From assembly GCA_041659445.1 (NCBI GenBank), contig JBAZYG010000001.1:240001-272000 (forward strand): a stretch of 32,000 bases of DNA, in the 5' to 3' direction. Made by a program: the position numbers and the translations under genes. The notes beneath the pieces were generated by a model. The model was given only the letters and a program-made list of their open reading frames with translations, did not search any database and was not told the origin of the DNA. Origin of the DNA: Candidatus Saccharimonadota bacterium (GTDB lineage: Archaea > Nanobdellota > Nanobdellia > Pacearchaeales > GW2011-AR1). Below, one piece after another: positions 1-32,000 of the stretch (positions are counted from its first letter, which is position 1; the number at the start of each line of letters is the position of its first letter).

Positions 1-1
1 A

Positions 2-220
2 ATTTTAGTTGGAATTTTTTCATCTTTTAAAAGAGGAGTTCAAAATTCAATTGATGTTTCTAAAGACGCTGTTTTAAAAACTTCTTCTGAAAGTTCAGGA
101 ATAATTTCTCAAAATTCTCCTTTTTATATTTCTTCAACTTATCCTGCATGGATTTGGTTTTTGTCAGGAGCAGTAATTGTATTATTAATATTCTCAATTT
201 TAAATTGGAGAAAACTTTGA
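2..220 (+). CDS. 3' end of a CDS entering from upstream of the window; hypothetical protein with a C-terminal hydrophobic anchor
   Basis: Not in the supplied ORF track because it has no start in the window. Frame 2 is open from the window edge to TGA 218-220 (72 codons by hand translation, ending ...SPFYISSTYPAWIWFLSGAVIVLLIFSILNWRKL*). A hydrophobic stretch is followed by basic residues. The next gene starts 12 nt later behind a GGAGG. Confidence 0.4.
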   Translation: MLVGIFSSFKRGVQNSIDVSKDAVLKTSSESSGIISQNSPFYISSTYPAWIWFLSGAVIVLLIFSILNWRKL

Positions 221-231
221 AAGGAGGTAAA

Positions 232-966
232 ATGTCAAATAAAAACAATTCAATTGCAATAACTGCAATAATTTCTGGAGTTATTTTAGTGATAGCTTTG
301 GTTTTTGCTTTTTCAGGATTTGCTTCTGGAAAGAAAGTAGAAGTTCAAGGAACATCGACTGTTAATGCTGTTCCAGATTTAGTAAGCATTTATTTTAATG
401 TTGAAACAAAAGGTGCAACAGGAACAGAAGCACGAGACAAAAACGAAAACATCACAAACAATTTGAAAAATTCTTTAATAGATTTGGGATTTGATGAAGA
501 AAGAATTACTACTGAAAATTTGAATATATATGAAGAATATACTTGGGTTAATGATAAAAGAATTAGTCAAGGATATGTAGCAGTACATTCTTTGAAACTT
601 GAAATGTCTGTTGATGAATTTGATCAAATTGGAGGAGTAATTGATGCAGGTGTGAATTCTGGTGCAAATATTAATTATATAAATTTTGAATTAAGTACAG
701 AACTTCAAAATCAATATAAGGCCGAGGCTATGAAATTAGCTGCGCAAGATGCACGAATAAAAGCTGAATCAGTTGCGTCAGGGTTTAATAAAAAAGTAGG
801 AAGACTAGTCTCAGTTCAAGTTGTGGATTTTAATTATTATCCTTGGATAGCTTATTCAAATGATGTAGGAGCAAGTGCTGAGTCAGTTAAATCTTCTGTT
901 GCGTCTATAACACCTGAAGAAAGAGAAATAACTTCAACTGTTAACGCAGTATATAGAATAAGATAA
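232..966 (+). CDS. SIMPL/DUF541-family secreted or membrane-anchored protein
   Basis: The start is moved to ATG 232 (MSNKNNS...), preceded by AAAGGAGGT at 219-227. There is an N-terminal TM/signal segment (IAITAIISGVILVIALVFAF). The C-terminal half has the SIMPL-like pattern GYVAVHSLKLEMSV...GANINYINFELS...AEAMKLAAQDARIKAESVASG...GRLVSV. Confidence 0.8.
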   Translation: MSNKNNSIAITAIISGVILVIALVFAFSGFASGKKVEVQGTSTVNAVPDLVSIYFNVETKGATGTEARDKNENITNNLKNSLIDLGFDEERITTENLNIYEEYTWVNDKRISQGYVAVHSLKLEMSVDEFDQIGGVIDAGVNSGANINYINFELSTELQNQYKAEAMKLAAQDARIKAESVASGFNKKVGRLVSVQVVDFNYYPWIAYSNDVGASAESVKSSVASITPEEREITSTVNAVYRIR

Positions 967-1161
967 ATTCATTTTTCTTTTTTTATTATCTTATTTTTGT
1001 TATTTTAATTTAGAAAAATTTTTAATGAGAGAATTATTTAGTTAATTATGAAAATTAAAGTTTGTGCACTTATCAGATAGAATAATAAAATTTTAATATT
1101 AAAAAGAAGTAAGTTTGATTCTGATTAATCTTAAAAAAATTAAAAAAAATAAAAAATAAAA

Positions 1162-1908
1162 TTATTTTAGTGCTTGAAGGATTTGGGTTTTTGATGCTGA
1201 AACTTGTTGTCCATTCACGAAGAATGAGGGAGTTCCAGAAACAAATTGAGATGCAACACTTGCTACTTCTTGAACATCTGAAAGAGTTTCATCATTATCT
1301 AGACAATTGTTAAACTTATTTGTATCTAGTCCTTGAATATTTGAAGCCATTTGTTTTAAGTTTTCTTTTGAAAACTTTCCATTGTTTTCTTTTCCGTCGT
1401 GGGCACTAAAAATTAAATCATGCATTTCCCAAAATTTTCCTTGTTGGTTTGCACAAAGTCCTGCTTCTGCAGCATAAACTGATTCTTGTCCTAAGAAACT
1501 CATTGGAACATAAATAAATCTTAATTCTCCTGCCTTGGCTTTTTCTTGAAGCATTTCTGAACTACCGAACAACTCGCTATATTGTGTTTCATATTGTTTT
1601 GCAAAATCTGGAAGTCCAGACGATATTGCACAATAAGGACATTGGAAATCTGAAAATTCAATAACTACATTTTCACTATTTTTGGGTCCAATTGAGGGGT
1701 AAATTTCAGAATTTTCTAAAAACACATTCATATTGACTTCTTCAACAACTTCATTATTTATATTTTCAATAGATTTGTTTGTGATGTTTGCACGAACTAA
1801 GAAAATTACTAAAATTATAACAGCAATCGCTAAAATAAAAGTAGCATATTTCCACAAACTTCTTTTTTCTATATTTATTGAATCTTTACTTTTTTTTGTT
1901 TCGTCCAT
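1162..1908 (-). CDS. Membrane-anchored DsbA-family thiol:disulfide oxidoreductase (thioredoxin fold)
   Basis: There is an N-terminal TM helix (WKYATFILAIAVIILVIFLV) and a CPYC active site in FSDFQCPYCA, with DsbA-like context. AGGAGG lies 5-10 nt upstream of the ATG (complement of 1914-1919). Confidence 0.8.
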   Translation of the reverse strand: MDETKKSKDSINIEKRSLWKYATFILAIAVIILVIFLVRANITNKSIENINNEVVEEVNMNVFLENSEIYPSIGPKNSENVVIEFSDFQCPYCAISSGLPDFAKQYETQYSELFGSSEMLQEKAKAGELRFIYVPMSFLGQESVYAAEAGLCANQQGKFWEMHDLIFSAHDGKENNGKFSKENLKQMASNIQGLDTNKFNNCLDNDETLSDVQEVASVASQFVSGTPSFFVNGQQVSASKTQILQALK

Positions 1909-2004
1909 TTTTTCCTCCTTTCATTTGTATGAAAATAAATAATATTTTTTATTTATGTTTTAAATTTTTTTGATATTATATTTGCTTTGGAGAAACTAGT
2001 TTCA

Positions 2005-3261
2005 CTAGTAAATTTCATTCCTGCTTAAATCTTCTAATTTTCCTTTTTCTCGAATTACTTTTACTTTTCCCTTATCCAATAAAGCAACTTTTGAATTTAA
2101 TCTTCCACCATATTCATTTTCCATTGAAGCTACAGTGTAAGCAGTAGCATTTCTAACTCCGATAATATCATTGACTTCGGGTTTTCCTATAAATGAATCT
2201 TTAGATAGTTCAACATGTTCACAATCATTTCCTTTTATTATTATATGTTTATTTATTCCAGAATGTTTTGTTATATTATGAAAATGATGTTCTGCATTAT
2301 ACATTACTATTCTTATTAATTGAGGAATTCCAGAATCTACAATTATTTGAGGTCTTTGATCAGGATTTTTTTTGATTGACATTACTTTTGTTAAGAGCAA
2401 GCCATCTCCGACATACCATCTTCCGTCTTCAAAAATTAATAATGGTTTTTTGTTAACTTTTTTAGAATATTCAAACATTTTTTCATCAATTTCTTTTCCA
2501 AAAGATTTTATGTCTAAGTCTTTTGCGTTTGGGTTATAGGAAATTCCTTTTCCTCCACCACCACTTATTTCATTTATAGCAATTCCATTTTTTTCAAAAT
2601 CTAAAGATAGATTCAATAAAGTATCAAAACAACGCAAATATTTTCCAGGATATTTATAATTTGATCCAATGTGCATTTCAAGTGAATCTAAATTTATTTT
2701 TAAGTCTTTAATTTTTTTGAAAATAGATTCTGTTTGAGTATAATAAATGCCAAATTCACTTTCTGGACCAGAGGTTATTGTGTGGTGGGGGTCTTCTCCG
2801 TCGCCATCTCCAGGATTTATTCTTATTCCTATTGGAAAATTTTTTGAAACTTCTGAGTTTTTAATTAAGAAATGCAATCTATCAATGTCTTCAAAAGAAT
2901 CCAAGTAAGGTTTTATTTTCTTATTTATTGCAAATTTTAAAAATTCTTCATCTTGTCCATTTTGGGTTGTTCTCATATTTTGTGGAAAACATTTAGATTT
3001 TAAACCTAAATACATTTCTCCAATAGAACCTGCTTGAATTCCTATTCCATTTTGAATTAATAACTCTTGAATTGAAATTAATCTGTTTGCTTTATTAGCA
3101 TATAAAAATAAAATATTTGGATAAGAAAAGGCATTTTTCATTTTATTTATTCTATTAAGAATTTGAGATTTACTCATTACAAATAAAGGTGTTCCGTGTT
3201 CTCTTGCTAAATTTTCTAAGTTAACTTCTTCTAAAATGTATCCTGATTTTGTTTTTTTCAT
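2005..3261 (-). CDS. PLP-dependent Orn/DAP/Arg decarboxylase family protein (group IV, alanine-racemase fold)
   Basis: Motifs seen are YANKAN (PLP lysine), MHIGSNY, SGGGGKG, EDGRWYVG (EPGR-like) and GNDCEH (active-site Cys region). Substrate cannot be assigned from sequence alone. Confidence 0.8.
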   Translation of the reverse strand: MKKTKSGYILEEVNLENLAREHGTPLFVMSKSQILNRINKMKNAFSYPNILFLYANKANRLISIQELLIQNGIGIQAGSIGEMYLGLKSKCFPQNMRTTQNGQDEEFLKFAINKKIKPYLDSFEDIDRLHFLIKNSEVSKNFPIGIRINPGDGDGEDPHHTITSGPESEFGIYYTQTESIFKKIKDLKINLDSLEMHIGSNYKYPGKYLRCFDTLLNLSLDFEKNGIAINEISGGGGKGISYNPNAKDLDIKSFGKEIDEKMFEYSKKVNKKPLLIFEDGRWYVGDGLLLTKVMSIKKNPDQRPQIIVDSGIPQLIRIVMYNAEHHFHNITKHSGINKHIIIKGNDCEHVELSKDSFIGKPEVNDIIGVRNATAYTVASMENEYGGRLNSKVALLDKGKVKVIREKGKLEDLSRNEIY

Positions 3262-3296
3262 TTTTTAATTTTAATAAAAGGATTTTATAAACTTAT

Positions 3297-3779
3297 TTAT
3301 TCTTTTTTTAATAAAATAATATTATTCATGCCCCTTCTTTTTCTAATAATTAAATCTTTTGATTCAAGTTTATCTAAAAGTCTTGTTGTTTTTACTTTCC
3401 CAATTTCTAATTTTTCCATTAATTCTCTTTGAAAAACTCCACCTTGTTCTTTTTGAAGAAATTCAATCACTTTTTTTTCATCTTTTTCTAAGTTTGATAA
3501 GTCAATTTTTTTCAATTTTGATTTCTCTTTTATTTTTTTAATAATTGTTTTTTCTTCTGGTTTTGAAAGCATAATAAATAAACCTATTATTAAAATAATC
3601 ATTACAATTGCAATACTTATCCAAGTTTGAATTGCTATAGTTTCAAACATAGAACATTCTGGGCCATGAGTACAAGTATCTCCGACAATTTTTTTAAGTC
3701 CTAAATTAAAAATTAAAACAATTAAAGACATAACAATTGAAATTCCTATAATAATCCATCCAACTTTTTTATTTTCCAT
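3297..3779 (-). CDS. Membrane-tethered winged-helix (MarR-like) protein
   Basis: Two N-terminal TM helices flank a loop carrying CTHGPEC. The C-terminal part is wHTH-like (VIEFLQKEQGGVFQRELMEKLEIGKVKTTRLLDKLESKDLIIRKRRG). Its start codon abuts the stop of the upstream ferredoxin gene (3779/3780). Confidence 0.6.
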   Translation of the reverse strand: MENKKVGWIIIGISIVMSLIVLIFNLGLKKIVGDTCTHGPECSMFETIAIQTWISIAIVMIILIIGLFIMLSKPEEKTIIKKIKEKSKLKKIDLSNLEKDEKKVIEFLQKEQGGVFQRELMEKLEIGKVKTTRLLDKLESKDLIIRKRRGMNNIILLKKE

Positions 3780-4031
3780 TTATTCTATTTCAACATCTCC
3801 ATTCTTTATTTTACATTGACAAGCAAGCCTTATATTTTTATTCATTCCCATGATTTTTTCATTTTTCGTTAAAGGACTTAAATTTTTCTCTCCTTTTTTA
3901 AGATTAATTACACAAATACCGCATGTTCCTTGATGACATGAAAAAGGAATTCCTAATTCTTCTGATGCTTTATCAATCAAAGAATTTTTTTTTAATTTTA
4001 TAATTTTATTTTGTCTTTTTAAACTAGGCAT
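3780..4031 (-). CDS. Small plant-type 2Fe-2S ferredoxin
   Basis: Cys pattern C-x4-C-x2-C ... C is present (SCHQGTCGICV ... LACQC), in 83 aa. Confidence 0.7.
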   Translation of the reverse strand: MPSLKRQNKIIKLKKNSLIDKASEELGIPFSCHQGTCGICVINLKKGEKNLSPLTKNEKIMGMNKNIRLACQCKIKNGDVEIE

Positions 4032-4087
4032 TTTTAAATTATTTTCTCAAGTTTAAATGTCCTTTTTTATTTGAGATGAATTAAAAT

Positions 4088-4107
4088 ATATGAAAAATAA
4101 TTCATAT
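4088..4107. promoter_or_regulatory. Perfect inverted repeat ATATGAA-N6-TTCATAT; candidate operator (or stem-loop) between iscU and the ferredoxin gene
   Basis: The plus strand reads atatgaa aaataa ttcatat. It shares an identical 18-nt string (atatgaaaaataattcat) with the site at 7050-7067. A further ATGAA half-site lies at 4076-4080. Confidence 0.45.
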
Positions 4108-4117
4108 TTAAATGTTT

Positions 4118-4510
4118 CTATTTTTTGTTTTGTTCTCTGTAATCTTTAATTGCTTTATTTAATGCTTGAATTGCCATTATTGAACAATGTACTTTAATTT
4201 GAGGAAGTCCTTTGAGAGCATTTTTTACATCATTCATTGTTAGTTTTTCTGCTTCTTTCAATGTTTTTCCTTTTGCAATTTGTGTTAGCATTGAAGTTGA
4301 TGCAATTGCCGCAGCACAACCAAATGTTTTGAATTTTATTTTTTTAATTTTCTGAGATTTTTTATCAATTTTTAAATACATTTCCATTATGTCTCCGCAA
4401 ATAGGATTTCCAACTTTTCCGATTGCATCTGGATTTTTTATTTCTCCAAATCCTTTTGGTTTTAGAAAATTTTGCATAACTTTTCTTGAGTAATCTGATA
4501 ATGATACCAT
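4118..4510 (-). CDS. iscU: IscU/NifU-type Fe-S cluster assembly scaffold
   Basis: The three scaffold cysteines sit in canonical contexts: GNPICGD, FGCAAAIASTS and VHCSIMA. Confidence 0.85.
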   Translation of the reverse strand: MVSLSDYSRKVMQNFLKPKGFGEIKNPDAIGKVGNPICGDIMEMYLKIDKKSQKIKKIKFKTFGCAAAIASTSMLTQIAKGKTLKEAEKLTMNDVKNALKGLPQIKVHCSIMAIQALNKAIKDYREQNKK

Positions 4511-4511
4511 T

Positions 4512-4748
4512 TTATTTATTCAATTTTTTAATTAATTCATTTATTTGTTTTTTTGTCATTCCGTGAGCAAGGCAACCTTGTTCAATAGTTTCAAAATTAG
4601 CCATTGAACATCCAACACAACCTAAACCATATTCAAATAATATTTCAAAAGCTTCTGGTTTTTTGTTTAAAATTTCAATTATATTTGTTTTTTCAGTTAT
4701 TACATATTTTTTGTTTTCTTTTTTCTTAACTACTTTTTTCTTTTTCAT
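4512..4748 (-). CDS. DUF1858 / hybrid-cluster-protein-associated redox disulfide domain protein
   Basis: The sequence EILNKKPEAFEILFEYGLGCVGCSMANFETIEQGCLAHGM matches the family pattern (YGxxCxGC...E.....HG) well. A 4-nt overlap links it to the upstream gene. Confidence 0.75.
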   Translation of the reverse strand: MKKKKVVKKKENKKYVITEKTNIIEILNKKPEAFEILFEYGLGCVGCSMANFETIEQGCLAHGMTKKQINELIKKLNK

Positions 4749-5146
4749 TTTTCCAATTCTTTGACTAAATCCTCGACTTTAACTTTTATTTTTTTTATTG
4801 TTTTATAACAATTTTCCAAATTATTATTTAAAACATCTGGAATTTTCCAATTAATAACTTTTTTTATATAATCTTTATTATTAAAAATTTTTATAGGAAT
4901 ATCATTTGCAACAATGATTATCAAATCTTGTTTTTTTAAAAATGGAATTGTTAAATTTTTAGGCTTAGATATTGGATTTACATTTTCTTTTTTCATAGCT
5001 ATTATTTGATTTGGTGAATTCTTTCCTCCGGAAAATAAGCCCCCACTTGAAATTTTAATTTTAGGATTTTTATTTATTTGTTTAAAATAGGTTTCAGCTA
5101 CTCGACTTCGAAATACATTATGTTTACAAACGAAAATTATATTCAT
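4745..5146 (-). CDS. Low-molecular-weight phosphotyrosine phosphatase / ArsC-like family protein
   Basis: An N-terminal P-loop C-x5-R-S is present (IIFVCKHNVFRSRVAE), in 133 aa. The second and third cysteines of thioredoxin-coupled ArsC are absent. Confidence 0.7.
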   Translation of the reverse strand: MNIIFVCKHNVFRSRVAETYFKQINKNPKIKISSGGLFSGGKNSPNQIIAMKKENVNPISKPKNLTIPFLKKQDLIIIVANDIPIKIFNNKDYIKKVINWKIPDVLNNNLENCYKTIKKIKVKVEDLVKELEK

Positions 5147-6300
5147 TTTACTAAAGGGCTTAACCTCCTTAATTTTTTTACAATTTCTTGAAGTTTTTCT
5201 AGAGTATAATCCATTTCTTTTTCTGTTGTGTATTTGCTTAAACTAATTCTTATGGACGAATTTGCTCTTAGAGGTCTTAGGTTTAATGCTTTTAATACAT
5301 GGCTTGTTTCGAGAGTATTTGACATGCAAGCAGAGCCTGTTGATACGAAAATTCCTGCATTTTCAAGATAACCTCCAATTGATTCTCCTTCTATATTATT
5401 AAAAGAAATATTTATATTATTTGCAAGCCTTAAATTTCCAGTTGGACCGTTCAAGTTTGTATCTGGAATTGAATTTAAAATTCCATTAATTAATTTATCT
5501 CTAAGTTTTTGCATATTTTTTATATTTTTTGAATTTGAAATTTCAACTGCTTTGGCAAATCCAACAATGTTTGGAATATTTTCTGTTCCACTTCTTTTTC
5601 CTTTTTCGTGTCCTCCTCCATGAAGTAAATAAGTTATATCTATTCCTTCTTTGATATATAGTGCACCAATTCCTTTTGGCCCGTGGATTTTATGGGAGTT
5701 TATTGTAACTAAATCTAAATTTTGTTTTTTGACATCTATTGGAACTTTAGTGAAACTTTGACAAGCATCAGTATGAAATAAAACTTTTTTTTCTTTACAG
5801 ATTTTTCCTATTTCTTCTATATTTTGAATTACACCAATTTCATTATTTCCATGTATCACTGAAACTAAAAATGTTTCTTTTGTTATTGTTTTTTTTAATT
5901 CGTCGATATTGATAAATCCTTGTTCATTTACATTTAGATAAGTTATTTTTGCTCCTTGATTTTCTAATCTTTCACATGGTTTTAAAATTGAATCATGCTC
6001 TATTTTTGTTGTGATCAAATGATTTTTTCCAGTGTTTTCTTTTTGATTTTTCCAGAACAAACCTTTCAATGCCCAGTTATTTGATTCTGTGCCTCCAGAT
6101 GTAAAATAAATTTCAGAAGGTTTTGCATTTATTGATTTTGCAATAATTTTTCTTGCTTTTTCCAACGCAGTTTTTGCTTCGCTTCCCATTAAATGCATTG
6201 AAGATGCATTTCCATATTTTTCATTAAAATAAGGAAGCATTTCTTTCAAAACTTTTTCATCAACTTTTGTTGTTGCTGCATTGTCGAGGTATATTTTCAT
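5143..6300 (-). CDS. nifS: Cysteine desulfurase (NifS/IscS class)
   Basis: The PLP-lysine motif SHKIHGPKGIGALY and the catalytic Cys loop STGSACMS are present. The N-terminus IYLDNAATT is typical. Confidence 0.9.
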   Translation of the reverse strand: MKIYLDNAATTKVDEKVLKEMLPYFNEKYGNASSMHLMGSEAKTALEKARKIIAKSINAKPSEIYFTSGGTESNNWALKGLFWKNQKENTGKNHLITTKIEHDSILKPCERLENQGAKITYLNVNEQGFINIDELKKTITKETFLVSVIHGNNEIGVIQNIEEIGKICKEKKVLFHTDACQSFTKVPIDVKKQNLDLVTINSHKIHGPKGIGALYIKEGIDITYLLHGGGHEKGKRSGTENIPNIVGFAKAVEISNSKNIKNMQKLRDKLINGILNSIPDTNLNGPTGNLRLANNINISFNNIEGESIGGYLENAGIFVSTGSACMSNTLETSHVLKALNLRPLRANSSIRISLSKYTTEKEMDYTLEKLQEIVKKLRRLSPLVK

Positions 6301-6758
6301 TTTAAAAGTCCTTCTTTTTGTAAAATTTCTTTATGATTATAAGCCAAATTTATTTTTTTTATTTCTGAAGGTTTAAACCATTTTATTTCAGAAGTTTCAT
6401 TAAGTGGTTTTGGTTCACCTTTTATTATTTTTGCATAATAAACTATATTAATTGAATGTAAGGAGCATTCTTTTTTTGGAGGATTTTCATAAATAATCTT
6501 AGATTTTTTTACAATTTTTATGTCAACTCCTAATTCTTCTTTAACTTCTCTTATTGCAGTTTTTTCAGATAATTCATTATAATCAATTATTCCTCCAGGT
6601 AATCCCCAAAATTCAGGATAAGTTATCATATTTTTTGTTCTTTTTCCGAGAAGAATTTCTTTTTTTGAATTTTGAATAATGACTGGAACCCCTCCAATAG
6701 CAAATTTAAATTGTAAAATATTAAATAAAGGTTTGGCTAAAAAATATTTTATGTTCAT
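6297..6758 (-). CDS. NUDIX hydrolase
   Basis: A Nudix box is present: GLPGGIIDYNELSEKTAIREVKEELGV. Confidence 0.8.
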   Translation of the reverse strand: MNIKYFLAKPLFNILQFKFAIGGVPVIIQNSKKEILLGKRTKNMITYPEFWGLPGGIIDYNELSEKTAIREVKEELGVDIKIVKKSKIIYENPPKKECSLHSINIVYYAKIIKGEPKPLNETSEIKWFKPSEIKKINLAYNHKEILQKEGLLK

Positions 6759-7051
6759 TTTAAATTACATCCTTTGCAAAAAACGTTTCTATGATTATCA
6801 ATTATATTCAAAATCGGAATTATTGTTTTTTTATTTAAAGAATAAATTCTAAATTTTCCTTTTTGCTCTTCTTGAACAATATTGCAGTGTTTTAAAGACG
6901 ATAATGCATGTGAAAGTTTGCTTTGTTCAATTTTTAATTTTTTTGATAATTGCATTACAGAACTTGATTTTTCTTTTAACGCAGTTATTATTTCAATTTT
7001 TAGTGGATTTGATAAACTTCCAAAAAAAACATGATAAGCATTACATTTCAT
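6755..7051 (-). CDS. ArsR/SmtB-family winged-helix transcriptional regulator
   Basis: The protein is 98 aa, with the pattern LSNPLKIEIITALKEKSSSVMQLSKKLKIEQSKLSHALSSLKHCNIVQEEQKGKFRIYSL. It is the first cistron of the Fe-S operon. Confidence 0.7.
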   Translation of the reverse strand: MKCNAYHVFFGSLSNPLKIEIITALKEKSSSVMQLSKKLKIEQSKLSHALSSLKHCNIVQEEQKGKFRIYSLNKKTIIPILNIIDNHRNVFCKGCNLK

Positions 7052-7069
7052 ATGAAAAATAATTCATGG
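7050..7069. promoter_or_regulatory. Inverted repeat ATATGAA-N6-TTCAT between the TATA box and the ATG of the ArsR-family gene; candidate auto-operator
   Basis: The plus strand reads atatgaa aaataa ttcatgg, directly abutting the start codon (complement of 7049-7051). It carries the same 18-nt string as 4088-4105. Confidence 0.5.
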
Positions 7070-7071
7070 GG

Positions 7072-7079
7072 ATTTTTAA
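7072..7079 (-). promoter_or_regulatory. TATA-like box (TTAAAAAT on the minus strand) for the ArsR/Fe-S operon
   Basis: It lies about 25 nt upstream of the ATG at 7051, consistent with a leaderless or near-leaderless transcript. Confidence 0.45.
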
Positions 7080-7200
7080 GAGTTTTGGTTTATGTTAAGT
7101 TCTTGTTTCATCAAAAGAGTTTTAGCAATACATCAAGTAAAAAGAATAAAGGGTTTGATGTCGTTAATAGTATCTACATAGTAGTAACATAATAGAAACA

Positions 7201-7208
7201 TTTATAAA
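7201..7208 (+). promoter_or_regulatory. TATA box TTTATAAA of island ORF 1
   Basis: Its first T is exactly 30 nt before ATG 7231, the same spacing as the two units below. TAGTAAC lies upstream at 7182-7188. Confidence 0.55.
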
Positions 7209-7230
7209 GATGCACTTTTTAATGATTGGT

Positions 7231-7647
7231 ATGGCAGATACATTAGATAAAATTGTGACATTTTTCCGAGTAAGCCCTGCACAACAAGTGATAGCTTTAG
7301 GAATGTCAACACCTGCAACAGTATTATCTACTTATAGTGCTATTGAAAATTATTCTCAAGGAAATATAGGTGCAGGGGTTACAAATACGCTTATAGCATT
7401 GGCAAATATTGGGTGTTTTTTATTTAATGAGTATTTGGCAATCGGAAAAATGCAAGAATATAGAAAAGTAAAAAGTGCATTAGATGATCATGGCTGGGAT
7501 GAAAGAATTATTGAGCCAAAATCTCATTCATGGTGTCAAAGAAATATGGCTCAAGTAGCATCAGAAGATTCTGGTTTTGGGAACGAAGCAAGAGAATATT
7601 TGAAAGACAAAGGATATAAACGGTATAATTTCATCCCATACCTTTAG
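7231..7647 (+). CDS. Orphan protein, island ORF 1 (hydrophobic N-terminal half, polar C-terminal half)
   Basis: The ORF is open from 7210, but TTTATAAA at 7201-7208 leaves no room for ATG 7210 or 7222. ATG 7231 gives the same 30-nt TATA-to-ATG spacing as the other two units. There are two hydrophobic segments (VIALGMSTPATVLSTYSAI and GVTNTLIALANIGCFLF). I recognise no family. Confidence 0.5.
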   Translation: MADTLDKIVTFFRVSPAQQVIALGMSTPATVLSTYSAIENYSQGNIGAGVTNTLIALANIGCFLFNEYLAIGKMQEYRKVKSALDDHGWDERIIEPKSHSWCQRNMAQVASEDSGFGNEAREYLKDKGYKRYNFIPYL

Positions 7648-7762
7648 ACCTCAAACTCCTTCTAAATTTAGCTAATTTTTTATTGAAACTAATCACTGTT
7701 AAACGAGGGTGAACCGAAGGGAAATTTCAGAGTTTTTGAGTTGTTTATAGTTTAAGAATTGT
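7648..7762 (+). repeat. Post-ORF conserved element, copy 1 (core 7660-7714)
   Basis: Core sequence: ttctaaatttagctaattttttattgaaactaatcactgttaaacgagggtgaac. It contains overlapping palindromes CTAAATTTAG and TTAGCTAA, a T6 run (7676-7681, terminator-like), then CTGTTAAACGAG-N-GTGAAC. The core matches copy 2 at 49 of 55 positions by hand alignment, and weaker similarity continues to about 7762. Confidence 0.8.
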
Positions 7763-7767
7763 TCAAA

Positions 7768-8259
7768 TTAATGAGTTAAAAAATATTTCAATATTCTACC
7801 AACGGGTTTAATGTTTGTTGATGGGATTAGTTCATTACATCTAATTGTTGATTCATCTCTTCGTTCAAAAGTTAAATTAGATAATTTATTTCTATCAATA
7901 TAAACAACAGTTGGTTTTGAATTTGTTCTTATGCTTTTTGAACGTGCCCATGATTCAGCATTATCAAAATCTACTACAAGATAAATTGGTCCTAAAAAAC
8001 TTTTAGAAGGATCTAGACCTTCTTGAAGAATTTGAGATAATTTATCAGTAGTAGTTCCATGAAAAAGATATCTTGGTTGATATGTTTCATCAAATAAACA
8101 TTTACTCAAATTAGATTTCATATCATAAACTTTATTAAAAAATGAGATTTTTCTTAATGTTTTTTTTACAGTAGACTCAATATTTTTATTAGTTGCAATA
8201 CCAGATGTATATAATAAATAATTTTTTAAATCATTTTCTAAATATTTTTTAACTTCCAT
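7768..8259 (-). CDS. Putative minimal ADP-ribosyltransferase-fold protein (H-Y-E class, DT/ExoA/PARP/Tpt1-like)
   Basis: YLFHGTTTDKLSQILQEGL ... GPIYLVVDFDNAESWA ... RRDESTIRCNELIPS lines up, from memory, with HGT-x6-SI-x2-G, G-[FI]-Y-[IL]-x2-D and a C-terminal catalytic-Glu strand of DT/ExoA/PARP-type ARTs. The CDS itself is well supported (163 aa, TTTAAATA about 27 nt upstream); the function call is tentative. Confidence 0.4.
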   Translation of the reverse strand: MEVKKYLENDLKNYLLYTSGIATNKNIESTVKKTLRKISFFNKVYDMKSNLSKCLFDETYQPRYLFHGTTTDKLSQILQEGLDPSKSFLGPIYLVVDFDNAESWARSKSIRTNSKPTVVYIDRNKLSNLTFERRDESTIRCNELIPSTNIKPVGRILKYFLTH

Positions 8260-8332
8260 ACCCTAAGTATAATTTATTAATATTTAAATTTTTTGTTTTA
8301 TAGTAACTATATAATGGTAAATGATATAAAGA

Positions 8333-8340
8333 TTTATAAA
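8333..8340 (+). promoter_or_regulatory. TATA box TTTATAAA of island ORF 2
   Basis: Its first T is exactly 30 nt before ATG 8363. TAGTAAC lies at 8301-8307. Confidence 0.55.
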
Positions 8341-8362
8341 GAAGTTATTATCACCATATAAT

Positions 8363-8695
8363 ATGTTCGACGTACAAGATTATTATAAAACTGCAAGAGA
8401 AAATGAAGAAGTATTTAGAAATGTATTAAGAGACTTGCGCGCTAGAAAAGTTATGTATGTGCCGAGAAATTTAGAAACCGAAGCAAATCTTGATGAAATT
8501 TTCCAAAGATATTCAGAAGGGCAAAGAATGGGAAAATTTACAATAACTTCCTTTTCAAGACCCGAAAGGACAAGAGCAACAATTGGTTTTTGCGATGTGG
8601 CTCCTCTTTCTGGAGGTGGAGCAGAGCTTGAATATTTAGTAAATGATGATAACTCAGTTAAGTATGACAAACCAGGTTTTACTATGATGAGTTAA
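8363..8695 (+). CDS. Orphan protein, island ORF 2
   Basis: The ORF is 110 aa with TATA at -30, and the conserved 3' element starts 13 nt after its stop. I recognise no family. It looks richer in G+C than the surrounding genes. Confidence 0.55.
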   Translation: MFDVQDYYKTARENEEVFRNVLRDLRARKVMYVPRNLETEANLDEIFQRYSEGQRMGKFTITSFSRPERTRATIGFCDVAPLSGGGAELEYLVNDDNSVKYDKPGFTMMS

Positions 8696-8812
8696 AACCC
8701 AAAGCCATTTCTAAATTTAGCTAATTTTTTATTGAATTTAAGTGCTGTTAAACGAGAGTGAACTAATTTCGAGGCAGGTGGTCGTTTATTGTTGTATTTG
8801 TTATAATTGTAT
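8696..8812 (+). repeat. Post-ORF conserved element, copy 2 (core 8709-8763)
   Basis: Core sequence: ttctaaatttagctaattttttattgaatttaagtgctgttaaacgagagtgaac, with T6 at 8725-8730. The downstream part (aatttcgag ... gtcgtttattgtt ... aattgt) aligns with copy 1 (aatttcagag ... gttgtttatagtt ... aattgt). Confidence 0.8.
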
Positions 8813-8833
8813 TAATTATATAGTAACGAAAGA

Positions 8834-8841
8834 TTTATAAA
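8834..8841 (+). promoter_or_regulatory. TATA box TTTATAAA of island ORF 3
   Basis: Its first T is exactly 30 nt before ATG 8864. TAGTAAC lies at 8821-8827. Confidence 0.55.
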
Positions 8842-8863
8842 GTTTAATTTTATTTCACAAGGT

Positions 8864-9178
8864 ATGATAAGAGATAATTTTCCATTAGAAAGAATATTGA
8901 ATGTTTCAGCAACAGAATATTGTTTAAACGCTGGTAAGGAATTAAAAGATTATGATCTTATAGGAGTCCATGTTGATGATGATTTGCCCTGTGGTGCAAG
9001 ATTAATTAGCAGATTTCAAGAAAGAGTTCCATCCAATGCGGAAGTAGTTGTTTCTTTTTCTTATGCTATTGCTGGAGGTGCAAGTGGAACATCTGGAGTT
9101 TTAGGATTATCTCAGACACATAGAGCTTTCTTAAATCAATATGCATCTGGGACTGCTTTGATACCAAGGGAAAAATAA
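8864..9178 (+). CDS. Orphan protein, island ORF 3
   Basis: The ORF is 104 aa with TATA at -30, and a diverged copy of the 3' element starts 10 nt after its stop. It has a Gly/Ser-rich segment (AIAGGASGTSGVLG). I recognise no family. Confidence 0.55.
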   Translation: MIRDNFPLERILNVSATEYCLNAGKELKDYDLIGVHVDDDLPCGARLISRFQERVPSNAEVVVSFSYAIAGGASGTSGVLGLSQTHRAFLNQYASGTALIPREK

Positions 9179-9243
9179 ATCTTTCGATTTCTATTCTTTA
9201 GCACTGATTTCTGAATTGAAACTATCAGACTTTTAACGAACTC
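9179..9243 (+). repeat. Post-ORF conserved element, copy 3 (diverged; core 9189-9243)
   Basis: The sequence ttctattctttagcactgatttctgaattgaaactatcagacttttaacgaactc aligns with copies 1 and 2 with indels. Shared blocks are TTCTA, TTTAGC, ATTGAAACTA and TTAACGA. Confidence 0.55.
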
Positions 9244-9251
9244 ATTTAAAT

Positions 9252-10019
9252 TTATCTTCCCTTCCAATAAGGGCATTGATCTCGATATTCGCACCAATCG
9301 CACAATGCAGAAGGTTCTGGTGGGAATTCTTTTGTTTTTTCAATTTTTTCTATTAATTCAATAGTTTGTTTTCTTAAATTTTCTAATTGCTCATTGGTTC
9401 TTTTTGATTCAATTCTTTTGTTGTGGTCCAAATAATGCCAGATTAAAATTATTTCTTTGTCATATCCATATGTTTGTTTGATTGCTAAACTATACAAAGC
9501 TAATTGCCTGTCATTTTCAAATTTATTTGGGTTTGGTAAACTTGAAGCAGTTTTATAATCATGAACTTCATAACGATTTTTTTCTTTATTAAAAACTAAT
9601 CTATCGATAAATCCCTTTATCTTGTGTGGTGAAGTTTCATCTAAAATAATATATACTTCTTTTTCAACGTCGATTGTTCCATCTTGAAATGGAGAATTTT
9701 TTAAATAATAATCAACGAGAAATTTTATTCCCTTGCTGAAGTAATCTTCTGGTTTTGCATCTTTTCTTACTACTTTAAAATTTTCTTTGTAATCTTCTTG
9801 CCATTTGTTTGTATAAAATTCAATTATTCTATCTAGCTCTGGTATAAAATCATTTAATACATTCGAATAAAGCCATTCTAGTGTATCATGAACGCATGTT
9901 CCTAAATGAGCTTCTATTGATTTTTCAAAATCTGGTGTTAATTTGTCTATATACTTGAATTTATATTTTAATTTGCATTGTTCAAAAGTAGATAATCTCG
10001 AATGTGAATAAACTGTCAT
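9252..10019 (-). CDS. PD-(D/E)XK nuclease, Cas4/RecB/AddB-like, with a 4-Cys Fe-S cluster motif
   Basis: There is an N-terminal Cys (STFEQCKLKYKFKYI) plus a C-terminal C-x2-C-x5-C (LCDWCEYRDQCPYW). Nuclease motifs seen are GFIDRL, HDYKT (D-x-K) and QLALYSL (QxxxY). No CRISPR array or other cas genes are in the window. Confidence 0.8.
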   Translation of the reverse strand: MTVYSHSRLSTFEQCKLKYKFKYIDKLTPDFEKSIEAHLGTCVHDTLEWLYSNVLNDFIPELDRIIEFYTNKWQEDYKENFKVVRKDAKPEDYFSKGIKFLVDYYLKNSPFQDGTIDVEKEVYIILDETSPHKIKGFIDRLVFNKEKNRYEVHDYKTASSLPNPNKFENDRQLALYSLAIKQTYGYDKEIILIWHYLDHNKRIESKRTNEQLENLRKQTIELIEKIEKTKEFPPEPSALCDWCEYRDQCPYWKGR

Positions 10020-10050
10020 AAGTTCTTAAAGAAAATCAATAGTTATAAAT

Positions 10051-10455
10051 TTAATTGATTTCGTCAAGAATAGTTAAATTTAATTTTACTTTTCCTTCTA
10101 ATTCTTGTTTTAGATTTATTAAAAATCTTTTTGATATTATTTTTCTTCCTGAAATTCCGTCTTTGAAAGAAATTAAATAAACCGGTTCGTTGTATTTAGG
10201 GTATTTTTCGTTTAAATTTTTTTCTATTTTAGATATTTCTCCTAAAAGTTCTTTTTCATCTAAATTTGGGTAATTTCCTCCGATAAATAAAAATTTGTTT
10301 GAACTGTTTAAATCTGTATTTGAAGTGTATAAATCAAACTGATATTCAAGGACATATTTTTTTGAATGATCTTTTGTGATTGAAAAATAATTTTTTGGAA
10401 TTCTTTCTAGTATTGAATCTATATGTTCTTCTTCTTTTGTGATTTCTTCTTCCAT
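10051..10455 (-). CDS. Hypothetical protein
   Basis: The ORF is 134 aa with a TATA-like TTTTAAAA about 26 nt upstream. No family is recognised. Confidence 0.55.
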   Translation of the reverse strand: MEEEITKEEEHIDSILERIPKNYFSITKDHSKKYVLEYQFDLYTSNTDLNSSNKFLFIGGNYPNLDEKELLGEISKIEKNLNEKYPKYNEPVYLISFKDGISGRKIISKRFLINLKQELEGKVKLNLTILDEIN

Positions 10456-10514
10456 ATTTTTATTTTAATTCAATCTTTTAAAAAGGTTTTTGTTCTCAAG
10501 TGTATATTAGAATT

Positions 10515-11729
10515 TTAAATTATTTCTCCGAAGCCAATTAATCTCCAGTGATTATCTATTCTTCTTGCAATTCCGACATTGTCTCCTTTTAATGCAATAA
10601 TTGGAATTGTTAAGTTTAATTCAATTTCATTTTCATGAATTTTTTGAGCAATTCCGACGGTAATTGTTGTATTAACACTAAGCATTAATAATTCATTAAG
10701 TTTTATTTTTTCAACGCTTTGATGCGTTTCTTGTCCTAAAACTTCTTTAAATAATTCTGCTTTAATTTTTATTTTTGAAATTATATCTGGTAAATCTCCT
10801 TTTGTTGAAAGCACGCAACCTGTTAATGAATCTGTTTTAGTTAAAAATGGATCTAAAGATGTTTCAATTGAAATGCTTGCTCCAGGAAGAACTTCTTTTA
10901 CAGACGAACTTCCTTTATGTATTGAAAGTATCTTTGTTGTCAAAGGAATATATTCAAATTTATTTTGTTTCTTAACACTTAATCCTGGTTTTATTTCAAT
11001 TTCATTTCCAACTTTTAATTTTCCTCTTTTTAAAATTCCTCCTAAAACTCCTCCGTTTAAATCTTTAATTTCTTTACCAGGACGATTTATATCAAAACTT
11101 CTTGCTACTAAAAAAATTGGTTTTGAATTTTCATCTCTTTTTGGAACAGGTAATTCAACTAATGCTTCTAAAACTTTTTCAATGTTTACATTTTGTTGTG
11201 CAGAAATTGGAATTATTGGAGCATTTTCTGCAATTGTTCCTTTTACAAATTCTTTTATTTTCTTGTAATTTTCAAGAGCTTTTTCTTTGGAAACTAAATC
11301 AATTTTATTTTGAACGATGATTATGTTTTTTATTTTTTTTGCTTGCAATGCCATGAAGTGTTCTTTTGTTTGAGGTTTTATTCCTTCATTTGCAGCAATC
11401 ACTAAAATCGCAGAATCAATTATTGCAGCTCCTGAAAGCATAGTTGCCATTAACATTTCATGTCCTGGAGCGTCGATAAATGAAACATATCTCAAAGGTT
11501 TTCCTTTTCCTTGAATGTTATATTCTTCTTTATCTTTTGAAATAATTATTTCTGCATAACCTAATTTTATTGTAATTCCTCGTTTTAATTCCTCTGAATG
11601 AGTGTCTGCCCATTTTCCAGTTAATCTTGATAAAAAAGTTGTTTTTCCGTGGTCAATGTGTCCAACTACTCCAACATTTAATTCAGGTAATTGTTGGATT
11701 TCTGTTTCTTGAGATTCTGTTTTATTCAT
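10515..11729 (-). CDS. eif2g: Translation initiation factor aIF2 gamma subunit
   Basis: The G domain reads VGVVGHIDHGKTT...HSEELKRGITIKLGYA...DAPGHE...NKID, followed by domains II and III. The size (404 aa) fits. Confidence 0.92.
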   Translation of the reverse strand: MNKTESQETEIQQLPELNVGVVGHIDHGKTTFLSRLTGKWADTHSEELKRGITIKLGYAEIIISKDKEEYNIQGKGKPLRYVSFIDAPGHEMLMATMLSGAAIIDSAILVIAANEGIKPQTKEHFMALQAKKIKNIIIVQNKIDLVSKEKALENYKKIKEFVKGTIAENAPIIPISAQQNVNIEKVLEALVELPVPKRDENSKPIFLVARSFDINRPGKEIKDLNGGVLGGILKRGKLKVGNEIEIKPGLSVKKQNKFEYIPLTTKILSIHKGSSSVKEVLPGASISIETSLDPFLTKTDSLTGCVLSTKGDLPDIISKIKIKAELFKEVLGQETHQSVEKIKLNELLMLSVNTTITVGIAQKIHENEIELNLTIPIIALKGDNVGIARRIDNHWRLIGFGEII

Positions 11730-11806
11730 GAAAATAAATGATTAAAATGATTTATAATGCTTTTGATTACAATAATATTTAAAAATATGATTTTTTATTT
11801 ATTATA

Positions 11807-12049
11807 ATGTCTGGTAAAGAAAGTTGCATAAAATATGCAAGTTTGGAAGAAGCATCTAAAGAACTTTTAACTTGGAAAATTTATCGTGAGAGAAGAGAAC
11901 CTCCAAAAAGTCCAATTGGAATTATAGAAAGAATTACTTATCTTGAAGATAATGGATATATCCTTGAGAGAAGAGGGCAAACACCAAAAGTTGCTGCTTT
12001 TTTTGGATATAAAGTAACAGAAAAAGGTTATGCTTGGGTTAAAAATTAA
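11807..12049 (+). CDS. Small hypothetical protein, possible winged-helix
   Basis: The protein is 80 aa. ITYLEDNGYILERRG...GYKVTEKGYAWV resembles a wHTH recognition helix plus wing. The assignment is weak. Confidence 0.45.
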   Translation: MSGKESCIKYASLEEASKELLTWKIYRERREPPKSPIGIIERITYLEDNGYILERRGQTPKVAAFFGYKVTEKGYAWVKN

Positions 12050-12050
12050 T

Positions 12051-12446
12051 TTAATTATTTAAACAATAGTCTCGGAATGGATTTGAGTTTTCAATAAATT
12101 CTGCTATTTGATAACTATCTGTTTCAAATGCTTTTTTAAGTTCTGTTCTTCTTGAAGGAATTATTTTGCTGTAAATGTTGTCTGATAAGATTTTTTGTTC
12201 AATCGGATTTCTTGTTAAATTTTCGCATAATTCAAATGCTCTTTTATACAAACCTTTACTTTTTGCAAAAGAAATTGCTTGTCTATAATGTTTGTATTTA
12301 TCTAAATAAGAAATTTGATATTCAGTTATTTCCATTTTATTGGACATTGCTTGAATTAAACTAAGAAATTTTGGTAAATTGTCTTTTGGTTTTGAACCAA
12401 ATAAAAGTTTTATTTCTGGATTGCTTTGTTGATTTAATGGTTCCAT
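12051..12446 (-). CDS. Hypothetical protein
   Basis: The ORF is 131 aa and predicted helical by eye. No family is recognised. Confidence 0.5.
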   Translation of the reverse strand: MEPLNQQSNPEIKLLFGSKPKDNLPKFLSLIQAMSNKMEITEYQISYLDKYKHYRQAISFAKSKGLYKRAFELCENLTRNPIEQKILSDNIYSKIIPSRRTELKKAFETDSYQIAEFIENSNPFRDYCLNN

Positions 12447-12524
12447 GATTTTATTGAATCTATTTTTTAAGTTGTTTTGTTAGTTTAGATATTTTGTCTT
12501 TTCCACCAAGATTATTAAGTATTA

Positions 12525-13184
12525 TTAAGATTCTTTTACTCCAATGAAAGTATTTGTACCATTAAATAAATCTTTTTCAGAAATAGAGGATCTATGCATT
12601 GGAGCACCTAGATTTAAAACATCTAAAGAGTTAGATCTTCCATAACCAAATCCTCCGAATAAAAATATTCCGCTAGTTTCTAATTTAAATTTATAAAATC
12701 CTGATTTTTCTATTAGGGGTAAGATATAATCAAAATAATTAGATAAGGTTTTTGAATCTCTTGCTAAAAAATTCCATTCTCTTGAATCTAAAATTTCTTC
12801 TTTGCTGTAATATGCACTATTTTCTAAAGAGGAGATTTGATCTTTTTGAATAAAAAGGACATTTTTTCCGGATAATTCTTCCCATTCGTTATTTGTTATG
12901 GGGAGAGAGGTATTTGGATGTTTAAATTTTGTTTGATAGTTCATTGAAGTAATTTTTTCTGAATCTAGAATAATTTTAGCATCTCCTTTACTATTATAAG
13001 CAATTGCATCTTTGGTATCACTTGCAGAATAAATGATTTGAGGATATCCTTCTTGAGTACATTCCATTCTGTTTTGCATTAAATCTTTAATAGATTGAGG
13101 GTAATATCCCTCCTTTTTCATATCTTCGATTATTTGGTGAGCATGTCTCTTGAATTCTCCCTTAAATTTCTTAAATTCTTTCAT
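12525..13184 (-). CDS. Hypothetical protein
   Basis: The ORF is 219 aa with a TATA-like GTTTATAAA about 30 nt upstream. No family is recognised. Confidence 0.55.
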   Translation of the reverse strand: MKEFKKFKGEFKRHAHQIIEDMKKEGYYPQSIKDLMQNRMECTQEGYPQIIYSASDTKDAIAYNSKGDAKIILDSEKITSMNYQTKFKHPNTSLPITNNEWEELSGKNVLFIQKDQISSLENSAYYSKEEILDSREWNFLARDSKTLSNYFDYILPLIEKSGFYKFKLETSGIFLFGGFGYGRSNSLDVLNLGAPMHRSSISEKDLFNGTNTFIGVKES

Positions 13185-13274
13185 AATTCTTTAAAAAATA
13201 AGTGATTTATAAACTTTTCTGTTTTGTTGTCTCTTTTTAGAAATAACAATTAATCACCCTCTAGAATTTTAAAT

Positions 13275-13712
13275 TTATTCTGATTTTTCAGACTTATTGT
13301 TTTGTTCTGGGAAAATTTCAGAAAGTTTTTTGTTTCCTTGTTTTAAAACTTTCATATTAATTTGAACAATTGCAGGAGAAATTACTTTTCCTCGAACTGT
13401 TTTTCTTAATTTTAGTCCTTTTGGTTTTGGGTTTGAACGTTTTTTCTTTCCTTCTTTTTTAGGTCTTTTGTGCATTCCTTTGCCGTATTTTAAAAGAATT
13501 TTTTTTAATCCAATTCCAGGAACTTCTTTCATTACAGTAAATCCTGCTAAATCACTTGCTCCTGTTATTTCTAATTCATATCCTTTTAATTCAGGATAAA
13601 TTTCTTCACCGTTAACTTTATCATTTAATTCTTTATCAATTAATGATTCTGCTTCGATTTCTAATTTATATGTCTTTCCTGATTTGTCTGATATGTTAAT
13701 TTTGAATACCAT
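13275..13712 (-). CDS. rps6e: Ribosomal protein eS6 (S6e)
   Basis: It has an S6e-like N-terminus (MVFKINISDKSGKTYKLEIE...GYELEITGASDLAGFTVMKEVPG) and a basic C-terminal tail. Confidence 0.9.
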   Translation of the reverse strand: MVFKINISDKSGKTYKLEIEAESLIDKELNDKVNGEEIYPELKGYELEITGASDLAGFTVMKEVPGIGLKKILLKYGKGMHKRPKKEGKKKRSNPKPKGLKLRKTVRGKVISPAIVQINMKVLKQGNKKLSEIFPEQNNKSEKSE

Positions 13713-13787
13713 GGATATTTATTGGAAAATTAGCTTAAAAAGCTTTTGATTGCATAGTTTTAAAAAATAATTTAACTTTTATTATTT

Positions 13788-14531
13788 ATGTTCATAAAAA
13801 GAGTTGAAAAAAATAAATCTAGTAATCGTAAAATTTTAATTGAACTTAAACACGTTGATAAATTTTATCCAATGGGAGATAACATTGTTAAGGCAGTTAA
13901 TGATTTGTCTTTTTTTGTTAAAGAAGGACAATTCGTCGCTGTTATGGGTCCTTCTGGTTCAGGAAAATCAACTTCAATGAATTTAATTGGAAGTTTAGAT
14001 GTTCCAACTAGGGGAACTATTTTTTTAGATGGTGTTGATATTTCTACTTTAGAAGAATCTGATTTAGCACAAGTTCGAGGAAGAAAAATTGGATTTATTT
14101 TTCAATCTTTTAATTTAATTCCAAATTTAACAGCCAAAGAAAATATTATGCTTCCGATGATGTTTCAAGAAATTCCAATAGAAGAAAGAGAAAGAAAAGC
14201 AGAAGAATTATTGGAATTAGTTGAGCTTGAAGACAGAATGAATCATTATCCAAATGAACTTTCTGGAGGACAAATGCAAAGAGTTGCAATTGCACGAAGT
14301 CTTGCAAATAGCCCAGATGTAATTTTAGCCGACGAACCAACAGGAAATTTAGATACAAGAACAGGAGATCTTGTTATGAGTTTTTTAGATAAATTACATA
14401 AACAAGGAAAAACAATTATTATGGTTACGCATGACCCAGATTTAGCAATTAAACATGCAGAAATAATTTATTGGCTTAAAGACGGAAAACTTGAAAAAAT
14501 CACAGAAGGAAAAAGAAAAAAGTTTAAATAG
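13788..14531 (+). CDS. ABC transporter ATP-binding protein (MacB/LolD/FtsE-like)
   Basis: Motifs seen are Walker A GPSGSGKST, Q-loop, signature LSGGQMQRVAIARS, Walker B ILADEPTGNLD and H-loop VTHD. Confidence 0.9.
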   Translation: MFIKRVEKNKSSNRKILIELKHVDKFYPMGDNIVKAVNDLSFFVKEGQFVAVMGPSGSGKSTSMNLIGSLDVPTRGTIFLDGVDISTLEESDLAQVRGRKIGFIFQSFNLIPNLTAKENIMLPMMFQEIPIEERERKAEELLELVELEDRMNHYPNELSGGQMQRVAIARSLANSPDVILADEPTGNLDTRTGDLVMSFLDKLHKQGKTIIMVTHDPDLAIKHAEIIYWLKDGKLEKITEGKRKKFK

Positions 14532-14554
14532 TGTCATTTTATAGTTAATATACT

Positions 14555-15202
14555 ATGGAAAAGACACTTTATTCAGAATTGAAGGAATCAGAAAGAATTA
14601 ATATTGCTATAAGTGAAGATTATTCTAATTTTGTAAAATCTTTTAAAAATAAATATAGAATTGAGATTCCTCCTTTAGGAAAATTCAATGGAATTTATAT
14701 TCCAGATTATCAAAAACAAATAATGAGCTATTATGAAAATAATCCTGTTTTTTGTGATGCTATTAATGGTAAAATTTCTATTGAAGATACATTAAATGAA
14801 CTTTCGGTTGTAAATAAAGGGATAAGAAAAATTCTTCCAAGAAGAAAAGATAAAGCACACAATGAAAGAATAAAACAACTTGGAAAATTAATTAGTGAAC
14901 CTTCTCAATTACAAAAAAATGGTTTGTTGTGTCCTGATAATTTTCTTGGTTTTACTTTATGGGGGGCAGGAGCTTCTTTTTCAATAATATCTCCACTATT
15001 TAAAATTATGCTTAATCCTGCTCAAGCATCTCCAGAAGAAATTGAGAATTTAAATAAAATTTTTAACGTTTACCTTCCTTTGTACTCTACAGGAGCAATT
15101 AGTGTTTTTGGAGGAATTCCAATGAATTTAAAACAAAGATTTGGTAAATTGCCTTTCGAAGAAGCAAAATATGTTGATGCAAAAATCAAGGAAGTTTATT
15201 AA
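14555..15202 (+). CDS. Hypothetical protein embedded in the ABC transporter locus
   Basis: The ORF is 215 aa and lies 23 nt after the ATPase gene. There are two moderately hydrophobic segments (FLGFTLWGAGASFSIISPLF and LYSTGAISVFGGIP). No family is recognised. Confidence 0.55.
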   Translation: MEKTLYSELKESERINIAISEDYSNFVKSFKNKYRIEIPPLGKFNGIYIPDYQKQIMSYYENNPVFCDAINGKISIEDTLNELSVVNKGIRKILPRRKDKAHNERIKQLGKLISEPSQLQKNGLLCPDNFLGFTLWGAGASFSIISPLFKIMLNPAQASPEEIENLNKIFNVYLPLYSTGAISVFGGIPMNLKQRFGKLPFEEAKYVDAKIKEVY

Positions 15203-15251
15203 TAATAAAGATTTATAATCTATTTTTGTCTTTATTTTTCGTGAGGTGAAA

Positions 15252-16469
15252 ATGATATACGATTATTTTAATTTAGCATTTAAAAATTTAAAACATAGAG
15301 GAGCTCGTTCTTGGTTAACACTTTTGGGAATTTTTATTGGAGTTATGGCTGTTGTAGCATTAATTTCTTTAGGAAATGCTTTGAAAATTGGAGTCACAAG
15401 TCAATTTGGCGTCGGTTCAACAGAAGTTATTAGTGTTCAAGCTGGAGGAGTTAGTGCGTTTGGACCTCCTGGAAGCACTGCAACAATTCCATTGACAAAA
15501 GATGATGTTGGAGCAATTTCAAAAGTAAGTGGAGTAAAAAGAGCTATTGGAAGAAATGTTCCTGCAGGAAAATTAGAATTTAATGATAAAGTTGTTTTTG
15601 GATATGCTTTGAATGTTCCTGACGGAGATGATAGAAAATTTGTTTATGAAGAAGGAACTTTTGAAGCAGAAGTTGGAAGATTATTAAAAGATGGAGATGT
15701 AAACAAAGTTGTTTTAGGTTATAATTTTTATGCTGATAAAGTTGGTTTAGAAAAGTCAATAAAACCTGGAGATAGCATTTTGTTGCAAGACAAAAAATTT
15801 GAAGTTGTTGGAATTTTAAAAAAAGAAGGTAGTCTTATTTATGATAATATTGTTTTGGTAAATGAAAAACCATTAGAAGAATTAATGGGTTATGGAGACG
15901 AAGTTGATTTAATTGTTGTTCAAGTTAATGATAAAGATGAAATTGATTTAGTTAAAGAAAGAATAGAAAAGGAATTAAGAAATAGAAGAGATGTTAAAGA
16001 AGGTGAAGAGAATTTTCAAGTTTCTACTCCTGAATCAACTTTAGAAAATGTTAATAGTATTTTAAATGGAGTTCAAGCTTTTGTAGTTATTATCGCTTTG
16101 ATTTCTATTATCGTCGGTGCTATTGGCATTATTAATACAATGACAACATCTGTTTTAGAAAGAAAAAAAGAAATCGGAGTTATGAAGTCAATTGGTGCAA
16201 CAAATTTTCAAATTTTCATGCAGTTTTTTATTGAATCAAGTTTGTTGGGATTAGTTGGAGGAATAGTCGGAGTTACTTTTGGAATTTTGGTTGGTGTTGG
16301 AGGAACTTTGGGATTATCGTCGTGGCTAGGAACAACAATAAAACCTGCAATAAGTTTTGGTTTGATTTTTTTTACTTTGTTAACTAGTTTTTTGATTGGA
16401 GGAATTTCAGGAATTTATCCTGCAATGAAAGCAGCAAATGAAAATCCAGTGGAGGCTTTGAGAGGATGA
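15252..16469 (+). CDS. ABC transporter permease, MacB/FtsX family (paralogue 1)
   Basis: It has an N-terminal TM after KNLKHRGARSWLT, a large extracytoplasmic domain and a C-terminal FtsX domain (TTSVLERKKEIGVMKSIGAT). I prefer ATG 15252 over the track's GTG 15246 because it gives the same N-terminal length as paralogue 2. GAGGTGA lies at 15243-15249. Confidence 0.85.
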   Translation: MIYDYFNLAFKNLKHRGARSWLTLLGIFIGVMAVVALISLGNALKIGVTSQFGVGSTEVISVQAGGVSAFGPPGSTATIPLTKDDVGAISKVSGVKRAIGRNVPAGKLEFNDKVVFGYALNVPDGDDRKFVYEEGTFEAEVGRLLKDGDVNKVVLGYNFYADKVGLEKSIKPGDSILLQDKKFEVVGILKKEGSLIYDNIVLVNEKPLEELMGYGDEVDLIVVQVNDKDEIDLVKERIEKELRNRRDVKEGEENFQVSTPESTLENVNSILNGVQAFVVIIALISIIVGAIGIINTMTTSVLERKKEIGVMKSIGATNFQIFMQFFIESSLLGLVGGIVGVTFGILVGVGGTLGLSSWLGTTIKPAISFGLIFFTLLTSFLIGGISGIYPAMKAANENPVEALRG

Positions 16470-16954
16470 AAATTGAATTAAAAAAAGCAAGAAAAGAAGA
16501 TGCAAGAAAAATTTATTGGTTAAAAAGAGAAGCACTTATAAAAATAAATAGTAAGGATTATTCAAAAAAAGTAATCAATCTTTTGCTTGAAAAAAATAGT
16601 CTCAATGAAATTTCAAAAAAAATTAAAGAGGATGTAATTTTTTGTTTGTTTAAAAATAATTTACTAATTGGTACTATTTCAATAACTTCTAATAAAATTC
16701 ATGGTCTTGCAATAAGACCTTCCCATATTAATAAAGGATATGGAAAATATTTAATTAATTTCATTGAGAAATATGCAAAGAAAAAAAATATTAAAAAATT
16801 AATCATTTATCCTTCGCTTACTGCACAAAAATTTTATGAAAAATTAGGTTATAAAAAATCAGGAAAAACTTCTACTTGGAAATATAAAAATAAAATTTTA
16901 GAATTAAATGTTCCTATAATGGAGAAAAAATTAAAAGAGGAATTAAAAAAATGA
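16466..16954 (+). CDS. GNAT-family N-acetyltransferase
   Basis: An acetyl-CoA-binding motif region is present (LAIRPSHINKGYGKYLINFIEKYAKKKNIKKL), in 162 aa. An ATGA overlap links it to the upstream permease. Confidence 0.75.
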   Translation: MKIELKKARKEDARKIYWLKREALIKINSKDYSKKVINLLLEKNSLNEISKKIKEDVIFCLFKNNLLIGTISITSNKIHGLAIRPSHINKGYGKYLINFIEKYAKKKNIKKLIIYPSLTAQKFYEKLGYKKSGKTSTWKYKNKILELNVPIMEKKLKEELKK

Positions 16955-17022
16955 ACGCACTCAAAATTAAAATTTTGGTGAGGTCCTCGCTTTGCTGCGA
17001 GTTCCTTTTACAAGTAAAATGA
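16951..17022 (+). CDS. 23-codon bridging micro-ORF (MNALKIKILVRSSLCCEFLLQVK); possible translational-coupling ORF
   Basis: By hand translation, its ATG 16951 overlaps the GNAT stop (ATGA) and its TGA 17020-17022 overlaps the permease-2 ATG 17019 (ATGA). The string aaaatgaacgca is duplicated at 16947-16958 and 17015-17026. Confidence 0.25.
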   Translation: MNALKIKILVRSSLCCEFLLQVK

Positions 17023-18212
17023 ACGCAGAATCAATAAAATATTCGTTGAGAAATCTAAAACATAGAAAACTTAGAAGTTTCTTGACTGTGTTTTCTATTT
17101 TAATTGGAATTGCAACGATTTTTATTTTTGTAAGTTTTGGAATGGGTTTGTATAATTATATAGATGATATTACTACTGGTTCTTCTGTTGATAAATTAAT
17201 TATTCAATCCAAATTAGGAGGAGGTTTGGATGAAACTTTTGCATTAACTGAAAAAGATGTCGATACAATTCAAGGGGTCGCAGGAGTTTATGATGTGGCA
17301 GGAACTTATTTTAAAAGTTCAGAAATAAAATACAAAGATGAATTAAAATATGCCTTGGTTTTCGGTTATGACCCTAAAAAATCTTTAGTGATGGATGTTT
17401 TTGATATTCATATTTTTAAGGGAAGAGAATTAGTTTCTGGAGACAAATATAATGCAGTTTTAGGTTATAATTATCAATTTTCAAATGAAATTTTTTCAAA
17501 CCCCATTGAATTAAATAATAAAATAACAATTCAAGGAGTGGAATTTAAAGTTGTGGGTTTTTATGAAAAAGTTGGAAATCCTTCAGATGATTCTCAAGTT
17601 TATATTACTGAAGATGCTTTAAAAGAAATTTATCCAAATGCTTCTTATGGTTGGATAGTTGCAAAAGTTGATATTGATAATATCGACGTGATTTCTGAAA
17701 ATGTTGAAAAAGCGTTGAGAAAAGAAAGAGGATTGGAAAAAGGAAAAGAAGATTTTTATGTTCAATCTTTTGAAGATTTAATTAAATCTTATACAAGTGC
17801 TTTGAATATTATTGTTGGTTTTATTATTTTAATTGCATTAATTTCTGTTTTAGTTTCTGCAATAAATACTGCAAATACGATGATTACTTCTGTTTTAGAA
17901 AGAAGAAAAGAAATTGGGGTTTTGAAAGCTATTGGTGCTAGGAATTCTGAAATTGTTAAAATATTTTTGTTTGAAAGTTCATTCTTGGGATTTGTCGCAG
18001 GTGTTTTGGGAGTTGGATTTGGTTTTATAATTACATTTATAGCTAAAATAATTATTAATAATTTAGGCTGGAGTTTCTTAAGTCCGTATTATTCTTTTGG
18101 ATTGTTTGCTGGATGTGTGTTATTTGCGACGATAACTGGAGCAATTTCAGGAGTGATTCCAGCATTAAAAGCTTCAAGAATAAATCCTGTTAATGCTTTA
18201 CGTTACGAATGA
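17019..18212 (+). CDS. ABC transporter permease, MacB/FtsX family (paralogue 2)
   Basis: It has the same architecture as paralogue 1 (RNLKHRKLRSFLT ... ITSVLERRKEIGVLKAIGAR). ATG 17019 is preferred. The track's TTG 16992 remains possible because GGTGAGG lies 9 nt upstream of it. Confidence 0.85.
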   Translation: MNAESIKYSLRNLKHRKLRSFLTVFSILIGIATIFIFVSFGMGLYNYIDDITTGSSVDKLIIQSKLGGGLDETFALTEKDVDTIQGVAGVYDVAGTYFKSSEIKYKDELKYALVFGYDPKKSLVMDVFDIHIFKGRELVSGDKYNAVLGYNYQFSNEIFSNPIELNNKITIQGVEFKVVGFYEKVGNPSDDSQVYITEDALKEIYPNASYGWIVAKVDIDNIDVISENVEKALRKERGLEKGKEDFYVQSFEDLIKSYTSALNIIVGFIILIALISVLVSAINTANTMITSVLERRKEIGVLKAIGARNSEIVKIFLFESSFLGFVAGVLGVGFGFIITFIAKIIINNLGWSFLSPYYSFGLFAGCVLFATITGAISGVIPALKASRINPVNALRYE

Positions 18213-18303
18213 TCCTAGTATTTTTATAATATTAACAAATTTTTTAATTTAATTTAAAATAATTCTTAGGAACCTTTAAATATTCAAAGTTTTACTTATT
18301 AAA

Positions 18304-19575
18304 ATGAATAAAAGAGTTGGATATTCAATTATTTTAATTTTGGGTTTAATACCTATTTTAATTTGGATTGGAATGGAACCTCTTAGTAGTAGGTTTTCAA
18401 ATTTAACTTCAATTTTTACAAATCTTGGAAGAATTTTTGCTCTTTCTGGTATTTGCTTTTTTGCTTTAACTTTTTTACTTAATACACGATTGAAATTTCT
18501 TGAAAATTTATTTGGAGGTTTAGACAAACTTTACAAAGCCCATCATGTTTTTGGTACAACTGCATTTATTTTGATTTTATTTCATCCTATTTTTTTAAGT
18601 ATTCAATATCTAGTATTTTCTACAAATTCAGCTGCAATGTTTTTTGTTCCTACTATTAGTAGAATGCCTGTAAATTTTGGAATTGTTTCTTTAGCTATTA
18701 TGGTTGTTCTTTTATTTTTTACGTTTTTTGTTAACCTTAAATATAATACTTGGAAGATTTCTCATAAATTTTTAGTTATTGCATTTATATTAGCTGTTAT
18801 TCATGTACTTCTTATTTCAAGTGATGTTTCAAGAAATACTTTTTTGAAAAATTATGTATTTACAATAATTTTAATCGGTATTATTTCTTTATTGTACAAA
18901 ACAATTTTTTATAAAATTTTGAAAAAAAGAAAAAAATTTATTGTTGAAAAAGTGAATAAATTAAATCACAATGTTCTTGAAATTATTTTAAAACCAGAAA
19001 AAGATATAAAAAATTATAAATCTGGGCAATTTATTTTTGTCAGTTTTAAGCAAAAAGGATTAAAAGAATATCATCCATTTACAATTTCTTCTTCGCCTTC
19101 TGAAGACAATTTAAAACTTACAATCAAAGAATCAGGAGACTGGACTAAAAAATTAAATAGTTTAAATGTAGGAACTAAAGCATTTGTTGAAGGTCCATAT
19201 GGAAAATTTTATGCAAATGAAAATTCAGAACAAATATGGATTGCAGGCGGAATAGGAATAACACCTTTTTTAAGTATGGCAAGACATTCAAAAATAAAAA
19301 GCAAGATTGATTTATTTTATTCTGTGAAAGATGCAAAAGATGCTGTATTTATAGAAGAATTGAATAAATTGTCAAAAGGTAATTTTAAAGTCCATATTAT
19401 TTATACTTCAAAAGGAAAGAGATTAACTGTAGAAGATATTTTTAAAAGAGTAGAAATTAAAAATAAAGAAATTTTAATATGTGGTCCAGTTGAAATGATG
19501 ATTAATCTAAAAGAGCAACTTTTAAATAAAGGAGTTCATAATAAAAAAATACATATGGAGGAATTTAACTTATGA
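18304..19575 (+). CDS. NOX-type ferric-reductase-domain flavocytochrome (bis-heme TM domain plus FAD- and NAD(P)H-binding domains)
   Basis: There is a six-TM N-terminal domain with H-x13-H (HHVFGTTAFILILFH) and H-x12-H (HKFLVIAFILAVIH), FAD motif HPFTISSSP, and NAD(P)H motifs AGGIGITPF and ICGPVEM. Confidence 0.8.
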   Translation: MNKRVGYSIILILGLIPILIWIGMEPLSSRFSNLTSIFTNLGRIFALSGICFFALTFLLNTRLKFLENLFGGLDKLYKAHHVFGTTAFILILFHPIFLSIQYLVFSTNSAAMFFVPTISRMPVNFGIVSLAIMVVLLFFTFFVNLKYNTWKISHKFLVIAFILAVIHVLLISSDVSRNTFLKNYVFTIILIGIISLLYKTIFYKILKKRKKFIVEKVNKLNHNVLEIILKPEKDIKNYKSGQFIFVSFKQKGLKEYHPFTISSSPSEDNLKLTIKESGDWTKKLNSLNVGTKAFVEGPYGKFYANENSEQIWIAGGIGITPFLSMARHSKIKSKIDLFYSVKDAKDAVFIEELNKLSKGNFKVHIIYTSKGKRLTVEDIFKRVEIKNKEILICGPVEMMINLKEQLLNKGVHNKKIHMEEFNL

Positions 19576-20081
19576 ATATAACGAAAAAAATAACAGGAAT
19601 AGCAATAATTGTTGCATTTATTTTTTTAATCGTAATTTTTGTATCTGGAATAATTTTGTATAATCCTAATTCTTCAAATTTAAAAGGATATAATTTATCA
19701 ACAGATAATAATTCTATTGGACCTGCACCAGGAGTTTCACTTGTTTTAGATATGGTAGAAATTTCAAAACATAATAATAAAAATGATTGTTGGCTTTTGA
19801 TTAATAATAAAATTTATGATGTTACAAGTTTTATTTCAGTGCATCCAGGTGGAAGCTCAACAATTTTGAATAGTTGTGGAAAAGAATCTACTCAAGAATT
19901 TACAAATCGAGGAGGTACAGGTGCTCATTCTTCAAATGCTTATGGTCTTCTTAATTTGTATTATATTGGGGATTTTGGACAAACAATAGGTACGACAGAA
20001 TTACAAAATAAAACTTCAACAGCACAAAATTCTAATGTTCCGATTAATGTTAATGATGATGACGAAGAAGAAGATGATTAA
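19572..20081 (+). CDS. Membrane-anchored cytochrome b5-like heme-binding protein with an acidic C-terminal tail
   Basis: An N-terminal TM is followed by a b5 core (ISKHNNKNDCWLLINNKIYDVTSFISVHPGG ... GAHSSNAYGLL..YYIG). The tail is DDDEEEDD. An ATGA overlap links it to the upstream gene, and GGAGG lies 10 nt upstream. Confidence 0.75.
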   Translation: MNITKKITGIAIIVAFIFLIVIFVSGIILYNPNSSNLKGYNLSTDNNSIGPAPGVSLVLDMVEISKHNNKNDCWLLINNKIYDVTSFISVHPGGSSTILNSCGKESTQEFTNRGGTGAHSSNAYGLLNLYYIGDFGQTIGTTELQNKTSTAQNSNVPINVNDDDEEEDD

Positions 20082-20093
20082 ATTTAAAAATAA

Positions 20094-20873
20094 TTAATAA
20101 AATTCTATTTGTGTTGTTAAAAAATCAATTCCTTCATTTTTTATTATATTTCTTTTCCATCTTTCATAGGGAACATAATTTGTATTTTTTTCAAGAGACT
20201 TTGCAGTGTGAGGTTTTCCATTCATTGCTATTTTTATTAGATTAATTGGTTGCGGTAAATATTCTGGAAATTTTTTAAAAAATTCTTGCATGTTAGGATA
20301 TTCTATTGGAAATTTATTTAATCTTCTTATATATCCTCCATTTATTGCATCTTTTCCTCCAGCAGGAAGTATAAAAAATTCATTTCCTGCCCAAACTTCA
20401 TGCCATGCTTCTCCTGCTCCATCAAATTTATCAAAAAAAGAAACAAATTGTGATTCAAGCGAATCTTTATTTTTTGAAGCTAAAAGTAATTTTTCATAAG
20501 ATTCGTTATTTGCTATTTCAGAATATGTTTTTGTTAAGTCTGGGACGAATTGTTTTTCTTTTTCCACTAATTCTTCACGTTCTTTTGAAGTCATTCTCTC
20601 TTTTGCATACAAGGTAATGTCATCAGTTAAGATTTCTAAATCATCGTGAACTTTGGCCAATGTTCTGGCAAAGTTTACGTTAAAATTTGGATAAATATTT
20701 AATATTTTGTTCAAAGCTTCTTCTAAATGCCATCTTACTCTTTGAGAATGAAGTAAATCATTTGTTCTATAAAACATTACTGGAGTTATATCTTCAATAT
20801 ATCTTTTTATTTTTTCTAATTTTTGTTCCCTTCCTTCTTCAAATCCATTTAGAATTATTGGTTTAAAATTCAT
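20094..20873 (-). CDS. HD-superfamily metal-dependent phosphohydrolase-like protein
   Basis: An H ... HD ... D pattern is present (LLHSQRVRWHL ... AKVHDDLEILTDDIT), reminiscent of YfbR-type 5'-nucleotidases. The assignment is tentative. Confidence 0.5.
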   Translation of the reverse strand: MNFKPIILNGFEEGREQKLEKIKRYIEDITPVMFYRTNDLLHSQRVRWHLEEALNKILNIYPNFNVNFARTLAKVHDDLEILTDDITLYAKERMTSKEREELVEKEKQFVPDLTKTYSEIANNESYEKLLLASKNKDSLESQFVSFFDKFDGAGEAWHEVWAGNEFFILPAGGKDAINGGYIRRLNKFPIEYPNMQEFFKKFPEYLPQPINLIKIAMNGKPHTAKSLEKNTNYVPYERWKRNIIKNEGIDFLTTQIEFY

Positions 20874-20925
20874 TAAATAAAATAATTTAATTGGTTTAAA
20901 AGAATTTGTTTACTAAAATGTATAC

Positions 20926-21822
20926 TTATTTTTTAGGATTCATCAAAGCATGTTGTCTTTCATGTTTTGCTTTTTTCTTTTTTCTCCAACGTCTGTAAAA
21001 ATAAAATACAATAATTCCAATTAATAAAACCCAAAATAAATAAGATGTAATTGGTGTTTTTGCTTTTCCATTAGTTCTATCTTGAAAATATTCTGGTTCA
21101 AATAAAACTGTTTTTTCTAAAGTTCTTCTAGTGTTTGTTTCATCTGTGTAAGAAACATTTAATTTTATTTCACCACCTTTTGAAGTTGCTTCAAAAGTTG
21201 CTGTTGTATATTCATTTGAATCTAAATCTCCGACAATAATTGTTTTTGAACCCTTAACATTTACAGTTTCTTGTTGAGGAATTTCTAAAGTTAATGCTTG
21301 AATATCTGATTCAGCAGTGTTTAAAATTTGAAAAGTCATTTCTTTAGTTTGTGAATTATAATCTTTAACAAAAATTTCAAAATCTGCTCTAACATCTTTA
21401 ACATTAATGTCGAATTCTTTTGTCAAATAAGTGCTAGTTAAAGAATCTTGTTTGTATCTAACTTCAATAGGGTTATCTCCGTTTAACGCATCTATGTCTA
21501 ATCGAACTTTATAAGGTGCAATTAAAAATGAGTTGTAATCTTTTTGATAAACTCCAGATTCAATTGTTATTTTTGTTTCTTGTCCTGGGTCAAAAATTAA
21601 AGGATATTGTTCTAATAATTCAAATTCAATTGTTCCACATTCAGGGTTTGAAACTCCGTCAACTTGGAAAACTATTTTTACATAATCTCCAGGGGTTGCT
21701 GGATATGGATCTTGATTTATTAAAGAAACATCTAAATTACATCCTTCTGCTAAAACATTTGTTAATGAAAACATCAAAAAAATTCCTAAGGCAATAAATA
21801 ATAATCCTCTTTTCATGTCCAA
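20926..21822 (-). CDS. Secreted cell-surface protein with a C-terminal TM anchor (S-layer/CARDB-like beta-rich domains)
   Basis: There is a signal peptide (LLFIALGIFLMFSLTNVLA), beta-rich repeats (VSLINQDPYPATPGDYVKIVFQV) and a C-terminal TM plus basic tail (YLFWVLLIGIIVFYFYRRWRKKKK). Confidence 0.6.
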   Translation of the reverse strand: MDMKRGLLFIALGIFLMFSLTNVLAEGCNLDVSLINQDPYPATPGDYVKIVFQVDGVSNPECGTIEFELLEQYPLIFDPGQETKITIESGVYQKDYNSFLIAPYKVRLDIDALNGDNPIEVRYKQDSLTSTYLTKEFDINVKDVRADFEIFVKDYNSQTKEMTFQILNTAESDIQALTLEIPQQETVNVKGSKTIIVGDLDSNEYTTATFEATSKGGEIKLNVSYTDETNTRRTLEKTVLFEPEYFQDRTNGKAKTPITSYLFWVLLIGIIVFYFYRRWRKKKKAKHERQHALMNPKK

Positions 21823-21854
21823 AATAAGAAAAGTTTGTTTTTAAATCTTATTAA

Positions 21855-22067
21855 TTAAAACCAGTTATGACTTCCTTCTTGATGAGATTCAGTAGGAGTT
21901 TCTATGTCATAATCAAATTGTTGTGGTTGATTAGAAGAATCTTTTATTCTTTTAAGATATTTTCTTATTTGTTCAAATTCATAACTATAATCTATTTGTT
22001 CAATTTGATACTCTACATGAGTTGAAGTATTTTTCATAACCTTTTCTAAAGTTTTTTCGCATGCCAT
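21855..22067 (-). CDS. Small hypothetical protein
   Basis: The ORF is 70 aa with TTTATAA about 27 nt upstream. No family is recognised. Confidence 0.4.
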   Translation of the reverse strand: MACEKTLEKVMKNTSTHVEYQIEQIDYSYEFEQIRKYLKRIKDSSNQPQQFDYDIETPTESHQEGSHNWF

Positions 22068-22139
22068 TGTTTCAATTGAATTAGAATAGAGTTTATAAGG
22101 CTTGTGGATTGTAAAATAGATATTTAATTATCCTAAATC

Positions 22140-23876
22140 TTACATTCCCCAGTCAGCTTTGGTTTTTCTTTTGATTTCAGAAATTTCTTGAAGAATTCTT
22201 ATTTCGTTTGAACTTAGTAAATCTTTATTTTTTTTAAAATCTCTAAATTGAGATTCAGAAATATTTGAGTAAAGATATTTTTTATCTTTTAATTCTCTTT
22301 CATAATTTAATCCAGGGATTGAAACTGCAACTTCCATCCCTTCTATTGCTTCTGGAACTGAACGATTTTCTGATTGAATATTTTTTATGTGTCCGACTTT
22401 TTCATCTTTTTCATTTATTAAATTTAAATCTGAAATTAATTTTCCTCCTGAGATTTTTACTCCAAAAATTGCAGGTTTTGTATTTCTAAAAACATATTGA
22501 TGCAAAATTTCCAATTTGCATATTGTTGTTAATTCCATTAATCTTTTTTTAAGAATTTCTTTTTCTTTTTCTTTTCTCCATTCAACCAAATCTTCAATTA
22601 ATTTGTAAATTACTTCATTTGTAATGATTTTAATATTTCCTTTTACTTGTTCGACTTCTTCATCTACTTCGACGTTAAAACCAATTATTACTGCGTCTAA
22701 TTCATTTATTTCCAAATTTGCTTTTGCATTTATTAAATCAGATTTATTTATTTTTCCAATTGAAACACGAACCACTGGGATTTTATTTTCTTTAAGCAAA
22801 ACTAAAAGTGCTTCTAAACTTCCAAGAGAATCTGCTTTTGCAATTATTCCAAATTTTGAAGTTGGGATATTTTCAGATAATTCTTTTTTAAAAATTTCCT
22901 TTATTTCATTTAAATTATTCTTGTATATTAAGAAAGGCATTCCAGGAAGGACGTCAAATTTTTCAACAAGTTGTAATCTTAATCCTGTTGCTGCTTTTGC
23001 TTTTTCTACTGGTTTAAATTTATTACATAACGGTTGAATTTCCTCGAGAATTCTTATTTTTGTTATTTTTGGTTCACCTTCAAAATTTGAAACTGCTATT
23101 TCATCTGTTTTTTTTAATTCTCCGTCGTATAAAATTGCTTCAATGTAATTATTGCTTTTTTCTTTTTTTATTTCAAGCATTACTCCTTTTGCATCTGTTC
23201 TAACTTCTAATTTTGAAGAAAGATATTTTTGACTTAAACCACAAAGCATCATTATTAATTCAGGTATTCCTTCTCCAGTGTGAGCAGATACTGGAACCAA
23301 AGCAATATTTTTTGTGAAATCTGAAATGTTAAAATATAAATCTGATTCAAATCCATATGAATTTAGAGAACCAATTAAAGTCATGTATTTCTCCTCGAAG
23401 AATTGTTTTACTTTTAATGGCTGACCTTCAATATTTTGTTTTAAATTTTCACTGATTTTTTTCCATCCATTTATTTTATCAATTTTATTTAATGCAATTA
23501 TGAATGGTGTTTTGTTATGTTTTAAAATAGAGATTACTTCAGATGTTTGGGGTTTTATTCCTTCGTTGATATCAATAACAAGAACAGCCAAATCTGCTAG
23601 ACTTCCTCCTCGTTTTCTTAAGTTTGTAAATGCAGCATGTCCAGGAGTGTCAATTAATAAGAATCCAGGAATTTCTATTTTTGTTTCATTTTTTTCAATT
23701 AATGGGCAGGCGATTTTTAATTGTTCTAAAGGATAAGAAGTAAATGAGATTTTTTGAGTAATTCCTCCTGCTTCATCTTCTTGAACGCATGAATTTCGTA
23801 GCTTGTCAAGTATAGAAGTTTTTCCATGATCTACATGGCCTACAACAGTTACGATTGGCTGTCTTATATTTGTCAT
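22140..23876 (-). CDS. infB: Translation initiation factor aIF5B (IF2-type GTPase)
   Basis: The G domain reads VVGHVDHGKTSILDKLR...DTPGH...NKID, followed by aIF5B-like domains II-IV. The protein is 578 aa. Confidence 0.92.
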   Translation of the reverse strand: MTNIRQPIVTVVGHVDHGKTSILDKLRNSCVQEDEAGGITQKISFTSYPLEQLKIACPLIEKNETKIEIPGFLLIDTPGHAAFTNLRKRGGSLADLAVLVIDINEGIKPQTSEVISILKHNKTPFIIALNKIDKINGWKKISENLKQNIEGQPLKVKQFFEEKYMTLIGSLNSYGFESDLYFNISDFTKNIALVPVSAHTGEGIPELIMMLCGLSQKYLSSKLEVRTDAKGVMLEIKKEKSNNYIEAILYDGELKKTDEIAVSNFEGEPKITKIRILEEIQPLCNKFKPVEKAKAATGLRLQLVEKFDVLPGMPFLIYKNNLNEIKEIFKKELSENIPTSKFGIIAKADSLGSLEALLVLLKENKIPVVRVSIGKINKSDLINAKANLEINELDAVIIGFNVEVDEEVEQVKGNIKIITNEVIYKLIEDLVEWRKEKEKEILKKRLMELTTICKLEILHQYVFRNTKPAIFGVKISGGKLISDLNLINEKDEKVGHIKNIQSENRSVPEAIEGMEVAVSIPGLNYERELKDKKYLYSNISESQFRDFKKNKDLLSSNEIRILQEISEIKRKTKADWGM

Positions 23877-23926
23877 ATATTCTGAAGTATAGATTTATTT
23901 TTAAAGGTTGGTTTTGATAAATTTAA

Positions 23927-24301
23927 ATGATTAAAATTACAAAAGTAAAAAGGTTGAATGAAATAATTTTAGTTTATTCATCTGTAGATGATATAATTAA
24001 ACGCCATGAACCAATGTTTGTTATTGGAAAAACAAAAGATGGTAAAATATTGCAAAATTTTAAATTAAATTCATTTGAAAAATCTTTGTTTTGGCATCCC
24101 CCTCAAAAAATTAGACTTTTGGATTATGGTTCTTTTGAATTAACTCAAGATATGATTGTGCAAGAATATTCTAATTTTGCATGGAGATTTGTTAAATACA
24201 ATAAATCAGAATTGGACTTAATCATTTCTACTGGAGCTGAAATTATTGGCCAAAAAGGATTAGAGGATTATATTAAGGAAAATAAGATAAATAAATCTTA
24301 A
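23927..24301 (+). CDS. Hypothetical protein
   Basis: The ORF is 124 aa. No family is recognised. Confidence 0.45.
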   Translation: MIKITKVKRLNEIILVYSSVDDIIKRHEPMFVIGKTKDGKILQNFKLNSFEKSLFWHPPQKIRLLDYGSFELTQDMIVQEYSNFAWRFVKYNKSELDLIISTGAEIIGQKGLEDYIKENKINKS

Positions 24302-25425
24302 AGAATAAGTAAAAGCAATAAGGGAATTAAAATTAAGACAAGCAAAACTAAAATTGCTTTTTTTCTTGAAATATGCATTACTTTTTTTGATAAGTATTTT
24401 GTTGTTTTAAAAATTAAATTTGTATTTGGAAGAAAAATTATTGTTCCGATTACAGCGAATAAGAAAAATGCAATAGCACAAGCCAATGCATTAACTTTTC
24501 CGATGAATAATGCCGCCAGTAAAATATCTGTCCCTGTTCCTAATTTTGCACCTAAAATAAAAGGAATTGTTTTCTTTAAATTAATCACTCTAGATACAGC
24601 TAACGGAACTAAAAGTCCAATTGTAATTCCTGATGAAAAAACTATTGCAGTCAAAATAAACCCGATTAAGTAACTTCGATATTTTGATTTAAAATTCTTA
24701 TCAATGAACTTTCGTGTTTTATGTTCTCCTCCCAAAACATCAATTATTGCTTTTCCAATATATCTTAATGTTAAAATTAAAATTATAAATCCAATAATTA
24801 AAAGAAGTATTTTATTAGTGTTCTGAAAAAATAAATTTATTACAGAGTCAGTAATTATTTTTGTTAAATCTGGAATTTTTAATAAAAAATCTCCAGCGTG
24901 TATTTTAGATGCAATAAAAAAAGATATTTTAGAAAAAAATCCAAATAAACTTTCTAGAATTATTACAACTACTAGTAAAAATACCACGTAAACAGTATAT
25001 GCGAAACCAATTTCAAATCCGTGTCTAAAATCTCTTTTTTTTCTTGAATGCACAATCAAAGAGATAATTAATGCAGTCATTGTTGCACCAATTGAAGAAC
25101 CAATTAAAATATAAACTGCTGTTTGAAGAGTAATTATTCCGTTTCCTGCGAATGTTGCTGTTATTGAACCAATTGCACCTGAAGATTGAACTATTGCAGT
25201 TGAAAACCAACCCACACAAATAGCTTTAACAATTCCAAAATTTGATAAGAGAATTTGTTTTAAATCTGATGCTAAAAATAACGAACTTTTTTTTATTAAT
25301 TCAATAGAAAGTATAAAAATATAAATAAAAAAAATTAATTTAATCCAATTGAAAATTTTTATTTTATAAGATTGGGACTTTAATTCAACAGCCTCTCTTT
25401 TAGTCACCTCTTTCTCTTTTTTCAT
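24298..25425 (-). CDS. Na+/phosphate cotransporter (NptA/PF02690-like) family membrane protein
   Basis: It is a polytopic membrane protein with a QSSGAIGSITATFAG...IGSSIGAT repeat motif and a second half containing LGAKLGTG. Confidence 0.7.
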   Translation of the reverse strand: MKKEKEVTKREAVELKSQSYKIKIFNWIKLIFFIYIFILSIELIKKSSLFLASDLKQILLSNFGIVKAICVGWFSTAIVQSSGAIGSITATFAGNGIITLQTAVYILIGSSIGATMTALIISLIVHSRKKRDFRHGFEIGFAYTVYVVFLLVVVIILESLFGFFSKISFFIASKIHAGDFLLKIPDLTKIITDSVINLFFQNTNKILLLIIGFIILILTLRYIGKAIIDVLGGEHKTRKFIDKNFKSKYRSYLIGFILTAIVFSSGITIGLLVPLAVSRVINLKKTIPFILGAKLGTGTDILLAALFIGKVNALACAIAFFLFAVIGTIIFLPNTNLIFKTTKYLSKKVMHISRKKAILVLLVLILIPLLLLLIL

Positions 25426-25527
25426 ACATCTTATTAGAAATTCAAATTTTTAAAGGTGATGAAATCTTTTTTTAAATATATCTTAAAATATAATAATCTT
25501 TAAATAAGAGTTATTTTTGAATTTATC

Positions 25528-25767
25528 ATGGAATTAGATAAAAAAGTTAATTTAACTTTTGAGCAATGGGTTTTCTTAGGAGAATTGGAATCTGGCAAAA
25601 ATTTTGAAACTGAAATTAATAAAGAAAATGTTGAATTAACTTCAGATTTACTAAGTTTCGGTTTTGTCGAGAGAAGAGAAAAAGATTCAAAAGTTTCATA
25701 TATTCTGACTGAACTCGGAGCAGAAAAATATGAAAAAGCTAGAGAATGTTTTAATTATAGAAGATAA
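25528..25767 (+). CDS. Small hypothetical protein, possible winged-helix
   Basis: The protein is 79 aa. LLSFGFVERREKDSKVSYILTELG resembles a wHTH wing, similar in style to 11807-12049. Confidence 0.4.
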   Translation: MELDKKVNLTFEQWVFLGELESGKNFETEINKENVELTSDLLSFGFVERREKDSKVSYILTELGAEKYEKARECFNYRR

Positions 25768-25790
25768 TTACTTTTGTACGTAAAATTATT

Positions 25791-26489
25791 TTAAATCCAA
25801 TTGAACAAAATTCCAAATCCGACTAAAATTAGTAAAATTCCTGCAATTAAATGTAAAATTTTCACATTTCTTTCTTTCCATCCTTGAACTTCATCGACTT
25901 TTTTAAATCCAAAATAAACAATTAAAGTAATAATTATCATTGGAAGAATAAAAATCAAATTATAATAAAGAAGCCATAAAAATGCTTTGGCAAAACCTAA
26001 TTCAGATAACAAACCCGAGGCAATAATGTATGGTCCGATTGTGCAAGGAAGTAAAAATAAAGTTACAAGAAATCCTATGACAAATGCTCCTACAGGAGAA
26101 GTTATTTTTTCAATAATTATTTTTACTTTTGGTCTTAAAAATAAAGGCATTTCTGTTCCAAAAGAACCTTTTTTGTAATAGAAAAAATCTTTGATATTTA
26201 GTAATCCAAATAAAATTGCTAAAATTGCAAGTCCTTTATAGACGTAAAATGAATTTTTGCTCAAAAATTCAGAAAAGATTTTAAAAAATTGAACAATTAT
26301 TAATCCATAAAAAAGATATCCAATATAAATTGCAATTGCAAAAAATAATCCTGCAAATAAAACTTTTCTTTTTTTATCTGGATTTTGAATTAATATAGAC
26401 ATTAAAACCATTGCAAGAACTGCAATAGCACAAGGATTTATTGAATCTGCAAGTGCAAGTGTTGTTATTCTTAGAAAACTTAAATCCAT
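25791..26489 (-). CDS. ccdA: CcdA/DsbD-family transmembrane thiol-disulfide electron transporter
   Basis: The two conserved membrane-embedded Cys motifs are present: ADSINPCAIAVL and LLPCTIGPY. There are six hydrophobic helices. Confidence 0.8.
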   Translation of the reverse strand: MDLSFLRITTLALADSINPCAIAVLAMVLMSILIQNPDKKRKVLFAGLFFAIAIYIGYLFYGLIIVQFFKIFSEFLSKNSFYVYKGLAILAILFGLLNIKDFFYYKKGSFGTEMPLFLRPKVKIIIEKITSPVGAFVIGFLVTLFLLPCTIGPYIIASGLLSELGFAKAFLWLLYYNLIFILPMIIITLIVYFGFKKVDEVQGWKERNVKILHLIAGILLILVGFGILFNWI

Positions 26490-26528
26490 TTTATAGACAA
26501 TTAAAGAAATTTTTTAAATGTTTTGAAG

Positions 26529-26867
26529 TTATGGCAAATGCCTTTGTTCTTGTTCTCTTTTAAAAAATTCAGAATAGTAATCAAATCCTAAAGATATTTC
26601 CAATTTCTCTTTTTTATATAAGTAATTTAGAATTTCAGTTGTACTTCTAATATCTGTTCCATAATTTTTATTTAAAAAAATAATTCCAGCTTCAAGAGCT
26701 GGGTGAATATTTACGTCTTCATCATTACATTCAAGTTTAGACAATTCAATACATTGAATGACATATTTTTTAAGTTCTACTAATTCTATTAAAGATAATT
26801 CCAATCCTGTTAACCTTTTAATATGATCTTTTGCTTTATTAAATCTAAATATATATTCTTTGTCCAT
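26529..26867 (-). CDS. Hypothetical protein
   Basis: The ORF is 112 aa. No family is recognised. Confidence 0.45.
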   Translation of the reverse strand: MDKEYIFRFNKAKDHIKRLTGLELSLIELVELKKYVIQCIELSKLECNDEDVNIHPALEAGIIFLNKNYGTDIRSTTEILNYLYKKEKLEISLGFDYYSEFFKREQEQRHLP

Positions 26868-26974
26868 TTCTGAATTGTATTTTTCTTGTTTTTAAATTTT
26901 TATATTGTTGACTTAATTCAAGAGAAAAGATTTTAAGCTGATTTTTCCTATATTCTTAATAAAAAAGGTGTAAA

Positions 26975-27919
26975 ATGTGGTATTTAAATTTAATAATTTT
27001 CCTAGTTGCTCTTTTTGTTCTTATCAGAAGTGCTAATTATGCTGTTAGATATTCGTCGCGATTTGCTAGAGCATTTCATCTTTCAGAATTTATTGTAAGT
27101 TTTTTTATAGTGTCATTTATTTCAATTTCTCCAGAAGCAACAGTTGGAATTATTTCGTCAATTAATGGAACCCCTGAATTTGGACTTGGGGCTTTGTTAG
27201 GTTCAAATGTTGCAGATTTATTTTTGATTTTTGGAATAATTTCTTTATTTTCATTAAAAGGAATAAAAGTAAAAAGTGAAATTCTTAAAGAGGATTTGTT
27301 GTATATTATTCTTTTAGCAATTCCAGTTATTCTCGGTTTTGACGGAAAGTTTTCAAAAATGGATGGTGTTTTATTAGTTTTAAGTGGCGCAATATTCCTT
27401 GTTACATTATCTATAAAAGGAAAAATGTTTAAGAAAAAAAACCATCATAAAAAAAATTCTAAGTGGGGCAAAAATTTATTTTTGCTTATATTGAGTTTAT
27501 TATTTTTGGTGGCTAGTGCATATTTTACTGTTAGATTTGGAGTTAATTTTGCGAATGATTTGAGAATACCTCCTTTTTTAGTTGCTCTTACAGTAGTTAG
27601 TATTGGCTCTTGTTTGCCAGAACTTATTTTTTCATTAAAAGCAGTTAGAACAAATCATGATGAACTTGCTTTAGGAGATATTTTAGGAACTGTAATAATT
27701 GATGCAACAATAATTCTTGGAGTAATGGCTTTAATAAACCCTTTTAATTTTAGTCCTTCGATAATTCATTCAACAGGAATCATTCTTTTTATTGCCGGGA
27801 TTTTAGTTGTATCATTTCTTAAGTCAGGTAAATTATTGAGTAAGAAAGAAGGAATTCTTCTTTTGATTTTTTATATTGCTTCTTTGGTTATAGGATTTTT
27901 TATAAATAGAGGATTTTGA
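26975..27919 (+). CDS. Ca2+/cation antiporter (CaCA, YrbG-like Na+/Ca2+ exchanger)
   Basis: Two alpha-repeat regions are present (ISPEATVGIIS...LGSNVADLFLIFG and GSCLPELIFSL...GDILGTVIIDATIILG). AAGGTG lies 5 nt upstream of the ATG. Confidence 0.8.
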   Translation: MWYLNLIIFLVALFVLIRSANYAVRYSSRFARAFHLSEFIVSFFIVSFISISPEATVGIISSINGTPEFGLGALLGSNVADLFLIFGIISLFSLKGIKVKSEILKEDLLYIILLAIPVILGFDGKFSKMDGVLLVLSGAIFLVTLSIKGKMFKKKNHHKKNSKWGKNLFLLILSLLFLVASAYFTVRFGVNFANDLRIPPFLVALTVVSIGSCLPELIFSLKAVRTNHDELALGDILGTVIIDATIILGVMALINPFNFSPSIIHSTGIILFIAGILVVSFLKSGKLLSKKEGILLLIFYIASLVIGFFINRGF

Positions 27920-27970
27920 TTATTTTATAGAATATAAATCTTTAAATACTTTAAATTAAAGATAAAAATT

Positions 27971-28297
27971 ATGGTAAAAATGTGTGTTTACAAAATTAAA
28001 GCTACTGGATGTAAAACTGAAAAATATATAATGGATTCAGATAATAAAAAATTAGATTCAGATAATAAAAATTTTCTTTATCCTAGTCAAAATTCTATTG
28101 AAGAATTAGTTACTGAGATATTTGAATATATTAAATTTAATGACATATCTGGAAGAAGAGCTGAAATAACTTTTAAAAAACCATGTGATATTATAGGGTA
28201 TTATGGTTTTGGGTTGATTATTCCTAAAAATTTAAACTTACTTGAGAGATTTATTCTTAAAAAAGAACTTAAAAAAAGATTTTCAGCATCCAGTTAA
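27971..28297 (+). CDS. Hypothetical protein containing a 21-nt tandem duplication
   Basis: The ORF is 108 aa. DSDNKKL/DSDNKNF is encoded by direct repeats at 28034-28054 and 28055-28075. Confidence 0.4.
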   Translation: MVKMCVYKIKATGCKTEKYIMDSDNKKLDSDNKNFLYPSQNSIEELVTEIFEYIKFNDISGRRAEITFKKPCDIIGYYGFGLIIPKNLNLLERFILKKELKKRFSASS

Positions 28298-28627
28298 TTC
28301 TTGGAGTTTTTCAATTGATTGGATTCCAAGATAATATTCATCTTTTATTTTCCATGTAGGAACTGCTGAAATTTCAGAACATTTTTCTGGTTCATAAAAA
28401 CAATCAACAATTGTTATGTATTCTATTTCTTTACCAAATAGTTTTTCTTGGGCTGCACAATGAGGGCATCCTAATTTAACATAAAGTGTTGAATTTTCTC
28501 CAATGCATTTTGCAACATTTGGTTCAACATTTACTGAAGCATTCATTAAAATAATTGCTATTATAATTCCTGCTAAGATTATAACAGATAAAATTGTAAT
28601 AATTATGTTTGCAATTTTTTTGTTCAT
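28283..28627 (-). CDS. Membrane-anchored thioredoxin-like protein (resembles the Trx-like domain found fused to VKOR)
   Basis: An N-terminal TM is followed by YVKLGCPHCAAQEKLFG ... CF..PEKC ... VPTWKI. Confidence 0.65.
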   Translation of the reverse strand: MNKKIANIIITILSVIILAGIIIAIILMNASVNVEPNVAKCIGENSTLYVKLGCPHCAAQEKLFGKEIEYITIVDCFYEPEKCSEISAVPTWKIKDEYYLGIQSIEKLQELTGC

Positions 28628-28673
28628 GATTTATTTAAGAAATTAAATCTTTTAAAGGTTTTTGAGAGTTTTT

Positions 28674-29195
28674 TTATTGAATAAAAGGAGAAATAATCTG
28701 TTCAAATAATTCCATATTTGGATTTAATTTATATAATATCTCTTTAGAATCTTTTATGGATAATGGTTTATTTTCTTCAATTGCTTTGGTAATTCTTTCA
28801 AAAATCTTTTTTTTATTATAAGGAATTGCTATTTTGAAATTTCCACTCATATTGCCGTTTAAATATTGAAACACCTCTATTTTTTTAAGCATTAATATTT
28901 CTTCTTTGTTATTTGTTACTATCTTTCTTTCAAGAAATTTAGGAGGGTAATATTCTGATTCTTCATCATTATATTTATACCATGGATCTCCACCCAAATT
29001 TTTTTCTATTAATGAAATACTTTGTTCTTTTGCTATTTTTTCTAATTCATGAATTGCTTGAAGATACATTCCTAAAATTTGGGTTCCTGTGGAATCTGTA
29101 CTCGGAAATATGTTTTTAAATTTTTTATTTTTAAAAAATTTAATATATTCGTCTTCTTTAAAGCCATAGGATTCATTAGTTAAAAACTTGCTCAT
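28674..29195 (-). CDS. Hypothetical protein
   Basis: The ORF is 173 aa. No family is recognised. Confidence 0.5.
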   Translation of the reverse strand: MSKFLTNESYGFKEDEYIKFFKNKKFKNIFPSTDSTGTQILGMYLQAIHELEKIAKEQSISLIEKNLGGDPWYKYNDEESEYYPPKFLERKIVTNNKEEILMLKKIEVFQYLNGNMSGNFKIAIPYNKKKIFERITKAIEENKPLSIKDSKEILYKLNPNMELFEQIISPFIQ

Positions 29196-29237
29196 AATCT
29201 TAGAATTAAATGGTTCTTTTTAAAGATTATTATAATT

Positions 29238-29699
29238 CTATTCCACAATACTGGCCTTAATTATTTTAACATCTTTTAATGGCTTGTCATTTTCATCTGT
29301 TGAAACTCTTGCAATTTTGTCCACGATTTCTAGACCTTCGATGACTTTTCCAAAAACAGGATGCTTTTTATCAAGAAAATTATTATCTACAAGGTTTATG
29401 AAAAATTGACTTCCGCCAGTGTTTGGTCCTGCATTTGCCATTGAAATTGTTCCTCGGTTATTTTTGTTTCCGCCAAAGTGTGTAAATTCATCTGAAATTT
29501 TGTAACCTGGGCCCCCCATTCCTGTTCCAGTTGGATCTCCGCCCTGAATCATAAAACCGTCGATGATTCTGTGAAAAATTGTTTTATCATAAAATCCAGT
29601 TTTTACTAATTTTTCAAAATTTCCTGTTGTGATAGATATGTCTGAATATAAATTTAAAATTATATTCCCTTCTGTTGTTTGAAGTTTTACTTTTGTCAT
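29238..29699 (-). CDS. ppiB: Cyclophilin-type peptidyl-prolyl cis-trans isomerase
   Basis: Cyclophilin motifs are present: [34 protein letters not shown] and HPVFGKV. Confidence 0.92.
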
Positions 29700-29754
29700 T
29701 TAACTTTAAGATATTTAATCTTTAATAAGAAAGAGGTATTATAAATTTTTTGAA

Positions 29755-30147
29755 TTATCTTTTTATAAGAATTTGTGCTCTTCCAGAAATTTCCCAAGAA
29801 GTATTCGCATCATCATATCTTAAATCATCAACTAAAATATAATCTGCATCTTTTTCATCAACTTTGTTTTCTAAATTATTTATCAAGATTTCTAAATTTA
29901 CTTCAGGATATTCTTCTCTTTCAGGATATCCTCTGTTTTTTCCTTTATTTTTGTACATCTCGTGTCCATATCCACGAATTCCTACATTTTCTCCAAATAT
30001 TCCTCCAAAATTAAAATCAAAACCATAAGGAATTAATTCTTTTGCGAAAACTTTTTCTGAACTAGGAATTAATTTATCTCCTTCTTCATTTTTTTGAGCA
30101 ACAAAATATTCTCCGAATTTTCCTATTAAAAGAATTTTATTTTTCAT
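29755..30147 (-). CDS. Hypothetical protein
   Basis: The ORF is 130 aa. No family is recognised. Confidence 0.5.
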   Translation of the reverse strand: MKNKILLIGKFGEYFVAQKNEEGDKLIPSSEKVFAKELIPYGFDFNFGGIFGENVGIRGYGHEMYKNKGKNRGYPEREEYPEVNLEILINNLENKVDEKDADYILVDDLRYDDANTSWEISGRAQILIKR

Positions 30148-30204
30148 AAATTTCTTATTAAATTACGCTTTATAAGAATTGTTATCTTCTGAAATATATA
30201 TTAA

Positions 30205-30513
30205 TTAATAATCAGGTAATTCATCATCAGAATCTGTCAATGTCTTTTGGGCTTTTGGTTTTGTAAAAGGTTTTTTGTCTTTTATTGCAGAAGGATCGTC
30301 TTTCATATCTTCAAGAGTGATTGAATTAATCATTTCTCGAAATTTTAAAAAATCTGGTCCTAAAATTCTAACACCTGCTTTTGTAAATCCTGTGTATCTA
30401 TCAGAACTTACAAATTCCCTTATTGTTAAACCCTTTCTTCCGCCAAAGTCATCAACTCTTACGACAATTTCTGTTGTATCGTTTTTATTTATTTTACCAA
30501 TGTCTTTTTCCAT
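30205..30513 (-). CDS. PC4/YdbC-like single-stranded DNA-binding / transcriptional coactivator-like protein
   Basis: IVVRVDDFGGRKGLTIREFV...FTKAGVRILGPDFLKFREMINSI parallels the PC4 core (VSVRDFKGKVLIDIREYW...[22 protein letters not shown], recalled from memory). Confidence 0.55.
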   Translation of the reverse strand: MEKDIGKINKNDTTEIVVRVDDFGGRKGLTIREFVSSDRYTGFTKAGVRILGPDFLKFREMINSITLEDMKDDPSAIKDKKPFTKPKAQKTLTDSDDELPDY

Positions 30514-30590
30514 AGATTAATTTAATAAAAATTCTTTATAAATGTTGGGTTTTGGAAAGATTTAAAAATAGATTGACTGAAAGTTATACA

Positions 30591-30995
30591 ATGGTAAAAA
30601 GATTAACAAAAGAATTAAAAAAAGAATACGAGGAAATTAATGATTTATGGAAAGAAGTTTTCAAAAACATAGAAAATAAATTTTTTGTTAATGAGACTAA
30701 AAAAGAAATAGATCAAAAATTCAATAATTTCATTGCCCAATTTATTAGTTTAAACAACGGGTTTACAAAAGAAATGCAACCAGATTATGACGCATATTGT
30801 GGAAATTATTTTTTAAATAAAGGAATATTAGAAGAAAAATTAAGAAATTATGATTTTGCTTTAAGAAATTATAATTTATCTAAAATCTTTAACCCATCTA
30901 ATGAAGAGATAAATCCCCATTTAGAAAGAATATTAGGAATAATAAAAAATTTATCACATAATTCCCATAATAAAAATTATGAAAATACTTTATGA
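30591..30995 (+). CDS. Hypothetical protein
   Basis: The ORF is open from TTG 30552. The first ATG is at 30591, downstream of TTTATAAA at about 30534-30541. No family is recognised. Confidence 0.45.
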   Translation: MVKRLTKELKKEYEEINDLWKEVFKNIENKFFVNETKKEIDQKFNNFIAQFISLNNGFTKEMQPDYDAYCGNYFLNKGILEEKLRNYDFALRNYNLSKIFNPSNEEINPHLERILGIIKNLSHNSHNKNYENTL

Positions 30996-31301
30996 ACTTT
31001 TTAATTTTTCTTTTTCTTGGAAAATTAATTCTTTAATTTTCAAATTTGGTAGCTTATCCAAATTTATTATTTGTGATTTTAAAGAATAATAAATTTCCAC
31101 ATCTTGAGGAGTTTTTAATAAGGGTTTTATTTTATCTTCGATATTTTTAAATTTTTTACATTGACCCAGATTTGCATTACAAAAAATTCTTTCATTATTT
31201 GTTTTAGAATCTATTTCTTCTACCATATATGGACAGAATGGAAATTTTTCAGATTCAAATTCACACGGATAGTTTTTCATTTTTTTTATCTCTTGTTTCA
31301 A
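30990..31301 (-). CDS. Small Cys-rich protein (third of three in tandem)
   Basis: It has four Cys (PCEFESEKFPFCPYM ... FCNANLGQCKKF) and a Lys/Glu-rich helical tail. An alternative start is at 31280 (MKNYPCEF). Confidence 0.5.
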   Translation of the reverse strand: MKQEIKKMKNYPCEFESEKFPFCPYMVEEIDSKTNNERIFCNANLGQCKKFKNIEDKIKPLLKTPQDVEIYYSLKSQIINLDKLPNLKIKELIFQEKEKLKSS

Positions 31302-31455
31302 AAATATAATTAAATTCTATTAAAGTTAAACCTTTTTTTAAAATTAATTCTTTTGATTCTAAATAATCTTTTTTCCATTCATCACATTTATTCTTTTTTG
31401 TACATTTAGAATCATAAAAAGGACAGTGGATTTTTTCAATTGAACAAATTTCCAT
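31261..31455 (-). CDS. Small Cys-rich protein (second of three in tandem)
   Basis: The protein is 64 aa with pattern C-x6-C-x6-C-x5-C (CSIEKIHCPFYDSKCTKKNKC). Its 3' end overlaps the next ORF. Confidence 0.5.
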   Translation of the reverse strand: MEICSIEKIHCPFYDSKCTKKNKCDEWKKDYLESKELILKKGLTLIEFNYIFETRDKKNEKLSV

Positions 31456-31462
31456 AAAAAAT

Positions 31463-31651
31463 TTAAGATTTTATTTCTTTTAAGGATTGTTGTAGTCTAG
31501 AAATATCTTTTTCTAATTTTGATAAAGGTGTTTTTTCTCCTATTTGCCTTTGAGTTTCACAACCTAATGAAGAACAGCATCCAGAATATTTTCCACCAAT
31601 ATATAAAGCGTATTCACAATTTTGATTTTCTTTTGGACAGTAATTAGCCAT
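31463..31651 (-). CDS. Small Cys-rich protein (first of three in tandem)
   Basis: The protein is 62 aa with pattern C-x6-C-x12-CC-x4-C (CPKENQNCEY...GCCSSLGC) and a coiled-coil-like tail. Confidence 0.5.
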   Translation of the reverse strand: MANYCPKENQNCEYALYIGGKYSGCCSSLGCETQRQIGEKTPLSKLEKDISRLQQSLKEIKS

Positions 31652-31706
31652 AAGCTTTTGTTAATAGTTTTGAGTTTATAAAAATTATGGTATTTTAAAA
31701 GTATAA

Positions 31707-32000
31707 TTAATCTTTCATTTCAATTTTTATATTAACAGATTTTGGAACCCTCATTCTCATAATATGATGTAGAATTTTTTCATTTGCAGGCAAGTCAATT
31801 AATCTTCTATGAATTCTCATTTCAAATCTGTCAAATGTAGCTGTTCCGTCTCCGCAAGGAGATTTTCTTGTAGTAACTTTTAATTTCTTTGTTGGTAATG
31901 GGACTGGACCAGAAATCGCAATTCCTGACTTTTGTGCTATGTCTTTAATAGAATTACAAATATCGTTTAGCATTTCAATATCTATTGAATTTAGTTTGAT
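31707..32000 (-). CDS. rps10: Ribosomal protein uS10 (S10), 5' end truncated by the window edge
   Basis: GPVPLPTKKLKVTTRKSPCGDGTATFDRFEMRIHRRLIDL is canonical uS10. The frame stays open upstream of the track's ATG (IKLNSIDIE-MLNDIC...), matching the uS10 N-terminal region, so the true start lies beyond 32000. Confidence 0.9.
   Translation of the reverse strand: MKLNSIDIEMLNDICNSIKDIAQKSGIAISGPVPLPTKKLKVTTRKSPCGDGTATFDRFEMRIHRRLIDLPANEKILHHIMRMRVPKSVNIKIEMKD

What the first reader, a model, noticed from the sequence alone, without database searches (positions are those of the whole stretch)
7182..9243. Cassette-like array: three unrelated orphan ORFs share one promoter geometry and one conserved 3' element
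ORFs 7231-7647, 8363-8695 and 8864-9178 show no convincing similarity to each other, yet each sits in the same frame.
- Upstream of each is a TAGTAAC word (7182, 8301, 8821).
- Each has TTTATAAA whose first T is exactly 30 nt before the ATG (7201/7231, 8333/8363, 8834/8864), implying leaderless mRNAs.
- 10-13 nt after each stop codon comes a copy of the same 55-bp element, TTCTAAATTTAGCTAATTTTTTATTGAA..CTGTTAAACGAG.GTGAAC.

Copies 1 and 2 match at 49 of 55 positions by hand, and their similarity continues for about another 50 bp. Copy 3 is clearly homologous but diverged.

The first half of the element (overlapping palindromes CTAAATTTAG and TTAGCTAA plus T6) looks like a terminator. The conserved second half lies beyond the T-run, so termination does not explain it. 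It contains GTTAAAC, which fits the integron core pattern GTTRRRY.

Variable cargo framed by conserved ends is the logic of gene-cassette or shufflon-type accessory loci. No recombinase is in the window.
Basis: seen in the sequence. Interest (0 to 1): 0.78.

Follow-up and report, generated by a model that had tools for sequence, protein, structure and literature searches.

The report
Archaeal gene modules bounded by dif-like sites
Three unrelated small genes of a tiny (DPANN) archaeon sit in a shared non-coding frame, and the repeated 55-bp element looks like a recombination junction between swappable gene modules, which in this window appear old and fixed.

Summary
Copies 1 and 2 (7660-7714, 8709-8763) match at 49 of 55 positions, and no shuffle scores as well. 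Copy 3 is weak inside the window, but orthologous flanks in other genomes show it is homologous. The TATA box 30 nt before the ATG is the ordinary archaeal leaderless promoter: 26 of 48 genes here have one. The three ORFs are not orphans. Each has homologues in Pacearchaeota or Woesearchaeota metagenome assemblies. Those homologues sit in different neighbourhoods but keep the same flanks.

Comparison with about 40 related loci shows what the element is:
- its first half is the 3' (terminator) part of one gene module;
- its middle is a junction, ATT-X5'-TAA | 5-6 nt | TTA-X5, built like a Xer/dif site (11-6-11);
- its second half is the start of the next module's structured leader.

Homology between genomes breaks at the junction spacer. 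Module ends are matched inverted arms. The same frame surrounds unrelated cargo.

The best reading, at about 0.5, is modules moved or exchanged by a tyrosine recombinase, analogous to dif modules or IMEX elements. The integron attC reading is not supported. In this window the array is degenerate and identical in three samples. No recombinase was seen.

The parts
7093..7103 (+). Putative left end of the ORF1 module: TGTTAAGTTC, right-arm-like TTA-X5.
   Evidence: One search gives the coordinates. It aligns with the CTGTTA starts of the L016 and L056 leaders. It matches the module's right end at only 3 of 5 variable positions. Weak.
7149..7162 (+). Upstream arm AAGGGTTTGATGTC of the inverted repeat that brackets the ORF1 promoter and ORF. 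It pairs with 7647-7661.
   Evidence: In the close relative L057 the same pair is a 22-nt inverted repeat with 2 mismatches.
7179..7189 (+). Operator-like word TAGTAGTAACA upstream of the BRE/TATA box of ORF1.
   Evidence: AGTAGTWAC is conserved 8-12 nt upstream of the BRE in homologous modules of other genomes.
7195..7208 (+). BRE/TATA box GAAACATTTATAAA of ORF1, 30 nt before the ATG (leaderless mRNA).
7231..7647 (+). Cargo ORF1, 138 aa, function unknown.
   Evidence: 14 homologues, several of 135-139 aa, support the start at 7231. No Pfam, NCBIfam or PADLOC hit.
7647..7661 (+). Downstream arm GACCTCAAACTCCTT, complementary to 7149-7162.
7660..7692 (+). 3' module of the ORF1 cassette. It holds TTCTAAATTTAGC, the T-rich arm and terminator TAATTTTTT, and the left arm ATTGAAACTAA of the junction (7682-7692).
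   Evidence: Homology with the ORF1 homologue in L058 ends exactly at 7692.
7682..7709 (+). Junction 1, a dif-like site: ATTGAAACTAA | TCACTG | TTAAACGAGGG.
7697..7767 (+). Fragment of the next module's leader: TGTTAAACGAGGGTGAAC...GGGAAATTTCAGAGTTTTTGAG.
   Evidence: By eye it resembles the leader at L007 6560-6590 and the one in L031. It is cut off by the 3' end of gene 7768-8259.
7768..8259 (-). Gene of 163 aa with weak similarity to Tpt1/KptA and PARP-type ADP-ribosyltransferase folds. It lies between junctions 1 and 2, divergent from ORF2.
   Evidence: Pfam PF01885 E=3.6e-4, below the curated cut-off. NCBIfam and PDB hits are weak.
8299..8313 (.). Palindrome TATAGTAACTATATA holding the TAGTAAC word, placed between the divergent promoters of 7768-8259 and ORF2.
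   Evidence: Homology of the ORF2 module with L015, L016 and L011 starts here, at 8300-8302.
8327..8340 (+). BRE/TATA box TAAAGATTTATAAA of ORF2.
8363..8695 (+). Cargo ORF2, 110 aa. It belongs to a conserved DPANN protein family of about 115 aa, function unknown.
   Evidence: 73 homologues and their alignment. AlphaFold mean pLDDT is 83, showing 3 helices and a 4-stranded sheet, with no significant PDB match.
8696..8741 (+). 3' module of the ORF2 cassette. It holds the arm AACCCAAAGCCA, whose upstream partner is lost here, then TTTCTAAATTTAGC, the T-rich arm, and the left arm ATTGAATTTAA.
8731..8758 (+). Junction 2, a dif-like site: ATTGAATTTAA | GTGCTG | TTAAACGAGAG.
8746..8819 (+). Leader of the ORF3 module: TGTTAAACGAGAGTGAAC...GCAGGTGGTCG...
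   Evidence: It aligns with the leaders upstream of the ORF3 homologue in L056 and of cargo c2 in L016.
8820..8841 (+). Operator-like word ATAGTAAC followed by the BRE/TATA box GAAAGATTTATAAA of ORF3.
8864..9178 (+). Cargo ORF3, 104 aa, function unknown.
   Evidence: 9 homologues. The 87%-identical homologue in L056 keeps both flanks in a different neighbourhood.
9175..9188 (+). ATAAATCTTTCGAT spanning the stop codon. It is the reverse complement of the module's own BRE/TATA region (CGAAAGATTTAT).
   Evidence: score 25-28. The same feature occurs in L056 and twice in L016.
9188..9242 (+). Copy 3. It holds the 3' module TTTCTATTCTTTAGCACTGATTTCTGA and a degenerate junction ATTGAAACTAT | CAGACT | TTTAACGAACT.

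Best explanation
The interval 7093-9242 is a small, decayed array of gene modules. The modules belong to a family found in DPANN archaea; this organism is a Candidatus Pacearchaeota.

A well-preserved module, as seen in L016, L030, L022 and L031, reads in this order:
1. TTA-X5-(C/T)CC.
2. A structured leader of 70-190 nt, with hairpins closed by GNA triloops.
3. An operator-like AGTAGTWAC word.
4. A BRE/TATA box 30 nt before the ATG, giving a leaderless mRNA.
5. The cargo ORF.
6. An arm complementary to the module's own 5' flank.
7. TTTCTA..TTTAGC and a T-rich arm that doubles as the oligo-T terminator.
8. ATT-X5'-TAA.

Neighbouring modules abut at ATT-X5'-TAA | 5-6 nt | TTA-X5. This has the 11-6-11 architecture of a Xer/dif site. 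X5 and X5' of one module are complementary, so a circularised module would carry a nearly palindromic site.

SHOWN
- The frame is modular.
- It is conserved around unrelated cargo.
- It has sharp homology boundaries at the junction spacer.
- Module ends are matched.

INFERRED
- Modules are excised, inserted or exchanged by a tyrosine recombinase of the XerA type that cuts at the spacer edges.
- The one-sided leader acts as accessory sequence.
- The shared operator co-regulates the cargo.

In this window the ends are no longer matched, the spacers differ, and the array is fixed. It is probably no longer active.
For: THE FRAME GOES WITH THE CARGO
- ORF2 homologues lie in at least three unrelated neighbourhoods but keep their upstream and downstream flanks.
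- The ORF3 homologue in L056 and the ORF1 homologues in L057 and L058 do the same.

SAME FRAME, DIFFERENT CARGO
- L016 1067-1194 matches L056 2542-2671 at 87%. L016 1520-1580 matches L056 3000-3051 at 80%. The proteins enclosed are unrelated.
- The upstream frame of ORF1 in L057 is 76% identical over 100 nt to the ORF2 frame in L016.

BREAKPOINTS FALL AT THE JUNCTION
- Strains L007 and L009 are 99.97% identical up to ATTTTGTCTAAT, then diverge inside the spacer.
- The 598-nt ORF2 module shared by L015 and L016 (91.6% identical) starts at the TAA and spacer of one site and ends at the last base of the left arm of the next.
- Homology between the window and L058 ends at 7692, the last base of the left arm.
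- Contigs L010 and L018 end at junctions.

MODULE ENDS ARE MATCHED
- The variable 5-mers are complementary at 5 of 5 positions in 7 units and at 4 of 5 in 2 more. Non-cognate pairs average 1.5. No permutation of 20000 reaches the observed total.

FLANKS ARE COMPLEMENTARY WITHIN A CASSETTE
- The summed score for cognate 5' and 3' flanks is 300, against 191 +/- 15 when the flanks are permuted. No permutation of 20000 reaches it.

THE JUNCTION MOTIF IS SPECIFIC AND POLAR
- It occurs 14 times per 100 kb in the DPANN loci against 0.64 per 100 kb in 1.09 Mb of unrelated control loci. It is on one strand 22 times to 1, whatever the cargo orientation.

ARCHITECTURE FITS XER/DIF
- The P. abyssi dif site is ATTGGATATAA|TCGGCC|TTATATCTAAA (PMC2958812).
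- dif is two 11-nt arms and a 6-nt spacer, with cleavage at the spacer edges (PMC8371274).

IT EXPLAINS THE PATCHY MATCH OF COPIES 1 AND 2
- Of the 6 differences between them, 5 fall in the X5' part of the arm and in the spacer.
Against: - No tyrosine recombinase is in the window or in any fetched locus.
- No excised circle and no clean filled-versus-empty site pair was found.
- The window array is 100% identical in contigs from three samples.
- In the window the module ends match at only 3, 2 and 0 of 5 positions. The spacers of junctions 1 and 2 differ at 3 of 6 positions.
- Several units in L007 and L015 also have unmatched ends.
- Some junctions have a 5-nt spacer (L030, L031).
- Sequence similarity to the P. 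abyssi dif site, beyond the ATT..TAA/TTA positions fixed by my search pattern, is not above what AT-rich DNA gives.
- The long-range inverted repeats that bracket promoter and ORF are not explained by a Xer mechanism.
- Mismatches in those arms show no strand bias: 5 G.T against 4 A.C, read by eye. DNA-level and RNA-level pairing therefore cannot be told apart.
Confidence: 0.5

Rival explanations
1. A regulatory frame only. The three genes and their homologues belong to one regulon. They share an operator plus a strong BRE/TATA promoter and a common terminator module. Frames spread between genes by ordinary homologous recombination or gene conversion. The junction motif is a protein-binding or termination-associated signal, not a recombination site.
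For: - The operator-like AGTAGTWAC word and the BRE/TATA box are conserved across genomes and cargo families.
- A T-rich run sits in every 3' module.
- The window array is fixed in three samples.
- No recombinase was seen.
- Copies 1 and 2 share exact 28-mer and 19-mer blocks, as gene conversion would give.
Against: - It does not explain why homology between genomes stops at the spacer of the junction.
- It does not explain why the two ends of a unit carry complementary unit-specific 5-mers.
- It does not explain cargo-less units of 70-100 nt lying between junctions (L007 6405-6504 and 1887-1962).
- It does not explain why junction polarity is independent of cargo orientation.
Confidence: 0.24
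2. RNA-level units. The arrays are transcribed on the strand that carries the junction motif. Each unit is an RNA whose 5' and 3' ends pair in a terminal stem, like rRNA processing stems or small-RNA terminal stems. The precursor is cut at the junctions. Cargo-less units would be small structured RNAs.
For: - Nested complementary segments (terminal 8-9 bp, then H1, then H2) close each unit, with compensatory changes between genomes.
- The motif has a 22:1 strand polarity.
- The right end is TAAC or TAAT opposite an invariant G, which tolerates a G.U pair on the + strand.
- The leaders contain locally compensated hairpins, read by eye.
Against: - The upstream arms lie outside the leaderless mRNA predicted from the TATA box at -30.
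- No promoter is evident upstream of the arrays.
- No Rfam family matches, even at E<=1.
- The window elements do not fold better than shuffles.
- Some cargo lies on the opposite strand.
- C-GNA-G triloop hairpins are, to my knowledge, typical of stable DNA hairpins.
- Arm mismatches show no strand bias.
Confidence: 0.13
3. Non-autonomous transposons carrying passenger genes (mobile insertion cassettes, or MITE-like foldback elements), moved in trans by a transposase that recognises the terminal inverted repeats.
For: - Units have terminal inverted repeats TTA-X5...X5'-TAA.
- Short cargo-less units exist.
- Passenger-gene cassettes bounded by IS-like inverted repeats are a known class (PMC4337579).
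Against: - The inverted repeats are unit-specific rather than family-wide, which a sequence-specific transposase would not tolerate.
- No target-site duplication is seen at L016 or L030 junctions.
- Units abut head to tail at a fixed 5-6-nt distance.
- No near-identical multi-copy elements and no transposase were seen in any locus.
Confidence: 0.07
4. Integron gene cassettes with attC sites.
For: - GTTAAAC fits GTTRRRY.
- The elements follow the ORFs.
- Integrons and attC arrays are reported in archaeal assemblies, including GTDB Nanoarchaeota (PMC9668308).
Against: - There is no inverse core RYYYAAC 50-140 nt upstream of GTTAAAC.
- The contiguous intergenic elements fold no better than shuffles on either strand, as RNA or as DNA, with z from +0.15 to +1.4.
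- Copies are conserved in sequence, not in structure.
- Every cassette has its own promoter.
- One gene in the array is inverted.
- No IntI is present.
Confidence: 0.03

Closest known systems
dif modules (pdif modules) of Acinetobacter plasmids, and IMEX elements that exploit Xer recombination
   Same: - Small accessory-gene modules are bounded by 28-bp Xer-type sites, 11-nt arms around a 6-nt spacer.
- They lie in arrays.
- Modules are shuffled between replicons.
- The half-sites that face one module are inverted copies of each other (PMC6449649, PMC13141974, PMC5357621).

Here the junctions have an 11 | 5-6 | 11 layout, the arms across a unit are matched, and homology breakpoints fall in the spacer.
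   Different: - The host is an archaeon and the location is chromosomal.
- All sites point the same way, 22:1, whereas to my knowledge pdif sites alternate in orientation.
- The arms are largely unit-specific; only ATT..TAA and TTA are conserved.
- Each site carries a long structured leader on one side.
- Each module brings its own promoter and terminator.
- No Xer dependence has been shown.
Archaeal XerA/dif chromosome-dimer resolution site
   Same: - Two 11-nt inverted arms and a 6-nt spacer.
- The P. abyssi dif site ATTGGATATAA|TCGGCC|TTATATCTAAA shares ATTG....TAA, a spacer starting TC, and TTA with sites such as ATTGAATATAA|GCCCTG|TTAG... and ATTGAAACTAA|TCGCTG|TTAT....
- Thermococcales dif sites are also flanked by conserved sequences and inverted repeats.
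   Different: - dif is single-copy, in the replication termination region of Thermococcales. These sites are multi-copy, clustered, and flank genes.
- The resemblance beyond the positions fixed by my pattern is not statistically distinguishable from AT-rich background.
Integron gene cassettes and attC
   Same: The logic is shared: an array of unrelated small accessory ORFs, each followed by a recombination element, with a cassette's two ends complementary to each other.
   Different: - There is no attC structure and no R''/R' pair.
- The presumed crossover lies in the middle of the palindrome rather than at one edge.
- The cassettes carry their own promoters.
Archaeal BRE/TATA promoters with leaderless mRNAs
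   Same: GAAAGATTTATAAA lies 30 nt before the ATG. The same geometry is found at 26 of 48 genes in the window.
   Different: Nothing differs for the core promoter. The upstream AGTAGTWAC word is an addition specific to these modules.

Membership tests
Integron attC site | Inverse core RYYYAAC and core GTTRRRY, 50-150 nt apart within one contiguous element. | tested here: not met
   Only GTTAAAC is present (7699, 8748). No RYYYAAC-type partner lies upstream within 7648-7698 or 8696-8747.
Integron attC site | An imperfect palindrome that folds as single-stranded DNA. | tested here: not met
   DNA and RNA folds of both strands of 7648-7767, 8696-8833 and 9179-9251 give z-scores from +0.15 to +1.4. 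Between 112 and 191 of 200 shuffles fold at least as well.
Integron attC site | Detection by the HattCI / IntegronFinder covariance model. | not testable with these tools
   These programs are not available here. Rfam gave no match of any kind.
Integron | An IntI integrase and attI next to the array, with mostly promoterless cassettes. | tested here: not met
   No tyrosine recombinase is in the window. Every cassette has its own BRE/TATA box.
Xer/dif-type recombination site | Two 11-nt inverted arms separated by a spacer of about 6 nt. | tested here: inconclusive
   The layout ATT-X5'-TAA | 5-6 nt | TTA-X5-YCC recurs 22 times. Arm symmetry within a chromosomal junction is 3-9 of 11. It is 9 of 11 when the two ends of one unit are joined. 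In L030 and L031 the spacer is 5 nt.
Xer/dif-type recombination site | Sequence similarity to a characterised archaeal dif site. | tested here: inconclusive
   The left arm matches the P. abyssi dif site at 8-10 of 11 positions, but 6 of these are fixed by my search pattern. Random AT-rich matches in the window score 6-9.
Xer/dif-type recombination site | Binding and cleavage by a Xer recombinase at the spacer edges. | not testable with these tools
   This needs biochemistry. Indirect support comes from homology breakpoints at or in the spacer in four comparisons.
dif modules / IMEX | The same module is found in different replicons or contexts, bounded by the sites. | tested here: met
   The ORF2 module of L015 and L016 is 91.6% identical over 598 nt, with unrelated surroundings and boundaries at the sites. 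The ORF1 and ORF3 modules behave likewise.
dif modules (Acinetobacter type) | Flanking sites in alternating, inverted orientation, on plasmids. | tested here: not met
   All sites lie in one orientation, 22:1. The contexts are chromosomal and include housekeeping genes: aIF2-gamma, S6e, NifS/NifU.
MITE / mobile insertion cassette | Family-wide terminal inverted repeats, target-site duplications, and many near-identical copies. | tested here: not met
   The inverted repeats are unit-specific. No duplication is seen at the junctions. No near-identical multi-copy units occur in the loci held.
Generic terminator / REP-like repeat | Occurs downstream of many ordinary genes in the genome. | tested here: not met
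   Within the 32-kb window, about 48 genes, the element occurs only at the three ORFs. The rest of the genome could not be scanned.
Archaeal leaderless BRE/TATA promoter | A TATA box about 27-33 nt before the start codon, preceded by a purine-rich BRE. | tested here: met
   Boxes start at 7201, 8333 and 8834 and are preceded by GAAAC, TAAAG and GAAAG. The geometry is window-wide, 26 of 48 genes.
CRISPR repeat (solo) | Regularly spaced identical repeats with short spacers. The ...ATTGAAAC 3' handle was only a lead from memory. | tested here: not met
   There are two copies 1049 nt apart with genes between them. ATTGAAAC is part of the left arm, and its middle bases vary between units.

The most novel reading that the evidence does not exclude
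DPANN archaea (Pacearchaeota/Woesearchaeota) may carry a previously undescribed cassette system. Small accessory genes, each with its own promoter and terminator, would be packaged between dif-like sites whose arms are unit-specific but mutually complementary. An excised circle would then carry a palindromic site. The host XerA, or a dedicated tyrosine recombinase, would excise, insert and reshuffle these modules. The one-sided structured leader would act as accessory sequence. This would be an archaeal counterpart of integrons, dif modules and IMEX elements, with a crossover in the middle of the palindrome.
Probability: 0.3. Interest if true: 0.85.

Novelty: new variant of a known kind. Interest (0 to 1): 0.66.

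Why it matters
DPANN archaea have very small genomes, and how they gain and exchange accessory genes is poorly understood.

A modular frame that supplies promoter, terminator and recombination ends to arbitrary small genes would be a simple platform for gene exchange and expression. It would parallel bacterial integrons and Xer-dependent dif modules.

I found no description of Xer-exploiting modules in archaea:
- a 2021 review of archaeal tyrosine recombinases contains none of the terms IMEX, dif-like or DPANN;
- literature searches were negative.

The library searched is limited.

The proposal is directly testable with XerA biochemistry and long-read metagenomes. Even under the regulatory-only reading, the conserved operator, promoter and terminator frame defines a regulon of unknown small proteins across DPANN lineages.

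Tried and rejected
SEARCHES THAT GAVE NOTHING USEFUL
- A scan of 185,579 genomes for the gapped element pattern returned only two chance hits, in a Frischella genome and a Bacteroidales genome. The source genome is apparently not among the species representatives.
- Viral-contig scans with either half of the element found nothing.
- A 14-mer from the leader gave about 120 chance hits, which I later used as a negative control.
- An 18-mer from the leader found one related DPANN-like contig, L059, and one chance hit.
- Rfam gave nothing at gathering thresholds on the window and 12 loci, apart from one tRNA in L058. It also gave nothing at E<=1 on the L016 array.
- The window has no tRNA.
- Pfam, NCBIfam and PADLOC gave no function for ORF1, ORF2 or ORF3.
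- The ORF2 structure model has no significant PDB neighbour.

IDEAS REJECTED
- A structured RNA or an attC within the contiguous intergenic elements: the folds are no better than shuffles.
- Extension of the repeat by another 50 bp: not supported.
- A local tandem duplication as the full explanation: the flanks are conserved around orthologues in other genomes.
- A solo CRISPR repeat, prompted by the ...ATTGAAAC ending: this stretch is the variable left arm of the junction.
- BHB-type splicing motifs at the long-range helices: none seen by eye.
- Strain-level variation of the islet: looking up the flanking ArsR-family protein found the same array in all 4 contigs.

Full report
CONTEXT

The window is archaeal and about 27% G+C. 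It encodes aIF2-gamma (10515-11729), ribosomal protein S6e, aIF5B, NifS/NifU and other housekeeping proteins. It is 100% identical to ENA contig ERZ27249449 k141_563995. Sources name the ORF2 and ORF3 proteins as hypothetical proteins WC812_01680 and WC812_01685 of a Candidatus Pacearchaeota archaeon, on a contig of 486,529 bp.

The finding lies in a 2.2-kb islet between an ArsR-family gene (6755-7051, minus strand) and a PD-(D/E)XK, Cas4-like nuclease gene (9252-10019, minus strand).

CHECKING THE OBSERVATION

The coordinates are right. TTTATAAA starts at 7201, 8333 and 8834, each 30 nt before an ATG. TAGTAAC starts at 7182, 8301 and 8821.

Copies 1 and 2 of the downstream element are real. 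They match at 49 of 55 positions, include an exact 28-mer and a 19-mer, and no shuffle reaches their score.

Copy 3 is marginal on window evidence alone. The claimed further 50 bp of similarity is at background.

The three proteins are unrelated to each other, but they are not orphans:
- ORF2 belongs to a well-conserved family of about 115 aa, with 73 homologues at 50-82% identity in Pacearchaeota, Woesearchaeota, Nanoarchaeia and Aenigmarchaeota assemblies.
- ORF1 has 14 homologues.
- ORF3 has 9 homologues.

The promoter geometry is the general rule in this genome. 26 of 48 genes have a TATA-like box 27-33 nt before the start codon, against 2.4 expected. It is an ordinary archaeal leaderless promoter.

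WHAT THE FLANKS ARE

I fetched about 40 loci that encode homologues.

ORF2 homologues sit in unrelated neighbourhoods: between a tRNA-Thr_ED-family gene and an HNH gene, between DUF7343 and Lon genes, and next to a CARDB/FtsX cluster. Yet they keep the same flanks:
- upstream, AGTAGTWAC, then 8-12 nt, then (C)GAAAGNTTTATAAA;
- downstream, a consensus that follows the stop codon: a short arm, TTTCTA..TTTAGC, a T-rich run, then ATTG-N4-TAAY.

The ORF3 homologue in L056 is 87% identical in protein and has different neighbours. It keeps both flanks, and its 3' flank shows that window copy 3 is a diverged member.

The ORF1 homologues in L057 and L058 keep parts of the frame. The upstream frame in L057 is 76% identical over 100 nt to the frame of the ORF2 module in L016.

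Most telling is the comparison of L016 and L056. They share a 130-nt 5' flank at 87% identity, running up to the TATA box, and a 3' flank of about 60 nt at 80% identity, running from the stop codon. The proteins enclosed show no similarity.

So the frame is a module that is reused around unrelated cargo. Cargo I saw includes ORF1, ORF2, ORF3, a 102-aa protein, a 127-aa protein on the opposite strand, a 112-aa protein, an HNH endonuclease and a tRNA-Thr_ED-family protein.

THE JUNCTION

Where modules abut, the sequence reads ATT-X5'-TAA, then 5-6 nt, then TTA-X5. Examples:
- L016: ATTGAAACTAA|TCGCTG|TTATGTCTCCC
- L007: ATTGCGCATAA|TCAGTG|TTAGACGACCT
- window: ATTGAAACTAA|TCACTG|TTAAACGAGGG (7682-7709)
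- window: ATTGAATTTAA|GTGCTG|TTAAACGAGAG (8731-8758)
- window, degenerate: 9215-9242

The motif with TGTTA occurs 14 times per 100 kb in the DPANN loci, against 0.64 per 100 kb in 1.09 Mb of unrelated control loci. It lies on one strand 22 times to 1, whatever the orientation of the cargo.

Homology between genomes stops at this site:
- Strains L007 and L009 are 99.97% identical up to ...GTCTAAT and diverge within the spacer.
- The ORF2 module shared by L015 and L016 (598 nt, 91.6% identical) runs from the TAA and spacer of one site to the last base of the left arm of the next.
- Homology between the window and L058 ends at 7692, the last base of the left arm.
- Two contigs, L010 and L018, end at junctions.

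The two ends of a unit are matched. The variable 5-mer after TTA is the reverse complement of the 5-mer before TAA at 5 of 5 positions in seven units (three in L016, two in L030, one each in L022 and L031), and at 4 of 5 in two more. Non-cognate pairs average 1.5 of 5. No permutation of 20000 reaches the observed total. Joining the two ends of a unit would therefore give a nearly palindromic site, 9 of 11 in L016 unit 1.

This is the 11-6-11 architecture of Xer/dif sites, where cleavage occurs at the spacer edges (PMC8371274). The P. abyssi dif site is ATTGGATATAA|TCGGCC|TTATATCTAAA (PMC2958812). The sequence resemblance (ATTG....TAA, a spacer starting TC, then TTA) is suggestive, but it is not above AT-rich background once the positions fixed by my pattern are discounted.

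FURTHER ANATOMY

Each module also carries cassette-specific inverted repeats that bracket promoter plus ORF. One arm lies just after the stop codon. Its partner lies upstream of the promoter, or on the promoter itself in ORF3-type modules, where ATAAATCTTTCG over the stop is the reverse complement of the BRE/TATA box.

A second, outer pair includes the T-run. Examples:
- L015: AGGGCTTTGGAC / GTCCAAAGCCCT, and AAAAAATCAGC / GCTGATTTTTT
- L022: AGGGTTTGGGG / CCCCAAACCCT, and CGAGAAAAAACTC / GAGTTTTTTCTCG
- L057: a 22-nt pair

Cognate flanks are far more complementary than non-cognate ones: 300 against 191 +/- 15, with no permutation of 20000 reaching it.

Leaders to the right of each junction hold hairpins with GAA, GTA or GGA triloops closed by C-G, for example GTGCGAAGCAC and TTCGGCGAAGCCGAA. 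Mismatches in the arms show no strand bias, read by eye. I cannot tell whether the pairing matters in DNA or in RNA.

READING THE WINDOW

- the 3' module of the upstream cassette (TTCTAAATTTAGC plus the T-rich terminator arm);
- the left arm;
- the spacer;
- the right arm and first bases of the next leader (TTAAACGAGRGTGAAC).

Five of the six differences between copies 1 and 2 fall in the variable arm 5-mer and the spacer. This explains the patchy conservation.

The window array is decayed:
- ORF2 has lost its upstream arms. A divergent gene with weak Tpt1/PARP-like similarity sits there.
- The unit ends match at only 3, 2 and 0 of 5 positions.
- The spacers differ.
- The array is base-for-base identical in contigs from three samples.

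MECHANISM

I commit, at about 0.5, to site-specific recombination at dif-like junctions by a XerA-type tyrosine recombinase. This would be an archaeal analogue of dif modules or IMEX elements, with integron-like logic.

What is shown is modularity, boundaries at the spacer, matched arms, and polarity. What is inferred is the enzyme, the excised circular intermediate, and the role of the leader as accessory sequence.

The rivals are:
- a purely regulatory frame spread by homologous recombination (0.24);
- an RNA-level array of stem-closed units (0.13);
- passenger-carrying non-autonomous transposons (0.07);
- integron attC (0.03), for which two defining features were tested and not met.

No recombinase was found in the window or in any fetched locus, and I have no circle or empty-site evidence.

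NOVELTY

Archaeal integrons are known (PMC9668308). Xer-dependent modules are known in bacteria (PMC6449649, PMC13141974, PMC5357621).

I found no report of dif-like modules in archaea or DPANN within the searchable library.

I rate this a new variant of a known kind, with moderately high interest. This particular window holds only a degenerate example.

Noticed in passing
L007 6405-6556 and 7508-7666, with the HNH gene at 6642-7436 (minus strand): In a related Pacearchaeote an HNH endonuclease gene is flanked by 150-nt direct repeats, 79% identical. Each repeat consists of a cargo-less unit plus the start of a leader. The two repeats begin at junctions that share the spacer TCAGTG. In strain L009 the DNA to the right of the first junction pair is replaced by a 112-aa ORF and an AAA_15 ATPase gene.
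   Followed up: partly
L058 711-833: The ORF1 homologue in GCA_041643275.1 lies about 25 nt downstream of a tRNA gene that appears to contain an intron (Rfam tRNA, 45 bits, spanning 123 nt). tRNA genes are classic integration targets.
   Followed up: no
window 9175-9188; L056 3003-3016; L016 307-320 and 1523-1536: In ORF3-type modules the sequence over the stop codon, (A)TAAATCTTTCG(G/A/T)T, is the reverse complement of the module's own BRE/TATA box. It could act as an antisense promoter at the 3' end, or as one arm of the bracketing inverted repeat.
   Followed up: partly
window 8363-8695 and alignment A2: The ORF2 family gives a confident AlphaFold model (mean pLDDT 83, pTM 0.77) with three helices and a four-stranded antiparallel sheet. 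It has no PDB match at E<=0.001 by fold or by sequence profile. It is a conserved DPANN protein of unknown fold class and function, with the invariant motif LSGGGAELEYLV.
   Followed up: partly
window 7768-8259 (minus strand): A 163-aa protein with sub-threshold similarity to RNA 2'-phosphotransferase Tpt1/KptA and to the PARP catalytic domain. It may be an ADP-ribosyltransferase-fold accessory protein. Related arrays carry an HNH endonuclease, a C5 DNA methyltransferase-like ORF (L016 2346-3416), an AAA_15 ATPase and a Barstar gene (L056). This gives the arrays the look of a defence or accessory islet.
   Followed up: no
window 1-20000: Cumulative GC skew reaches its minimum at about 7 kb, right at the islet. 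Genes to the left are all on the minus strand, and genes from 13.8 to 20 kb are on the plus strand. The divergence looks origin-like, but 32 kb is too short to interpret, and the skew may only reflect gene orientation.
   Followed up: no
window 16134-16282 and 17874-18022: An internal repeat of about 72% identity lies between two neighbouring MacB_PCD/FtsX permease genes (15246-16469 and 16992-18212). These are ordinary paralogues.
   Followed up: no
L016 junctions at 464, 1053, 1570 and 2165: The spacers alternate along the array: GCCCTG, TCGCTG, GCCCTG, TCGCTG. In L007, TCGCTG occurs three times and TCAGTG twice. Sites that share a spacer would be the compatible partners for strand exchange.
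   Followed up: no
L007, L009, L015, L016, L022 and L030 leaders: There are many short hairpins with C-GNA-G triloops: GTGCGAAGCAC, TTCGGCGAAGCCGAA, TTTTTGCGAAGCAAAAA and TTTTTGCGTAGCAAAAAA. A conserved unpaired motif (A)GYGCARYGTGGC / TTTTAGTGCAACG also recurs. No known RNA family matches them.
   Followed up: partly

Follow-up and report, generated by a model that had tools for sequence, protein, structure and literature searches.

The RNA 2'-phosphotransferases Tpt1 and KptA have a two-lobe architecture, in which an RNA lobe precedes an NAD+ lobe with the ADP-ribosyltransferase (ART) fold. In the NAD+ lobe of Tpt1, the HGT motif contacts the adenosine ribose and the amide of nicotinamide, an E-G segment contacts the adenine, and the second histidine of the H-H-V motif, defined in PMC10415124, touches the nicotinamide ribose (PMC10622864). 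Tpt1 is further characterized by an Arg-His-Arg-Arg tetrad (PMC10622864). Both Tpt1 and the PARPs with an H-Y-I/L triad perform the transfer reaction without a catalytic glutamate (PMC10415124).

The locus described here lies in a window of 32,000 nucleotides, which is the whole stretch of DNA that was analyzed. An open reading frame of 163 amino acids plus a stop codon occupies positions 7768..8259 on the minus strand, starts with ATG and corresponds to NCBI MFA5953279.1 (WC812_01675), which is annotated as a 'hypothetical protein' of a Candidatus Pacearchaeota archaeon MAG. The three ART-like blocks on which the original prediction was built were all present in this ORF, YLFHGTTTDKLSQILQEGL at residues 64-82, GPIYLVVDFDNAESWA at residues 90-105 and RRDESTIRCNELIPS at residues 133-147. 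The protein has a GRAVY value of -0.53 and no hydrophobic stretch at the N-terminus, in agreement with the predicted lack of a signal peptide, and its predicted pI is basic (9.4).

Five orthologues, all of 163 residues, were 61-63% identical without a single indel, and the dN/dS among them was 0.22-0.44. The DNA alignment of the orthologues extends 40 nt into the promoter region. A TATA-like box, TTTAAATA, is located at 8281..8288 on the minus strand and begins 29 nt 5' of the ATG of the ART gene; the background frequency of the TATA-like pattern is 0.0017 per nt per strand, and TTTATAAA occurs at -30 in all three adjacent plus-strand ORFs. The role of this putative promoter element is assigned by comparison with the usual layout of archaeal promoters, and its spacing is compatible with a leaderless transcript that is monocistronic. 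Judged by the indel-free orthologues, the dN/dS, the promoter alignment and the TATA-like box, the ORF is a real, conserved gene. Its GC content is 0.24 (GC3 0.067), whereas other genes have a value of 0.267 +/- 0.03 and the three ORFs that flank it 0.34-0.35. By composition the ART gene looks native, in contrast to the 'cassette' ORFs on its flanks, all three of which appear foreign.

A search of 1.84 billion cluster representatives returned 16 representatives at E <= 1e-3, and the core family has about a dozen members. The short relatives (119-121 residues) consist of the ART core alone and have no N-terminal region; the full-length N-terminal extension was confined to the 163-residue Pacearchaeota subgroup. 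No relatives were found in the phage, plasmid and IMG/VR collections that were searched, and a literature search on DPANN ARTs gave no relevant paper. The family is a rare, DPANN-restricted and unclassified branch of the ART superfamily.

The ART-fold core, a homologue of the Tpt1/KptA NAD+ lobe, spans residues 47-163 (7771..8121, minus strand), with its elements in the order β1-α-β2-α-β3-β4-β5-β6-α, and the N-terminal extension, residues 1-46 (8122..8259, minus strand), was modelled as helices with a pLDDT of 55-67. The AF2 model obtained with an alignment of distant relatives, including four genuine Tpt1 sequences, had a pLDDT of 86.5 overall and above 90 for residues 41-163, whereas the pLDDT was 38.8 when the five orthologues only were used as the alignment. 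Because a good pLDDT required the four Tpt1 sequences, the model may be biased toward Tpt1. In Foldseek searches, the split β-sheet NAD+-binding core of this model superposed on solved ARTs. The best 19 matches in the PDB were all Tpt1/KptA, with E 5e-6 and an rmsd of about 2 Å over 89-105 columns on Tpt1 structures, followed by DarT1, PltA and PARP10/15, and a structure search of BFVD returned small, stand-alone phage ART proteins.

In the hhalign comparison with the four genuine Tpt1 sequences, the probability was 96% and the E value 4e-9, the sequence-level alignment to Tpt1 being confident for residues 46-127 only. The family profile matched Tpt1 (7kw8) in the PDB at E 3e-6, and other Tpt1 entries, PARP15 and DarT1 came after. 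Pfam PTS_2-RNA was the best match in 10 of the 11 family members (E <= 0.01), but the gathering cut-off of 26 bits was exceeded by a single relative, P0006 (30.2 bits), and the query itself scored 21.1 bits. The query also matched the NCBIfam Tpt1 model NF002013 (E 4.5e-5), at 23 bits far under the cut-off of 231, and a PHROG entry named 'RNA 2'-phosphotransferase'; it had no DUF4433 match. By these profile searches and by the structure searches with the modelled protein, the predicted ART fold was confirmed, the description of the protein as a small, stand-alone ART was borne out, and the protein is most closely related to the NAD+ lobe of the Tpt1/KptA RNA 2'-phosphotransferases.

The residues H67-G68-T69 in strand β1 (8053..8061, minus strand) aligned with H95-G96-T97 of PhoTpt1, and E80-G81-L82-D83-P84 (8008..8022, minus strand) is the counterpart of the adenine-binding segment E108-G109-I-K-P112 of Tpt1. 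G68, T69, G81 and L82 are invariant in the family and P84 is nearly so; of 12 relatives, three (P0009, P0010 and P0021) have Tyr instead of H67. In strand β2, Y93 (7981..7983, minus strand) takes the second place in the ART triad and aligned both with PhoTpt1 H119, the second histidine of H-H-V, and with the tyrosine of DT and the PARPs. A Tyr is found here in 7 of the 11 members, including the entire 163-residue subgroup; the remaining members, all of them distant, have Phe or Cys. Because H67 and Y93 are replaced in some members, the NAD+ chemistry may not be family-wide. The pyrophosphate-binding residues of Tpt1, R115 and R133/H134, correspond to L89 and R111/T112 in the query and are not conserved. 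By the Pfam, PDB profile and hhalign matches to Tpt1, the likeness of the first two blocks to ART NAD-binding motifs exceeds chance. Little or no variation occurs at G68, T69 and G81 or at the family-specific residues Y120, D122, D135 and R/K140, and the basic residues K108, R134 and R/K140 are conserved as well.

The H-Y-E triad that had been proposed was upheld in part. The His and Tyr blocks align with the triad positions, but E136, the supposed catalytic glutamate, is unconserved and out of register. The segment D135-E136-S137-T138-I139-R140-C141 (7837..7857, minus strand), which comprises a loop and strand β5 (modelled at 138-141), covers the third triad position. D135 is kept in 10 of 11 members, and as many have an Arg or a Lys at residue 140. 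E136 varies: the close orthologue P0005 has Gly there, and the wider relatives have Asn (twice), Met, Ser, His and Thr. In three independent alignments to Tpt1, among which (MAFFT, ungapped reading and extended hhalign) the β5 register differs by 1-2 residues, the third triad position was S137, T138 or I139, never E136, which aligned 1-3 residues ahead of the canonical position. Since position 139 is hydrophobic in every member, the triad would be H-Y-hydrophobic, and by alignment a conserved catalytic glutamate is absent from the third position.

Orphan ORFs surround the ART gene over 2.1 kb, a stretch that is bounded by repeats, and at least one of these ORFs has been recently transferred. 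The gene converges on ORF1 (7210-7647, plus strand) across the 72-nt repeat copy at 7643-7714 and diverges from ORF2 (8363-8695, plus strand), a geometry that had been correctly described; a second repeat copy is at 8692-8763. Neither ORF1 nor ORF2 has any similarity to the neighbours of the orthologues. When all ORFs within 5 kb at eight loci, representing seven distinct contexts, were compared by all-against-all BLASTP, the ART gene alone was common to them; two loci, L011 and L016, have the same gene arrangement and are the only ones with neighbours in common, the ART gene there lying between NrdR and aCPSF1. Relatives were found among housekeeping genes. A Pfam scan of the neighbours detected no macrodomain, ARH, NADAR or other ADP-ribose-related gene. 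No defence family among the PADLOC models matched more than one of the 11 family members, and the sole match was to UzuA (E 1e-3, 16.6 bits, 39 residues).

The 72-nt repeats contain GTTAAAC. An integron-like reading of them was rejected because they fold no better than shuffled sequences on either strand (z +0.8 to +1.7), just two good copies are present and no integrase was found among the window ORFs scanned, up to 23.9 kb. Exact-pattern scans of genome and metagenome collections gave no match to the repeat, nor did Rfam and tRNA scans across the window give any match.

We propose, with moderate confidence, that the protein is a cytoplasmic, stand-alone member of the ART fold, either a descendant or a sister of the Tpt1 NAD+ lobe, that it is encoded by a long-resident native gene, and that it probably uses NAD+ on some acceptor. 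It would bind NAD+, release nicotinamide and move a single ADP-ribose onto the acceptor. Because there is no conserved catalytic glutamate, the H-Y-hydrophobic triad being comparable to H-H-V in Tpt1 and H-Y-I/L in the mono-ADP-ribosylating PARPs, an anionic group on the acceptor would assist the reaction. From the Tpt1 ancestry, the pI of 9.4 and the basic residues K108, R134 and R/K140 beside D135, we infer that a phosphate of a nucleic acid or nucleotide would be the likeliest acceptor; a protein carboxylate, or water in an NAD+ glycohydrolase reaction, could serve in its place. The gene would be a long-resident chromosomal gene with its own promoter in a few DPANN archaeal lineages, separate from the foreign cassettes that surround it and not half of a toxin-antitoxin pair. 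As a tentative extension, the protein might be a DPANN-specific enzyme that arose from the Tpt1 NAD+ lobe and acquired an active site of its own (H-Y-hydrophobic with Y120, D122, D135, R/K140 and C141) for the ADP-ribosylation of an acceptor of a new type; equally tentative examples are the end of a nucleic acid, a nucleotide metabolite and a protein from the host that these episymbionts depend on.

It is rather doubtful that the protein is a non-catalytic NAD+ or ADP-ribose binder, such as a sensor or pseudo-enzyme, in which the ART pocket persists although the transfer chemistry has been lost. The missing conserved glutamate and the variation in the family at H67, Y93 and the positions of the Tpt1 pyrophosphate-binding arginines are consistent with such a protein, and stand-alone NAD-binding domains have been proposed as phage sensors (PMC9503650). 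However, transfer without a glutamate is known in Tpt1 and the H-Y-I/L PARPs (PMC10415124), and the near-strict conservation of G68, T69, G81, Y120, D122, D135 and R/K140 suggests an active site rather than mere binding. A diverged but genuine Tpt1/KptA, with a shrunken RNA lobe, that removes 2'-phosphates or caps 5'-phosphates on RNA, DNA or NADP(H) is distinctly unlikely, even though all of the best matches are Tpt1 and archaeal Tpt1 enzymes have roles beyond tRNA splicing (PMC10622864). In the extended hhalign and in the PDB profile search, residues about 26-56 faintly resemble the terminal portion of the Tpt1 RNA lobe (KRFxF...IRAxQGHS), the alignment with RslTpt1 starts within the RNA lobe and K48 lies opposite the third tetrad Arg of IRAxQGHS. 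Nevertheless, the ART core is preceded by 46 residues only instead of a second lobe, the alignment with 7kw8 begins at Tpt1 residue 52, and the first approximately 50 residues of Tpt1, with the Arg-His pair of the tetrad, have no aligned counterpart. K48 is Asn, Thr or Leu among the relatives, the fourth tetrad Arg (PhoTpt1 R115) aligns with L89, Tyr replaces the second histidine of H-H-V, the N-terminal region is wholly absent from the short members and the scores fall far under the cut-offs (21 vs 26 bits in Pfam, 23 vs 231 in NCBIfam). With both the RNA lobe and the Arg-His-Arg-Arg tetrad absent, the protein is therefore not considered to be a Tpt1, and the prediction that it has no Tpt1-type N-terminal domain was, apart from the faint resemblance noted above, essentially right. 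A split Tpt1, with the RNA lobe supplied by a neighbouring gene, was also rejected; no island ORF matched PTS_2-RNA at E <= 1, and the tetrad Arg of the NAD+ lobe is lost as well.

The original prediction favoured a toxin or defence effector, one that would ADP-ribosylate an essential target of the cell or an invader and be neutralized by a neighbouring orphan ORF. ART domains are frequent in conflict systems (PMC9503650), the phage structural neighbours are small, stand-alone ARTs, one weak match to UzuA was obtained, and the gene lies inside the repeat-bounded stretch of orphan ORFs with its recent transfer. However, the UzuA match is confined to one member, the flanking ORFs and other neighbours do not recur in the seven contexts, and no gene that could remove ADP-ribose (macrodomain, ARH, NADAR or other) is adjacent. 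The neighbours are on the opposite strand, foreign in composition and provided with putative promoters of their own, whereas the ART gene has the native GC content, and in another lineage it occupies a stable site between NrdR and aCPSF1. Moreover, the gene is under purifying selection, unlike the rapid evolution that is usual in conflict genes. The toxin reading of the ART gene is therefore weak and we consider it unlikely, and the suggested toxin-antidote pair found no backing in the gene neighbourhoods. An enzyme of the diphtheria toxin/exotoxin A class that acts on the diphthamide of archaeal EF2 is scarcely credible. The His and Tyr blocks resemble those of DT, and Diphtheria_C weakly matched (E 0.008) one remote relative with several domains, P0011, but the query has no Diphtheria_C or Exotox-A match in Pfam at E <= 1, the class is absent from the profile matches in the PDB and from the best 50 Foldseek matches, and the catalytic glutamate is not conserved. 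Because the nearest relatives are Tpt1/KptA and the query did not match the DT/ExoA class, the proposed class is not supported and the diphthamide/EF2 target is without basis.

On the preferred reading, a stand-alone ART derived from or sister to the Tpt1 NAD+ lobe, the ART superfamily gains a rare branch in the archaea, which indicates that this lobe can survive alone after loss of the RNA lobe and the catalytic tetrad; its second triad residue is a Tyr as in diphtheria toxin and the PARPs. Provided that the protein is active, the nature of its acceptor would reveal what a Tpt1-type pocket is capable of without the RNA-binding half, and could expose an NAD+-dependent modification in the DPANN archaea, whose biology is little known. 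The present result is the domain assignment of a hypothetical protein rather than a new system.

DarT (DUF4433) is the ssDNA thymidine ADP-ribosyltransferase of the DarTG toxin-antitoxin system. It shares the ART fold with the query, DarT1 (8baq) being the first structural match outside Tpt1 (E 2e-2), and a phage DarT-like protein was among the BFVD matches. Unlike DarT, the query has no adjacent DarG-like macrodomain, no DUF4433 match in Pfam and no conserved catalytic glutamate. The DUF3990 (PF13151), ART-PolyVal (PF18760) and phage ARTs are single-domain proteins near the query in size. The profile matches were weak, to DUF3990 for the query (E 0.045) and to ART-PolyVal for its relatives, but small phage ART proteins, such as S5WKF0 of Pseudomonas phage PaBG (121 aa) and A0A223LCG8 of Bacillus phage PBS1 (152 aa), matched strongly in the structure search of BFVD (E 3e-6 to 1e-5). 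These proteins are bacterial or phage-borne and often occur in conflict or injected-effector contexts, whereas the query family is chromosomal in DPANN archaea; to our knowledge, none of these families has a characterized acceptor.

PARP10 and PARP15, which are mono-ADP-ribosylating enzymes with an H-Y-I/L triad, have the His-Tyr-hydrophobic arrangement in common with the query. The matches were weak (Pfam PARP, E 3e-3; PARP15 profile, E 0.03) and the two enzymes ranked lower among the structural matches. The query core is about 117 residues compared to about 190 in the PARPs, its superposition on PARP10 and PARP15 is poor (rmsd 8-9 Å), and the donor- and acceptor-loop elaborations of the PARPs were not detected in it. 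The NAD+ lobe of Tpt1/KptA (PF01885) remains the best match in sequence, profile and structure. Common to both are the β-α-β ART core, HGT, EG[LI]xP, the hydrophobic nature of the third triad residue and a C-terminal [IV]-P segment. The query differs in that a Tyr replaces the second His, the RNA lobe and tetrad are missing and the pyrophosphate-binding Arg/His are not conserved, while Y64, Y120, D122, D135, R/K140 and C141 are conserved residues of its own family.

The open reading frame at 7768-8259 on the minus strand begins with ATG and encodes a 163-residue protein identical to NCBI MFA5953279.1 (WC812_01675, "hypothetical protein"), on a 486-kb contig of a Candidatus Pacearchaeota (DPANN archaeon) MAG with a GC content of 26.5%. 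The three sequence blocks quoted in the original prediction of an ADP-ribosyltransferase (ART) were found at residues 64-82, 90-105 and 133-147. With a GRAVY of -0.53 and a pI of 9.4 the protein is hydrophilic and basic, and an N-terminal hydrophobic segment was absent, in agreement with the predicted lack of a signal peptide. Among 5.8 billion proteins, a word-indexed search returned four orthologues, each exactly 163 residues long and 61-63% identical, one of which was annotated as Pacearchaeota. The dN/dS ratio (Nei-Gojobori, three available coding sequences) was 0.22-0.44, and the DNA similarity to one orthologue extended 40 nt 5' of the ATG. A TATA-like box, TTTAAATA, a pattern with a frequency in the window of 0.0017 per nt per strand, begins 29 nt 5' of the ATG; because this position matches general archaeal promoter geometry, the spacing suggests a leaderless, monocistronic transcript. 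The ORF is a real gene.

Direct scans of the protein against Pfam, NCBIfam and PHROG gave sub-threshold matches only, all in the same direction: Pfam PTS_2-RNA (Tpt1/KptA; E = 3.6e-4), PARP (3e-3) and DUF3990 (0.045), NCBIfam RNA 2'-phosphotransferase (4.5e-5) and PHROG "RNA 2'-phosphotransferase" (8e-4). No Pfam, NCBIfam, PHROG or PADLOC model captured it. When 1.84 billion cluster representatives were searched exhaustively with an HMM, just 16 proteins reached E <= 1e-3. The core family makes up about a dozen of these, 119-163 residues long, and the others were a PARP, ART domains within polyvalent proteins of the phage type, and further small stand-alone proteins. PTS_2-RNA was matched at E <= 0.01 by 10 of 11 core members, and one of them (P0006), at 30.2 bits, exceeded the gathering score of 26. 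The closest PDB entry to the family profile was the Tpt1 structure 7kw8 (E = 3e-6), with further Tpt1 entries, PARP15 and DarT1 ranking next, and hhalign with four genuine Tpt1 sequences aligned residues 46-127 (probability 96%, E = 4e-9).

The AlphaFold2 model had a pLDDT of 38.8 with five sequences and of 86.5 (pTM 0.76; residues 41-163 above 90) with 18, an alignment that included four Tpt1 sequences, which is a caveat on the fold call. The predicted order of secondary structure was b1(64-70)-a-b2(92-95)-a-b3(116-122)-b4-b5(138-141)-b6-a. The first 19 PDB entries retrieved by Foldseek were Tpt1/KptA (E = 5e-6 to 4e-4; rmsd ~2 Å over 89-105 columns), followed by DarT1, PltA and PARP10/15, and the viral library yielded small stand-alone phage ART proteins. 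The predicted fold thus withstood the profile and structure searches, the test that the original prediction had set for it. The protein belongs to the ART superfamily, and there is little doubt of an ART fold and of homology to the NAD+ lobe of Tpt1.

The alignments were mapped onto the NAD+ contacts of Pyrococcus horikoshii Tpt1 (PhoTpt1), described in PMC10622864, and onto the H-H-V triad of Tpt1, defined in PMC10415124. PhoTpt1 H95-G96-T97 corresponds to H67-G68-T69, and E108-G109 to E80-G81, with G68, T69 and G81 invariant across the family. The second triad position, PhoTpt1 H119, is occupied by Y93, a tyrosine as in diphtheria toxin (DT) and PARPs. [quoted passage not shown] PhoTpt1 R133-H134 aligns with R111-T112 and is not conserved.

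The original prediction had read an H-Y-E motif, and the His (H67) and Tyr (Y93) characteristic of that clade do align with the triad. The Glu does not: E136 is Gly in a close orthologue (P0005) and Asn, Asn, Met, Ser, His and Thr in wider relatives, and none of three alignments placed it at the canonical third position, which fell on I139 (MAFFT), T138 (ungapped, anchored on the conserved [IV]-Pro) or S137 (extended hhalign). Since position 139 is hydrophobic in every family member, the triad is best read from these alignments as H-Y-hydrophobic. Conserved residues particular to the family are Y64, F66, Y120, D122, D135 (10/11), R/K140 (10/11) and C141. H67 is Tyr in three relatives and Y93 is Phe or Cys in four, so that the NAD+ chemistry may differ between family members. 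One divergent subgroup, in a lineage with ~48% GC (locus L011, 2215-2652; locus L016, 4866-5324), has Tyr for the HGT His (YLFYGTT) and Cys for Y93, possibly a functionally shifted or inactive branch. A distant relative of 470 residues from the representative library, P0013, carries two tandem mini-ART copies with an HTH domain between them (PARP, E = 1e-7; PTS_2-RNA, E = 5e-5; HTH_17).

The NAD+ pocket signature is largely intact in the 163-residue subgroup, and the protein has no RNA lobe, tetrad, conserved Glu or partner gene. We infer that it would bind NAD+ and make a single ADP-ribose transfer which, by analogy with Tpt1 and with PARPs of the H-Y-I/L type, would depend on an anionic group supplied by the acceptor and not on a Glu of the enzyme. 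The Tpt1 ancestry and the conserved basic residues make a nucleic-acid or nucleotide phosphate the most plausible acceptor, with a carboxylate or water as alternatives. The statement as a whole, from fold and homology through NAD+ binding and single transfer to a phosphate acceptor, could equally prove right or wrong. The least improbable competitor, although itself doubtful, is a non-catalytic binder of NAD+ or ADP-ribose; the missing Glu and the substitutions at H67 and Y93 are compatible with it, and the strict or nearly strict conservation of G68, T69, G81, Y120, D122, D135 and R/K140 speaks for an active site over mere binding. A diverged true Tpt1, to which the profile and Foldseek matches point, is quite unlikely; the protein departs from Tpt1 in architecture, in the tetrad and in scores below the cut-offs. 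A DT-class modifier of EF2, raised in the original prediction, would share the Tyr at the second triad position; neither DT nor exotoxin A was among the top 50 Foldseek PDB matches, which Tpt1/KptA headed, and this role is extremely improbable.

The proposal of a toxin or defence effector with a neighbouring antidote is unlikely as well. PADLOC gave a single weak UzuA match, in 1 of 11 members, and no neighbouring ORF was common to any two of the seven distinct genomic contexts (eight family-bearing loci, GC 26%-48%). L011 and L016 were the only loci with common neighbours, having an identical arrangement in which the family gene is stably placed between NrdR and aCPSF1. The neighbours were ordinary or unknown genes (RNase T-like, AP endonuclease, NrdR, aCPSF1, TYW3, FtsZ, LemA), none at the compared loci had a macro, ARH or NADAR domain, and searches of phages, plasmids and IMG/VR contigs gave no relatives. 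A NUDIX hydrolase gene (6297-6758, minus strand) lies ~1 kb from the ART gene, and enzymes of this class are able to break down ADP-ribose; the proximity is probably coincidental, because no NUDIX gene adjoins family members at the other compared loci. The other scanned genes of the window are housekeeping genes (IscS, NifU, NUDIX, ArsR, aIF2-gamma, S6e, aIF5B, ABC transporters).

As predicted, the ART gene converges on the orphan ORF1 (7210-7647, plus strand) across one copy of a 72-nt direct repeat (7643-7714) and diverges from ORF2 (8363-8695, plus strand), which is followed by the second copy (8692-8763) and a further orphan, ORF3 (8864-9178, plus strand), with a possible degenerate third copy near 9180-9250. 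The first two copies are 81% identical and begin precisely at the ORF1 and ORF2 stop codons; the repeat includes the string GTTAAAC and a T6 run. An attC-like nature was ruled out, as shuffled sequence folds at least as well as either strand. A related 3' element lies behind an ORF1 homologue at another locus (L017), and the repeat may be a common terminator or cassette boundary. An upstream motif, ATAGTAAC...GATTTATAAAG, is common to the three ORFs (7164-7210, 8297-8342, 8815-8851), and TTTATAAA begins exactly 30 nt before their start codons, counted for ORF1 from M8, the NCBI start (138 aa), which agrees with the TATA box position. Because the upstream motif and 3' repeat are common to them, each ORF looks like a self-contained promoter-ORF-terminator cassette. 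A stand-alone Cas4-like PD-(D/E)XK nuclease gene (9252-10019, minus strand; Pfam PDDEXK_1, E = 2e-36; PADLOC Cas4, E = 7e-15) adjoins the orphan stretch; cas1 and cas2 were not found among the scanned window ORFs.

ORF2 and ORF3 are singletons in a 15-billion-protein collection, and the 90%-identity cluster of ORF1 has 9 members on more than 50 contigs. The segment 7131-7686 (557 bp; ORF1 and its promoter, plus 44 nt from the start of the repeat) has 93% DNA identity with contigs of ~36% GC from other samples and looks like a module of a single gene that was transferred recently. At L017 and L020, genes for a tyrosine recombinase and a Cdc6/Orc1-type ATPase lie ~0.8-2 kb beyond the ORF1-like segment; the L018 sequence diverges ~100 nt past the next gene, and the pair is therefore absent there. 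The GC content of ORF1, ORF2 and ORF3 is 0.34-0.35, more than 2 SD over the 36 other window ORFs (0.267 ± 0.03), whereas that of the ART gene (0.24; GC3 0.067) is native. Foreign mini-cassettes therefore appear to have arrived on either side of a resident ART gene, which lies inside the array by position, as originally described, and is not part of it.

A literature search on ARTs in DPANN archaea found no paper. Diversity of the ART fold is to be expected, and no operon is associated with the family. It is an unclassified, rare, archaeal branch of stand-alone ARTs. Its third triad position is of the same hydrophobic kind as in Tpt1 (H-H-V) and the mono-ART PARPs (H-Y-I/L), and among known systems the protein would work most like the NAD+ lobe of Tpt1.
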